Of a stretch of DNA of 64,000 bases, positions 1 to 64,000 are shown piece by piece (position 1 is the first letter of the stretch; every line of letters starts with the position of its first letter). The position numbers and the translations under genes are program-made. The notes below the pieces were generated by a model. The model saw nothing but the letters and a program-made list of their open reading frames with translations. It made no database searches and had not been told where the DNA came from. This DNA is from Balanoglossus misakiensis (Eukaryota > Animalia > Hemichordata): positions 837,622-901,621 of the forward strand of contig CM082587.2 in NCBI GenBank assembly GCA_040954595.2, read 5' to 3'.

Positions 1-1
1 C

Positions 2-955
2 ACAGAACTTGTCATTGGTATGGTAGGAATAATCGGAAATTTTCTCGTGATTTTGGTAGTTTGCATTGCGTCATCGATGAGAACGACAACTAATTTCTTG
101 TTAGTCAATCTTGCTGCAGCAGATCTCCTGACATCTGTCCTGTGCATTCTGATCAAGTACATGACTCATGCCTTCAATTTCGCAGTACCAGCAGGACTAG
201 CAGGAGAATTCTATTGCCGATTCTACCATGGATCTTTCATCTTCTGGGTTGGCATCAGAGAATCAACATTTAGTTTAGTTTTGGTAACCTTAGAACGATA
301 TCTCGCCATCGTTCACCCATTGCTTTATCCCAAGTATTTTACAACTCGCAATGCTGTCATTGCGGTGGTTGTTTCCTGGATTGTTTCATTTGTGATCGAA
401 TTCATCATTACATTTTTCAAGCATAGTGCTAATGGAACATGTGTATTAGTCTATCCTACAAAGGAGGTTGCAATGACCTTTGGTTTGTTTTATTTCATTT
501 GTTGCTACTTTATCCCAACAATTTTAATGATATGGGCGTACATCAGAATGTTATGCAGTCTTCGTATTAACAGAGATATGGTTGGTGGTTGTGATGACAG
601 GAATGAAACTCTTCTAAGAGCAAGAAATCGGTTGATAAAAGTTCTGATTATAGTATTTATGGCGTATTTTATTTGTTGGACGCCAATAATGGTCATATTT
701 CTTTACCTTAATCTTGGCGGACAGGGGACAGTGTTTGCGAGTTACACACAGGGTCTCATTCTGTTGGCATTTACAAATTCTGTTCTCAACCCGTTTATTT
801 ATGCGTTCAAGTACAAACAATTCCAAAGAGCCTTCTTGAATAACCTTTGTCCATGTTTAGTACGAACCATGCAAGTCGGTCCTGATAATAACACAATCAC
901 AATAAATTCCGAGCAAGTAGAAATCGCGGAAAATCTATCCAACCAGCACGGTTGA
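2..955 (+). CDS. Class A (rhodopsin-like) GPCR, paralog 1; 5' end truncated by the window; galanin/allatostatin-receptor-like orphan
   Basis: The frame is open from position 2 (TELVIGMVGIIGN), aligning with paralog 2 (SELGIGMIGTVGN), so the true start lies upstream of the window. Motifs: TM1 GN, TM2 NLAAAD, TM3 LERY, TM6 CWTP, TM7 NPFIY. Stop TGA at 953-955. No introns in the visible coding part. Confidence 0.92.
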   Translation, partial: TELVIGMVGIIGNFLVILVVCIASSMRTTTNFLLVNLAAADLLTSVLCILIKYMTHAFNFAVPAGLAGEFYCRFYHGSFIFWVGIRESTFSLVLVTLERYLAIVHPLLYPKYFTTRNAVIAVVVSWIVSFVIEFIITFFKHSANGTCVLVYPTKEVAMTFGLFYFICCYFIPTILMIWAYIRMLCSLRINRDMVGGCDDRNETLLRARNRLIKVLIIVFMAYFICWTPIMVIFLYLNLGGQGTVFASYTQGLILLAFTNSVLNPFIYAFKYKQFQRAFLNNLCPCLVRTMQVGPDNNTITINSEQVEIAENLSNQHG

Positions 956-2638
956 CAGATGTACAACAGATCATTTTCCAACTTCCAAAAGACTCTGCAA
1001 GATCTCATGTGGCTTGGCAGTTTTTATGAGTGGACTCTCATGTCATGCAACACTAGTTTCAAAAAAGGTTGACTTGTATTATATGGCTAGCCACCTGTTT
1101 CTATGGTAATTGACTAAAAGTCTCCTGAGATCTCGCAAGAAGCAGACAATGATCTATTATTAAAGGGCACATGTGCTTGAGTCATCCATCAAATTTCTAT
1201 ATGCTTTTGCCTCGGATCTGAGAAGCCTATCAAAGTGTGTGGTTAGGGGTAGGGTTGTGTTTAATTAGTTTTATTTTCCAGTTTGGAGGATGTTCTCGAG
1301 TTCTAGATGGGCAAGCAGCAGGAACTGAGGCAAAGTAAGCGTTCCACCAGAGTAGATCTGAGTGTAGAATCGTTACCACCTCGAGATAAATAAAAATACT
1401 TGAAATACACATGCTATTCTGAAGAGACATGTAGTAAAATTTAAGCGACTGTAAAGAATCGTCTTTGGAGTCTCTACTATCTACTGCTGGGGTTTTCAAA
1501 CAGAAAGTTAGCTGTAAAATTGTTAGTACTGACCAAAAATTAATGTGTCCATGTATGGTTTGTAAATTGTGCCTTGACAACACGCCATTAGGCGCTGATG
1601 TGTAATTAATGTCATTATTCTTCTGCTTTTCATGTATTGTAATTTCTAGTTTTTGAAATTTTTGTAAGAAAAACATGTATACACAAGGTCATGTGATGTA
1701 ATATAGCAAGAAAAGTTTAAAGAATTATTTTAAGCTTTACAGTTTGTTGTACAGTTTAATTCTCCAAATCTCGTACTTGTCTGCTTCTGTTTTTTGCCAT
1801 TGTATCATTCCCACTATGTCATTAAAAGCAAGCAGTCAAAAAAGTGAACATCTTCAAACGTGTTCCTATTTGACCTATGAACTTTGGTTGGTAGGGTCGC
1901 AAATATTGATGGCATGTAAATTATTAAGTGGTTCTCCAATTCGGACAAGAGAACTTACCCCCCCCCCCCAACCCATCACTTGAAAGGCATGTGGGTTAAA
2001 AAATAGGCATATTTTAACGAAACACACAGAAAAAAAGAGAAACAAAACCTAAGGTGTTGCGCTGACCTGATCTCTCAGATCCCGTGAGGAGTACGGTGCC
2101 CAGAGTGCATACACCTGTAAGTTTTGTGGCCTCTATTTGAATTTACAAGAACCATTTTTCCATTCATAAATTGTCATGAACCCCCCCCCCCCCCGAAACA
2201 TTTTGCCAACTTTCCCTTAGGCTCATCGAAACAAGTTTTCAAAGCCTAGTCAGAAAATAACAGTATAAAATAGTCTCTCCGCTCAAACACGGAATCAACC
2301 CCCCTCCCCCCGAAACATTTTTGCCAACTTCCCCCCTGTGCTCGTCGAAACAACTGGCGTTTTCAAGACCTTGTCAGAAATGACAGTAAAAGTACCGCCT
2401 AGCTGTCAGCTCAAACCCGGAATCTCCCCCCTCTCCCCGAAACATTTATCTCGGAACCGGAATAAATTTACTGATGAAAACTGCTTCACTTCCATGGTCC
2501 CGTGATAAATTCGTATCCCCTATACTCAGCACGCGTAGCAAGAGCCATACTGAAAAATTACCTGACAAGATTTAGATACAATGTATTTTCTTTGTACAAA
2601 CACCTGACTGTAGGCGCAGGGTCATGATCGGAGGGTGG

Positions 2639-2724
2639 TAGCTCTGCGTGGCAGGGCTGTGTTATTACGGCGAGCCCTCCACCCAGGGCTCGCCGTAACA
2701 ACACAGCCCTGCCACGCAGAGCTA
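2639..2724. repeat. Near-perfect palindrome (40-bp arms, 6-nt loop), copy 1
   Basis: TAGCTCTGCGTGGCAGGGCTGTGTTATTACGGCGAGCCCT-ccaccc-AGGGCTCGCCGTAACAACACAGCCCTGCCACGCAGAGCTA, one mismatch, TA at both ends. Confidence 0.9.
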
Positions 2725-3687
2725 GGACGGTGGCTGCTCAAATGAACACTATACAAATCTCAAATACACAGCAAAATAGATGAGACACAAAACCTAAGGT
2801 GTTGCGCTGACCTGATTTCTCAGATCCCGCGAGGAGTACGGTGCCCAGAGTGCATACACCTGTAAGTTTTGTGGCCTCTTTTTGAATTTACAAGAACCAT
2901 TTTTCCATTCAAAAATTGTCATGACAACCCCCCCCCCCCCCCCCCCCGAAACATTTTGCCAACTTTCCCTTAGGCTCATCAAAACAAGTTTTCAAAGCCT
3001 GGTCAGAGAATAACAGTACAATTAGTGTCTGTCCACTCGAACCTGTAGAATCACCCCCTCCCCCCGATGTTCACATAAATGTTTGAAACTACAGATCTCA
3101 AATAAACAGTAAAATGAATGAGAAACAAAACCTAAAGGTGTTGCGCTGACCTGATCTCTCAGATCCCGCGAGGAGTACGGTGCCCAGAGTGCATACACCT
3201 GTAAGTTTTGTGGCCTCTATTTGAATTTACAAGAACCATTTTTCCATTCATAAATTGTCATGAACCCCCCCCCCCCCGAAACATTTTGCCAACTTCCCCC
3301 CGTTTTCAAAGCTTAGTCAGAAATAACAGTAAAAATAACGTCTCTCCGCTCAAACACGGAATAAACCCCCCTCCCGCCAAAACATTTTTGCCAACTTACC
3401 CCCCCCCCCTGTGCTCGTCGAAACAAGTGGCGTTTTCAAGACCTTGTCAGAAATGACAGTAAAAGTATCGCCTGTCAGCTCAAACCCGGAATCTACCACC
3501 TCCCCCCCGAAACATTCAGCTCAAACCCGGAATAAATGTACTGATGAAAACTGCTTCCCTTCCTTCGTCCCGTGATAACACGCGTAGGAGTAACTATACT
3601 GAAAAATTACCTGACAAGATTTAGATACAATGCATTTTCTTTGTACAAACACCTGACTGCAGGCGCAGGGTCATGATCGGACGGTGG

Positions 3688-3772
3688 TAGCTCTGCGTGG
3701 CAGGGCTGTGTTGTTACGGCGAGCCCTCCTCCTAGGGCTCGCGTAACAACACAGCCCTGCCACGCAGAGCTA
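3688..3772. repeat. Near-perfect palindrome, copy 2
   Basis: Same arms as 2639-2724, with a 1-nt deletion in the right arm and a different loop (cctcct). Confidence 0.9.
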
Positions 3773-5158
3773 GGACGGTGGCTGCTCAAAATCTCAAATA
3801 CACAGCAAAATAGATGAGACACAAAACCTAAGGTGTTGCGCTGACCTGATTTCTCAGATCCCGTGAGGAGTACGGTGCCCAGAGTGCATACACCTGTAAG
3901 TTTTGTGGCCTCTATTTGCAACCAATTTTACAAGACGGTCACCAAAAACGTCACTCATCAACAAAACCTCAAAATTTGTAGCGAAATGAACGGGCGGTCC
4001 GGAACAGGCCTTCTCATGTACATTACACTGTGTTGGTTTCTCCTTGGCCGGACGAAACACCCGAAAGCAAGTGAATTTTACGAAACCCCGGCCACTTCCG
4101 ACCCGCTAAACCAAGGTTACCATAACTTAGATATCACGAGTAGGTGGACAATCTGGCAAAGTTACACAGCGCTGATTTTGGAGGTCCTTCGAACGCAGCC
4201 ATGAAAATTCTCCTGGAAAACACGCGTGGTTGCATGTTAATTACTTGACCCACAACTCGCTTCTGATTGGCTGATTGGTGTTCGACAGGCTACGATATCA
4301 CCCGCCAAGGGCGTGATTGAAAATTAGCATCCACGTGTCAAATGAAAGCGCAGCGCCAGCCAGCGGTGGGAATGGAGCAGGGGAGCGTTTGCCGCAGCCG
4401 TCCCAGCTACGGTCACCATAGCCATCTAAGAGTTTGACCAACGCTTCCAGAACGATAATATTTTCGATTTAGAGTAGAATCCCACCGAAATGCTTGAAGC
4501 AACTGAAACCAAACCCGTGGTTTGCGTAATTTATCAACTCTCACAACATACACAATTAAAATTTAACAAAGCGAGATCTGTAACTTTACACTAGGTCAGT
4601 GGAAAACAAAACTATTTCTAGCAACATTTTAATATCTACAACGTAATGATGTAATGTGTTGCCCGGGGTTGGAATGGAGACAAGTTCTTTATACATCTTT
4701 GTAAAATTAAATGTGTGTCACTGATGACATTTTCTGTTTGTTCTATCACATAAATTAGCTACATATCAATATAAAACTGTGTAGGCCTAATCCGTTCGCA
4801 AACAGGGTTGTATAGGTACAACTGTCCTGGTTGTTGGAAAGCAAGATAGGTCCTACATGTAGTTACATCCCGCAACTGAATCAAAGAAATATCTACCTTG
4901 AACCTTTTGACGTCTCAAGAGAGATTCGCTGTGCACGTTGGTCCATAAGCAACAAAATCTGCGCTAAGCCTAAACAGGTAAGATTAGCGAACGTTGGTTC
5001 TGTGTATCAATCAAATGCAATTTCTTGCTCTACTCCAAACAGCATACAGGATCGTAACCATGCAATGATATAAAAAAAATCCTTCATGACTCTAAATTAA
5101 CATAAGATAATATGTTTCCATTGATTTCAGTTGGAATCCCGTTTTATCCACGACGATA

Positions 5159-6163
5159 ATGAACAACTCCACTGAAACAGATTGTACCAGCCTATCAGAC
5201 AGAATACCACCATACATCTACAACAGCGAACTTGGCATCGGGATGATTGGAACAGTCGGCAATTTCCTTGTAATTTTGGTGATCGGGATGACGCCAAACA
5301 TGAGAACAACAACAAATTTCCTCATAGTTAATCTTGCAGTGGCAGATTTACTTACATCCATCATGTGTGTTCTCATGAAGTATTTGACCCATGCTCTCAA
5401 TTTTACGGTACCTGCAGGGTTAGCCGGAGAAATTTACTGTCGCATGTACTATGCCGCTTTTCCCTTCTGGGTGGGCATCAGAGAATCGACATTCGCTTTA
5501 ATTCTGGTGACTTTAGAGAGATACGTGGCCATTGTTCATCCATTGCTTTATAACCAGTATTGTACAAATCGCAATATTTCGATTTCAGTTGCTGTTACTT
5601 GGCTCTTTGCATTTATTATCGAATTCATCATTACATTTTTTCAACCCAGTGCAAATGGTAGATGTGTCTACGTCTATCCTAGTAAGCTGGTTGCCATGGC
5701 TTTTGGTTTGTTTTACTTCATTTGTTGCTACTTTATCCCAACAATTTTAATGATATGGGCGTACATCAGAATGTTACGCAGTCTTGGTATTACAGGAGAT
5801 ATGGTTGGTGGTTGTGATGACAGGAATGGAACTCTTCTGAGAGTTAGAAACCGGTTAATAAAAGTCTTATTCGTGGTGTTCATGGCGTTTTTTATATGTT
5901 GGACACCTCTCACACTCGCCTTTCTGTATCTTAATCTCGGAGGTCCTGGACAAGTGTTTGCTAGTTATACACAAGGGTTGATCTTGCTAGCATTTGCCAA
6001 TTCTCTTGTTAATCCATTCATTTATGCGTTCAAGTACAAGGCATTCCGCAGGGCATTCTTGAATAATCTCTGTAGGTGTTTCGTTAGAGATTCACAAGTA
6101 CGCCCAGATAATATCAACACCACAGCAGCTACAACAAGTGTACATTTGCATCAACATGATTGA
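5159..6163 (+). CDS. Class A (rhodopsin-like) GPCR, paralog 2, 334 aa, single coding exon
   Basis: Complete ORF with a short N-terminus carrying an N-glycosylation sequon (MNNST) and motifs GN, NLAVAD, LERY, CWTP, NPFIY. A splice-acceptor-like tttccattgatttcag ends at 5130, suggesting a 5'UTR intron. Clearly paralogous to 2-955. Confidence 0.95.
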   Translation: MNNSTETDCTSLSDRIPPYIYNSELGIGMIGTVGNFLVILVIGMTPNMRTTTNFLIVNLAVADLLTSIMCVLMKYLTHALNFTVPAGLAGEIYCRMYYAAFPFWVGIRESTFALILVTLERYVAIVHPLLYNQYCTNRNISISVAVTWLFAFIIEFIITFFQPSANGRCVYVYPSKLVAMAFGLFYFICCYFIPTILMIWAYIRMLRSLGITGDMVGGCDDRNGTLLRVRNRLIKVLFVVFMAFFICWTPLTLAFLYLNLGGPGQVFASYTQGLILLAFANSLVNPFIYAFKYKAFRRAFLNNLCRCFVRDSQVRPDNINTTAATTSVHLHQHD

Positions 6164-7769
6164 TGGCAGAACAAGCTTATTTAGATGGAACAATCTAAGT
6201 TGGAAAATAACATCTTTAAAATAGTGTTAAACAAGAGGCAGCTCTTGAGGATGAGTTTAGTTCACTTAACTTTCTTTATTCGTTTTCTTTTTTTAAAGAA
6301 CAATGTATTTGAATCTAATATTATGTATTCAACCCGGATTAATTGTGTCCTCACTTCACACTACATTGACTTCTGTGTTATATTTACGCAGTGTATCCAT
6401 TTTGTCCTAAGACAAGTTGTAGAAGTGTATATTGCTGTGTTCTCGTTCCTGGTGCATTGAAGGGCACCCAATATTTTCTTTTAAACATAGCAAAAAATAT
6501 GAGCTGTGTATTCAATCTAATCAATAATAACTAAAATGTATCTTGTATTTCTTGGTGAATAAAAACAATGCTTGATGACAGTTAAATTGTACAGAAGTAT
6601 TTTGTCCATCAACCCTCACAAGTAACCAAAAGGAACTATTTGATTTTGTTAACACCATTTCGATTTAACGCAGATTATAGATTATTCATATTTAGTATTA
6701 AGCATTCCTGGATTGAACTCTCGTCCAATCAGAATGGCGGATGGTAGCATGATATAAAATTTATTTATTTGATAATACCATACAATATATAATAAATAGG
6801 CAATCCCACAGAGTAACAAACACACACGATACTGATTAAAATTGGTCTCCAGAGGCGATAAATTATTTTTTTAAATCAGGTTCTCAGATTACAATTAAAA
6901 ATACAAAAGTTGCCTGTACATAATACAGTGTAAAGCGAGAAATATAAATGCTAAGTACTTGTCATCAGTGAGTGTGTGTGTGTTATTTCTTCCAGCATAG
7001 GTTATGGATTGAGTCGCCATTTGTGAGCCAGTTGGACGCATATGCTTTCCATCTTGTATCACGTTCGATTCTACGTGCTTGTAAACTTCATTCTGGTGTT
7101 TCTACCCATAGATCCCAGGGTCTATGTTCTACCTCATGTCTTTATCGCCCTCAAAGTCGCTCAATGCCACCCGCGTGGACCTGTCTGTTTTGCCATTCTT
7201 AAAGATGTAGACAAAACAAAACAAAACAAAATAATAACGTAAACAATTAGAAATACAATACAGCGTCGCTTGGGAGTCTTCAGGCGCAAACTTCTTGCAT
7301 GGTCCATTGCGTATAACTAACAAAACATACGAGTCTGTAAAGGCGATTCAAAAGTTCTGAGCACGTGTCAGAAGACGAAGACGACGAACCTGTGATTGAA
7401 GTCTATCATTGATGAGTCCTGTGATGTCATGTCGACTTTGGATACCGTCATACCTTTCAGATTCCTGCACACACTTTCGAACAGTGCGTCCATTCTGCAA
7501 TTCAACCGTTTCTGTTATAGCATTGCTTGAAAAGGATTACTTTTTTATTGACGATTGCATCAAACTGCTCACGTGTACCAGACTGGGCGTGATGCATATT
7601 GAAGAACTGAAAACGCATATCTTTGGAGAAGATATTTCAGACAAGGTCAATGTTATTATTGACTTCACCGACCAGGGGCAGGCGTGTTTGAAGAGACTGA
7701 CTAGGGCCTGGGAACTATACAAGGGTCTATGACAGTACTTATCACATAAAAAATTGACTGGGTGGTTAC

Positions 7770-9563
7770 CTCGTCTTCAAGCGTGGCGTCACAATCATGA
7801 GAGATGAGTAATCGCATGATGTTGACATGCGCATACCAAGCCGCCAGGTGAGCTGGTGTTTCCCCGTGCTGGCAATGAAGAATACATGAACGCGTAAATC
7901 GATAAATAAATGAAAACATTGCTCGGCTATCAAATTTTATTACAGGTATCTCTAATGTACTGTCATCGTAAAAAATGTGTGGTAAAGCACTGATCAAGTG
8001 GATTTTACAGACACCAAACAACTTCGTGTCCGCCAACATTTTTTTCCATGGCTGTTATGGGTAAACTTTTGAACTCCATTTTACATCACGTAATTACCAT
8101 ATTCAGGGCATTGACAGGTGCGCTGTGCTTGAGGAGTTTCTCGGTGGTTTCGTAATGGTCATATGCAGCTGAGATGTGAAGTGCTGTTGCGCCGTGCTGG
8201 GAAAAAACAACCGAATTTTTCATCGAAATGTGTTGTATATTTGAAGAAATGGTGATGTCCTTTCAGTAAAGAAAAATCAGACAAATAAAAATCAAGAAAT
8301 GGGTGCAGTTGTGCAAGCCCCAAGCAACAACAAGTCCAAAACTTTCTGCGACCGGCATACAGAAGATTCTACTCGTTCTCTTTTTATTTGCCACATGGTA
8401 TGTGACACGACGTCGAGCACAAACGTTTTTAGGAGAAAGTTAAGCTTACTTACATCAACTGTTCTGTCATCGATGTTTGCCCCAGAGTCTAAGAGTTTAC
8501 AGACTGCTGAAGAACTACCGAACATTGCAGCTGAGTGCAAAGGTGTCGCTCCAGACTGGAAAATGAACAGAGGGGCTATGAATACCAAATTTGGATTCGA
8601 CAGGGCCGGGATGCAAAGGCCATACCATATCACTCTAATACTCGATCAAACGCATTTTTAAGTTTTAAAAAAAAACTTTTTTATTGCCGATTATTGACAT
8701 AGTGTTCATGGTAGTTGAAATAATCCACAAGCCATAGACAGTTAAAACATCTCACCGTTTTGTTTCTAATTGTTACGTCAGCATCATGGTCCAGAAGAAG
8801 TTCTATGACCTTTGCACGGTTGCAGGCTGCAGCTTGGTGTAAAGGTGTGGCCCCAACCTGCGTGTATAATAAGTAAATGGTGAAAAAAATACTTCAAACA
8901 CTGTAAATTAAAGACCAAAATTCCAGCTATTGTCTTCTGTTATTTTACAACTGTGGTTTTTGTCGACATGACACTCAAACGTGTACTAACCTTAGGTGTT
9001 GTGACGTTTACTTTGGCCCCACGGTCCAGAAGTAATTGAACAATTTCTACATAGCCATTGTTTGCTGCCACATGCAAGGGGGTCCATGCATCAATCTGTG
9101 GATGGGTCAAAAACACCATCAATCTGATAAAAAGTTATGATTATAAGTTGCCTCGTACCGTGTTGTGAGTCGCTTGGGAATCTGTTATGTGATAGGAAAA
9201 TAGAATGACTATTTCCCTAGGGGTATAGTTACATCACATATTACCTGGTCAAGTGACTAAGTGCGTTCATCTCAGGACATGAGCAGGATTTGAATAATAT
9301 GAGACCACTTACTACGCCCGAATTAGAATACTTAAGTTTGACGGTGACATTCGGGTTGCATCCCGGGACTTCCAATAGTGCCGCCACGCCCTCAATATTT
9401 CCTCCTTTTGCAGCCTTGAATAATTTCTATGGATTGTTGAGTACATGAAAAGTTTTACCCACTTTGTACGAAAGTTTTCAACAAGCGCACTTCTGATATG
9501 CGACGATGAATATTCAATGACATACACATCAATAAATACCTTTGATGCATTCATTGTGTCCAT
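7770..9563 (-). CDS. Small ankyrin-repeat protein (about six ANK repeats); 3' exon(s) not resolved
   Basis: Phase-0 GT-AG exons: 9563-9540 (MDTMNASK), 9426-9313 (KLFKAAKGGNIEGVAALLEVPGCNPN..), 9095-8991 (IDAWTPLHVAANNGYVEIVQLLLDRGAKVN), 8857-8756 (VGATPLHQAAACNRAKVIELLLDHDADV), 8555-8454 (SGATPLHSAAMFG), 8196-8098 (HGATALHISAAYDH), 7868-7770 (HGETPAHLAAWYAH). The terminal exon lies somewhere in ~6970-7715; one candidate is 7198-7129 (NGKTDRS..*). Confidence 0.85.
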
Positions 9564-10583
9564 CTTGCTACTTGCTACCCCGTGTCATTTTCTGTCTCTA
9601 TAAAGCGAAGAAAAAACAACGAGGTGACCCTTTTCAAGTGTTTCTATTGTAACGTCACTGACTGATATTCGGTTGAGTGTTTGACAACGTTTTGACAGAA
9701 CATTTTGAACACTTCATCGCGCATTTAACAATTCACATTGACTAGTTTCGTGATTCGGTGTCATCCCAAGGTGGGAAAATCAAACCATGGAAACTCAAAA
9801 TGGTTTGAACCGATACAATATTACAAAACAGTAATAAACAATACTTGCTCTAAGATCCGTCCGGCGGCGTGAAGCACAGATTGATCCCTGAGCCGTGGTT
9901 TGATTTTAATCTTATCATTTTATAGAAATTTGCAAACAATGGCATTTGGTCTGTCATCAGATCTTTTTTTCTAGTCTGGGTACGAAGTACAGAAAATGTT
10001 GAGGGCGCACTTACATATTGTAACCGTAGTCTTGGTAACAAGCATCGGTGTAGATGGGCAGCGTCTTACTTTTGAGCAATGGCACTGACACTACTTTCAG
10101 ACACAATCAATCACAAAATGTTCATCAACCTTTAGATCAAACAATTTATGAGTATGGAATAAGTCATTTTTATTAAACTTGTCAAAAAAGTATACAGATA
10201 ATATATATAATGTGAAAAATATCTTAAAAACTTCTTGTTTGCTACATAGGAAAAAATATCTGAAACTTGCTTTTTACCACAGAGCATTGTCTTTAACTTT
10301 TCTGCACTGATTTTGTAGTCTATAAAAATAATCACTGAGTATAAATAAGAATTTCTACTTCTCTCAAAAAATGGAGACGTAATTCATCACAGGTTTACAA
10401 CGATAAAAAATCAAACAAAATATAAGCTACATCTAAAGAGGTACTGTATTTTTTGTACATGTAATGTCTGCTGTTGGATTGGTCAGAAAACAATGTGACA
10501 TCATCCAATGAGAAAGTAGCATAAACCCTAAAAGCATGCTGGGAAAATACTACGTTAAAAACAGTAATGTGAACACAAGAACA

Positions 10584-12985
10584 TTTATTTACATGTAAAA
10601 TACAATTTCTTCACAAACGTATCATGATTATTTTTTGCACATTCAGTCAAATTTTTCTTAAAAACTTCTACTTAAAAACAGAACAACTAGTAGTTTTAAA
10701 GTGCTGCGCTAACATATTTTTTTTTATGAATCACCTTGTGAGTTATACTCGGCTAGTTTAACACAGGGACCAGCTCCCAGTATCTAGTACACGTATTGGA
10801 ATGCCCAATTCAAATGGTCCCTCTTATCTCAATGACAAATTATACTTAAACAAAGAGTGATTAAATACTGGATGAATGATCTCTGGCAGTGATTTCATAC
10901 GATTTAATCCCCCCCCCCTCACACCCCTGTTTCCCTGTACATGGTTCCAACCTGCAATACAAAACAACAGGGCTGAACCAAAATTTGGTGGTGAAAAGAT
11001 AACCTGGCCCATCCCCCCTTCTCCTGAATAAGAAATTTTAATTGGACTATCCTATCTGACTGGCTGAATTGCCAGTGTTCAGACATCAAGCATGGGTAGA
11101 AGAATTTTGTACCATAACAATGAAAACACACTGCAATACATAGTCATGCAAAAGAAACTCTAGCTTTGTGAAATTCTCAATTGTCACTGGACAGCCCACA
11201 AATGTTACCCAGGTGTGACAACTAAGTATTATTGGTCAGTCAGTCTGACAGAAGTTGACCTGACTGTCCACAGTGTATGAGATGAACACCTGAAACTTCT
11301 GTGTTTCTTTGTCATTTTCAAACTATAATTGGTTGATCACAGAATTATTTTTTACTCTCTAAGACTGGCAGTCACTAACAAACATCCATATCTTAAATTC
11401 TCTTTTGTGTGAAATAAGTACAATATCATTTTGCAGCAACAAAGATCAGGAAGAATACAGAAGATGATAATGCTGTGTGTCACGGCCATTCATTCATTCT
11501 ACACTGAAAGCTGATTGGTCGGTTCTTCTAACAATGGATTGTCCTCAAAGATGATTGGCTACTGCTAATGAATTTAAAGTTATTTACAGGATAAAAAATC
11601 TAGACTATGGGTGTTGTTTTTGCTGGCAACAGCATCAACAAAGACGAGACTACAACAGTGAACGTTTAGCTCTAACTACAAAAATATAAGAACTATAGAA
11701 AGCCGGTTCAATCACAGACACCATAGCCTATTCCACCAATTGTATGATTTTTGCCACCTGGTTTTCTATTTCAAAAAGCAGAGAGTTGCACAAATGATTG
11801 GTCTATGAAACTGCCCATAAGCCTTACTATTCGTCTACCTCAACACCAGTGTCTGTCGCAGCCAATCAAAAAAATTCTATGATGTACATTTACATCACAA
11901 TGTGTGCAAGAAGTATGGTTGTAGGGCAGATTCAGATCAGTTGGTAACAGATTTCTGTGTCCACACAAACCTCAATGGTTGAACTTCTACCCTTTTTAAC
12001 ACAATATCCACGGGGCCCCTTGTGAAAATGACAGCCACTTCTCTTCAGAAAAACATGCCATGCAAAGCGTGAAACAAGGAAAACATAACAAATATATATT
12101 ACTCTTATATATATATTATTGGTTCCTTTGATAAGGTTGACCAAACTATATGCTACATATGACAGGACTTAATAAATAAAGAATTGACTGGTCATTGGTG
12201 TTTATGCATACCAAACATGTTTACAGATTTTCTTCCCTACCTTGCTGGTAAAGATGTAATCAAACTGTGATTTAAAATACATCTTGATTGAGTGGTGTAG
12301 GTGACTACACAACTGAAAACCTGTCTCAACTGTACCCTGTTGCACTGTACATGTTACCAAGAATCTCTGTGCAATGATGTTTTACAGGTTTCACAGTATA
12401 AGTCGCGTCAGGATCTTTATTCGCTAAGTACTGGCCCCCATCTCAGGGGTTGACCTCTGCCCCCTTTTTGGAGTCCCAAGAATTATAAAATTTTCACAAT
12501 CTTAACACTCAACGTGATTATCTTCCTCCCAACAATTTATGTAGGGTTTCCAAAACATACAATTGGATACATTATTTTCTGATGAAATGCAAGTACAATG
12601 AAGTCCACAAGAACTAAGTAAACATCAGGCAAAAAACGAAAATATTGTTATCGTTGAAAGTTTAGTACCATCCCATGGTTGTCACATATAATTAGGGTTA
12701 ATCTATCCTATTATAAAATAGCTGTTATCAGTTAAAAGTCTTTGACTTTCAAATCTATGTCTCCTCACTGTAAAAAACAAACTGCCTGAATTTTCATATA
12801 AAATCTTACTCACAAGATATGTTTTTATATATTATGTGATTACACAAAAAAAACTTAATTATGATTGTTTTAAAAGGCAAATTAAGAAGCTGAGTTTTCA
12901 AGTGGCAGTTATGTGATGATTATAGGTTTTTTGTCTCTCTGCTATGGGTTTGCATTACACATTGGGTTAAGATGACACTGAGTTT
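10584..12985 (-). other. Probable long Notch 3' UTR with candidate poly(A) signals
   Basis: Non-coding AT-rich stretch after the Notch stop. AATAAA on the minus strand at 12416-12421, 10584-10589 (followed by a GU-rich tract) and 10169-10174. The true end needs transcript data. Confidence 0.55.
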
Positions 12986-14518
12986 TTAGATGTATATTGC
13001 AGTTGATGTTCTTGCAGGAGGCTGGTGTTGATGTTGGCTGTTGGGGTGACTGGTGGGAGGGCTAGAAATTCCTTCTGACCAGCAATCAGAGTGAGGTGAA
13101 GAGCTTGACCACTGTCCTGGGGAGTCAGGCGATGGGGTCAGATAATTCTCAGGCAGTGACAGGTTGTTGATGTGGTTTGGAGTGTTCTCTACGCTTGAGG
13201 GATTCAAATGGCTATGCTGAGAGGGCGGAGTCGGGTATTTTTCAGCTGCCGCGGCAACGACGTGTTGCGTGACTGTGGTCTGAGGTAGCTGGGTTTGAGA
13301 ATGATGCGAGTTATTCTGGCCGGCCATTGGATGCGGTTGGCCATCTTGCGGGCCCATGACGTTGATTGGAATAGCACCATTGGAGATTTGTGTGACAGGG
13401 ATGTCTGTAGTGGAACTGCGTGCAATGCTGTAATGTGGTGGAGCATGGCTGGTGTTGGAGTGGATGTAGGTTGATTGAGTTGGTTGCTGCTGCTGCTGTT
13501 GTTGTTCCTGTTGTTGTCTGTTGTTTGCCAAGGCTTGAAACGCTGCGATCTGCGACGGCGAAGTGACGAACGATGTTCCAGAGGCAGTAGTGACAGGAGG
13601 AGAGCCTAAAGCATGACCACCGATGTCCAGATTGGGCTGTGAACTATGATGAGCTGGCAACTGTTGCTGCCTGGTCTGATTGGCCGACATCTGGTGACCC
13701 CTGCTACGCTGCACTGAAGCTATCCAATCCGAAGGCACAGAAACCGGCGCAATGACACAATCCAGTCCCAGTCCACTGTTGCTGAGAACCATGCCGTTGT
13801 TGGCTTGACATGAGCTGCTGGAAGGAGGAGGATGAGAGAGTCTTGGAGCTGCTGCTAGGTTGTCATCATAATACTGACCTAAGGGTTGGCCGTTCATGGT
13901 TGCCATAGTGTCCATGCTTGGAATATTGGGATGTGACAATGCCATGGTGTTGTTAGGATAGATGCCTGACATCATCGGCGGTGATGGCTCGTGATAATTG
14001 GGAGGAGATTCTAATGAGTTGACAGGAGATAACGCAGCTGATGTCTCTGTTGAATCTCTTTTCTTCTTCCCTTGTTTCCTTGACGATGGCGGAGGTGCTT
14101 GAGAATGATCCTTTGCACCTAGCATGTGTCCCTTGGGACTGAGTTCATTGATGCCTCCATTGGGCATGTTTGGACTGCTATGGTTATGACTGCTGTTATG
14201 ATGGTGTCCATTCTTGGACTTGTGGGCTTTCCTCTTATACTTCCCGTTCCCATGCACGCTGGGAAGGAAATTGCCCGAGCACATTTGGCTGGGGCTAGTC
14301 ATTGGTCCATTTGCCATGGAAACTGCCATCTGGGGGCTTTGTACAATATTGTATTCCTCCAACAATTTGACGATGTCGGTGTGCATTCTATCCTGTGCCA
14401 TGTCTCTCGGTGATCTGTCCATGTGGTCAGTTATTTCCCTGTTTGCAAAATGATCCAAGAGGCATTTTGCACTTGCAAAGCTTCCTTCTCTTGCCGCTAA
14501 AAACAACGGTGTCTCTTC
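12986..14518 (-). CDS. Notch: Notch last exon: end of ANK domain, TAD, poly-Q (OPA), PEST
   Basis: [13 protein letters not shown]...[18 protein letters not shown]; [12 protein letters not shown]; [19 protein letters not shown]. Acceptor at 14519-14520, so the ORF-track 'M' at 14575 is intronic. Confidence 0.96.
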   Translation of the reverse strand, partial: EETPLFLAAREGSFASAKCLLDHFANREITDHMDRSPRDMAQDRMHTDIVKLLEEYNIVQSPQMAVSMANGPMTSPSQMCSGNFLPSVHGNGKYKRKAHKSKNGHHHNSSHNHSSPNMPNGGINELSPKGHMLGAKDHSQAPPPSSRKQGKKKRDSTETSAALSPVNSLESPPNYHEPSPPMMSGIYPNNTMALSHPNIPSMDTMATMNGQPLGQYYDDNLAAAPRLSHPPPSSSSCQANNGMVLSNSGLGLDCVIAPVSVPSDWIASVQRSRGHQMSANQTRQQQLPAHHSSQPNLDIGGHALGSPPVTTASGTSFVTSPSQIAAFQALANNRQQQEQQQQQQQPTQSTYIHSNTSHAPPHYSIARSSTTDIPVTQISNGAIPINVMGPQDGQPHPMAGQNNSHHSQTQLPQTTVTQHVVAAAAEKYPTPPSQHSHLNPSSVENTPNHINNLSLPENYLTPSPDSPGQWSSSSPHSDCWSEGISSPPTSHPNSQHQHQPPARTSTAIYI

Positions 14519-17500
14519 CTGTGAGCAGAAACAAAAAATAATACTTAAAAATGACTGATTCACCACACATATCACATTATCAGGAGTTCAATACTTTTTC
14601 TACATTTGTCCACACACAAACATATATTTACCTTTTCATCTTGTATGTCTTTATTTGCACCTTGATTAAGTAATGTAGTTGTAGCATCCACATTGTTGAC
14701 TGCTGATGACCAATGTAGAGCAGACTTTCCTGCAGGCAACAGAAGAAAAAACACAAACGTTGGCACTCTTCATTTCTCTTACTGCACAAAGGGCAGAACG
14801 AAGCCAGAATGACTCGAGTGAGATAGATTTCTTGGAACATTTCACAGAGTGATGATTCAAAAACCTTACCTGCATTATCGACAGCATTGAGATCAGCACC
14901 AGCGTTGATCAGCTCATCCACCATATTCTCTATGGCCAGACGGGCAGCAAGGATCATGGGAGTAGTTCCATCTAATGTTTTTGCATCCAGGTTAGTGGCA
15001 CGATTGCGCAAGAGAATCTGTAGGTGAAGAATTTGCAGAGATGAAGCAAAGGTTTCATAGCAAACCAGACAAACTTTCAATTATGTCCTAGCAAGTTTGG
15101 TATAGCCCTATTTTCTGTTGCAGAACTGGCCAAGTGTTCAATGTATACCCCCCCCCCCCAACCAAAAATAGTTACTCCGTGCCATACCTGAAACACTCCC
15201 TGGGCATCTGCAGCGACTGCCGCATGAAGTGGTGTTCTTCCGGTCAAATCCTGGGCATTGGCGTCTGCGCCGGCATCAAGCAGAGTTTTAGCAGCATCAG
15301 CTCTGGCATATCTGGCTGCCAGATGCAAGGATGTCTCACCTGGAAAATAAACACGGAAAAGATCTCAATACATGATGCGATTCCAGATCTGAAAATAATA
15401 CTGTTTCTGAATACACATTCAGCCAATTGTCTTTCACCAAATACAGACAATCATTGTTACCTGTTCTCTCTGTAGTAGCTGATGGACAAGCACCCTGTGT
15501 AAGAAGATCTGTAATGATGGAAGCTGATCCATCGTCCAATTCACTTTCATCGTATCCTGTACGGCATGACACTAGCATCAGTGGAGTAAAGCCTCCTGTT
15601 GGGTACAAACACAAGATATCAGAGATTTTCAAGTTTTAATTTAACAGGACTAAAACCTTAGGTACAAGACAATATTAAGGCAACTGAGTACATAATGTTG
15701 GGGAAGTTCTAAGCATGGCCACATGAAACACAATTTCCAATACACATTTTGCATTCACAGTCAATCTTCATAGACTTCAATTATCACAACTTCTCCTCCA
15801 CATACCTGGACCACGGACATCAACATCCAGCTGATCAGCATCTTCATCTTCTCCTTGTGGAGGTGTCAATGCCAGTGATGGTGGGATGGGAACATCTGCA
15901 GCATTGTAATGTGATTTGGACCACAATCGGTGGTCTGTCTCGTCTCCTCCAGGTACGCTGTGGTCTTGATCACTGTGTGAACTCGTGCTTGGACTTGGTT
16001 GTTCAGTCTGGATAATGGAAACAACTTTGAATTATTTACAAATCCCTAATAGACAGCTTGATTGTCCTGTGCAATGCTTCCATTAGAGGAACATATAATA
16101 AAAATTCCAGCGCCAAAGAATTGTTATGTCTTAGAGGGTAAACTCTTCACCATACCTTAATTCTTTTCTTCATGGGTTCGGGCGAAACAGCTTCCCCATC
16201 CCAATGCATGGAGTTCCTCACATTGGCATCATTATCATTAGCATCAGCCCCTCCTACGGCACCATTGGGTACACGATGAAGATTCCTATCAACAAACAAA
16301 CAGTCAATGTCAGTAATGCTCCCAGGTAACACCTTTCACATGGTATTCGAGTGAGACTATTGTAATGATTTCTCCAATAATTACTCATTGTCCATTAAAC
16401 ATCAATTCATTTCCTTCGATATTTTGAGACACACACCTTAAATCAAACGAGTCTTCTCCAACTGGTTCCTTCCTGCGGGATCTTCTACGACCACTATCTC
16501 TCTTGTTGGTGAAAGTCTTATCAAAATTCTCTGGGAACCACAGCTGACCTTGCACTTTACGCTTCCTGGCAGCAGACACCAGAACACCAAGGATGATCAC
16601 GACAAGGACAATCGCCACAGCAGCCACTAATACCCACACTAAGTTACTGGGAATTTCAGGCTGTGAGCCTCCACCACCTTCACCTGTGAAGACAGATTTG
16701 AAACGATGTTATACCTCCAAGTCCCAGTTTGACAAAAAATCTTTGTTGTTAAAATTTTCAGGGTACAGAAACAGCAGAGATGATCATCAATCTCTGACAG
16801 ACTTTTTCAGCAAGGTGTCCACTTACTTCCCACACTGTGTATTTGATATCCAGCCACATTCAAACTGTCTTTGGAAGATTTTGCGGCCAAGAATGAAGCT
16901 GCATCCTCAGCTGTATCAAAACACTGCTGATCAGAGGAGTAACACTTCTTATTGTCCAGTTTCAGATAAACCTTGGATCTGAAAACACAGCAAAGGAGTT
17001 ACACGTCAAACAAAATATCATATGCGTGCTCTAAAAGGAACTATGCTTTAGGACATTTAAAATTCCTGGCTTTCCAAGAGTTTTTCTAGTGATTTTTCAG
17101 GACTATTGAGGTCAAAATGCTGTTTTCCAGAAAGAAGTACCTACCCAGAAAGGGCTTCCCTTTTGACACGATCAACATTTAGTCCTTGGTAGAATCTTGA
17201 AACTGCGCTGCGTCTAAATCGGAAGCCGTCCTCACTCCATGGATAAATCATCTCTGTTCCGTTGGAATCCTTGGCAAAGACCACCACAGTTCGCAAGATG
17301 TGACCCACTTCTCTCAGGAATTGATTGGACGTGTTGCGGATCACTTCCGGAGGCTCAAGTACAATGATGATCAAGACTCCAGCAGCATAGCGCGACGGAG
17401 TGCCATCACAGTCAAAACCGTCCCATCCACACTCAGCAGTGTTGCAACCAGAATCGCATTCACCATTTTGGTAGTTCAGTGTGCAATACTGATCGTAAAG

Positions 17501-20500
17501 TGGACTGAAAGAAAATATGAAGCAGTGTTAACACTGTGTCTCTTTTTGCTCACTCACAACCATATGTTCTGAAATGTGCAGCAGAAATCTGTGATATGAT
17601 CTGATATGTATGAAAATTGTAGTAGAGAATTTCACTTACTTGCATTCATCAACTGGTCCTTCACAATCAAAACCATCATACAAACATTTCTCACTGTTAC
17701 ATTCTGGGTCACATCTGTCATCTTGGAACACTTCCCAACACTTAATAGACGTATCAGTGCAGTTTTCCCATGGAAGTAATCCCAAGGAACAGTCTTTCCC
17801 ATCCCAGGCACATTCGTAGGTATTGCATTCTTTCTGTGTACGGCAAAAGAATAATGAAGACTTGTCAAGAACTGCGAAATCATTCATCACAAAAGTAATA
17901 ATCACGAACTACGGTGGTGAAAAGGGTTAAACTGATCAAAAATAATCCATAAGCTTTAACTAAGTCTTACATCACATATTCCATTGCCATGTTTGGCGCT
18001 GCAACCAGGAATGGGACATTCCCGTTCCGTCATGACTTCAGTCGGGACGACAGGCGGTGGTTGTGGCGTAGCTGGTCTCCCGATGCCCCCTGGGAAGTTT
18101 GGATCGAAGACATGGCACTGGACACCGTTGTACTTGGGTGGACACTCGCACTGATAATATCCGTATTCATCTTGGCATATTCCACCGTTCTTACAGGGGG
18201 ATGATGCACACTCATTGATGACGTCTAACTGACAGTTGTCACCAATCATTCCGGGTTTACAATGGCATCTGTAACTGGATTCTGTCGGTTCACAAGTCCC
18301 ACCATCCCCACACGGATTCGGTTGACAACGGCTTTCCAGCAAGTGGCACTCACTGCCTGTATAACCCTGCAAAATCACAAGAAATTCTCAAAGTCAATCT
18401 GTGTACATCTCTGAAAGATCTGAGGAACTTTTCAAAATGAAGATGGCAAAGGCAGAACATTACAACATTACGGATGAGCAGTTACTTACAGGTTGGCATT
18501 CACAGACATAACCATGTCCAATGTCAGTGCATCCTCCATTGACACAAGGATTTGGATGACAGAAATCCACTTCTAACTCACACTTTTGACCTGAGAAGAA
18601 GACGGAGAGTAAAAGTTAGCAAATTACAATAAATTTCATGTTTTATTTCAGGAGGGGGATCCCTTTGATAGATACTTGCATATCCCTCATACACATTGAT
18701 ACAGATAATCATTCCATTACTTAATCAAACTCAGGGAAACTCGACACAGAACTGTCAACAGCTATACTCACAGTTCTTGTTATTAACAGAAAGACTGATG
18801 CAATACTCAACTTCATGGAGAATTTCAAATGTGAAACTTTACCTGTATATCCCACTTTGCAATCACAGCGGTACTCATTAACAAGTTGTACACAGTCTTG
18901 TGTACCAATCGCAGAGCACGGGTTAGAGAGACACTCATTAACATCCCCTTCACACCGTGTTCCAACAAAACCCGGATGACAGATACACACAAAGCCACCA
19001 ACACGATCTTCACACTCTCCCCCATGGTGACATGCACCTGGGTAGCAGTCATCGGGGTTGATATCACAATTGTCACCTGACAAATATACAAAATATTGAG
19101 TTAATGTCATTATATCACATATCTTTGACTACAGGCAATGAATATTAGCAAAGAAATTCGAACAATACCATTATGTTATAGGTGTACTTACCAAGAGTTC
19201 CTGAGGGACAAGAGCACTTGTAGCTGTCCACCAAATCATGACAGACCCCACCATTTTTACACGGAGAGCTACTGCAGTCATCAATATTGACTTCACAGTT
19301 ATCTCCAGTGAAACCTCTCCGGCAGGAACATGTATATGTTCCAATTTCACTGAAGCATTCGCCACCATTCTGGCAAGGAACAGACTGGCATTCATCAATC
19401 TCAAACTGGCAATAGCTTCCCTCGTAACCAGTGACACACTCACAATAATGGCTGTCGACAGTGTTGACGCAGGTTCCACCATGCTGACACAACTCTTGCA
19501 ATGACATTCCTGGAGAGCAGAGAATCATGTTAATCAGTTGTGGTGTCAGATCTCGACTTAATTACAAGAACTTTTTACAAGCACCTATTGCATACGGTAT
19601 GTCTAGGACTTTCTGACATTAACACTATCTGAAATTGAATGACTGGATTACCTTTGTTTTCCGCAGCTACAGCACAAGAAACCATGGTAACATCGCACAA
19701 CAAGCCAGTCCATCCAGGTAGACATGCACAGGTGTACTCTGCACCAACCTGGTTGCATGTTGCACCATTGCGACACATATTGTCTTGCCCACTGCACCAG
19801 TCTCTGACAGTCTGTAAGGGCAGAGTTAAGAATATGAACATGTTAACACAGAAAGCACAAGGGGCTGATCTTTTGCAAAGTTGTTTTGCCTGTTGGATGA
19901 TTTATAGAATAAAATACAGCCCACTGAGAAGACAATGTACATCGGGGCAACCTCTATCTGTCCATACACCCTTCTCCTTAGTCTAGCGCCCTCACACAGC
20001 CATTATGAGTTGAAGTTGACCAATCACATCAATGGTTTTTCCCTATTGGCCTTGCTTTGAATTCAAATGCATGATGAGGGCAATAGACTTGTGAAAAGAG
20101 TGTACAGCATACAAGTAACACATGTAACCCATCAGTAGTATGACAAGAGAAATTCTGAGTTTCAGGCCGACTAACCTCACAGAGGGTTCCATAGAATCCC
20201 GGCGGGCAATTACATCGGAAGAAGCCGGATTGATCGATGCATGTTGCACCATTCAAACAGGGATTGGATTCACATTCATTGACATGGTACTGACAGTTGG
20301 GGCCTTTGTAGCCTCGCTTGCAGAGACAGGTGTAAGAGTTGACTTCATCAATACAAGTACCACCATACATACAGGAACTGAAAATAGTCAAAGAAGGTGT
20401 GATTAGTTGAGGCTAAGCATGCTTGATTTCAAACAAGTTTCCTTGGTAATATTAAAATTCCCTGCAAAAGTGTTCCTCAACATGGTTGTACAAACTCTGT

Positions 20501-23500
20501 ACCACTTCTGACATCATCATATATCAATGTCTCAAATTTTGACCAGCCTGGTTCTCAAGAGTAAAGAAAACCCCATGAAGGACATCTTACCTGTCTGTAC
20601 AGTCCATATCATTTGTCTGACAATAAGTCCCACTAAATCCCAACGGACATGTACATGTAAAACTGTCCACATAATCGTTACACGTGGCGCCATTCATACA
20701 GGGATCGGATGAACATTCATCAACTTCAACATTGCAATTCTTCTCCGTAAAACCAGGCACACAGGCACACTGATAGTCTTCAATCTCATCAATGCAAGTG
20801 CCACCATTCTGACAGGGATCTGATTGCAAAGAAAACAATGGTTAGGTTTCATTAATTTAACCCTTCCACCACCATGGTTCAGTCCAAATTTATTGATTTC
20901 CAAATCTATTGAGTTGGGACTCTCCCAGAGTTCATTTCATTTTCACAGATCTATCAAGAAGCGCTCTAACCCTGAAAACCTTGCAAGTCAGTTTTCGTCT
21001 CACCTGGATCACAATCATCGATATTATTTTCACAGTTGTCTCCATCGTATCCACCCATACAGCGACAGAGATAGGATCCATGGGTGTTGCGACAGGTTGC
21101 TCCATTCTGGCATGGTGAAAATGCGCATTCATCCACATCATCTGCACAACGCATACCTTGGAATCAAAGTGATTGAGAATGGACATTAGCACAGTGTTTC
21201 AAGCAAGGAGTGTGTTTATCAAATGTACATGAAAGTGTGATGAACAAACCACAAACTGCAACAAGATTTATCCTTAGATGTGAAAGCATATGTGTGCCAT
21301 ACATTGGGCTCATATAATAACTTGTAAGTGATTAGTAATAGGGTTCAACTATGTCTCAAGAAACATTACCTGTAAATCCACCAACACAGGAACAGGTATA
21401 ATCCTGGTAAGTCGGAGTGGGTACACAGGAAGCTCCATTCTCACATCCGTGGTTGACACAAGGATCCAGCATATCTTGGCAGAAGCTACCAGTGTAAGGG
21501 GGGTTACAAACACACATGAAGTCGTTGATAAGATCGATGCAAGAGGCCCCATTCGCACACGGTTCCATCTCACAGTCATCAATATTGGTCTCGCAGTTGA
21601 CTCCAGAGAAACCAGTCGTACAGGAACAGTTGTAACCGTTCAAATAATCACGGCAAACTCCGCCATGTTGACACGGGTTAGATGAACATTCATCGAAATC
21701 AATCTCGCATCTCTGTCCCGCATATCCAGAAAGGCACCGACACGAAAATTCATTAACTCCATCCACGCATGTGCCACCATTAACACATGGATCACTGGAG
21801 CATTCATCAACATCAGAGAGACACAAGGCATCGTAATATCCTGGTGGACAATCGCAGGTGAAACTGTTGATTCCATCGATACATACTCCTCCATTAGCAC
21901 AGGGGTTACTGCTGCATTCATTGACGTTGATTTGACAGAGATGACCACGATAGCCGGGTGCACAGTAACACATGTAAGAATTGATCTGATCCTGACATGT
22001 GGCTTGGTTTTGACAAGGATTACTGGCACATTCATTAACGTTAATCTCACAGTCATCACCTGTGTGGCAAAAAAAGTTTACGTATTAAAATCACTACACA
22101 AAGAAATCACCATTAGCTTTAACCCTCTCACCCCTATTTCCCTGTATAGAGGGATCCAACTTTCCCACAGAAAACAATGAAGTTGGACCAAACCATGGTG
22201 GTGAAAGGGTTAAGTATGGGTTATCCCAGGTTATACGTAAAACAGGAGTGTACAAGTCTTATTTGCAGGATATCAGATATAGGTTAAGTATGGGTATAGC
22301 TACTTGTATTAATGTGAATTATTTCTTCAGTGTACCATGGCACAGACTTATTTGTTAAGATGTAAGTAACACCACCAATTCTAATTGTCCACTACTGTCA
22401 AACATTTCCCGCCTTCTCATAAATTGGCACAGACTCTAAAATTGGTCAGAATTTCCCTCTCTCTTCTTGTAACTCTGTTTTTAAACTTTCTTTCAAAGTT
22501 TTAGTTTTTGCCTAACTGTCCGACATTGTGATTCCAATTAACTTTCTGCCGAACTCTCTCACTCTTTCTGCTAACACACAATCAGATTTTCTGCTTAACT
22601 GTTCCGACATTACTTGCCTAACTTGGGGCTAGGGAAGCTCATGCATGATCTCAAACACCTCCCCTCTTTCCTACTTGGTCTTGCACAATTTTGACAACAC
22701 AGTTCCACTTACCAGTGATACCAGTGACACAGTCACACCTATATCCGTTGATCTGATCAGTGCAAGTTCCACCAAACTTGCATGGATTACTGGCACACTC
22801 ATTTATTTGAATATCGCAGTCTTTTCCCTGATATCCAGGATGGCAACTACATGTGTACATGTTGACACCATCCTGACAGTCGCCATGGACACAAGGAGAT
22901 GGATTGCAGTCATCTATATTGGTTTCACAGTATCTACCAGTAAAACCTAGACGAAAGAATTCACGAGAAGAATTTCACATTACTTTGCTGTCAATCTCAA
23001 ACTCAGAGGTTTGTCTACAAGTTTCAGAATATTGAATTTAAAAGTTGCAGAGAGCGATACCGGAAGGAAGCTTTCATACCTCGAATACACTGACAGATGA
23101 AGCCATTGACACGATCGACACAAGTTGCACCATGTTGACACGGAGCTGGAGCACACTCATCGATGACGATTTCACAGTTGCGTCCTTGATATCCAGCTGT
23201 ACACTCACAATAGTATTGGTTGATATCGTCGATGCAGTATCCTCCATTCTGACACGGGTCGCTATCACATTCATCGATATCGATTTCACAGTTAATGCCT
23301 CTATACCCTGTAAATACAAACAGTTTTTATGTTGGAAGACCTTTTCTGGGTTATTGTCAAGAAAATACAGTTTACTGATAGATTCGAAGGTGACTGGGGG
23401 CTTTTTTCAAAAGTTGTGACACTTCATACAATACAGAGTATGACACAGTGGATTAAAACATGATATGTCGAAGGAATGTCTTTAAATTTTTTTGAAATCT

Positions 23501-26500
23501 TTGTTTCTACTTTCCGTAACTTAACTGATGCTCAAGGCCTTTCTAAGACCAGTATAAAATTCATAATTCGACATCTTTTTGGTTTCCCAATCTCCAAGTA
23601 TCTGCTGAGGTACCCACCTGGCATACAAACACAAGTAAAACGCCCAGTTCCATCCAGGCAAGTTCCATGATTCAAACACGGCCACGATGCACACTCATTG
23701 ATGTTGACTTCACAGCGTGGACCAGTGTATCCAACAGCACATTCGCATCGGAAAGTTCCTGGTTCATTGACGCATCTGCCACCATGCTCACAGGGATCGT
23801 ACTCTGTAGTTCATAGAATAAAAATAAATAAATCAGTTGTCTGTCTTCTGCACAATATATATCATCTCTCTTTTCACACTGCAGACCAAAATGGCAGAAC
23901 ACAATTCAGGGAAGATAACACTCACCTGTGTCACATTCATCAATATCAGTACTGCAGTCTGTTCCGTTATATCCATTGGGACACGTGCAAACTGCATCGC
24001 CAGAGTCCGGGATGGTGTCGCAGGTAGCACCAGGATGGCAAGGGTTGCTAACGCATGCATCGTCCAGGTGGCACAACAAGCCTGTCTTACCAGGTGCACA
24101 CTCGCATACAAACGATCCAACCCTGTCGTGACATGTACCACCGAAATAGCACTCTGCGTTGGCGCAATCGTCGATGTTCTCACTGCAGTCGTCTGCTGTC
24201 CAGCCACTGACACAGACACACATGTAACTACCTGGACTGTTGAAGCAGGTCCCGCCGTTCTTACACAGATTGTGATTCAAAGCACACTCATCCACATCCA
24301 ATGTACAATGTTGACCTATAATATCAAATTACAAATTCAATGTTAACCTATTTCAGTATCAGACTTGCTCTCGATAAATCATTTTCACTGGTGAAGTAAA
24401 AAGCCATTCTTATGTATTTTGTAAAAATGTATGTATGCATAAAGACATATAAAACAAAAAATGATCTTAGAAGCCAAACATCTAAACCTTTGTGCACTAT
24501 GAATGTTAAACACAAGGCTCAACCCACATGTAATGTATCCAACTGAAACAAAACTGCCAAGTGTCAAGTTACAAAGCAACATACAATGAATGAATTTAGA
24601 AGAAGACGTACCTGTATATGAGCTTGGACAATCACAAGTGTAGTCATTGACTCCATCAATACATGTTCCTCCGTTCATACACTCATGATTGATGCAATCA
24701 TCTATGTTGATCTCGCAGTCATGACCAGTGAAACCTACAAGAGAAATGGAAACAACACCAAAACATATTGAATAGTTCAGTATAAATCATTGAAACTGTG
24801 GAGAAGAAAAAAACATGGTCCATCTATGCAGAGTTTTATACGTGAAAGCTTACAAACCTCGAGGGCAGGCACACTCATAGGTGAGAGTCCCAGTGACAAT
24901 ACATGTTCCTCCGTTAAGACAGCCAGATGGATTGCATGGTACGAAGATATACTCGCAGTGAAGGCCTCTGTATTGGGGTGTACACTGGCACTCGTATGAG
25001 CCATGTGTGTTCATACAGCTTCCACCATTCTGACATTGTGTTGGATACAGAATGCATTCATTGATGTCAATGTCGCAGGTGGATCCTGTAAATCCCACCG
25101 GACAGGTACACTGAAATCCATTCTGTGGCGAAGAATGACATGTTGCGCCATTCTGGCACGGGCTGTTGGCACATCGATCTATATCTTCACAGGTTGGACC
25201 TAAAAGTAATCAAATAAAATCATGATTACTGCCCTGAAAAGACTTTAATATTCGAGATTTTTAAATGTACAGATCAAAGGTACAGATTTCAATGCTGCAT
25301 GTCATGTTTATCCGTCAGACAAAAGGAAAGAAATACTGAAGGTGTGAATATTGGAAGAGTGTAAACATTTCTGCTGTGAGTACCACACAGAAACCATAAC
25401 AATTACTTTGGTTGTGTAGACTGTGCTTTCATCGTTTTTCTAAACGTGCAGTGAAAGAAATCCATTGTTTTGGATTTTTACTGACATTGGCAGGTTTGCT
25501 ACAGTACTTCATTTGTACTTATTAAGGGGACATTATCTGTAACTTTTGCCTTTTTCTGCATTTGCATCCCATGGCTGTTACATGTACAGAGCATATCAAT
25601 ACTGGTAAAACTATTTTACTCTCATTCATTTCAAACCTCGGCTAGCGCCAATATTAAACAGATATTCAGTGGTTTGAGTGTATTTTTTTCCCCTTCTGAA
25701 TAGCGACAAATGTTGATAAGGGGTGTGAAAAGGCCGACTGAATAACAGTTTCTCTGTTTTGGCAAACTTCCAGGGTTGAACTGTTTACCTGGGCTGGGGG
25801 CATTAGAATACCCATTATCAAATTAGCAACATTGAGTACAGCCTCAGAATGTGAAATTCATCCCTTCTGCCTAGCGGTTCAGCTCTGTGCAGACTTTGAA
25901 ACCGGTGTAACAGGGTTCACAATGCTCAGACTAGAGTCACTGGAAAATCCTGGCAGTCTCCAGGAGTTCCTTCACTGATTTTCCAGGAAATATTTTGGGG
26001 GTAAAAACGACCCCTTTGCAAACCCTGCAATAAAGATAAGATGAGCACCAACCTGTAAAGCCAATTTGACATACACATCCGTATTGGTTCAGAGATCCCC
26101 TCAGTTCACAAGTCCCACCATTCCTGCACGGCTCCGTGTCACAGATCGACTCATCACGGTATTCACAAAGAGTACTGGAGTAGCCAATGGGACAATTACA
26201 GGAAAAACGTGCGTCATGGGTACTGATTGCAACAATGCAGGTACCGCCATTCGTGCAGGGGTTGTTGGGGGCACATGGATCTGGGAACTGACAGGTCTCG
26301 CCAACATATCCTGTCACGCAACTGTAATGAAAAATATTGAACAAAACGGGTTAATTAATTAAGAATTGAGAAAAGTGGAACCTGTGAAATGAAACATTCT
26401 CAGAATTGATACAATCAAATGACATCTTTATCAATTTATGTCTCTTACTGAAATACGTCCCACAAGAAAGCCTTTTTGCATTATGTATGTGTATATTATG

Positions 26501-29500
26501 TTATTACTGTAATTAACTATTGGTAGATTGTATACTTGTACGTCTACACTGAATTATTGATTCTAGAATTTTTTGTTTGTAAAGACAGTCTACTGATCCT
26601 ATCAGCTAACACTGGGAGACCAGGCAACATGAAACAGCTTGATACCTGCTGTACTGCAATCATGCTCTGACAACTGACCACAACCAGTAGGATTAATGGT
26701 TGACAGAACAAAAGACTGTGTGACATAATGTGTACAACTGTTCTCTCAAAAGAATGAATTAATTCCCGCACATAATAATTAAAAGAGTCACCCACTAATT
26801 AGAATTTTAAATTACTACACCATTCTTACTGAGCTTTTGTCACAATGTCTTCTGGAATGAACGCCTGATATGAACCTTCATGTATTTGTGGGCCCTTCAC
26901 CAACTGTTTCGCCAATGAAGCTCTCCCATTATAATTAACTGCACGTAAACTGAAAACAAGTCTGACTAGACTTCTAAAACAGAATTGTCCAAACAAAAAT
27001 TCCATAGAATTCCAAGTTTGTGTAATCCCTGAATTAATTATGCATGAAGATGTCCAAGCGCACAGGTGGACATGGTCATTATCTGTTTTCACTTTCTTTG
27101 TTTGCTGTCCCTTTCATGGAGTTTTCAGTGGTTTCTTTTGTTTTGTTTCAAGAGTGTGAAGTGGAAAGTGTGCCAATGTTTTACATAACAAGAGAAGTGA
27201 ACAGGGTGGATGATGCCAGCCAGCACTCCGAAATCCATGACAAAGTCGGAACAAAGGAAATGGCAGTGCAATTGATAGTGTGTGTGGGGGGAATACACAA
27301 AAGCTTGTTATCATCCTCTGTACAAGCTTCTGTTGCCAAGACTCTAGAAACGGTCTCCTACCAGTCAACTAACGAACGAACCCATTACAATAATCACTAA
27401 AATGTCCAACCGTGTGCTAATGGGAATAAACAGCTTCACCGTAACATTCTACACCAATCTAGACACAATATGCACACCAAACAAGGAAAGTATTTCATTG
27501 ATGAAATCATCTGTTGATTTGAGAGAAACCCAAGAATTGGGTTCTCAGAAAATATGTACAACTTTTTATGTCTGTTTACAGAGACTTTCTTTAAGATTTT
27601 CTCAACAACTACTCAGTTTGTTGACATATTCAAGCAATGCTTTGTCTATACCCTGGTGAGAAAGAGACTCATTTCTAAATTCCATAAATTGTGTTCTAAA
27701 CGCTCGAGTTTCAGCATATATCATGTGTTAAAGGGACTAAGTGCTTGAAGATTTTTCTATCTAGTAATTACAATTTGTATTGGATGGATGATTTGTTATG
27801 AGAATCAAGATCACAAGGGATTATATACTAGCTTTCAGGCTGCCCTCTTTTGTTCGCAAAATTGACCAAAAATGATGTCCCTTAAAATCATCCTCCCAGA
27901 TGGCCCACTAACTTATGTTTATGGTGATTAGACGCCTCTGCAGCAAGTCACTAATAACACAGTAAAAGTGCAGGGCAGATAAAACTACTCAGCCAGAGTA
28001 CACTCTCAAACCATTCGTGGGAAATTTCTCCATCTATTCAGTTTTGTAAAAAGCGATTGTTTCAGTGTAACAATGAAACCACAAACAAAGATGGCAGACT
28101 AAATATAGGATATCCATGCTTTCACTCAGATATAGATCCTGTTGAGGAGAAAACAATAGACCAATCAGAGAGTTTGGACATATGGGCTTCCCTGGCAAGC
28201 TTCAAGTCGATCAAAAACGTTTTGGCAAAAATCTTTGTGTGATCACACCAATGTTGTCAATTGCATGGGAATAATTATTTTCTCCACAATGAAATTCACA
28301 ATTTTAAGGAAATAGACACCAAATGCTAGAGTGCCTTCATAGTGTATAATTTATAAAAAAGGATTTTTCAGCAAGTTTTTTCCCATAACTCAGTATTACC
28401 AAATCATGGGAAATGCCTTCAAAACCACACCATCTGTACACATCCCCCAGTAGACAACTTTGTACTGGAATCCCCGGTAATCCCACAATCAAAAGAGCTT
28501 TCTCAGAGATCTCATCTGCTCCCTGGAGAATAAAATTAATGTACTGATTGCTTTTGTTCCCATCAAAGTCACATCAAATTCATATTGAATCTCACAGAAT
28601 TAATTATCCCTGATGGAATAGAAATGAACAAGGGAGGCCCTAAGTACTCCATCACTATACTTATCCATTTGGTTCAGATTATACTTCCAATTATGATTTT
28701 AGGAGGTTGGTGGATAAAATAAAAGGTAACATTATTAATTAGCTAGTCTTGATGAAGCACTGGCTTCAGCATTTTGACAGTTACTCTGGTAGGTAGACTA
28801 TGTATCGCCACTTCCGTATAAAGCTAAATTTAACATTGACAGTTTCAACTAGTATCACACAAAGGGATGATAAAAGCACCGTTTCACAAAGCTCGACTAT
28901 CCAAACCATCCAAATTAACCAAACACTCGAACTTAGTTAAGTTCAACACTCACCATGTCGGCAGATTATGAAAGGCCTTTGTTGTTACGGAGTTAGCAAC
29001 ATCAAGGCTTAAAGTTCTGCCTGATTTTTACTGCCAGAGTTTGAAATGAACTAGTCCAGATTACGCCAGAAGATAATCGTGATATCCCCCACACGATTTA
29101 TCAATCCCTCGGATTAGAACTGTTGGTTCTTCTCATGGTTGCATTTCCACAACTCAAAGTCAAATTCTTTGATACAATAGCAACTTAGACATCTAGCCAA
29201 CTCCTTATAAACCCTCTCAGTCATCATAAAGCCCTATCGGAGGCCGAGAATTACCTTCCTGCTGTAGATTTACACAACACACATGTTCAACACCTGTTCA
29301 AGTGTTCATGTTTGTGGTCAGTTTTATCTCAGAATATGCCGACTGTCACAGACTTGAATGTGTTTTATCACACTTCAAGTATCACCAGACCAACCGCACT
29401 CCAACAATACCTTCTTTCATCATAAATTTTGCAATTTTTGTTTTCAAACTGCAATGGGATAATGAACACACCTTTGAATGTAAGATTTTGACATCATTAC

Positions 29501-32500
29501 GTATTTACGTGGGAGTTGAATTTCAGTAAAACAAAGGAATTTCACAAGCTCCAAGTCTGACCAGCCAAATTATCACAGTAATAATGGAATGCGAAATGTC
29601 ACACAGAACTACTGTGGTGTGAAGTAATCTACAACACATCAAAATGGCCATTCAACTATTTCATGTACTTTTCTTGAGGCACGTCCAAGATCCAACGGAC
29701 ACCAATTTTGTATTCATGGTGACATTTAAATGTCCAGCTTTTGGCTCTGTAGTAAACAAGATAGTCAGAAAAAACCAACCATGTACAAGGGCAAATGCAG
29801 AAGCCCCTCCCATATCAGTTCGAATTATGAATGGTGTAAAAGCCCGCCAAATGGCCATTGTGACTAGAGTTTCTTTTGTCTACATGTCTTGGGTACAGCT
29901 CTTGCCATTCACACTGTCTACTTTGCCACTGCAGTCCCCATGAAAAGCTTTTTTCTTCTCTGGGGTGCATAATAAATATTTAAGGCAGTATAATTGGCTG
30001 AGACAGAATAATGGGTCGTGCGACAAGCAGGTGTGCATATAAATGCCTGTTTGTTAAGGGCGTAGCCATGTCCATGTACCTTGCCAGTGAAAGTTGGTCT
30101 CTTACATCACTTGCCTTTTTTCTCTCTCTCTCTGACAATTTGCTGGGTTCATAATTGTTGATTTTGTAAATCACTGACCTCTTTCACCCCTAAATCAACA
30201 TATCGGGGCAAACTGATGATCAGGAAACAACACTACTCCGGGAGCTGAACATTAAAACTGAACACAAAAGAGTGTAGCTTCCTGCTGTAACAACATTCAG
30301 GATTTCCTTCAAGGGCGTACGTAGACCAGAAATGGTGGGGCACTGACTTGTGTTTTCCACCTGCTTTTCTCAGCCTCATGTATTAAAGTAAACTTTTTCT
30401 CACCTGGTCAACTTCAAACAGGGATATCTATCCCAAAGTCTACCAGGTGGAACTGAAGATGAGACAGCCAATAGGGTAAAACTCGCTAGTCAAACCGTCT
30501 CTAATTAGCAGAATGAGTTTTTAACAACTTGAAATGAAACTAGCCGCTAGCAATTTCCTGGAACTCAACTACAAATGTAACAAATACCAATACATAACAA
30601 AGTACTTCACAGAAATTACGTCTATATAAATAGCCAGGTGGCGACTCAAGATATGCGACATTAAGATTTTATAGTTTTCAAATTTACGGTCAGTCTGGCA
30701 CTTGACAAAATAAGAGATCAAGTCTACAAGAATGTCTCTCACCCTTCACATGTGTGTCAAAAGTTTCCCTGCATTGTCATTAAAATAAACAGTTTTGGCC
30801 GAAAGCAATGTTCTTGGTGTAAGACTTCCGGAAGAGAACAAGCAACAACGAAAAAACTTCAATACAGACCAGGATAACCCATTCATCATCTGACCGTGCG
30901 CAGAATCCTTGATGATGTTGTCACTATGGTAACCTATTCAATGGACCCTGATGTGGAGATTTAAATGGTACCTTTAAATTTAACCGACAATGGGGGTTAG
31001 CAAACAAACAGACACGCAAGGTCTTTGGAAGCAGACCCAGTAATTGATCACATTCTCAACTTGGCATCTATATAATTTTCTTAACATTCAGATGCATTAT
31101 TTGGTCTTTACTAAGTAATTTTAACAATGCCAAAACTCTTCCCAAATTACAATCACAAAAAAAATCCATTTTTCTTCAAAATTGGATTGAGGTCAACAAA
31201 AACTACCACTATTCTGCGGGAGCTCTGTTCTCTGCATGCTAGTTCTGTTCCTGAAATGTTCTTATGTTTCACAGCACTGGAAGACATTCCAGTGGACAAG
31301 ATCCAGTCATACTGATGTTTGTACAAAAACCAGCGTGATGTCTTGTCATTGACAAGGACCAGTTAACAGACCCAATTTATAAGAAGAGCAAAAGACATGT
31401 TGCTTTCGTCTTCTATAAATCTCACCCCTGATCTTATTTTTTTTTACAAATCAAAAACTCGCTAAGTTTCCTAAAAGATATATCTGGTAAGTAAAGTAAT
31501 TAAGTCTTTAATCTCCAGATTACTGACTGAATTCTCTGCCTGCTTGCTTAGTTTCTCCACACTGATTAAATTCTTTGTTCTCAATAAAAGCAATTAATGA
31601 TTTGAAATAGTCGCATACTTTTTTGTGGTATTTTGTTCGATTATTCAACTTCGCAAAGTCTACACAAAATATGATTATGTTGCAAGACATCTTGTTTCTG
31701 ACAAACTGAAGATCAAATTTGCAAATTATGTTGACATTTGCATTCCACAAATACGTAGAAAATTTGCAAATCTAACAAAGCAGTACAGTATTGTGGGATT
31801 GATAATCTTATTTTTCAATAACACAAATAGTCTAAAGCTTTGGCAATTCCCCTGTGAGATGATGCAGAGTAAATTCACTTCTAAGACTGGTGACGCTATT
31901 TTTAAAATCTTTTCTTTTGATGTACAACTGGGCACTGAAACAAACCAGTACCATTAATCAGGTTTCTTTTCACTTGCCTGGACAGTACAAAAAATAATAT
32001 GTTATCCAAACATGAAATTATTAGATTCACAGGTGAAGACAGATTATCCTGGTTGACTTTTCCACACCCACATACTTGTCCAATGAATTTATTTGTATTT
32101 CAAGATGAGAATGGATATATGACAGTGTGTGTAAATAAATTGACATTGTATTGTTCCACCTGCTTCTGAAATATGATTGGTTTTGGCACCAGTTACGTTT
32201 ACGTTCAACAAACAAGAACCTGGTCTCTGTAAGCAAAGTCAAGATCAGACGGGAATGTTTAATTATGAACCGCTGATGGAGTTGAGGGCTAACCATTTAT
32301 ACTCTGGCCATATGCGTGGCCCCCCTTTGTTCACTCTAATACCCTACGCTCTGCCAACTGCCTGTGTTGAAAGTAGTTCCGGGTCTTCCATTTAAAACAG
32401 CTCGTCCAAATGTAAACATCCAGTGGCTGGCTCAGTTTCAAAGCCTTCATCCCGCATTCATGTAGGCTTAAAAGAGGGCCTTAAAAAACAAACCTCTAGA

Positions 32501-35500
32501 ACAGTTAACATTTTCTGTTTGGAAAGTTTCAGGGGAGGAATAAAAATAGCTCTTGGATACAAGTGGCCATATGGGGCTCACAAAATTATGGCTATATTTT
32601 TTGTACATATACCTTTGAGATTTCTGTCTGATCCCGATCATTAACCTTTTTCTATGCAGAGATGTGATATGGCATAAAAGTTGACAGACAGGATGCAACA
32701 AGTTAGACAGGTGTGGGGAAAGCATTTTAAGGTCAAAAACTGGCTCCCTGAAATCAGTTACACCTGTTTGTTTTAGGCCAGGGAGACAAAACCCATTGAC
32801 AAAGTGAACAAAAGCCAGTCTGACACTGCCACAGCAATCTGATCTACCGGCAATGAACTATGGAAGAGGTGACTTGCTCATCAGAAAATACCTTGACCAC
32901 TATGCAAACAGCTCTATTACACTCCACTGAAAATCCTTTACCCATTGTTTGAGAATCCCATGGAATTTCCCGGCCAGTGACTTCAGCAGGAAATTCTTCT
33001 TTGAAGGTCTGGGTATTTCTGATGTGGACACTAAGCTCTGAAATACAACACCTCCAGTTGGTGGTGTATTAGTGCTTTTAAATATTTACTCTGTATTAAC
33101 TGATGTGTGCTGTAGCTGTCAGGAACAGCTTTGTTCTTGTACTGGGCTAAACTATACAGTGTAGCCAAAGTAAAGGGTAATTTACAACAACAGAAATTAC
33201 TCACTGTCATGCACACAAAAGCCATGATAAATCACACAAACTTTCCCAGAACTTCCATTTTGCAGAGTAAACCTTTAAATCTGAGTATAATCCATTAGTT
33301 TAATGTTACGTCAATTTCATATATTGGAAAGGGCTTTAATCGTTTCTGATTGGACAGATGTACTAGGGTGTATGAAACAGACAAGTTTGGCATTTAACAA
33401 AAGGCAACAAAATAAAAATTTCTTGATTCTTGGGAAAAGTGTTTTATTTTTTGCTTTAAGTTGTATGAACAAAGTGTTTAAGTTAATTTTCAGCACTCTG
33501 GTTTGCTGCTGTAGAAATGTTGAAACAAACGCTTCATAAAGGTTTGGTCATTTAAACATATGACAGAAGACTGTGTCTAACAACTATAGACGAATACATT
33601 TTGAAGTAAACAGATTCAAAATAGGTCAGCTTTGCCACTCCTCCAAGTACCATGAACCTTGCAACACTGATTAATCTTACTGCCTGTTCCCTTCCTCTAC
33701 CCCCAAATTGACCACATCTTCACCTCAAAGGATCTTTTTGTCTGCGAGTGTTGTCATGAGAAACGCGGCAGTATGTAAATGGAGCAGTAAATATTACAAC
33801 TTTGATTTTATCATGGGTGTGAGAGATGCACACAAGGCCAAAGATCAGCCTGTCATGGTCTTCTGCGATGAATAGCACGAACCGCTTTCAACTAAAAAAT
33901 TCAGAAGGCAAGTTAACCCATGTCACCTAATCCGGGCCATCAACCACACACACATCGAGTCTTTCCCGCCAAAACTTGGCTAGTCAAAGCAACCCTTGGT
34001 ACGTGACCTTTACAAGTTTTTGTGTCTTTTATCTCCAACATGGTTAAGTTGCCTCTGGCACACACAAAACAGTGCTCGCTTGGTTCATACAAATCTTTGT
34101 AATGCCACTTTCCGACAAAGGCAACACATTTGTGTTCATCAGAGGGGCAATATTCAAAAGGCAGTATCTGTACACTGACCAGGTACTATGCAATGCCCTC
34201 CTTAGTGAAGCCAAGCATTGGTTCAGTGGTATTCTCCATCTAACCTTACACTGAATACTCTACTGAGCAAAAAAAAAAGACTTGTTTTCTGACTTTGCCA
34301 TGGTGACAAAACACTTGTGAATATCGCGGTTACCATGGCAATCACAAGTGCTACTATAGTTAAAAAGACAAGTGCGGTAATCTGCACTTCAGTACCAGTA
34401 CAATCCCCTGCCTGAGAGCAGCTACTTTCATCTTCGTATTCTATTTCACATTGTTAAATTTTTGGTGTGATTTAGTTATCTCACAAATCCACTACTTTTC
34501 TCTGAAACAAAAGTATCAGCTAGGAACTCTTGCATAATTCCTCAAAATCCTTTTCTGCATTTCTCAAGCGACTTCAGTCGGCCAGCAAGCCAAGTCTGCT
34601 GCATTACAACTTGTCACAGCTCAGTGATTCAAAGGCTTCATCTGCATATATGTAGACCGACAGCAAGCCAAGTTACTCAAATTCACATATGAAAGGGATG
34701 ATATGCAGGTAGCTCTTTCTTATGCTAAGCACAGGATTAATTCTTAATGACCGTTACGGCCTCAATCTTTGGGATGAGACAATCCACGCAAATAACTGGT
34801 GAAAGAAGGAATGGGATAGCCAATTCAAAGAGCTGACCAGATTACGCCACATGCTCAGTCCTGGAGTTCCCTAAACAATAAAAAGAATGACAACCACTCA
34901 TTTTAAATTCAGTGATGTCATGGTGGCATGCTCCCTGGTCGCAATGCCTCGTGTTGCAAAAAAAAAGAAAAGATGGTAATTAAGTCGCAGTGGCTGCTCC
35001 CAGATGCGGGACAGGGGGTGCCCACCTCTGCCCAATATGAATGCAATAATACCAGACCACGAGGCAAATGCTACCCCACATGTGACCTTTGCTCTAGTTG
35101 TAAAACCTGATATCAATCCAGTGGGGGCACCCTGATCAGTGCAACTTCCTTTGGGACAAGGTCTTTTACCTGTCTTTCAATTCAATGCTGCTATTACCGC
35201 TGGTTTTCTGGTTTGGCCTTCAGAAGAGTCAGTCATACAATCATTTCGCCCTGTAATTACTCTATAAGTAGTAAAATGCTCACTGATTTATAGCCATATG
35301 GCTCCAACTCTATTCTATTCCCAGCGACCACTCATAAGGCTCAGAAATGACAAATTTCATGGCTCAAACATTAATTCACTTAATGCATTTCACCACAGAC
35401 TCAGAACCTCAAGCATGATGATTCGTACAAACCCAAGATGCCACGGAAACAGCCAACCAGATGTTCTTCATCTGAGAATCAATAGGAAGCACTTTACGAT

Positions 35501-38500
35501 TTGAGGATATTTTGTACTTTGCTGTGTAAGGGAGGCATTCAGCACAAAGGCAAAGAACTATTGTATGTCTGTGGCACTGCTAACAGTATAGGCTTGTTAC
35601 CTAAAGGTAAAAAAGAGCCCGTAATTGGTTTATTTATTTCATCTATCCTGAAACCCATCAGACTGACTGCAAACACTGGCTGACCTTTCCACCTAACTGC
35701 CCCTTTTTGCGTCTATGAAAAAAATACCAACTTCCTGTGGCCATGAGAACACTCTACCCAGAAGTCAACACATGGAAATGATTTGGAGACACTGGTTGTA
35801 AAGTTGGCGTTTTGTTTTGAGTTGTGACTCTGCCGAAGAATTTATAGCCTCTCAAGCAAATATAGGATACACTAAGAATTCTTCAGTAATGTTGTTATAG
35901 AGGAGTTTTATTAGTGTGACAACTATCATCAAGAAAATATTACCCTGGGTTATATCTCATGCACCTTGGGTTTATAAGAGCTTCCAAGTGTGCTTGAGAT
36001 GGTTACTATATTACACCGGCAGAGAAAAAAATGTATTATTGCATGGATTTAGAGATAATGCTAACATACTGTTGGTAATCCAACCCAATCTGAAAACCCA
36101 ACCCTTCCCGTGGTATGATCCTGCAACTTCTGACACCCGGTGCAAGGTCATAGAAAATGTCTATCATCCTTCATGGCTTCCCTTTTGACCTCAGCTTCAG
36201 CAGGGTCACTGTCTGTGGCTTCCTCTAAATTGAAAGCACATGTCACGGCGTTTGCACATTCTCTGAGGAATGCTTTCACCAGTTTTTATATTTTCAGACT
36301 TTCTTTTTATCAATTTTTTTAAGCCGATAAACTCTTCAGATTTGCTATAATGTGGTAGATGTACTTTGAGTAGAAACAAGTTAGTTCACTACCCACAACT
36401 GTTACAAGTTGTTCAGAAGCTAGCAGTCGTATCGCAAGCGAATGCATCGTCACTCTCTGCAGTGGCGAATTTTATTAAAAGTCTATGCGATTGTAACTTC
36501 ATAACTTATGGCAGATGTGCACTGATGGTAGCGTCCCAAGGGGCAGGCATGGGGCGGCCCTCTTCAAATAAACTGGAATCTTGCATGAGAAAATTTGTAC
36601 GTGAAAGGCATTATAATGGGTAACAAATGAACTTATGTCACGCTAGAACAAAGGATATACAGTGTAACACAGACAACTATGGACAGATGGTTGCTTGTCA
36701 CTTGTTTTTCAGAAAACCCTTTCTCCATCCACCATGATAAATATGATTATTCGCATCTCCAACCACATTCAAGTCATTCTTTCAACTTCTTCTTTCAACC
36801 CTCCTAGTCTGAGTGTTGTCAGCAGAGGCCTTTCAGTTTGGATTAAAATGCTCATGTTTTCGCAGACAAGCTGTCAAACATCTAAGGTTACTGTCATCAT
36901 TGTACAGTAACAATTATTGATGTCACAAATATTCTTACATTCTGTTGTTAATTTCTTTGATACAGGTGTGAACAAACTTATTTGACTGCGGAAAGAAACG
37001 GACTGAATACAAAGTACATGTATTGATGTACCGTATACTGATTTCCTGGAATTACATAATATCGGTAGTGTCTCAAATGAATGAAACACAAAATCAGAAT
37101 CATTTATTATACTACAAAGACTGGTGAAACTATGACTTTGACTTGAGATTCCAGAGCATCAGTAAAACTGCGTCAGATTTCTACTCTGACTGGTATCCTC
37201 GTCTTCATTCCATCCCTAGCCAGGGATGTTATGAATGACATACATGTGTAGTAAAGCGTATCAACTTCACAGACTCAAGAACACTGGGAATATTTTTTTC
37301 CTGGAGGGACACTAAAGTATGCCCGTAAACATACCATGATGTCACATAACTGACAGCAGATTGCAAGACTATGTAGATCGCAGCGCCCTGTGTCTTTACG
37401 GTGTCTAACCCTCTGATGACAAAAGCATAAACTCTGCCAACAGTCCAAGTAACCTTTGTGCGTCCATGTTCACACTGGCCTTTATTTTTACAGCAAAATC
37501 TTTGATATACACCACCTGCAAACTGCAGGCACTCCATAAAATCCAGATCAATTATTTAAATGCACAGAGTGCTCTATCATGGGAAAAGTACATAGCGGCC
37601 AAGTGGTACTTGTATGAAATTCAAGTATTAAATGAAAATTGAAGTGCTGTGGTGTGCGAGATCAACTCGGCAAAAGAACTGAGATCCCTTTTGCAGCATG
37701 TGTTGATTTCAAAAGTGATAAAACAATTACTTAATTATTACAGAAAAGTTAATTGAAGTACATTGATTCTAATTAATCACTAATGCATGGAGCAATCAGT
37801 GAAGAGACTGGAAAGGAATGTAATTACTGTGGGAGAGTTTCCTTCTTATTGTGTCGAATGAATGACAAGCCATAGTTGATAAAAATTTCATTACGACAAT
37901 AATACATCAAGATTGTCGTGACTGACCAGTATTATCAATGTGACAACATAATCCCAGTTCTCATTAATGGGGATATGGAATTTTCGAAGCATCACTGCCG
38001 GTATCGGACATTGCAGAGAAGCTGAGGAATGCATTGTGAACAGGGCAGTCCCACTCCCAGAGAAGGTCCTGTGTGAACCAAGCCCACAGGGAGACCGATT
38101 TGTATTCCTTAACTAATGAACCAGACAGAGAAACAGATACTGAGTAAGCATGAAAGACTGTTGTCACCAGAATGAAGCCATTGGCACTGGAAGCATGTGA
38201 AATTCCACACAGAATAAATCCGCCAGTGCAAAAAGTACCTCTACACAGCAACTGACAGATGTTTATCCTCATGTTGTATTTGCTTGACATTTGCTATGCA
38301 TACCGCATTGTTTTGGTGTCAAGCGAAATCGAGTACAGTGAATTTGTGAAACGAGGTTCAGTTGATGAAATAAATTACTCGCGGGAACTGGTAAATAAAT
38401 TAGTTGCAATTAATAAACTTACAATCGATTACAATGACTCTAGAACAACTAGTAATAAATCAAATCTTTTCCCACCCAGGATTGCCAAAAACTTGACCGG

Positions 38501-41500
38501 GCCTTGACTGTTGGGATACATGGAATTGACAAGTACATTTCTACTAGTACATTTCCTGCTTGTCAATAACATGCAATGTATCTCTCTGAGTTAATATGCG
38601 ATATACAAGGGTCGGGTCCCAGAGCATTCAAACCATTAGAAATTCCACTAATACCCTCCCACTTTTTTATACAACAGTTGGTATATTCACCATGTTAGAG
38701 ATAACAGTACTTCCAAGCTATGGTGGAATGTGGTTGATACAGACATAATATATAATCATCTGTTCACCACATATGTTCAGCTTTAATTATTTTGAATCTA
38801 TATATACATTTTTGAAATTTGTACTAAATTCCTCTGCCACCAATATTCAACTGTATCATTTGGCTTTCACTGAGAAAATTACATTTCATTTCATTTCCAG
38901 AGTAGCCCACAATCCTGGTGCATGCTTGGTATATCTGGCAACCATGTGACCTCAAATGCAACAGTTGATTAGACTATTTCCATGGTAACATCACTTCCTT
39001 TGAAGTTGCATTATTCTTGACCACACAGCAAAAATTTGACTTGTTTACTCGAGGTCAGCATACAGCTAAGGTCTTGTTACTGTTTATGCAATTCAACAGT
39101 ACATAGAAACAATAATTCTTCGCCTTTCCAACAACAAAACAAGAAATATCTCTCTTTTTACATGACTTATAGTCGCAATTTGTTTTTTCTTTACTTTATT
39201 AAACGACAATGTGACTTGACGACTGTCATACAGCTAAAGGTTTATTTTCTTTCAGCCAACAGAATAAAGATATGCATCAAGGTCCCTATATCAAAATTCT
39301 TCCAGCATTCTTATTTTTCTACGAAAACTAGAGGCTTCAGTCTGTAGTGCCGACTGAGCCCATATCTAATCTTGCTACTATACTTGGCAGGCATGGCAAA
39401 CATCAAGTGCTGAGCAATGTTGTCTTCAGAGGAAAGTCGCACAACAAATTTGGGGGTTTTGTCTCGTGTTACAATCTCGCTCATCAAAAAAATACAACCA
39501 GTCTTTGCAACTGTACACATGTGTTACTGCTGTTTTGGTGCAATATTTAACAACCTTAAGGGTCAAACAAAAGAAGGTGAGAATCTGATTAAATCAAAGT
39601 TTGCCCAAGTTAATGAAACACCAAGGTGGACAATCTTTAGTACTAAGCCACGTGCCTATGCCTTTGTGTCAATATTCTTATCAGGGATGGCTGACAGCAA
39701 ATAGCACACAGCAAGGTTGTTATCAAGAATGGGCTCCTATCAGCTGATTAATAATTTAGTAGAAAGACCACCTAAAGAAGACTGCCGGCAAGACTTTACA
39801 TGTCACAAACAATGGGGCCACCCATTACACAATACGACCTGAGTTGGTACACCTTGTTATTGTTCGAGATATACATCCCTACAGCTCTCACCTTGTCTTT
39901 TTTTTTTAGTTCCTTGCACTTATATTTCAGCGACTTTTTCCTCACTTGGATAAAATATTAGTTTTGACTAACTGTAATAGTTATTTTGCACTTGATCCAA
40001 AATACACATGGACGAAATGCGCGTCCCTTGTTCGGTTAGAAATGTAACTGACAGCAGTCACACGCCTTTCAAATTTTGAAATTGGAATATTACTGGATTG
40101 GTCACCCTTAAGCTTCGTAGAATCGTAGATGGATGTTTTGCTTGGACTTCTGTCTGACCTATGCAGAAAAAAACGGCTAGGTCATTGGCGAGTCATATCC
40201 CAAGCATGGATCACTCCCACACTCCGTAAACAGAGAGGGGAAGCCCTACTCACAGCATGAATAAAAAACTTCAGCTGTGTACACGGCACACCCGTCTGTA
40301 GGAAACCAATACAGTAGTAATAGGCATATCCTCTGTAGATATTCTACCCACTCCTTGTTTGTTCCCCTAAAATTCCATAATGATCATACAATACCAAACT
40401 TCACGGAAATGAAATTATACACCCCAACTTTACTGACACACCAGTTCCTTTGAGTGTCTGTGGGTCAACATATAAAAGTGAACGACCTTATCCACAGTCC
40501 AAGAGCCCCACCACACTCCAAGACTGTTGCTTGCCTCTAACTGGACACTGCCCAAGTTTTCCACTGAAGGTCCTCTATAGTTGTATTATGCAGCGTCTTT
40601 GCTGAGACGCACAGCCCAGCAGCTTCCATGCCGTACTTTGGGGCCCTTCATTTGAAACCATTTCAATAGATAGCTAATTTCAATGCATTTCAATCCCCCT
40701 TTGATGGGACACCACACAAAAGAGGCGGCACAATAGACTGTGGCATCCTGTGGGCCTATTTACTTCTTTAACCCCCATCGGCAACAGGCCAACAAGACCA
40801 CTCTTTTGTCAGGCTGGAAGTGTCAAATCTTCAGTCTGATTACTATTAGCATAATGAGGACGACACCAGCTCATTTATGGATGCTGTTTACTTCATCACA
40901 CAGTAAAAAAAAACGGAAAAGAATCCCACTTAAGAATCTCAGCTAAAAGTTCACAAAAAAATCAACCTTGCCACTTCCAGTAAGTTTAAAGTACATTTAA
41001 ATGCCACATGTACATTGTATAACACAAAATCGACAACGTCTTGCATTTTCATATTTCAGTAAATATTGTTATATGATAGGCATGCAAAAACAACAGGCTT
41101 GATATTTTGGGACTCAATGTTCAATCACTGAGACACGATTTTGGCGGAACAAAGCAGACGTCCAGGCAGAAGAATGCAGTGTTCACTCCCATGAAAAAAA
41201 ATGGACAGATGGTTGCTAGCACTAATTACATGTGATGTCACTCACCTATATACATACGGTAATTGTGTATTTTTTAATTTTTCAAAATTGGCCAATCAAA
41301 TGTCTGGTCTGTGATGTTATTTTTCTATTAACAATGGGCGTGATTTGCGTACCTATCAGCGACTGTCCAACTAGTGCATTTCTAGTTTAATTTTCCTGTT
41401 AATTTAAAAGAATCATAAATTACATACTTGCAATATCCTCTTTGGTCACAGGTACCACCATTTCGACATGGGTTGAGGTTGGAGCATGATTGGACTGAAA

Positions 41501-42739
41501 AGAAAAGATACAGAACAGATGATAATAACAAGTTTCACATCAAACGCCATTTAAAATTTAAATAAATTTTCCCATTGTAATTGCGGGGTGCTTAGCATCT
41601 CAGCACTGAGTGTAACAGGTGACGAAAAAGTGTTACTTTTTAGAGAAAATGTTTCAAAATGATGCTCCGGAAATACATTTTGTTAGTTATATGTCTACAC
41701 AACTTTTATATTGTGGCAATCAATACCAAGCCGCTCCTTCACAAAATATTTAAAATCCGTGATTCTTTATGAGTCATAACAATGAAGGGGTATAGTTTAG
41801 TATGTACGTCTTTGTGTATATTACTCAAGCGCCCAGCTTCAGTGTTATCGGAAAACACCGGATTCAACCGTTATGATAAAATTAAAGCCCCGGGCGAAGT
41901 TTCTGCGACAAAACTCTATTTTATCGGTAAATGTGAGAAAGTTAATTGGGGAATTTTGTGAATCAGAAAACAACACATCCGCATCACAAGCGTGTAATTT
42001 CGAATGGCTTCCCTGTCAAGTCAAAACACAAAGTCGGCGATTTGATAAGATACTATAATAACCGCAGTCTGCATCTTGCGCTGGCAGCAAGTTATGAAAT
42101 GCACAAGATCTACGCAATGTCTATTTCCACACGAAATGTACAACAATCGTTAAATGTACATAGGCGTACATTTCACGATTGTCGCGCAAAGGGATCGTTT
42201 ATAAAAAGCTAGGTTGTGACATGGCACGTTCTGGGTCGGTGTAAACATTCTCGGCGGCGAAAACCGTACGAGACAGCAAAACATTGAAGGGCTGGTGTGG
42301 GACACAAGACTAAATTCAGCAACAGCACCCTGATAAATGAACAGATGTGAAGTATCGATCTGTAAGAGTGCGAAAACACGTTTCATTTCATAGCTTAAAA
42401 GCGATCAATGGTACAGACACAGGGTGCACTGACGACTAAATGGAAATACACACACGTCCATCTCTGGTTCCAATGGGGTCACCCAATAAACATGGGACAA
42501 GCTACGCTGTGGTCCAAACAAACTATACAAGCGCCTCAACTCGAAATGCACTTGAACAACAAAACCCAGGGATTGTCACAGATGATCACGATCGTGCAAC
42601 GAGTGACACACGTTTAAACGACTGGTAATTAGGTATAACTGAAAATATAGATGATAAGATGCACGTACGAACCTTGCGGATAAGTTGGCCGTGCTATAAA
42701 AACCAACAGAAGTAAATTTAGCCACCAGGGGCGCCACAT
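12986..42739 (-). CDS. Notch: Notch receptor, full length (~2579 aa, 29 coding exons)
   Basis: Hand-spliced exons, all GT-AG and frame-consistent, total 7740 nt: 42739-42673, 41494-41428, 26321-26053, 25199-24858, 24734-24612, 24315-23926, 23803-23618, 23307-23080, 22946-22713, 22059-21370, 21156-21004, 20819-20591, 20377-20176, 19811-19652, 19509-19192, 19076-18843, 18590-18490, 18366-17971, 17833-17640, 17504-17145, 16978-16827, 16683-16437, 16285-16156, 16007-15806, 15595-15461, 15339-15188, 15017-14870, 14729-14632, 14518-12986. Domains: signal peptide, 36 EGF repeats, 3 LNR, HD, TM, RAM (LWFPE), ANK, poly-Q, PEST (YPTPPSQHS; [19 protein letters not shown]). Confidence 0.97.
14632..16683 (-). 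CDS. Notch: Notch exons 22-28: transmembrane, RAM and ankyrin repeats
   Basis: [38 protein letters not shown]; ALTPPQG; DVRGPGGFTPLM; [18 protein letters not shown]; [27 protein letters not shown]; [14 protein letters not shown]. Confidence 0.95.
16827..18366 (-). CDS. Notch: Notch exons 18-21: EGF35-36, LNR A-C and heterodimerisation domain
   Basis: [31 protein letters not shown]; [31 protein letters not shown]; NPLYDQYC; [15 protein letters not shown]; basic motifs RFRR and RVKR in the S1 loop; [13 protein letters not shown]; YQIHSVG (S2 region). Confidence 0.95.
18490..26321 (-). CDS. Notch: Notch exons 3-17: EGF repeat array (end of EGF1 to EGF34)
   Basis: Six-Cys and calcium-binding EGF repeats across mostly phase-1 introns. 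Ligand-binding EGF11-12 at 23803-23618 ([53 protein letters not shown]). Confidence 0.96.
22119..22213. mobile_element. Short TTAA-flanked MITE (piggyBac-like) in Notch intron 9; partial copies at 20857-20922 and 17913-17930
   Basis: TTAA-CCCTCTCACC...GGTGAAAGGG-TTAA: terminal inverted repeats starting CCC inside TTAA. The related end ttaacccttccaccaccatggtt occurs at 20857 and ggtggtgaaaagggttaa at 17913. Confidence 0.75.
25911..26026. mobile_element. Degenerate MITE-like repeat (CAGGGTT..AACCCTG ends); related fragments at ~17058-17100 and ~58795-58835
   Basis: Imperfect terminal inverted repeat cagggttcaca / tgcaaaccctg. The segment at 17058-17100 (minus) matches aaaaccactggagaaactcttggaaaatccaggaatttt at 58795. 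No target-site duplication was seen. Confidence 0.45.
41428..41494 (-). CDS. Notch: Notch exon 2 (first half of EGF1)
   Basis: cttttcttttcag|TC CAA TCA TGC TCC AAC CTC AAC CCA TGT CGA AAT GGT GGT ACC TGT GAC CAA AGA GGA TAT TGC AA|gtatgt gives (V)[21 protein letters not shown](N). Phase 1 in and phase 2 out match exons 1 and 3. Missed by the ORF track. Confidence 0.93.
42673..42739 (-). CDS. Notch: Notch coding exon 1 (signal peptide)
   Basis: [22 protein letters not shown] plus G|gttcgt phase-1 donor. Hydrophobic core typical of a signal peptide; joins exon 2 in frame. Missed by the ORF track. Confidence 0.88.
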
Positions 42740-44664
42740 TCCGGAGCAGAAAAACTAGCTTGCAACCGTAGATTTCATGAGTTAAACTTCCCGAAGGTAT
42801 AATCCTGATTAAAGTATGTCAATTTGATGAAAAATCCCGGCAAAGATGGACTTTCGATGGCCGACACCACACTCGTCCACACACTCCTACTTGCAAATTT
42901 CAGTCTTTTTGTTGTATGAAACTTTGGTCGTGTGGCCCAGAACAAAGATCGACAGGCCCTCTTTGTATCCCTCCGCCGAGAAGTTTTGGTCAAGAATTTC
43001 CACAAAAAATCGATCAATGTATTGTCTCGACTCTTTTCACAGACAGACCGGAACTTAATACTTTAAGAGGGAAACTAGAAGTGCGTTCGGCAAATATACG
43101 TTTGATATATTAAAGTTTGGACTCGCATTGGAAGGACTACTTGCTGGTCAATTAGTTAGCTGGATAAAGCGCAGAAAATCGGAACTTTTCACTCGACTGG
43201 AGGTAATTTGCATTCGCCATCAATCACTACACTTTTCAAAGCCCGCCCACAGTCACCAATCACACAAGCTTTTACTTAGCTTAGTGCAACAAGCGTCCAA
43301 TCAGACGAAGCTTCATAAACCTTGTGTTGATTTGAAAGACTAACAACTCAAGTCCCATAGATCGCCCAGCCAGAAGGCAGTAACACGTGGAGAATGCATT
43401 TCAGGCCTACTATCACGGAAAAGTGCTTGGAAAGTCAGTCACGGTCGTCAGACAAAACGCACGAGTCTGAAAATTGCGGGAAAACCGCAGCTGCGCGGGA
43501 CTTTGCCGAGCAGTCGCGCGAAGCTTTTCTTTGCTCCATCGTATTTTCCCACGCTTAAAAGCTGACAACGCCAACACGATTCCTCCCGGACCATCGCGTC
43601 CGGGATAACTTTTTATGGAACTTCATCGTTCCGCTTCAGGAAAAAAAAAACTCAAAACAGAAGCAACTATATAAATGATACTTTTTTTTAATTATTTATT
43701 TATCATTTTTGTCCTTGTTTGTGAGATTGTACAATAGGTAAACTTTCAAAGTCAGCAATATTTCATGAAAACATTTTGTTATTGGCCTTGCGAGGGAAAC
43801 AAACACCTCCCCACGCAAATTAATTGTTATAACACCATACATGACATCTCGTGACAAATCGGCCCAAAATGTCACAGGTGGTTCTGAGATATAATAGTTA
43901 TGGTAACTAATGTACCTAGATTGCGCAAAAAGAAAAATAATTATAAGAAAGCACGCCAAATCCCAACGCCCGCAAAAGACACTAGCATGATCACACAATT
44001 TATTAACAAACTGAAACAATTGTTTGTAAATTTCTTGCCCGCCACTGAATTATTACTCTCTCAGGCCTAAACCCCTTTATAATTATATGGGTTACAAATT
44101 CGGGTATGTAGGTCGGTGATTTCTTTTTATTTTGTAAAGTTTTTGAACTTTCTGTTGTGTTTTGAAAGTGTCCAAACTAAGATTGTGAAACAACTCTCAC
44201 TCTCTAGATCTTGCAGTTTTATTTTTAATGCCAACTTTCGCGTAAATTATGAGCTAAGCTACTCCATAAAACCAATTTTCGCAACAACAACAAAAAATGC
44301 ACTGTATATCCGATTCACTTTTCTTAGTCTTAGCCAGTTATTGCCATTCCCGATATAGTATTTCAGGATGAGGATGGGGGTGGGGATGGGCAACTCCTCT
44401 TTCCGTACAAAAGTGCGTCTTTTTCAACTCTTTCCAAAATACGCGAACGTCTTGAAAATATTTGACGTTTTTTATCATGAAGTAGAGTTACAATACTAGT
44501 ACTTTTGATAGCGATACGTGTCAGACGTGAATATTTTGCGTCCCCATCCCGCGGGTCCCCACCTCACGCGTTTTACTTGCGCGTTTTTAAAACCGGAAGT
44601 AGCAAGTTAAGCATTAAAGTATTAACGCAGTATATACAATTTGCATAATTTATTCGTTTTTAAC
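42740..44664. promoter_or_regulatory. Divergent Notch/IMP3 5' region with promoters
   Basis: The two ATGs are 1.9 kb apart in opposite orientation. The region is locally CpG-enriched, with CCAATC boxes (~43256, ~43277), CACGTG (43384), a CSL consensus CGTGGGAA on the minus strand (43546-43553) and ETS/GABP-type CCGGAAGT (44593-44600) just upstream of IMP3. Confidence 0.6.
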
Positions 44665-47600
44665 ATGGTGCGGAAGTTGAAATTTCACGAGCAGAAGCTG
44701 CTGAAGAAAGTCGATTTTATATCATGGGAGGTCGACAACAACTTACACGAAGTACGGGTTATGAGAAAGTACCGTATACAGAAAAGGGAGGACTATACCA
44801 AGTGAGTAGCGATCATCTAATAAGACCACGTGCGTGTTGATTGTATACAGCTAGCTAGGGGTTCGTGTACAGTATAAGCATATGGGGGCTGCCATTTTGT
44901 ATCCACGCATTCTGGCGTTTTGTTGAACTCATTCGTTTTTATCGCGATGCTTGAAATTATTTATTAATTTGAGAGAGAAAAAACAGAAACCCCAATAAAA
45001 TGTTACAATAGGTGAACAATCCAGCACCCAGTACTGTCACTTAAATGTGTGACTTCGTTTCGTTTTTTTCTATATCGCATGCCAACCGTTGAGGGCGTCA
45101 TATTATGTTATTTTTAGGAAAACATAATGTTTTGGGTATTATATATTGTTTTCCACATGACTACATATTTTTTTATTTTATAGATATAATAAATTAAGTA
45201 GGAACATTCGGGAACTTCTTGAAAAGATCAAAAAGCTGGATGTAAAAGATCCTGCAAGAGCTGAGTACACATCACAACTCCTGGAAAAATTGTAAGTGTT
45301 GAGTGGAGAGTATATTAAATTTGTATGTATGTGGAAAGTCCAGTAAGAGAAATGCCAACCAATAGAGGGCATCCATCTTGAGTAGGTTTTTGCCTTGTGT
45401 TAGGGGGTCAATATCATATTTAAATATTTGCATTGTGGGTAAAAGTGTCGACAATACTGAGACAAACTGTAGTAAGAATTTTAGAGAGATGATATACATT
45501 ACCATCTTCATAAATGGGTGAACTTTTGTCCTGGCCTTTTGTTCGTATGAAATTATTACAAACAAACAACATTTACTTAATTGTATTACTTTAATTTCTT
45601 TGTTATAAAATGAGTTATATTGGATGAGTTCATAACTCTTCCAAAGTGTAGACTCATGCCAACAAAATGCCAGGATGTAAAGGTCATATAGGGGTCATGA
45701 AGGTGGCCTGCTGTATGACTTCTATCTGGAATTACTTTGTTCCTGAATTGTGAAACAGAATAAAGGTCATGTCCAGGTCAACCTGACTGAACCAGATATC
45801 CCACTTTGCAGGAAATAGTCCTTTCTCTGGCCTTCACCTTAAGCAGGGGTCATTTCCCCTAAGTAGGTCAGCCCATGGTCAGCCCTGGTATACCTATACC
45901 GGTGGTTTTGTTGGGTCCCATTGGTATGTACCATGGGACCTTATGGGATCGGTTATGTATGTATGTATGGATGGATGGATGGATGGATGGATAGATGTAT
46001 GTCTGTATGTCCGTCCACATCAAAAACTTGAAAACCGCTGCGTGTATCACCTTGATATTTGGTGTGCTGATGCAGGCTGGGCTGTAGATGGGAGTTTGTT
46101 CAAATGAAGTTGTCATTGCCAAAAATATGCAAATTAGTTGGAAAAATTGGATTTTGGTCAAAACTCAGTAACTCAAGAACTACTGGTCAGATTGCTTTGC
46201 AAAGTGGTGTGTATTTACTTTATTGAGTTGTTTTAATTAGGCAGAAACTCCCTCCTGTTATTCACATAAACACAGCAAATTCCTGAATGATTACATAACT
46301 GGCTAAGTTTTAATGAGGCCAGCTGTTCTATTTAGTGTATGTACAGTACATATGAAATTGGCAGCTTATGGGTCAGTCAGTGTTTGCCCATTGAGCAAAG
46401 TTGAACTTCATTGGAGAAAAGAAGAACCACTCCCGTCGGTCTTAATTTGCATTTTAACACTTTATTTTGCATTTCAATACTTGATTTAAATATGAGAAAA
46501 GCCTAACAGTTTTGTCTCACTGTAGTTAAAGTTTTGGACCTAGAAATATAAATAGTTTGTGTCCATGAGTTTGTATTGGGGATGTGTTAGCACTCTGGGC
46601 ACCGTACTCCTCACGGGATCTGTTAGCGCAGGTCAGTGCAACACACCCCAAGCTTTTTGTATCGCCTTCTTTTGCTGTGATTTGAGAGCTATACAGTGTT
46701 CATTTTGTAGACACAGGGATGTTTATGTTTGTGAGAGGCTCGCGCGAGTCTGCCATTGTATTGTTGTGTGCAAAAGAGGTCACGGGAGTTTGGGGATGTG
46801 TTAGCGCTCTGTTCACCGTACTCCTCACGGGATCTGTTAACGCAGGTCAGCGCAACACACCCCAAGCTTTTGTATCGCCTTTTGCTGTGATTTTAGAGGT
46901 ATACAGTTCATCTTTGCATTCATCGTCCCATCAGATCTCTGTGTCGACAGTCCGATGTTAGATTGTTGTTGGGTCCCATTGGTATGCACCATGGGACCTT
47001 ATGGGATCGTTGCACCTGTATGGGATGGATGTACGTCTGTATGTCTGATTACATAACTGGCTAAGTTTTAAAGAGGCCAGCTGTTCTATTTAGTGTATGT
47101 ACAGTACATATGCCATTGGCAGCTTATGGGTCAGTCAGTGTTTGCCCATTGATCTCTCGCTATGTGTGTGTGCATGTGTCTGTCTGTATATGGCCATGTA
47201 CTCCGGTGTAGACTTTTTCTTGTGTAATCACTCAATGGGACCACCGTGTCCTTGACGCGATTTTTATAAAAGGGCGGTACCCAGGTTAATGTTACCAGGG
47301 TTCCCCTTGGTATATCAATGCGGCCAAGAGTGTTTAACTGGGTTCCCTTCAATCTTCCCCAACTTCAGCAGAGACACTGTATACCTATGCCATGCCCATG
47401 TGTATTGTTCACTGCAATTCACCACATCTGATGACCCCTGGTTATTTCACCAGTCACCACTCATGTAATATCTGAACTCAAACTCAGTGGTTACACAGCT
47501 AAATACTAGAAACCTGTGTAACAGACAAAACACCATGTATTAGCCAATAGAAATTTCTCATTTGGTGTCTGAATAATGGCTGTAACATAGCTCATAGCGC

Positions 47601-50600
47601 GGTAAATGCACCTACTTTATATGTTACACAGCTGTGAAGGACCATGACTGCTGTGGGGCTAAAATTGACAAGGCTGGTACGGGGCGTGTGAGAAGGGTTG
47701 TAACAGAAGTGAAGGAATAGAGCCATGGGGCAGATAATCCCTGGGGCCAGTGCCGTGGTGTGGGAATCCTGTGATAGACCTAAAAATAAAGCATCTGTAC
47801 CAGTACATTGCAGGTTTCCCACACTCTTGTTTAATACAGGGCTTTTAGAAATGGCCTGTTGCAGAGTGTGAGCTATATGAAAGTTGCAGGTTTTTTTTCT
47901 TTCTGTTGTACAAGGTTGCTGGTACAAACTGTTCAGTGGTTTTCCATGTAAAAAATAAAACACTGTGACCCCTGCACAAAGATGTACCGGTAGTTAGGTA
48001 AAGATAATAAAAGTAGACATTTATACAATAAGTATCATATTATTTCTGAAAGTAAAAATAAAATAAAGGAATGTGAGAAAACTGTATGTGTATCTACAAT
48101 ACTGAAATGATTTGCCTCTTAATTAAAATAAACTTTTAATGATTATTCTTTTCTGTCTGGTTGTGTTGCGATAAAAAGAAACAAAGGAATTGTGCATGTC
48201 CACATTTTCTGTTGAAAATTCCAGACCTGTCCAAATGTTTTTGTTTTGTTTTGACATATGAGTGTTGAGAGTTAATTATGTACATAAATGTCTTTGTTTT
48301 ATTATCCACCAATGATTATGTATTATACTTGAAATATTCAATACTATTGAGTGTACAGTTAAATATGTATTTCTACATACCTGGCTGTGACGTACTATTG
48401 TGATGTTTGAACATGTCTTCTTGGCCTGGTTGTGAATTCAATTGTTGATGTACAAAATGAATAGCTTTTATTGATATATCATTCACTAAACAAACATTAA
48501 AATTAAGACAAAGAAATATGATTATCTGATAAATGGTTGCTTAATACCATACATCTGTGTATAATGATTGCGATGATGATCTAATCCTGATGCGGTTATT
48601 TTGTGACACCATGATAATTTCCTCCAATTGTTTGCATTATTTCCTATAGATCTGTATCTTTTTTTTACTGGTAACTGCTGTTGATATATATTAAGTATTA
48701 TTAGAAAAATAAGAGTCGAGTTTAATGAAACTTTCCATCATGCACCAAGACGCCAGACGGAAGGTTCAATGACTTGCTTAAAACATGTGATAACTTTGTC
48801 GTCTGCAGCCAGCACAGCCCGATGGTTCCAATTCAACAAGATGGTTCTGGTTGAAGCACTTGTATTGTGAAGTGGGAGCTGTGTAGGTGTTTATTGATGG
48901 AGGAAGCCAGATGCCAGATTTCAATGACTTTTAAATTTGATGTCACACACACAGAGTTTATTGTGTCATTTTTCTCACAGAGATTGTAGTGACATCACCA
49001 TGGCAACACCAATTGCATGGGCCAGAGCCTGTGAGTTATATCCCATAATTCCACCGGCAAAACCCTGAACAGTCCAGTTGACTTCTTTCACCCTTTGCCT
49101 CCAGTTTATTCGAACAGCAAAACAACCACAAACTTAAAGACACTGAGAATATTTTGACGTGCATTTGTGAGTAAATAATGTTTTCATCTTGAATAGAGCA
49201 GGTGCCGAGAACTGACGGAACCGTGCAGCGCACACGTGTAATAGTCCAGACTTACATACAACCCCCTCCAATGCATGCATGCATTCCTGCCAGTTTGCTA
49301 TGTGATTGTACATGCCATTGTTTGTACTTTCAATAGACTTGTATTCTTGCAAATGTAATGGACAGTATTTGAATACTAGACACATGACCCCCCTCCCCAA
49401 TCGTTTTTTTGGTTTGTTGTAGTCTTTAACCATCGCTGCTGTTGCCTCGTCAATATCGTGGATTTTTAAGTGGTATATCTATGTGTTTTTCTCTCCTATC
49501 CTTTGTAATCCACTTGGAATAAATTTTTGGCCCAGCGAGCGGTCGGTGTCGGGTTCCCATAAGGAGAAGACAACCGGTCTTTCACACTGTACCCTCTGGG
49601 TAGAATTTTATTATGGTTGCACCCAAGTCAAGGTCTCTAGTCATAGCGCTGGTTCTAGGAATGATGGTTCTGGCTTCAATTTTGAAAGTATGCAGACAGG
49701 GCGCTTGTACGTTTGCTAATGGTTTGCTGAAACCATCTTGCCACTAGAATCTGCCAGACTTAGGTATTAAACTCTATGTTGTTGTTGAAACACACTCTTA
49801 GGTCAATGAACTGCTAGATACATTGTACTAAACCATAAGAACACAGTGTGTGTGATTGTGTGCATGTGTGTGTGTGTACATGTGTGTGTGTGTATAGATC
49901 TGCAAGCATTGATACAGCATATACATCTATGCATTGCAATTACTCATGCGTATGATTAATACAAGGCACCGTCTGACTTGTTATTAAAAACTTAATAATG
50001 AATATGACCTAGAGTACACCAGTTAATGATATATGGTTACCAGTCCATACTGCCTTGCTTCTGCAGATCTCCAGTAGTTCCACACATTTGATTTTTTTGT
50101 GTTGAGTATTGTGAGCGCTTCAGCTGATGGCACCATGAAACCCCAATATGTTCAGGGCAAGGTTTGAAAGGCTAAGGGGAAAATGTAAGAGTCGGTGACA
50201 ATGATCATGAAAGAATTCAGTTCCCGCCAAAACATCACCATGCAAGGACACATCACAGACTTAATAATAACCCTGTCTGGGTTTTCTGTTTGAGAACTCC
50301 CTACTGTCTTTTTCAGGTGAGTTTGGCCTTCACTAGCATTCCAGTGTGTATATGAAATAGAAAGTTATTCAAAGCAGAGACTCCTACAGTCTCTCATCCC
50401 ACGGTGCTCATATCCAAGTGGGCTTGTCCTCTCAAGGTTATTCTTTTGTTTCCAGTTCTGTTAAAATCCCGATTTTAGATTCAAATTACCTGTGTGTATA
50501 TGTGTGTGTGTCTCACTTGCTGAAAAGGTGTACTGGGTCATGAAGTCTTTAGGCGTTTTTGTCTTTTGATGTTAGACCGTGGGGATGCTGCCGGGCGTGT

Positions 50601-53600
50601 GGACAGCCATTGCATAATTTCCCTAGCAACAGAGGTTGTTGTCGAGGTGTCTTGGTGAGTGGCATACCACTGGCTGTTTGTAAAGGCGGGCGATGAAAGC
50701 CGACTTCACTCCATGCTGAAATGTTGTGATCAACAGTGAACATGTAAGAAATTGAAGAGTTCTTCTGAAAAAGCCACTCATCAACAACATTTTATTGTTG
50801 CCTATTTCTGGGATACATTAATCTGTCATTTGATGAATAAATGTTTGTATTATGATGTTATTTATGGAACATGTTGAATCATATGGTTTGTATTAGCAGT
50901 CCCTGAGGTTCTAGCTTAGGCCCGGCATTGTCATTTTCAAATTGGTGCCAAGTGTTTATCACAGGCAATGACCCTTCACTGAATTGCATTTGATCTCTGA
51001 CTATAAACATTATCTATTGGATTTCACTTTAAGCTCGATACAGCTTTCCTGGTCTAGAATTTCTCTCTTACTGCTTCTGTACACCTAGTTTTTAAACTTC
51101 AAGTATCAGAAAGCTCAACGAGAGGGTCTTATCTGACTGTCAGTGTTAAATATGCGGGAGGATCACTTCAAGTCAACTTCAGTTTATTTCCAAGTGTAGT
51201 TTAGAATCTATCCTTTTCTTGATCTTGCCAAAACGAGCCAATAAAAGGAAGGATAGATTCTGTTCAAGTACCAGTCCACGCTCTTCATATTTGGCGTGTC
51301 TCCAAAAAGCCATAAAGGAAACACTGCATCTGATGGGTCAATAGTTGACTCTGACACACTTGAGTACAGATGTATATGTCTATATTTATCAGGGTACACA
51401 AATGAGTTGTTCTTTAGACCCACGAGATTTTGGCTGAAGTGTCTGACCCGCACCCATGCGTGCTTCATCTGTCTTCAAAACGTGTACATGTGTAAAGGGT
51501 ACAAAGTGTGTGTTTATCAATGTTTGTCTGTTTGTTTGTGTACATGTCCCTTGTAGTTGCAAGGTGCTGATAATGGTTGATTGGGTGTTTGGCTGTATGT
51601 GTCTATGTATATGTAGCATATCTGCCATATAAACGCACAAAATATCATTTGACATGAGTGCAGTTTCACCATCCACTGATGTCATACTGAAATTTAATAA
51701 CACCAGTCTTGAATAGTTAATGATGACATCTAGTTCTTCCTGTGATGCATGATTGTGGCTTGTTTGCTGTAATCCGACCATTTGTGCAATCGTAATTCTT
51801 TCCAGTTCTGCCCCAGATGAATTATCAATTTATTATTATTGAAAAACGATATTCAGTTTTACGGCACATCTCGTTTGTCAGTGATATGACTGACTTACTG
51901 GGTGATGATAGTCAAATGTCGAACGTGATCAACCTCTACTTGTATTTCATAGATTACATATTTGTCAACCTTAGTGGCACCACACAGACATCTCCAAACA
52001 TTACAATCAAAATCTTGTTACTAGCTCCACCAGAAGATGTCTGCCAGGCTAACACTCTGATAACAAGTTTATATTTAAAGCAACAAAAGTATAAAATCCA
52101 CACAAAGTTGCAGACTTCTGTCTGAATTTTAGTAAACTTAATCAGTTTTAAAGTACTTCTGCAACATGATTTTACTTTGTGTATATCTAAACACTTTGAA
52201 GGGTTACGTATAAGCGACTGTATTGACAGTATTTTTGAAGGCAAAGGTTCATGCACGATCTAGTTTTGTTGTGGTGTTACCAGAGTGCTGTCAAGCTGAC
52301 GAAGAACTGTATGGAAGGGTTGCCTCTCCCATCCTTTTATCACAAACACCATGTACTGTTGTGCTCAGACAATAACCTTGAAACAATTGCTGTTCTCTGT
52401 CCATTGAGAAAGCTCACAATTTCCAAATAAATCACCCCATAAAGAATAAGTCGGGTCTTTAAAATCATTGAATCTGTCCACTGGGCTGTTGAGATTGCCC
52501 TAGGCTAGACGTTGTTTTCTCACTGTGGCCCCCTGATAGCCTGCATCTATGAAATACGAGGGCTCCCTTCAAGACATGTGACATCATGGCACTAACATAA
52601 AGCATGGATTGTTTGTTTGTAGACTGGGTGCACAGAATACAAGCACAGAACCTGCAGTCCACACAATGTAGAAGATAAAATCTTGACAAATGGCCGTATA
52701 CTGGAAATGATATCAATATCTGTTTTATTTTATGCATGAGATATTCCTGACTCCTGGATAAGGGAGAAGCAACACGAAATAAAATCCCTTGCACTGTAAG
52801 GACACGACATTGAGGCCAAATATGTCCTGCTCTCAAACTAACCAATTCTTCCTGTAAGTCCTTATACCCTTACAGATAATATGGATAATTTTCTTGCATC
52901 AACTTTGAATTTGTTGAGTCAGTGGCATACACACTGACCAGTACTCTTGCCATTGGACCATGCATGGTGCAGGATTTTTTTTTTCAACACACACCTCCAT
53001 CCAGGCAAGTAATTGTGTCATGCCTAGTGATACTATGTCTGGCTTGTATCATAGGATAATGTGATATCATAAATCATTGTCCTAATGGAAAAAGAATTAT
53101 GTCCATTGTGACCAGAGAACATTAAGATGACCCAGTTTGAAGTCTTAATAAATAACTTGTTCAGTGCAAAATGAATATTTGCTTCTTATGTAATTGGTGA
53201 TGTACTCTCTTACAAACTATGACTGTTCTGCAAATGAATGCCATAGCTACATTTCTGTATGTAGAAAACTTTCAGTTGTATTGAGTGTACGTTATGAGTC
53301 CTGCACTCAGTCACTTCTGATCATTATGGTTTGTCCTGGTTTGTTTTTTATTACGGTCACTTTGTTTTGCTTGAGTGACCATTGAATGTGAACTCTGACC
53401 TTAGTCCAGGGTGATCTCCAGTCCCTGAACACTTCCATATTTGGGTCATCTCCCATAAGTTTGTTTTTCTTTGAAGAATCTAAATCAAATGAAATAAGTA
53501 GTCTTATTTCTATTATATAAATTATGTTTCTGTGCCACTATAGTTTATTATATGCTTGATGAATTGGGTTTATTTTGGGAGTTTTATTGAATCTGGCTAA

Positions 53601-56600
53601 TACAAAGGCCTAAATACAAATCTACCCCAACAAAGACAATATCCATATACGATAAGCTTTGTCAACAAGTCTGAGTACCAGTTATAAGAAAGTAGTGGGT
53701 ATCCTGAAAGATATAATAATCATGTTTATACAGAACTTCATATAGTTCCTTTGTTTCTAGAAAGGCTGATTGAATCGCTCGGTATGGATTTAAAGAAAGA
53801 AAGATGAGATGTCAACGTGTTGCTTTTTTTGTACTGCCTACGGCGTTTGGCAGCATAGCCTCAGCATTCATCAACTCAAACAGGTGCTGCCAGTGAGAGA
53901 GGGCCCTTTTTTGTGCAAAAATGTGTTTGAAACAATTTTGTAGTGGGTGTGTACAATGAATTACGGCACAGCTGGGACGGCAATTCAGATGGCCGGCCCA
54001 CACCACCAAGAAGGTCACCACCTTTGCAAGACAAACTTTTCCAAATCCTCATGATTATATACAAACGCGAGATTTTTAAGCTTTGCAACCATACTGTGGA
54101 CTTACATCATGCTTTTCTCGGTGGAACAGTGATAACTGCTTGTAAGATTTGTTTTCTGGGCGATCAAGACAGGAGGGTGGGAAAAAAGGGGGGAATGAGA
54201 TGATTTGTCATGCCCATGGGTTGTAAAAGAATTATGAGCTCTATCAGGACAAATAGTCATGAGCAGGTTGATTGTATGAGGCACAACACAGCTTAGTGCA
54301 GGAACCTGCTTCCTGATATCTATCAGTATCACATCTCCATTGACATCATCAACCAAATGTGGACAGTTGTAGGATTTTACATACAGGACTTGAATGAAAT
54401 TCTAGTTTCACATCAGAGGAAAAGTCCATTCATACAAATGTGTTCACACAAAAATTGTTAAGAGTCTTCAAGACAGTTGACTGGTGCAGTGCTTTGTTTT
54501 GTTTTGTTTTTCACATTTTCTGTTGTGTAGCAACAACCGTAGCAGCTGAAACACAAGTAGTTTTGAAGACGTTTGTGCTAAAAACTATCAAAGAAATCTT
54601 TGATATGAAAACTCCAGAAATAACGCCTGGGCCTTTCAAATCCAAGAATACCAGTGGCAGCTGGCACTGGTGAAGTAATTCCTTTCTTGACCTATTGACC
54701 TTTCACCCCTGAGGTCAAAGGATAGTGCTAAACATGGCTTTTGATACAGAAAACCGTCTGGTGTTGGGCTTGAAGAGAATTCTGCAGCCTCAAATTTCAA
54801 CGCTTTTAGTTGGTTGTTATTAGATTTAACAAGCTTGGTTCAGAGAAGCCTGTGTGACAGATGACCGCACAATATGGTGCCTGACAGGTGCTAGGGGGAT
54901 AGCCAATGCTCATATATTCAATGAACTGTGTCCAGACCCTGGCTGCACAGCTTAAAATTTCCCACGTTCTGTATACATAGGGATTTAAGCATGTGACTTG
55001 GTCTAGTCATCTGTATATGTGTACTGGTCAAACAAGCATGCCTGCAACTGATCAAATAAATCTGCCTTGCTAGCAAATTAGCCAGTCAATACCCAAAAAG
55101 AAACTGTAGGTTTTTGGTAAGCCCGCCATCGTAAATCTCTCCAGCTTGCATGTCTCTTTAAACCGACCCCATGTAACCTTAGGCATGAATATGGTCAGGT
55201 TGCTTACTATTGGTTCAGAGTTGGCAACTCTTTGAATATGGTAATTTGAGTTTGGTCTGCAGCGGATACATATCATGTGTAGCTCTGGAGTCACTGTGAA
55301 CTAGATAAAAACTTGTTCAAGATTGTATAATATAATTCCTTCTTCTGTTGGTTGTTTACAGACCTTCACACCTTTTCATTCCTCTCAACTCAACTAATGT
55401 TGCAGCCCCCAATACAATGTATATCGCAGACAAGTGCCCTAGTTACAAGTTCAGCGTACAGTGGACAGCCAAAGGGCAAAGGAGTAAGGACCAAAGATTC
55501 ATTTGTGCCCAGCAAGTCATTCACTTTAGGTAGCCATATCGCAGATTGGAATTAAAAAAACTTAACAGTCGGTGGTTAATGTTTCAGCAATAAGAAAATC
55601 ACAGAAAAATAAGCATGTTAATCTGGATGATACCATGAAAAAAAAGTTAATTTATAATAAAAAAAGATAATAACTACAGCTTATCTGTGTGTGTGGCTGG
55701 TGCCCTGCGATGAAACCAACTGATAAGCTGCCCACCCAATGAGAGATACTAGTATGATAGGGTCTGTCTCAAGATAAATATATTCCGTGATATTATCGCT
55801 AATGCGGAAACATTGCAAAAGGGTTGAAAATCATAGAAAATGACTTAATAAACAGTGGTCTATTTATCTTAAATGTTCATATCCAAGTATATTACCTGTT
55901 GTAGTAATATTTGTGAAGATATGAGCTATCATGTCAGTGATATCACATTTCATATTTTTTGCAAAGAGTGCCATAGCTTACAGAATGTATTTAACAGCTG
56001 TTGTCATGAATTAGAAAGACTGATTGTCTTGTTGGAGCCATCCTTGTGTCTGGACAGGCCACCCAGGAGTATACACGATGGCTTCTGTGTCATTTGGAGA
56101 ACTCTAGTCTGGATAATTCATAACTACTGTCACCCAAGTCTGCATACGTTTTGCTTTTTGCACATTTAGATTTGATCAACTCTACTCAACGATTTTGCTG
56201 CAAAATGCATTCCCAGAACTCCACAGAGTATGTCAAAATAGTTCCCCCTTCCTTGGTTCTTTAATGTCTGTAATTATTTAGAAACAAATAGTCAAGTAAC
56301 CCTCTATTCATCAAAGTGCTCATTAAACCTATCCCAAGGCAAGGTAAGATCAAAACAGGGCATGTTTAAGGTCGTTCTTCTTGGCTGATGTTTGGAAACT
56401 AGATTCTCCAAAGTTACCTCCCACATTGTTCATACCCTCTGGTTGATTGAGTTGAATTGCATTGCATTGTGGCACAGAATCAAGACCGATTGATTTCATT
56501 CCATCAACTTCAGTTGACCAATCAGCACCAATGTCTTACAAATCGTGCTACTACCCTGTACCCATCAATTGTTCAGGTCTATCTCAATCACAGTTTTGCA

Positions 56601-59600
56601 CCCAAAGACTCTTTCTCTGCCCCTCAAAAATGAAGTAGGCCAGTCCCCACCATAAGCTCAGCAACTATCACCCTGAGGGTCTCTCCCTTCCAATTAATAG
56701 ATTAGGCCAAAGGCTAACCATCTTGCAATCCCCCACCCATTACAGATTTTGGCCTTCTTGCAATCCAATCCTTGCAATCTCCTCCCATTAATGGATTTGG
56801 CCAATCACAATCTCCAGCCTATCACCTTTCAACCCCTCCTTCCCCATTAATGGTATTGGCCAATCACAATAAACATCATCATCATTATTGCTGGGTGTTT
56901 ATGAGAAGTAATTAGAAAGCTATGATGACAGGAAGTGTATATCATCCAAAGTGACCCTCACCCATGAATCACTCAATAATGCTCTTAAATTAAATCTTGG
57001 ATTTTCAGTGGTGGTATAGAATTGACAAAACACTTCATCATGCACTGACACCACTGTAGGAAAATGCATGTTTCATCTGAAAACATCAGATTTGTTGGAT
57101 TTCTGGAACTTGGTGATTTACTGGTATGCTGTGGTTATCAAACGGATGGTGGGGCATATGGCATTCTATGAATGTCATAAGTTATTTCAAATATAAAATT
57201 GTGCAGGAGGGGGGTACCCCAATTCAGTGGGGCATCCCTCATGAAAGTGCCTATAGTCAATTACTGGTAAATGAGTATTCCGGGGTTTCAACAGGGAACC
57301 AGTTATACAACGAACAAGATTTATATTAAAGTTAATTTGGTGTTTTATCTGGCTATTTCAACAGCTGTTAAAACACTCCATGGTATGTGATCTAAACCTT
57401 GAGTGTAAATAACATTAAACACATTTAGTGTTATCAGATACGTTAGTCACCAAGTCATTAGGGAGAACAACATGGAAAGTTAGTAGTGTTCACAAACACT
57501 CTAAAGACCTGGTCTCGGCTAAAAATCTTGGGGTGTGAACATCAGTCACAGAACTTTTAATCTTTCCTAGTTAGATTGGAAAGAAGTAAAAGGCTAATTC
57601 AGTTCGCAGTACTTCCCCGTCTTGACTGTCGATTTGCATGGTGACTGATTCTCTTGTGCTCGACACCTTGGTTCACCTGATGCCGATTTAGAGTTTGCCA
57701 AGTCAGAAATTCAATAGCAGTGGCGTGCCAGACACAAGGGACAATAACCTGACATGTTCAGATGAGAACATGTGAACTCTGAGTGCACAGTAAAGGCTTT
57801 GAAGTTCTGTGGGGTTTACTGTTGCAGGTCTGTGAATTAACTGCCATGGCTAAGTCAGTGTAAAGAGACAATTACAGCCAGGTCTGTGAAAAGATTATTG
57901 CCTTTACAATTACAGTTTGAATGATGATACTCAGCACCATTTGTTTCTCCAAAAGTTTCAATCGCAGTGTTTGACAGAACGTAAAGGTGTGATACCTTCA
58001 AACAATTAACCCAAGTTGGCGATTTATTGACCGAGGAAAGATTTGTTACTAAATGCATGATTTGCGTTCATTGGTGTGTGGAGATCAGTGCTGACTGTTG
58101 CCATGCCAGGAATAATTCCCTTACTGAAAAATCCATGCTTGATAATTATTGCATGTAAAGTGTTTGCATGGTCAAACATTTTTCAAGTGACCCAACGTGT
58201 CACCATTGTCGGTTGGCAAAGCGATTGAAGGGAATCTGCCCCCACATACCTGAGTATTCAAACCACATCATATCTGATTTATAATCTCCCTCCTCCTACC
58301 AACATTCCATGGCTCAGAAAGTCTCACTGTCGCTAGTAATCTTTGACCTCTCTGTACACGTCTAGCGTTCATTCTTTAAAAAAACCTCCAATGAAATTGT
58401 GATGAAGTTTATCTGAGTACTGTTTGAATATTTTCTTTGTCTTTATCATTTCACAGTTTTTGTCCCTTGTTCTGTAAATAATTCTTAACTTTTCTCAAGT
58501 ACGTAAGACTATACTTTCTTTGAGAAGTAATCAGGCAGAAAACTGGTATAATGATGACACTCTTGGCTGCGTGTTTTGCAAAGCTTCTGTTTGTTTAGAA
58601 AGCCCTGGGGCTTGGGGATGACTGCTCTTCCATAGCTTTCCATAGTTGACTGCGCTTTCCCAATGGAATGATAACTCATCCTCCATGCAGAGGCTAAGTC
58701 TTGGACAACAAAGATGTCTAGGAATTAGTCTCTTTCCTCAGCCATGATGTGATGGAGTCTGTGCGTGCTGATCACAGGCTTTCACCGCTCTCGGAAAACC
58801 ACTGGAGAAACTCTTGGAAAATCCAGGAATTTTAAACCACTCCAAAAAGTCCTAAAAAATAAACTCTCTACCGGAAAGCCCTAACTAACTGATGCGGCTA
58901 CCCAAAGCCGAAACTAACTGTTGATTAAACCATGAAAAACGACAAAAATTGTATTACGCAGTCACATCTTGAAGATACCCTTTTGAGGGTAAATATTGTT
59001 GAAAAACCATGGAGGCACTCCACCACAGTACTGGAATCGTGTTGTGGGTTTTAAGCATGTGAACCCACAATGATTTCTGCTTGGTTGAATTGATTTGTCT
59101 GTAGTGTCACTTTGTGTACATGTTGTTGAATTGTAATAGGCCACTGCAGATGTTACAACATGTGTACACCATAGGCAACATCTTATGACCCCATCACACC
59201 CACCCATTGATAACATAGCACGCCGCAGTCACGACAGTTGAATACAATAAGACTTAGACCATGGTCACTGCACCAAAGCTCAACCAGGAGATGATTTTCT
59301 GCACATTGCGAGACTCAACTCTCGCTGTATATTTCTCTTATCACTATGGTAGCATACCTAGTTAACTTTGTTGTCAACATACAATGAAAACTTTGGGAAC
59401 TAATTCTATTGCTGTAGGAATGCCCATCTCTGACCAACACCAGCTGTCGATAATGCTGGATAATCAGGATTTAGGCACCAGACTTCCATCCTGTGTTGAG
59501 TGGTCCCGACAAGGAGCAGTCCTTGCAAGCAGTCCAGGTTAACCCCTTCGGGATCTGTATTACCATTCATTAATTGGCATGGTGTAAACTTATATCAAGA

Positions 59601-62600
59601 CTTGATTTCAAGTTGATTAAAAATTTGATGGATTACATAACGTGGTTAGCCTTTCCGAGGTCACAGAATTAACATGGTCCATCTGCTGTAATCTGCAACC
59701 ATAGAATTTAACACAGAAAAACCTCAAGCATACCTTGAGTATTGTATTTTGTGTATTTTAGGATCACTACTAAGGTTTCACTGACTTGACGCCATTGCAT
59801 AATCACTTCTACTAGATGGAAAATGGCAAGTTTGGCCTCAAGTTTTCCTGGACAATGAGTGGAGGAAGTCCTGAAAAAGTCCTGGGATTTTAAGTGACTC
59901 TGAGTGTACAAGAAAATAACAGACAGTTTAAACTGAGCCATCAACATTTTGTATAGAGCTTAATTGTGTTTGCCTACAGATATCCCATTTTGTGCAGAAA
60001 TGAGGACAACCCTTTTACACAGACATGGTAGCTACTATGGTACATTTTTTCGCTAGACATGACAACTTTTACAAGAGGAAACCAAGCACCCTTACAATTT
60101 ACAGACAAACAACTAATACCTCCACTCCAGTACAGGCATATCGATGTGTACACCATCTCATAACAGAAATAAAATACACTACAGTCTGTATCATGTTACA
60201 AGCTAACCAATCTATCTTTAGTCATTTTCATGTCAATGGCAGTGTAAATCATCAAGATGTTTTTTCTGGACTGCTTTCAAGAAGTCAAGAAGAAAATTCC
60301 TCCTGTGTTTTTAACATGCAGGGATTGTATGCTAAGCTTGCAGTCTCCCAACCTGATGCTGTGATTGGCTTGATTAAGTGTGTTTACTTGTATTTTGAAG
60401 TGTGTGTTCCCTGTGCATTTTGCATCTTACATGTAGGCGTCCATCTGAAGGATCCAACATAGAATGGGTACTAGAAAACCAATTCAAGTCAGAAAGAGGC
60501 CAATTGATTCACTATGAATACGGGGTAACACAGACTTGTCCACACCAATCCTTGCATACCAGATTGTTAAAAAATTACTGACTTCAACTGAACAATTCAA
60601 CGATGTAATAAAATGTTCTTCATTAGTTACAGATTTTTGCCAGTTTGGAAATCTTGCATTGCTTAGTATGTCATCAAAGTTACAACACTTGCCACAACAC
60701 GCAGTCTGGGACCTACAGCAGTGGCAAGTGTGTGTGCTAGTTGAGTGTCAATCTATGCTGTAAAGCAAGGAAAGGCCTAAGCCACTGTTGGCTGTGTGTG
60801 TAAAAGCCATAAGAAGGTGGTAGTAGTCTTAAATTACTTCAGCAGATGTCTGGATGCCTGCCAAGCACTGGGAATGCCACAAGACCACTGGTAACCTAAT
60901 GAAGGCATCCTTGTGTCATTCCCAGGGATGCTGTTGCCAAGACAACAGGCATATCGTCACTGCCTCCAGATGTTAAAACATTAAACCTTCAAAGCATGAG
61001 TTATGAGAGACTGGAACCGAGTAGCCAACGAACATATCTAGTGGCAGCCTGGGCTGGTTTCTGGGGGTATTGTCCCAAACTACCTGCAGATTTACCAGTG
61101 TACGAAATAAAGCCTGTCCGACAGTCCGAGACTGGTTGTTTTTCTGTAGGACTGGTAAAAATAAAATGTCACCAGTCCGACAGACAGGTTGAATTTAGTG
61201 TGGGAGTAACCAGTGGTATCAGGGCATCTTTAAGACTTTCCCCAGTTCATGTATTGCAAATAAAAGAAACAATGATGTAAAAGCTTGAAAATTATCAAAT
61301 CAAACTGAAGTAATGTAAAGAGAAAGACAATTCCATCCCATCTTCAATTGTTCACAGATAAGGTAATAGCTTCTCAGTTGTATTTGATTACATTTAATTG
61401 TAAGGCATAATATCAGGACTGGTAAGTTTTTGGCAGGACTGGCAACTTTTTGAAGTTGCCAGTCCTGGTGACTGGTTGATATTTCCTGTGAATTTCGAAC
61501 ACTGGATTTACTTGCACTGATACACTTGTGGCCTTAGAGTGCACGTGCTCAAGGCTTCAAGTTCATTCCCACATCACCCCATCCCTGTCTTTGTTACTTC
61601 ATCAAGATCTACTTCAGCATCCCATGTGCAGGGAGTGCAGTCATGGAATACTTGGTTGTTTTTTTCTCAAGCTTTTGGGGGTATTAGGCAGGTGTTCAGC
61701 TCTGAACTCAGTGTCAGAGGGGACATTCCAATCCCAATAGCTCCAGAATTTCATTAATAATAGCATAAATAGTAAATACCACAAACTGATACAAAATATT
61801 TCATTGATTTTTAGCTGACTACAGTAACAGCTGCTTGTAACCTGGGGTGTATGCTATATGCACTGCAACCCATCACGTTGATTGGCTGTTTTGACGGAAT
61901 AGACAGACGTGCATTTGTCGTCCAGGTGATATACCGCTGCTGCCATGGTGATTTCTACCATGGGGTAACTCAATTGTAGTGTGCACCGAACATCAACATT
62001 TGGATAACATATTTGTCTTGCTGTGACGAACAGCAGGCATGGTTGCCATTAGAAGTCGAAAATTAAATTGATTTGAATATTCAGTCCAGGCTCTCGTCAC
62101 TTGGTAGGTTATACCGCATGCAAGGATTGGCTATCATGACTATGTCAAACGCTAAGTTAAATCCCAGCTCCATTTTCTCTCCCGCACATCTTTTTAAACA
62201 AAGGCCAGTGATGGCATGTGATGAATGTTATAGTTAAGCAATGATGCATCCTGCAAAGTATTGAGATCAAACACCACCCATGAACAAATTAAATCATGGT
62301 GGTTACAAGTAACTGTGATGAGACTAAGTTTCCCGACAAAAGTTTACAGGGATGATCCACCTATCTCTTTGCTAACAAGCAGAGTACAAGAAACCTGTGA
62401 GATCAGAAGTCACAGTTGAACTGTTCTAATAATTATTCTGCATACAGACTTTGAATGTTTGGACCATGATGTCACTGATAGACTTTTTAAAGGAAAACAT
62501 AAAAACAAGTAACAGAAGTCGATGACATGTCACTTCAGAAGACATAAACCTAAAGTAGTCAGTAAAACGGTGCTGTACATCTGAACATGTTCTTTTAAAA

Positions 62601-63972
62601 GTGTAAGTAGCCAATGCACATATTCTATTTATAGTGATACGGATGTCTAGCGAGTGGCGGCACTCGGCTGACTCATGCTAGAGCGGGATCACCTTTGCCA
62701 TTTTTGGATCCACAGTGACGGACACTACACGATGAAAATTTATACCAGACCCAGCGTGGCCTATCAAGTGACGCTGTTTATTGTTATACAGATATATAAC
62801 TTTTCATTGTCTCAACCCCTGATGAGAATTTTATGGGGTTATTAATATTAAATGGTGTATGAGTGCTATTGGTTTCAAGTGCAAGTATTAGAATACTGCC
62901 TCTATGCCCTGAAATGACTAATTGCCAAGATCCTGACTATCTAGTGCAAACGGAAAACAAGATTTTGTTTCATGTTTCATGTTTCATCATCTATGCATCT
63001 GCATTACTACATTATAAATCTGTCCCCATCTGCATCGACACATTGAAAGTCTGTCTGCACCTTCATTGAAAGATCTGTTCATCTGCATTTACAACAACAT
63101 TGAATTTTTAAGTCTGTGCACCTGCATTAAAAGTATTTTCATCTGCCTTTACAAATGTTATCTGTGCATGTGCATTTGTAAGTGTATAGTATGCTTTTTA
63201 AAGTCAAAACTCCTAGGCTCCAAGTGATTCTGTAGTAGAGGTCAATTGTCCTTCAACTATAGCAAGGGCACTGTGATTTTGATGAGACCTTGACTTGGCT
63301 AAGTAAGTCTCAAACGTGATATGGATTCTGCAGACCCCTCAACCCATTCACATTTATAACTCCATTGGGGTTTGACCCGAATGTGAATGACTAGGCTTGA
63401 ACATAGCCATAAATGTGGAACTTTATCTGAGAGGTATTAAAGTGGCGATAAAGTGAACATTTAATTCTCATCTTTTAAAGGTCACTATACTTGTTTTTCG
63501 AATGAAGAACAGCTTGTCATAGGAGGAGCAACATCAATGTAAATTTCACAAACACTGTAAACAACCTGCAAACATCACAACACAAACTGAGCTGCACTCC
63601 ATGGCCATGTGGTTCGTGCCTTGAGGGGGCGCTGTTCATATTTTTTACATCATGAACATAAAATGACCCTTCTGAATGTGCATATTTCAATACCTATGAA
63701 ATGATCTAACAACCTGTGATTCCAGAATATAAACGTAGCATTCTGTGTACCATTTTATATTTCAGATACAGCATGGGACTTATACCAACAAAAAGGAATT
63801 TAGCTTTATGTGAAAAAGTGACAGCATCTGCCTTTTGTAGAAGACGACTGCCAATAGTCATGGTGAAGCATCGGATGGCTCAGAGTTTGAAGTCAGCTAT
63901 CACATTTATTGAACAAGGTCATATCAGAGTTGGACCAGACATCATCACTGATCCAGCATTTCTTGTCACTAG
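44665..63972 (+). CDS. IMP3: U3 small nucleolar ribonucleoprotein IMP3 (S4-domain protein), exons 1-3; gene continues beyond the window
   Basis: Exon 1 44665-44801 [46 protein letters not shown]; exon 2 45184-45291 [36 protein letters not shown]; exon 3 63766-63972 [69 protein letters not shown]. All introns are phase 2 and GT-AG. Confidence 0.96.
45909..47265 (+). mobile_element. Helentron-associated non-autonomous element (HINE/DINE-1-like); two nested or tandem copies sharing one 3' end
   Basis: The 5' head ttgttGGGTCCCATtggtatgYaccATGGGACCttatgggatcg occurs at ~45909 and ~46966 (subTIR plus nearby inverted copy), followed by a (GTAT)n(GGAT)n microsatellite. A ~105-bp block is duplicated at 46289-46393 and 47047-47152. 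The 3' end has subTIR CAATGGGACC (47233-47242), hairpin CGTGTC-ctt-GACGCG and a T-run, matching the known HINE architecture. Confidence 0.75.
47687..48979. promoter_or_regulatory. Cluster of Su(H)/CSL (YGTGRGAA) sites; candidate Notch-responsive enhancer
   Basis: TGTGAGAA 47687-47694, TGTGGGAA 47759-47766, TTCCCACA 47816-47823, TGTGAGAA 48072-48079, TTCTCACA 48972-48979. Confidence 0.5.
49845..49893. repeat. Imperfect (TG)n microsatellite
   Basis: gtgtgtgtgattgtgtgcatgtgtgtgtgtgtacatgtgtgtgtgtgt. Confidence 0.85.
56680..56870. repeat. Degenerate minisatellite, about four units of 45-55 bp
   Basis: Recurring core cccattaatggatttggccaatcacaat, with variants ccaattaatagattaggccaa and cccattacagattttggcc. 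Confidence 0.7.
61090..61504. mobile_element. Degenerate DNA-transposon/MITE remnant
   Basis: Repeated and inverted ggactggt / accagtcc subterminal motifs at 61095-61195 and 61415-61480, ending aatttcgaacactg (CAGTG-type terminus on the minus strand). The matching other terminus was not found. Confidence 0.4.
63015..63185. repeat. Degenerate short tandem repeat
   Basis: Alternating variants of aagtctgtgcacctgcatt and tcatctgcatttaca. Confidence 0.6.
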
Positions 63973-64000
63973 GTAAGATCGTGTTAGTCCTCCTGTCAGT

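What the first reader, a model, noticed from the sequence alone, without database searches (positions are those of the whole stretch)
2053..3894. Tandemly repeated three-way-junction motif with GNRA loops and hammerhead-like topology (candidate new ribozyme or structured RNA)
Seen: four minus-strand copies (2053-2115, 2798-2860, 3137-3199, 3832-3894) read GGUGU-A-UGCACU-[CUGGGCA]-CCGU(ACUCCUC)RCGG-GAUCUGA(GARA)UCAGGUC-AGCGCA-ACACC. Variation among them preserves the fold: U-A versus U-G in the second stem, and GAGA versus GAAA, both GNRA tetraloops. The closing stem has one A-C mismatch on this strand. The order stem / 7-nt CUG...A strand / hairpin / hairpin ending GUC / closing stem is that of a type I hammerhead, but the core is CUGGGCA and GGGA rather than CUGANGA and GAAA. 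Established: tandem ribozyme-bearing repeats (non-LTR retrozymes, newt satellite 2, schistosome Sm-alpha) self-cleave into monomers. Inference: an undescribed self-processing RNA, or a structured ssDNA signal of a rolling-circle element. Catalysis cannot be claimed from sequence, and the core deviations would inactivate a canonical hammerhead.
Basis: partly seen in the sequence, partly recalled or inferred. Interest (0 to 1): 0.85.

Follow-up and report, generated by a model that had tools for sequence, protein, structure and literature searches.

The report
Conserved branched hairpin in mobile repeat
The four copies are the tip of a predicted 120-base branched hairpin whose 31-base core barely changes across a repeat family of likely hundreds to thousands of copies in this animal genome; it lacks the hammerhead catalytic letters and most likely serves as the docking signal that lets the repeat be copied, although a new self-cutting RNA is not excluded.

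Summary
The four copies are real, and two more sit in an IMP3 intron (46578-46885). The 63-nt motif alone folds no better than shuffles (z -1.3 to -1.9). It is the tip of a ~115-nt rod (z -4.1, -5.0). In contigs of one sample, summed depth on the 31-nt core is ~75,000, against ~20 for single-copy DNA and 30-1,000 for the flanks, so many subfamilies share it. It is not a hammerhead: G8 and GAAA are missing and Rfam gives no hit. The GNRA loop and U-G pair are local variants. Best reading (0.45): a protein-recognised folded signal at the 5' end of a non-autonomous mobile repeat. Rivals: a Pol III small-RNA gene family (0.2; one copy has octamer, PSE-like site and TATA, and all six are followed by a T-run), a new ribozyme (0.15), a passive palindrome (0.1). 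No homologue turned up in viral, metagenome or prokaryote scans, and this scan had not noted it on other DNA.

The parts
2053..2115 (-). Copy 1: three-way junction (tip of a longer rod, about 2033-2138)
2798..2860 (-). Copy 2: three-way junction
2821..2851 (-). 31-nt near-invariant core in copy 2 (last pairs of closing stem, 7-nt junction strand, 4-bp hairpin with 7-nt loop, 5' arm of second hairpin); same core at 2076-2106, 3160-3190, 3855-3885, 46592-46622, 46806-46836
   Evidence: depth plateau; mismatch scan; 30 of 31 identical between loci
3137..3199 (-). Copy 3: three-way junction
3805..3919 (-). Copy 4 with its full closing rod (junction at 3832-3894)
   Evidence: z -4.09
2140..3790 (.). 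Spacers built of ~130-bp C-rich sub-repeats; 2020-2884 duplicated as 3100-3918
3920..4560 (-). CpG-rich promoter-like segment upstream of copy 4 on the folding strand (CCAAT at 4266 and 4274, ETS-like site 4094, E-box 4332); short pieces of it follow the motif in contigs from other loci
   Evidence: CpG o/e 1.07 vs 0.50; joints
46445..46555 (+). Octamer (46445), PSE-like site (46517) and TATA (46547) at -133, -61 and -31 from the first G of copy 6
   Evidence: consensus from PMC5493778
46578..46658 (+). Copy 6: closing stem, junction and T5 run, about 80 nt; sense strand of IMP3 intron
46770..46885 (+). Copy 5 with full rod, rich in G-U pairs

Best explanation
The motif is the branched tip of a predicted ~115-nt hairpin at one end of a non-coding repeat family with likely hundreds to thousands of copies, and it most likely works as the folded signal that a trans-acting enzyme binds on the element's single-stranded intermediate. 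Inferred: that this strand is released single-stranded (as RNA about 60:40 over displaced ssDNA); that it folds; that a protein from an autonomous partner reads the junction strand and the 7-nt loop while the rod need only be paired; and that this selects for the core. Inferred from identities: the four-copy array grew by local duplication after a MITE had landed in one spacer.
For: Summed contig depth in X1 is 74,842-76,706 at 2823-2846, against 28-286 at 2745-2798 and 135-1,041 at 2865-2900; single-copy contigs show 18-27. At least four different flanks appear as loose ends beside the core. Between copies 4 and 6 the core is 30 of 31 identical while the lower 5' arm is 9 of 20; the downstream flank is 48 of 66 between copies 2 and 5. 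Arm swap on the folding strand: own pairs -28.0 (copy 4) and -36.2 (copy 5) kcal/mol against swapped pairs -23.5 and -20.2; on the other strand the copy-4 arm prefers the foreign partner. The two inner hairpins have pair probabilities of 0.86-1.0 on this strand in 5 of 6 copies (about 0.57 in copy 6); on the other strand they are mostly under 0.4, copy 5 being the exception. Of the listed contig pieces, 7 of 20 end at 2882-2888, the base of the rod, and an eighth begins there on the record's other strand. The two inner stems never covary, which suits sequence-reading by a protein better than a purely structural scaffold. No mobile-element protein domain was found in six frames of either locus.
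Against: No autonomous partner, target-site duplication or empty site was found, so mobility is inferred from copy number and dispersal. All depth data come from one sample, probably the window's own source, and summed contig depth is not a copy number. Only three independent lineages could be aligned, and covariation does not exceed shuffles (425 of 500 reach it). Spacers are G/T-rich on the folding strand, so mutational strand bias could produce part of the G-U excess. Copy 6 has a weak lower stem (z -1.3). Known HINE signals are terminal arms (PMC4067079 passages), whereas here the arms vary and the tip is fixed.
Confidence: 0.45

Rival explanations
1. A multicopy family of small Pol III RNA genes with an external (type 3, U6-like) promoter: a 70-80 nt RNA from the first G of the inner stem to the T-run, acting as a protein-binding RNA and spread as DNA together with its promoter. 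Most copies here would be promoter-less relics.
For: Copy 6 has octamer, PSE-like site (9 of 12 with one gap) and TATA at -133, -61 and -31. That combination occurs at one place only among 127,360 strand-positions of the window. The first T4 lies at +69 to +77 in 6 of 6 copies, and two further subfamilies show a T4 just behind the stem (loose ends). The flank upstream of copy 6 recurs in the low-depth run X3, so it is itself repeated. Spacing fits published type 3 promoters (PMC3958870 passages).
Against: Thresholds were set after seeing the site. The TATA aligns with the rod's 5' terminus in other copies, so it may be a mutated end. 5 of 6 copies lack it. In copies 1-5 the T-run is paired inside the longer rod. 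PSE scores of 9 occur at other offsets upstream of all six copies but copy 3, and the consensus used is human. One of the loose-end flanks shows no T4.
Confidence: 0.2
2. A self-cleaving ribozyme of an undescribed class that plays the hammerhead's part in a retrozyme-like repeat, cutting read-through transcripts into unit-length RNAs that are circularised and copied by a borrowed reverse transcriptase.
For: A multi-stem junction of 60-80 nt with fixed unpaired nucleotides, shared by many subfamilies with divergent flanks, in dimers and short arrays. This is the pattern of hammerheads in metazoan retrozymes (PMC7229834 passages). The 214- and 339-bp units are in the described size range. Strand-specific fold.
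Against: No known catalytic core. No covariation in the inner stems. Unit-length circles fold no better than shuffles (z -0.6 and -1.1). Two copies lie in sense orientation in an intron of the essential gene IMP3. In one published screen 10 of 10 non-hammerhead candidates chosen by similar criteria did not cleave (PMC10085705 section 17).
Confidence: 0.15
3. A passive palindrome: the remnant of an old inverted repeat in a repeat family, kept uniform by recent amplification and gene conversion, with no role for the fold.
For: The 63-nt unit folds no better than shuffles. Covariation is not above shuffles. Strand bias in composition can mimic G-U pairing. Four of the six copies are recent duplicates.
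Against: The core is fixed while the adjacent loop and lower stem have turned over. Own arms pair better than swapped arms on one strand. Depth falls 15- to 100-fold within a few bases of the core on both sides.
Confidence: 0.1

Closest known systems
Metazoan non-LTR retrozymes (Cervera and de la Pena 2020, PMC7229834, passages; bioRxiv 10.64898/2026.07.22.740005, part 1 of 5)
   Same: Non-coding dimers and short arrays; a conserved three-way junction shared by divergent families; two units of 214 and 339 bp.
   Different: No hammerhead core; units of 695 and 745 bp too; monomer circles not unusually folded; the junction caps a 40-bp rod.
Type I hammerhead ribozyme
   Same: Order closing stem / 7-nt strand beginning CUG and ending A / hairpin / hairpin / closing stem.
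   Different: CUGGGCA or CUGUUCA in place of CUGANGA; GAUC, fully paired, in place of GAAA; no unpaired cleavage nucleotide; no Rfam hit.
HINE / DINE-1 non-autonomous Helentrons (Thomas et al. 2014, PMC4067079, passages)
   Same: Hairpin at the 5' end, central ~130-bp repeats, no target-site duplication seen, T-runs upstream in two loose-end groups.
   Different: HINE hairpins are short and their terminal arms are the conserved part; here the hairpin is 115 nt and branched, the tip is conserved, and no matching 3' subterminal repeat was found.
Type 3 Pol III genes (U6, 7SK; PMC5493778 and PMC3958870, passages); Y RNA and stem-bulge RNA likeness recalled
   Same: Octamer, PSE-like site, TATA, G start, closing stem and oligo-T at copy 6.
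   Different: One copy of six; no Rfam match; hundreds or more copies with flanks conserved beyond the T-run.
SINE highly conserved domains (Luchetti and Mantovani 2016, PMC5804259, passages)
   Same: A conserved core shared by families with different flanks; the Inv domain is listed for hemichordates and forms hairpins.
   Different: No tRNA head or A/B box near any copy; no sequence match in the supplements searched.

Membership tests
Type I hammerhead ribozyme | CUGANGA strand between stems I and II | tested here: not met
   CUGGGCA in 5 and CUGUUCA in 1 of 6 copies; descriptor from PMC8557442; regex finds none in the motif on either strand
Type I hammerhead ribozyme | Unpaired GAAA between stems II and III | tested here: not met
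   GAUC, predicted paired at 0.92-1.0 in 5 of 6 copies
Type I hammerhead ribozyme | Match to an Rfam hammerhead or other ribozyme model | tested here: not met
   0 at gathering score; no ribozyme family among 15 and 2 weak hits at E<=10
Type I hammerhead ribozyme | Site-specific self-cleavage | not testable with these tools
   needs in vitro transcription
Non-LTR retrozyme | Tandem units of about 200-400 bp | tested here: inconclusive
   2 of 4 spacings fit (214, 339); 695 and 745 do not
Non-LTR retrozyme | Type I hammerhead in each unit | tested here: not met
Non-LTR retrozyme | Monomer-length linear and circular RNA | not testable with these tools
   no RNA run could be laid
HINE / Helentron | Matching subterminal inverted repeats at both ends | tested here: not met
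   no convincing inverted match between the ends of either locus; true 3' end undefined
HINE / Helentron | T-rich flanks and no target-site duplication | tested here: inconclusive
   T-runs abut the 5' boundary in 2 loose-end groups; no empty site seen
HINE / Helentron | Central tandem repeats | tested here: met
   ~130-bp sub-repeats in locus 1; absent in locus 2
Type 3 Pol III gene | PSE near -60, TATA near -30, distal octamer | tested here: inconclusive
   1 of 6 copies; unique in the window but thresholds set post hoc
Type 3 Pol III gene | Oligo-T terminator after the RNA | tested here: met
   first T4 at +69 to +77 in 6 of 6
Type 3 Pol III gene | Discrete transcript | not testable with these tools
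   no RNA run could be laid
tRNA-derived SINE | tRNA head with A and B boxes | tested here: not met
   ARAGORN 0 genes; recalled A/B-box patterns 0 hits in 5 regions, both strands

The most novel reading that the evidence does not exclude
An undescribed class of self-cleaving ribozyme, a three-way junction on a long rod with a fixed CUG-NN-CA strand and ACUCCUC loop, that has replaced the hammerhead in a retrozyme-like repeat family with thousands of copies in an acorn-worm-type genome.
Probability: 0.15. Interest if true: 0.9.

Novelty: new variant of a known kind. Interest (0 to 1): 0.52.

Why it matters
A 31-nt core held nearly constant across many subfamilies whose flanks, loop and lower stem have turned over is the mark of a working element, and it matches nothing in Rfam. 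If it is a protein-docking signal, it gives a handle for finding the autonomous partner of an abundant, unclassified repeat. If it is a Pol III gene, it is an unknown abundant small RNA in an invertebrate deuterostome. If it cleaves, it is a new ribozyme class, of which few are known. One in vitro transcription and one stranded small-RNA library would separate these readings.

Tried and rejected
No whole genome is held, so copies could not be collected. Sequencing runs: 3 DNA runs of one sample, no RNA holder listed. Exact core scans: 0 in viral contigs and 0 in metagenomes. Looser patterns gave 20 + 4 viral, 26 metagenome and 10 prokaryote loci. All 60 were searched with the covariance model: best 15 bits against 86-105 for the six copies. 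Of 41 pattern matches in 40 loci, one has all four pairs of the small hairpin, and that one lacks the second hairpin. All were rejected as chance. Model R1 had its structure off by one column, so searches are superseded by R2. The GNRA test was off by one base; the loops are read. Twister, twister-sister, pistol, HDV-like, Y RNA, vault RNA, tRNA and primer-binding-site likenesses were considered from recall; none has an Rfam hit. An LTR reading (TG...CA at 46769-46918) was rejected: those ends are the base of the rod, and no primer site or purine tract adjoins. A poly(A)-tailed retroposon on the other strand (two A-rich loose ends) is not excluded, but that strand does not keep the fold. The 40-bp hairpins in the spacers are a separate MITE. 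Four 15-mers of the core: 0 papers. Four 11-mers in the Naiad paper's supplement: 0 (the file holds Naiad consensus DNA with line breaks and may be cut). SINE supplements: 0. Searches for a hemichordate PSE found nothing. The paper on Penelope hammerhead variants is not held. Dfam and Repbase could not be searched, and bioRxiv supplements were not seen; either may hold this repeat.
Full report
Setting. The window is animal DNA. It holds two tandem rhodopsin-family GPCR genes (for the second; 77% identical to the first), EGF and ankyrin exons that I read as Notch (the name is my recognition), and IMP3. Earlier AI notes on this genome call it a likely acorn worm; I did not test this. No whole genome is held.

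Observation. The four copies are at the stated places and fold as stated on the minus strand, which I call M. Two more copies lie at 46578-46649 and 46770-46885, 214 bp apart, on the window's plus strand, which is the sense strand of an IMP3 intron (exons near 44685, 45185 and 63770-63970). A covariance model finds these six at 86-105 bits and nothing else above 14.2 in the window. The four-copy array holds an 87% identical duplication, so there are about three independent lineages: copies 1-4, copy 5 and copy 6.

The real unit is longer. The 63-nt motif has z of only -1.3 to -1.9. Its closing stem runs on for about 40 bp, giving a 115-nt rod with a branched tip: z -4.09 for copy 4 and -4.95 for copy 5 as RNA, -3.6 and -4.0 as DNA. 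The other strand also scores well as a rod (z -4.66 and -3.37) but mostly loses the junction. The lower 5' arm is only 9 of 20 identical between copies 4 and 6, against 30 of 31 for the core. On M, own arms pair better than swapped arms (-28.0 and -36.2 against -23.5 and -20.2 kcal/mol); on the other strand this does not hold for copy 4. Copy 6's lower stem is weak (z -1.3). Formal covariation on six rows is not above shuffles (425 of 500), and the spacers are G/T-rich on M, which can mimic G-U pairing.

A large family shares the core. Contigs of three runs of one sample were laid on 2745-2900 at 80% likeness. In X1, summed depth is 74,842-76,706 on 2823-2846, about 4,000 on 2799-2816, and 28-1,041 on the flanks; X2 shows the same shape. 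Contigs identical to the window have depth 18-27 in X1. The sum is not a copy number, because overlapping contigs add up; I infer several hundred to a few thousand copies. Five variable sites are listed at 3% or more, and only one lies in the 31-nt core (2830), where the U-A form holds 75,185 of 75,439. The first G of the GNRA loop is replaced in over 90% of depth in both deep runs. A change at 2806 that repairs the A-C mismatch holds 27% (X1) and 75% (X2). Loose ends show other loops, a fully Watson-Crick second hairpin and other lower stems, and several pieces stop at 2882-2888, the base of the rod. X1 is probably the window's own source and is not independent support.

Not a hammerhead. The core descriptor (CUGANGA, GAAA; PMC8557442 passage) is met by 0 of 6 copies. 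Rfam gives nothing at gathering score and no ribozyme at E<=10. Unit-length circles fold no better than shuffles.

Surroundings. Upstream of copy 4 on M lies a CpG-rich segment with two CCAAT boxes, an ETS-like site and an E-box. Of 11 joints listed, four link the motif end to pieces like 4080-4111 or 4271-4300, and one X2 depth value (86.5) carries motif, ETS piece and CCAAT piece in this order. Sides are only 21-42 nt, and the segment could also serve the GPCR gene. Upstream of copy 6 are an octamer, a PSE-like site and a TATA at -133, -61 and -31, the only such place in the window, and all six copies have their first T4 at +69 to +77 (consensus and spacing from PMC5493778 and PMC3958870, passages). 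The thresholds were post hoc, and the TATA aligns with the rod's 5' terminus in other copies. Echinoderm U6 elements diverge from human ones (bioRxiv 2023.01.09.523328, passages). No mobile-element protein domain was found in six frames of 1000-5100 or 43000-50000, nor any terminal repeat or target duplication.

Relatives elsewhere. None were found. Exact scans gave 0, and 60 of 60 loci from looser scans score at most 15 bits. These collections hold almost no animal genomes, so this says little about other invertebrates. Earlier findings of this scan show no look-alike.

Mechanism. I commit to a cis-acting folded signal (0.45). The M strand is released single-stranded, the rod forms, and a protein supplied by an autonomous element reads the fixed junction and loop. 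The steps from release onward are inferred. Fixed letters in the inner stems, without covariation, favour protein reading over a purely structural role. Promoter-like sequence upstream at both loci and G-U pairs tilt towards RNA; T-runs at the 5' boundary, central sub-repeats and neighbouring HINE-like elements tilt towards a rolling-circle DNA element (PMC4067079, passages). Rivals are a Pol III small-RNA family (0.2), a new ribozyme (0.15) and a passive palindrome (0.1). That newt satellite 2 uses an snRNA-type promoter is recalled; one search gave only a listing.

Literature seen. PMC7229834, PMC6765202, PMC8557442, PMC5804259, PMC5493778, PMC3958870, PMC4067079 and the sea-star preprint: passages. 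bioRxiv 10.64898/2026.07.22.740005: part 1 of 5. PMC10085705: abstract and section 17. PMC5786205: supplement search only. No paper in the library prints four 15-mers of the core, and searches listed nothing on such a motif. Dfam and Repbase were not available.

Verdict. The feature is real, larger and more widespread than reported, and apparently undescribed, but the hammerhead framing and the GNRA argument fail. I class it as a new variant of a known kind, interest 0.52, with a 15% chance of a new ribozyme class.

Noticed in passing
window 2639-2724 and 3688-3772: An 86-bp near-perfect hairpin flanked by a 9-bp direct repeat (3679-3687 / 3773-3781). Loose ends in run X3 show matching 9-bp flanks at what appear to be two other loci, and depth is in the thousands: a tiny MITE with Mutator-size target duplication, inserted before the array duplicated.
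   Followed up: partly
window 45905-46404 and 46965-47152: Two HINE-like elements (T-run, head palindrome, microsatellite, 3' subterminal repeat and small hairpin) flank copies 5 and 6; the second is cut at its 3' hairpin.
   Followed up: partly
window 44685-63970, plus strand: IMP3 gene, apparently with an intron of about 18.5 kb between the exon ending near 45292 and the exon at 63770; no exon in between was detected.
   Followed up: partly
window 4997-5045: A short segment of another high-copy repeat just upstream of the second GPCR (bin depth 4,119 in X1; up to 80 contigs share one loose end).
   Followed up: no
window 4242-4402: The CCAAT-box segment is itself repeated (bin depth 2,259 in X1) and is joined in other contigs to the motif and once to the MITE.
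   Followed up: partly
window 2471 and 3541, plus strand: A CUGAUGA heptamer in each long spacer; the regex found a GAAA about 55 nt behind the one at 3541 only, and Rfam gives no hit. Probably chance.
   Followed up: partly
window 1-957 and 5111-6163: Tandem intronless GPCR paralogues, 77% identical, on either side of the array.
   Followed up: no
window 1504-2072: An X2 contig with 8 differences and 20 gap letters runs into copy 1, so a second allele likely carries the array too.
   Followed up: no

Follow-up and report, generated by a model that had tools for sequence, protein, structure and literature searches.

A branched fold recurs six times in the 64,000-nucleotide stretch of Balanoglossus misakiensis DNA that was analysed (the window). 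It consists of a three-way junction that caps a predicted rod of about 40 bp, and its pairing withstands four or more double changes by transversion that separate two lineages of copies. The repeat unit that carries it is multi-copy and about 145 nt long (Table 1). Judged from its pattern of base changes, the fold is probably under selection, and the explanation that we prefer, although tentatively, is that junction and rod form a selected, non-catalytic RNA signal of this unit, a non-autonomous retro-repeat that is possibly Penelope-related.

An earlier, sequence-only reading of the window had placed two plus-strand copies of the junction at 46577-46650 and 46791-46864, spaced 214 nt apart, and these coordinates hold. 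The three-way junction that it drew is also the predicted fold of both copies, with z-scores of -3.15 (copy 1) and -4.69 (copy 2) against 200 shuffles. In both, helix P1 (GCRCU/AGYGC) is followed by a 7-nt strand (CUGKKCA), helix P2 (CCGU/RCGG) with the loop ACUCCUC, and helix P3 with seven pairs and a variable tetraloop. When copy 1 was compared with the window by blastn, six strong matches were obtained in total, two on the plus strand and four on the minus strand at 2-4 kb, the rest being short chance matches; a covariance model built from the six copies found no seventh copy in the window. The two plus-strand copies had been described as diverged, but they are close duplicates of each other (5 differences in 74 nt), with a 3' arm identical at 32 of 32 positions and a tail identical at 24 of 27. 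The diverged flanks reported with them are accordingly seen against the 2-4 kb lineage only and not between the two copies. The ACUCCUC loop, the CUG..CA strand and GGUC, which had been called invariant, are so in all six window copies, although genome-wide GGUC varies to GAUC. At the tip of P3 the pair is U-G in the plus-strand copies and A-U in all four 2-4 kb copies, as had been noted. The outer stem, said to be rewritten and still paired, is indeed paired, but its inner pairs GUGU/ACAC are unchanged relative to the 2-4 kb copies, and the outer helix extends for about 25 further pairs past the coordinates first assigned to it.

Table 1. Copies of the repeat and neighbouring features, in window positions
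Positions	Strand	Feature	Remarks
2036..2132	-	Second-lineage copy, rod and junction	
2781..2877	-	Second-lineage copy, rod and junction	
3119..3216	-	Second-lineage copy, rod and junction	
3815..3911	-	Second-lineage copy, rod and junction	First unit of low-copy local array
44665..63972	+	IMP3	Exons 44665-44801, 45184-45291 and 63766-63972; dimer in intron 2
45905..47262	+	HINE-like (non-autonomous Helentron-like) host element enclosing the dimer	Features as in excerpts of PMC4067079
46502..46576	.	Different repeat family abutting the truncated 5' end of copy 1	TATA-like word TATAAATA at 46547
46577..46650	+	Copy 1: junction 46590-46639 and inner rod	Outer 5' arm absent (5'-truncated)
46651..46706	+	Copy 1, unpaired 3' arm and 3' tail	Shared end of the element near 46700-46706
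46707..46769	+	Inter-copy spacer with worn duplicate of the rod 5' arm	Contig depth suggests about 23-28 copies
46770..46885	+	Copy 2: full rod capped by junction 46804-46853	44 predicted pairs; -57.6 kcal/mol, z -6.86
46886..46916	+	Copy 2, 3' tail of about 30 nt	Weak AU/GU hairpin

The double compensatory change singled out in P1 by the sequence-only reading exists, copy 1 having an A-U pair where copy 2 has G-C, but it is weak evidence of selection. Three of the five differences between the two copies are unpaired and the other two are the partners of this one pair, which has a chance of 0.019 under uniform mutation. Both changes are CpG-type transitions, and under a CpG null the same chance is 0.11 (4 of the 36 position pairs among paired CpG bases). 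At 2-4 kb the pair is an A·C mismatch in all four copies, that is, in four of the six in the window, which had gone unmentioned. In contigs over the 3' partner, the A-U-pairing letter accounts for 4,154 of 7,155 in summed depth in run X1 and 3,955 of 4,899 in run X2, shares that indicate no direction for the change. The flagged pair is by itself no proof of selection and is compatible with CpG decay.

Stronger indications come from the rod and from the comparison between lineages. Against 60 shuffles each, the rod of copy 2 (44 pairs) reaches z -6.86 and those of the 2-4 kb copies (36-37 pairs) z -4.3 to -6.2. It thus folds in five of the six copies (z -4.3 to -6.9), the truncated copy 1 giving z -1.58, and the motif strand outfolds its complement in five of six copies as RNA, the exception again being copy 1, and in four of six as DNA. 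Clear double transversions between the lineages change U-A to G-C, U-A to A-U and G-C to C-G in the rod, and the P3 pair beside the loop changes from U-G to A-U. An additional rod change from G-C to A-U depends on the alignment. There are also three G-U to A-U changes, one of them at a CpG, and both arms have been shortened together. The lineages were aligned by eye from an outward walk along the pairs, and two of the changes also appear in the six-copy alignment. The three clear rod changes and the P3 change are all transversions and so are not CpG decay.

Over the 21 inner pairs the proportion of paired cells is 96.8%, and three pairs have changed on both sides, the six rows representing two lineages; in the shuffle control the cell score was reached by 1 of 500 shuffles and the pair count by 136 of 500, the latter being not significant. 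Identity between the lineages is 42/50 in the junction versus 52/93 outside it (Fisher p 8e-4), and G-U outnumbers A·C by only 8 to 2 when tallied by eye (p 0.055). The claim that the fold is under selection is therefore sustained, by the transversions in rod and P3 and by junction identity, and not by the pair originally flagged, with two lineages as its basis. CpG decay alone with a junction no more conserved than its surroundings, the outcome that had been named as speaking against selection, is not what is found, because of the double transversions and the excess identity of the junction between the two lineages. Folding is favoured in single-stranded DNA as well (z -2.9 to -5.1). The 214-nt unit folded as a circle is 72% paired (z -2.9), and the part outside the rod is near its shuffles (z -0.1 and +0.5).

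The number and extent of the copies were followed in contigs from DNA runs (X1 and X2) of one sample, possibly the one from which the window derives; three runs of it contain the region. The highest summed contig depth lies over the 33-nt core at 46590-46622, with 108,557 in X1 and 366,179 in X2, compared with about 800-1,050 and 3,000 over the spacer and about 27-33 and 85-150 over unique DNA. Such a sum does not equal the number of copies, since it includes many short contigs that overlap, and allowing for a 31-fold overcount the core copies are bounded at about 80 to 4,300; the copy estimate for the spacer in Table 1 concerns a sequence contained in one contig. Loose ends of contigs reveal further families: GAUC replaces GGUC in seven contigs in X1 and three in X2, and others have a 5-nt P3 loop or A-to-G changes opposite U in the arms. 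By eye, with the two arms not linked to each other, these family changes preserve pairing on the motif strand. Contexts diverge near 46697-46706, where depth drops and loose ends lie at 46697 and 46706, and upstream homology starts near 46771. These limits mark out the unit of about 145 nt. The shared 3' end is about 70-72 nt beyond the junction, or the cut site expected of a hammerhead. Neither a poly(A) nor a visible target-site duplication was seen in the unit. Head-to-tail copies show several spacer variants, and at one locus, that at 46.6 kb, a copy truncated at its 5' end precedes a fuller one, the 3' end being fixed.

Both plus-strand copies are sense to the IMP3 pre-mRNA, as had been proposed, and lie in intron 2 (45292-63765). 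Exons 1 and 3 match solved IMP3 chains and the three exons join in frame. The second intron measures 18.5 kb in a gene of at least three coding exons. The position in an intron is likely incidental, because the other four copies are intergenic and the motif travels in unlike hosts. Around the dimer, which it bears as cargo, the HINE-like element has two heads (45908 and 46966) that combine a hairpin with a microsatellite, and a single 3' end with an inverted repeat and hairpin at 47232-47262. The repeat that abuts copy 1 upstream has its own high depth plateau and is continued by one contig without the motif. It also contains, at 46517, what we take to be a PSE-like word, and may itself carry a promoter of the snRNA type. 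Such a promoter for copy 1 itself was rejected, as the TATA-like and PSE-like words belong to the other repeat.

Outside the motif, the array at 2-4 kb is low-copy, with an X1 depth of 62-251 across 3300-3654. An 85-bp near-perfect palindrome at 2639-2724 and 3688-3772, flanked by a 9-bp direct repeat, suggests a separate MITE family that inserted before the array was duplicated; this reading is based on its high depth in contigs, a loop that varies and sharply defined ends. Further short repeats of high depth lie at 4294-4435 and 5004-5045, and in several contigs the repeats at 3.7-3.9 kb connect with one at 4271. The G-rich subrepeats of the array include, on the minus strand at 2960-2985, a worn run resembling a hammerhead core, UUGAUGAG, followed by GAAA after 7 nt; its helix II does not form and sister subrepeats differ. 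Two GPCR-like single-exon sequences, 77% alike, flank the array (5-861 and 5159-6163). Beyond it, a multi-exon Notch gene with EGF repeats, LNR, ankyrin repeats and a PEST tail occupies the minus strand at about 12986-26350, and ankyrin-bearing pieces also occur at 7700-8650.

The junction was compared letter by letter with the hammerhead core. Four of the six fixed letters of CUGAnGA are present in all six copies, with A6 replaced by G or U and G8 by C, so that the pair between positions 3 and 8 (C-G or U-A) is absent and C3 faces C8 in every copy. GAAA is replaced by GAUC in all six, matching two of four letters, and its GA is predicted to pair with UC. The scissile base, H17, is predicted to be paired with G12 in the four copies that were folded (0.99, 0.98 and 0.98, and 0.59 in copy 1). 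Within 200 nt of the six copies no exact CUGAnGA occurs on either strand, and GAAA is not position-conserved. Because only 6 of 11 independent positions match (p 0.03, post hoc, with complementary letters counted once), descent of the junction from a hammerhead is possible, not proven, and we regard it as somewhat unlikely. Cleavage had been anticipated at about 46636 and 46850, but by sequence count the hammerhead-equivalent sites are after 46634 and 46848, and the self-cleavage by hammerhead chemistry that was implied is unsupported in view of G8C, the missing A6 and GAAA, and the pairing predicted for the scissile base. In the Poseidon element PAc of the green anole, G8C alone abolished cleavage (excerpts of PMC11167929).

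These losses also weigh on the proposal of an undescribed class of self-cleaving ribozyme, in which the junction would combine a type I scaffold with a rebuilt active site and cut tandem transcripts of a retrozyme-like family into monomers, as hammerheads do in retrozymes. The unpaired CUG..CA and ACUCCUC stay the same although the stems vary, the layout is that of type I with a bulged A five to six pairs up helix I (in the four copies walked), and head-to-tail copies occur with several spacer variants. However, with C3 opposite C8 and neither A6 nor GAAA in any copy, with the base at the expected site predicted to be paired (0.98-0.99 in three of four copies), and with active natural hammerhead variants described as changed singly or compensatorily in the core (excerpts of PMC3088659), such a ribozyme is improbable. 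Moreover, inspection by eye revealed no conserved partner with which the loop could form a pseudoknot, and no Rfam ribozyme matched up to E 10. More broadly, Rfam 15 gave no matches at gathering score over the window and none on the motif strand of any copy to E 10; pistol, twister, twister-sister, hairpin, TPP, SRP, Y RNA and vault RNA were all set aside in this way. Lantern ribozymes were rejected as having internal loops rather than junctions (excerpts of PMC11620745). An HDV-like reading of UCCUCGC fails because P3 and P1 cannot form, judged by eye against the HDV consensus, and pseudoknots of the loop with an upstream GAGG or GGAGU are, by eye, not kept in both lineages. A SINE-like domain, or retro-copies of a small structured RNA other than a hammerhead, with the junction as a protein-binding site, would be consistent with a fixed core in dissimilar flanks, which resembles the shared central domains of SINEs (excerpts of PMC4758252), and with a rod that closes beside a T run. 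We consider this quite unlikely, since no B box occurs within 200 nt of any of the six copies on either strand and tRNA genes number zero. The TATA-like word 30 nt upstream of copy 1 would favour it too, but this word is part of another repeat that also occurs without the motif, and it is absent before the other five copies.

The fold could alternatively act as single-stranded DNA, in a mini-Helentron that would have the arms as its subterminal inverted repeats and the junction as the binding site of the rolling-circle transposase. The arms can be read as HINE subterminal inverted repeats and stop about 30 nt before a 3' end, the ends being T-rich as in the HINEs of PMC4067079 (in excerpt), with no target-site duplication and no poly(A); folded as DNA, copy 2 has the junction as its minimum-energy structure, and a HINE-like element encloses the dimer. 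We nevertheless hold this to be unlikely. The 3' tails are nearly hairpin-free as DNA (-1.0, -0.8 and 0 kcal/mol versus -3.3 for the neighbouring HINE end), the arms vary between lineages and covary rather than remain fixed, runs of three G-T pairs are costlier in DNA, and no HINE head was seen around the 2-4 kb array. A neutral explanation, in which the repeat is a decaying palindromic transposon relic with double changes made by arm-to-arm repair and a tip that is young or homogenised, appears very doubtful. Repair between inverted arms yields paired changes without selection, the flagged change is CpG-compatible and mismatched in four of six copies, and only two lineages are comparable. But the most conserved part is the asymmetric tip, which is beyond the reach of such repair, the arm mismatches favour G-T on one strand, and the true palindromic MITE nearby is opposite in pattern, with perfect arms and a variable loop.

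No true homologue of the motif was found in collections of viral, metagenome and genome contigs, which contain little animal DNA, so these blanks say little about other invertebrates. The exact core had no loci in them. Stem-free patterns found 6 viral and 41 metagenome loci, none of the 47 with all three stems or a model match. Short-core patterns found 7 genome and 6 viral loci, which are attributed to chance because their best model score is 14 bits compared with 76-116 for the window copies. In the main texts of papers the 15-nt core, in four spellings, was not found, nor was a description of the motif among the papers listed; the supplements of PMC4209133 and PMC8557442 may list related motifs.

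Since the letters needed for cutting are lost, a docking signal for the copying enzyme of a mobile element is likelier than self-cutting. In the non-catalytic signal that we favour, a transcript running through a copy would fold into the rod and a partner reverse transcriptase would dock on the invariant junction strand and loop. With reverse transcription then starting in the 3' tail, copies would share a fixed 3' end and be truncated to varying extents at the 5' end, and the enzyme, possibly that of a Penelope-like element, would copy the repeat into new sites. We infer that the folded strand is RNA, that the copies move through RNA and that the partner is Penelope-like. By analogy, the truncated-plus-full tandem together with a 3' end that is fixed at about 72 nt beyond the junction points to Penelope-like mobilisation: such tandems are typical of Penelope-like elements (excerpts of PMC8557442), and in PAc reverse transcription starts 85-92 nt beyond the cut site, where its copies end (excerpts of PMC11167929). 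Counter to this reading are the position of the dimer inside a HINE-like element and a covariation drawn from two lineages. A linked reverse-transcriptase gene was not recognised within the window.

Among Penelope-like elements, catalytic mutants of PAc still inserted in vitro, where cleavage is dispensable (excerpts of PMC11167929), and some clades are reported, in the excerpted text of PMC8557442, without canonical hammerhead motifs. If our reading is correct, a shape that is selected while the catalytic letters are lost would be a natural case separating docking from cutting. If the junction does cut, it would do so by a new ribozyme chemistry.

Among known systems, the junction resembles type I hammerheads in its three helices round one junction, open at helix I, and in retaining C3, U4, G5 and A9, a 7-nt strand CUG...A, G12 and A13, and a NUC preceding helix I; the type I dimensions of a 4-bp helix II and a helix I of about 6 bp are also matched (excerpts of PMC4209133). 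It departs from type I hammerheads in a long, stable helix III and in having a 40-bp rod as helix I. Repeated, partly tandem copies in an animal genome are shared with the hammerheads of Penelope-like elements and animal retrozymes (excerpts of PMC4209133, PMC7229834 and bioRxiv 10.64898/2026.07.22.740005). However, animal (non-LTR) retrozymes have an intact type I hammerhead in each tandem unit, whereas here the copies are tandem and the core is absent. Similarly, PAc has a hammerhead-type fold a short way before the fixed 3' end of its copies, but with an intact core and a linked reverse transcriptase/endonuclease gene (excerpts of PMC11167929). The non-circularly permuted hammerheads SGC and CSG are likewise hammerhead-related and missed by standard searches, but they retain the full CUGAnGA and GAAA blocks (excerpts of PMC10085705). 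With HINE/DINE-1 elements the repeat shares the lack of a target-site duplication and, if its arms and ends are so read, subterminal inverted repeats and T-rich ends (excerpts of PMC4067079), but it has no firm 3' hairpin, its arms covary, and it is self-paired over its entire length, with a branch at the tip. The undescribed, probably selected fold of this repeat family is best filed with the structured signals carried by mobile elements and not with the hammerheads.
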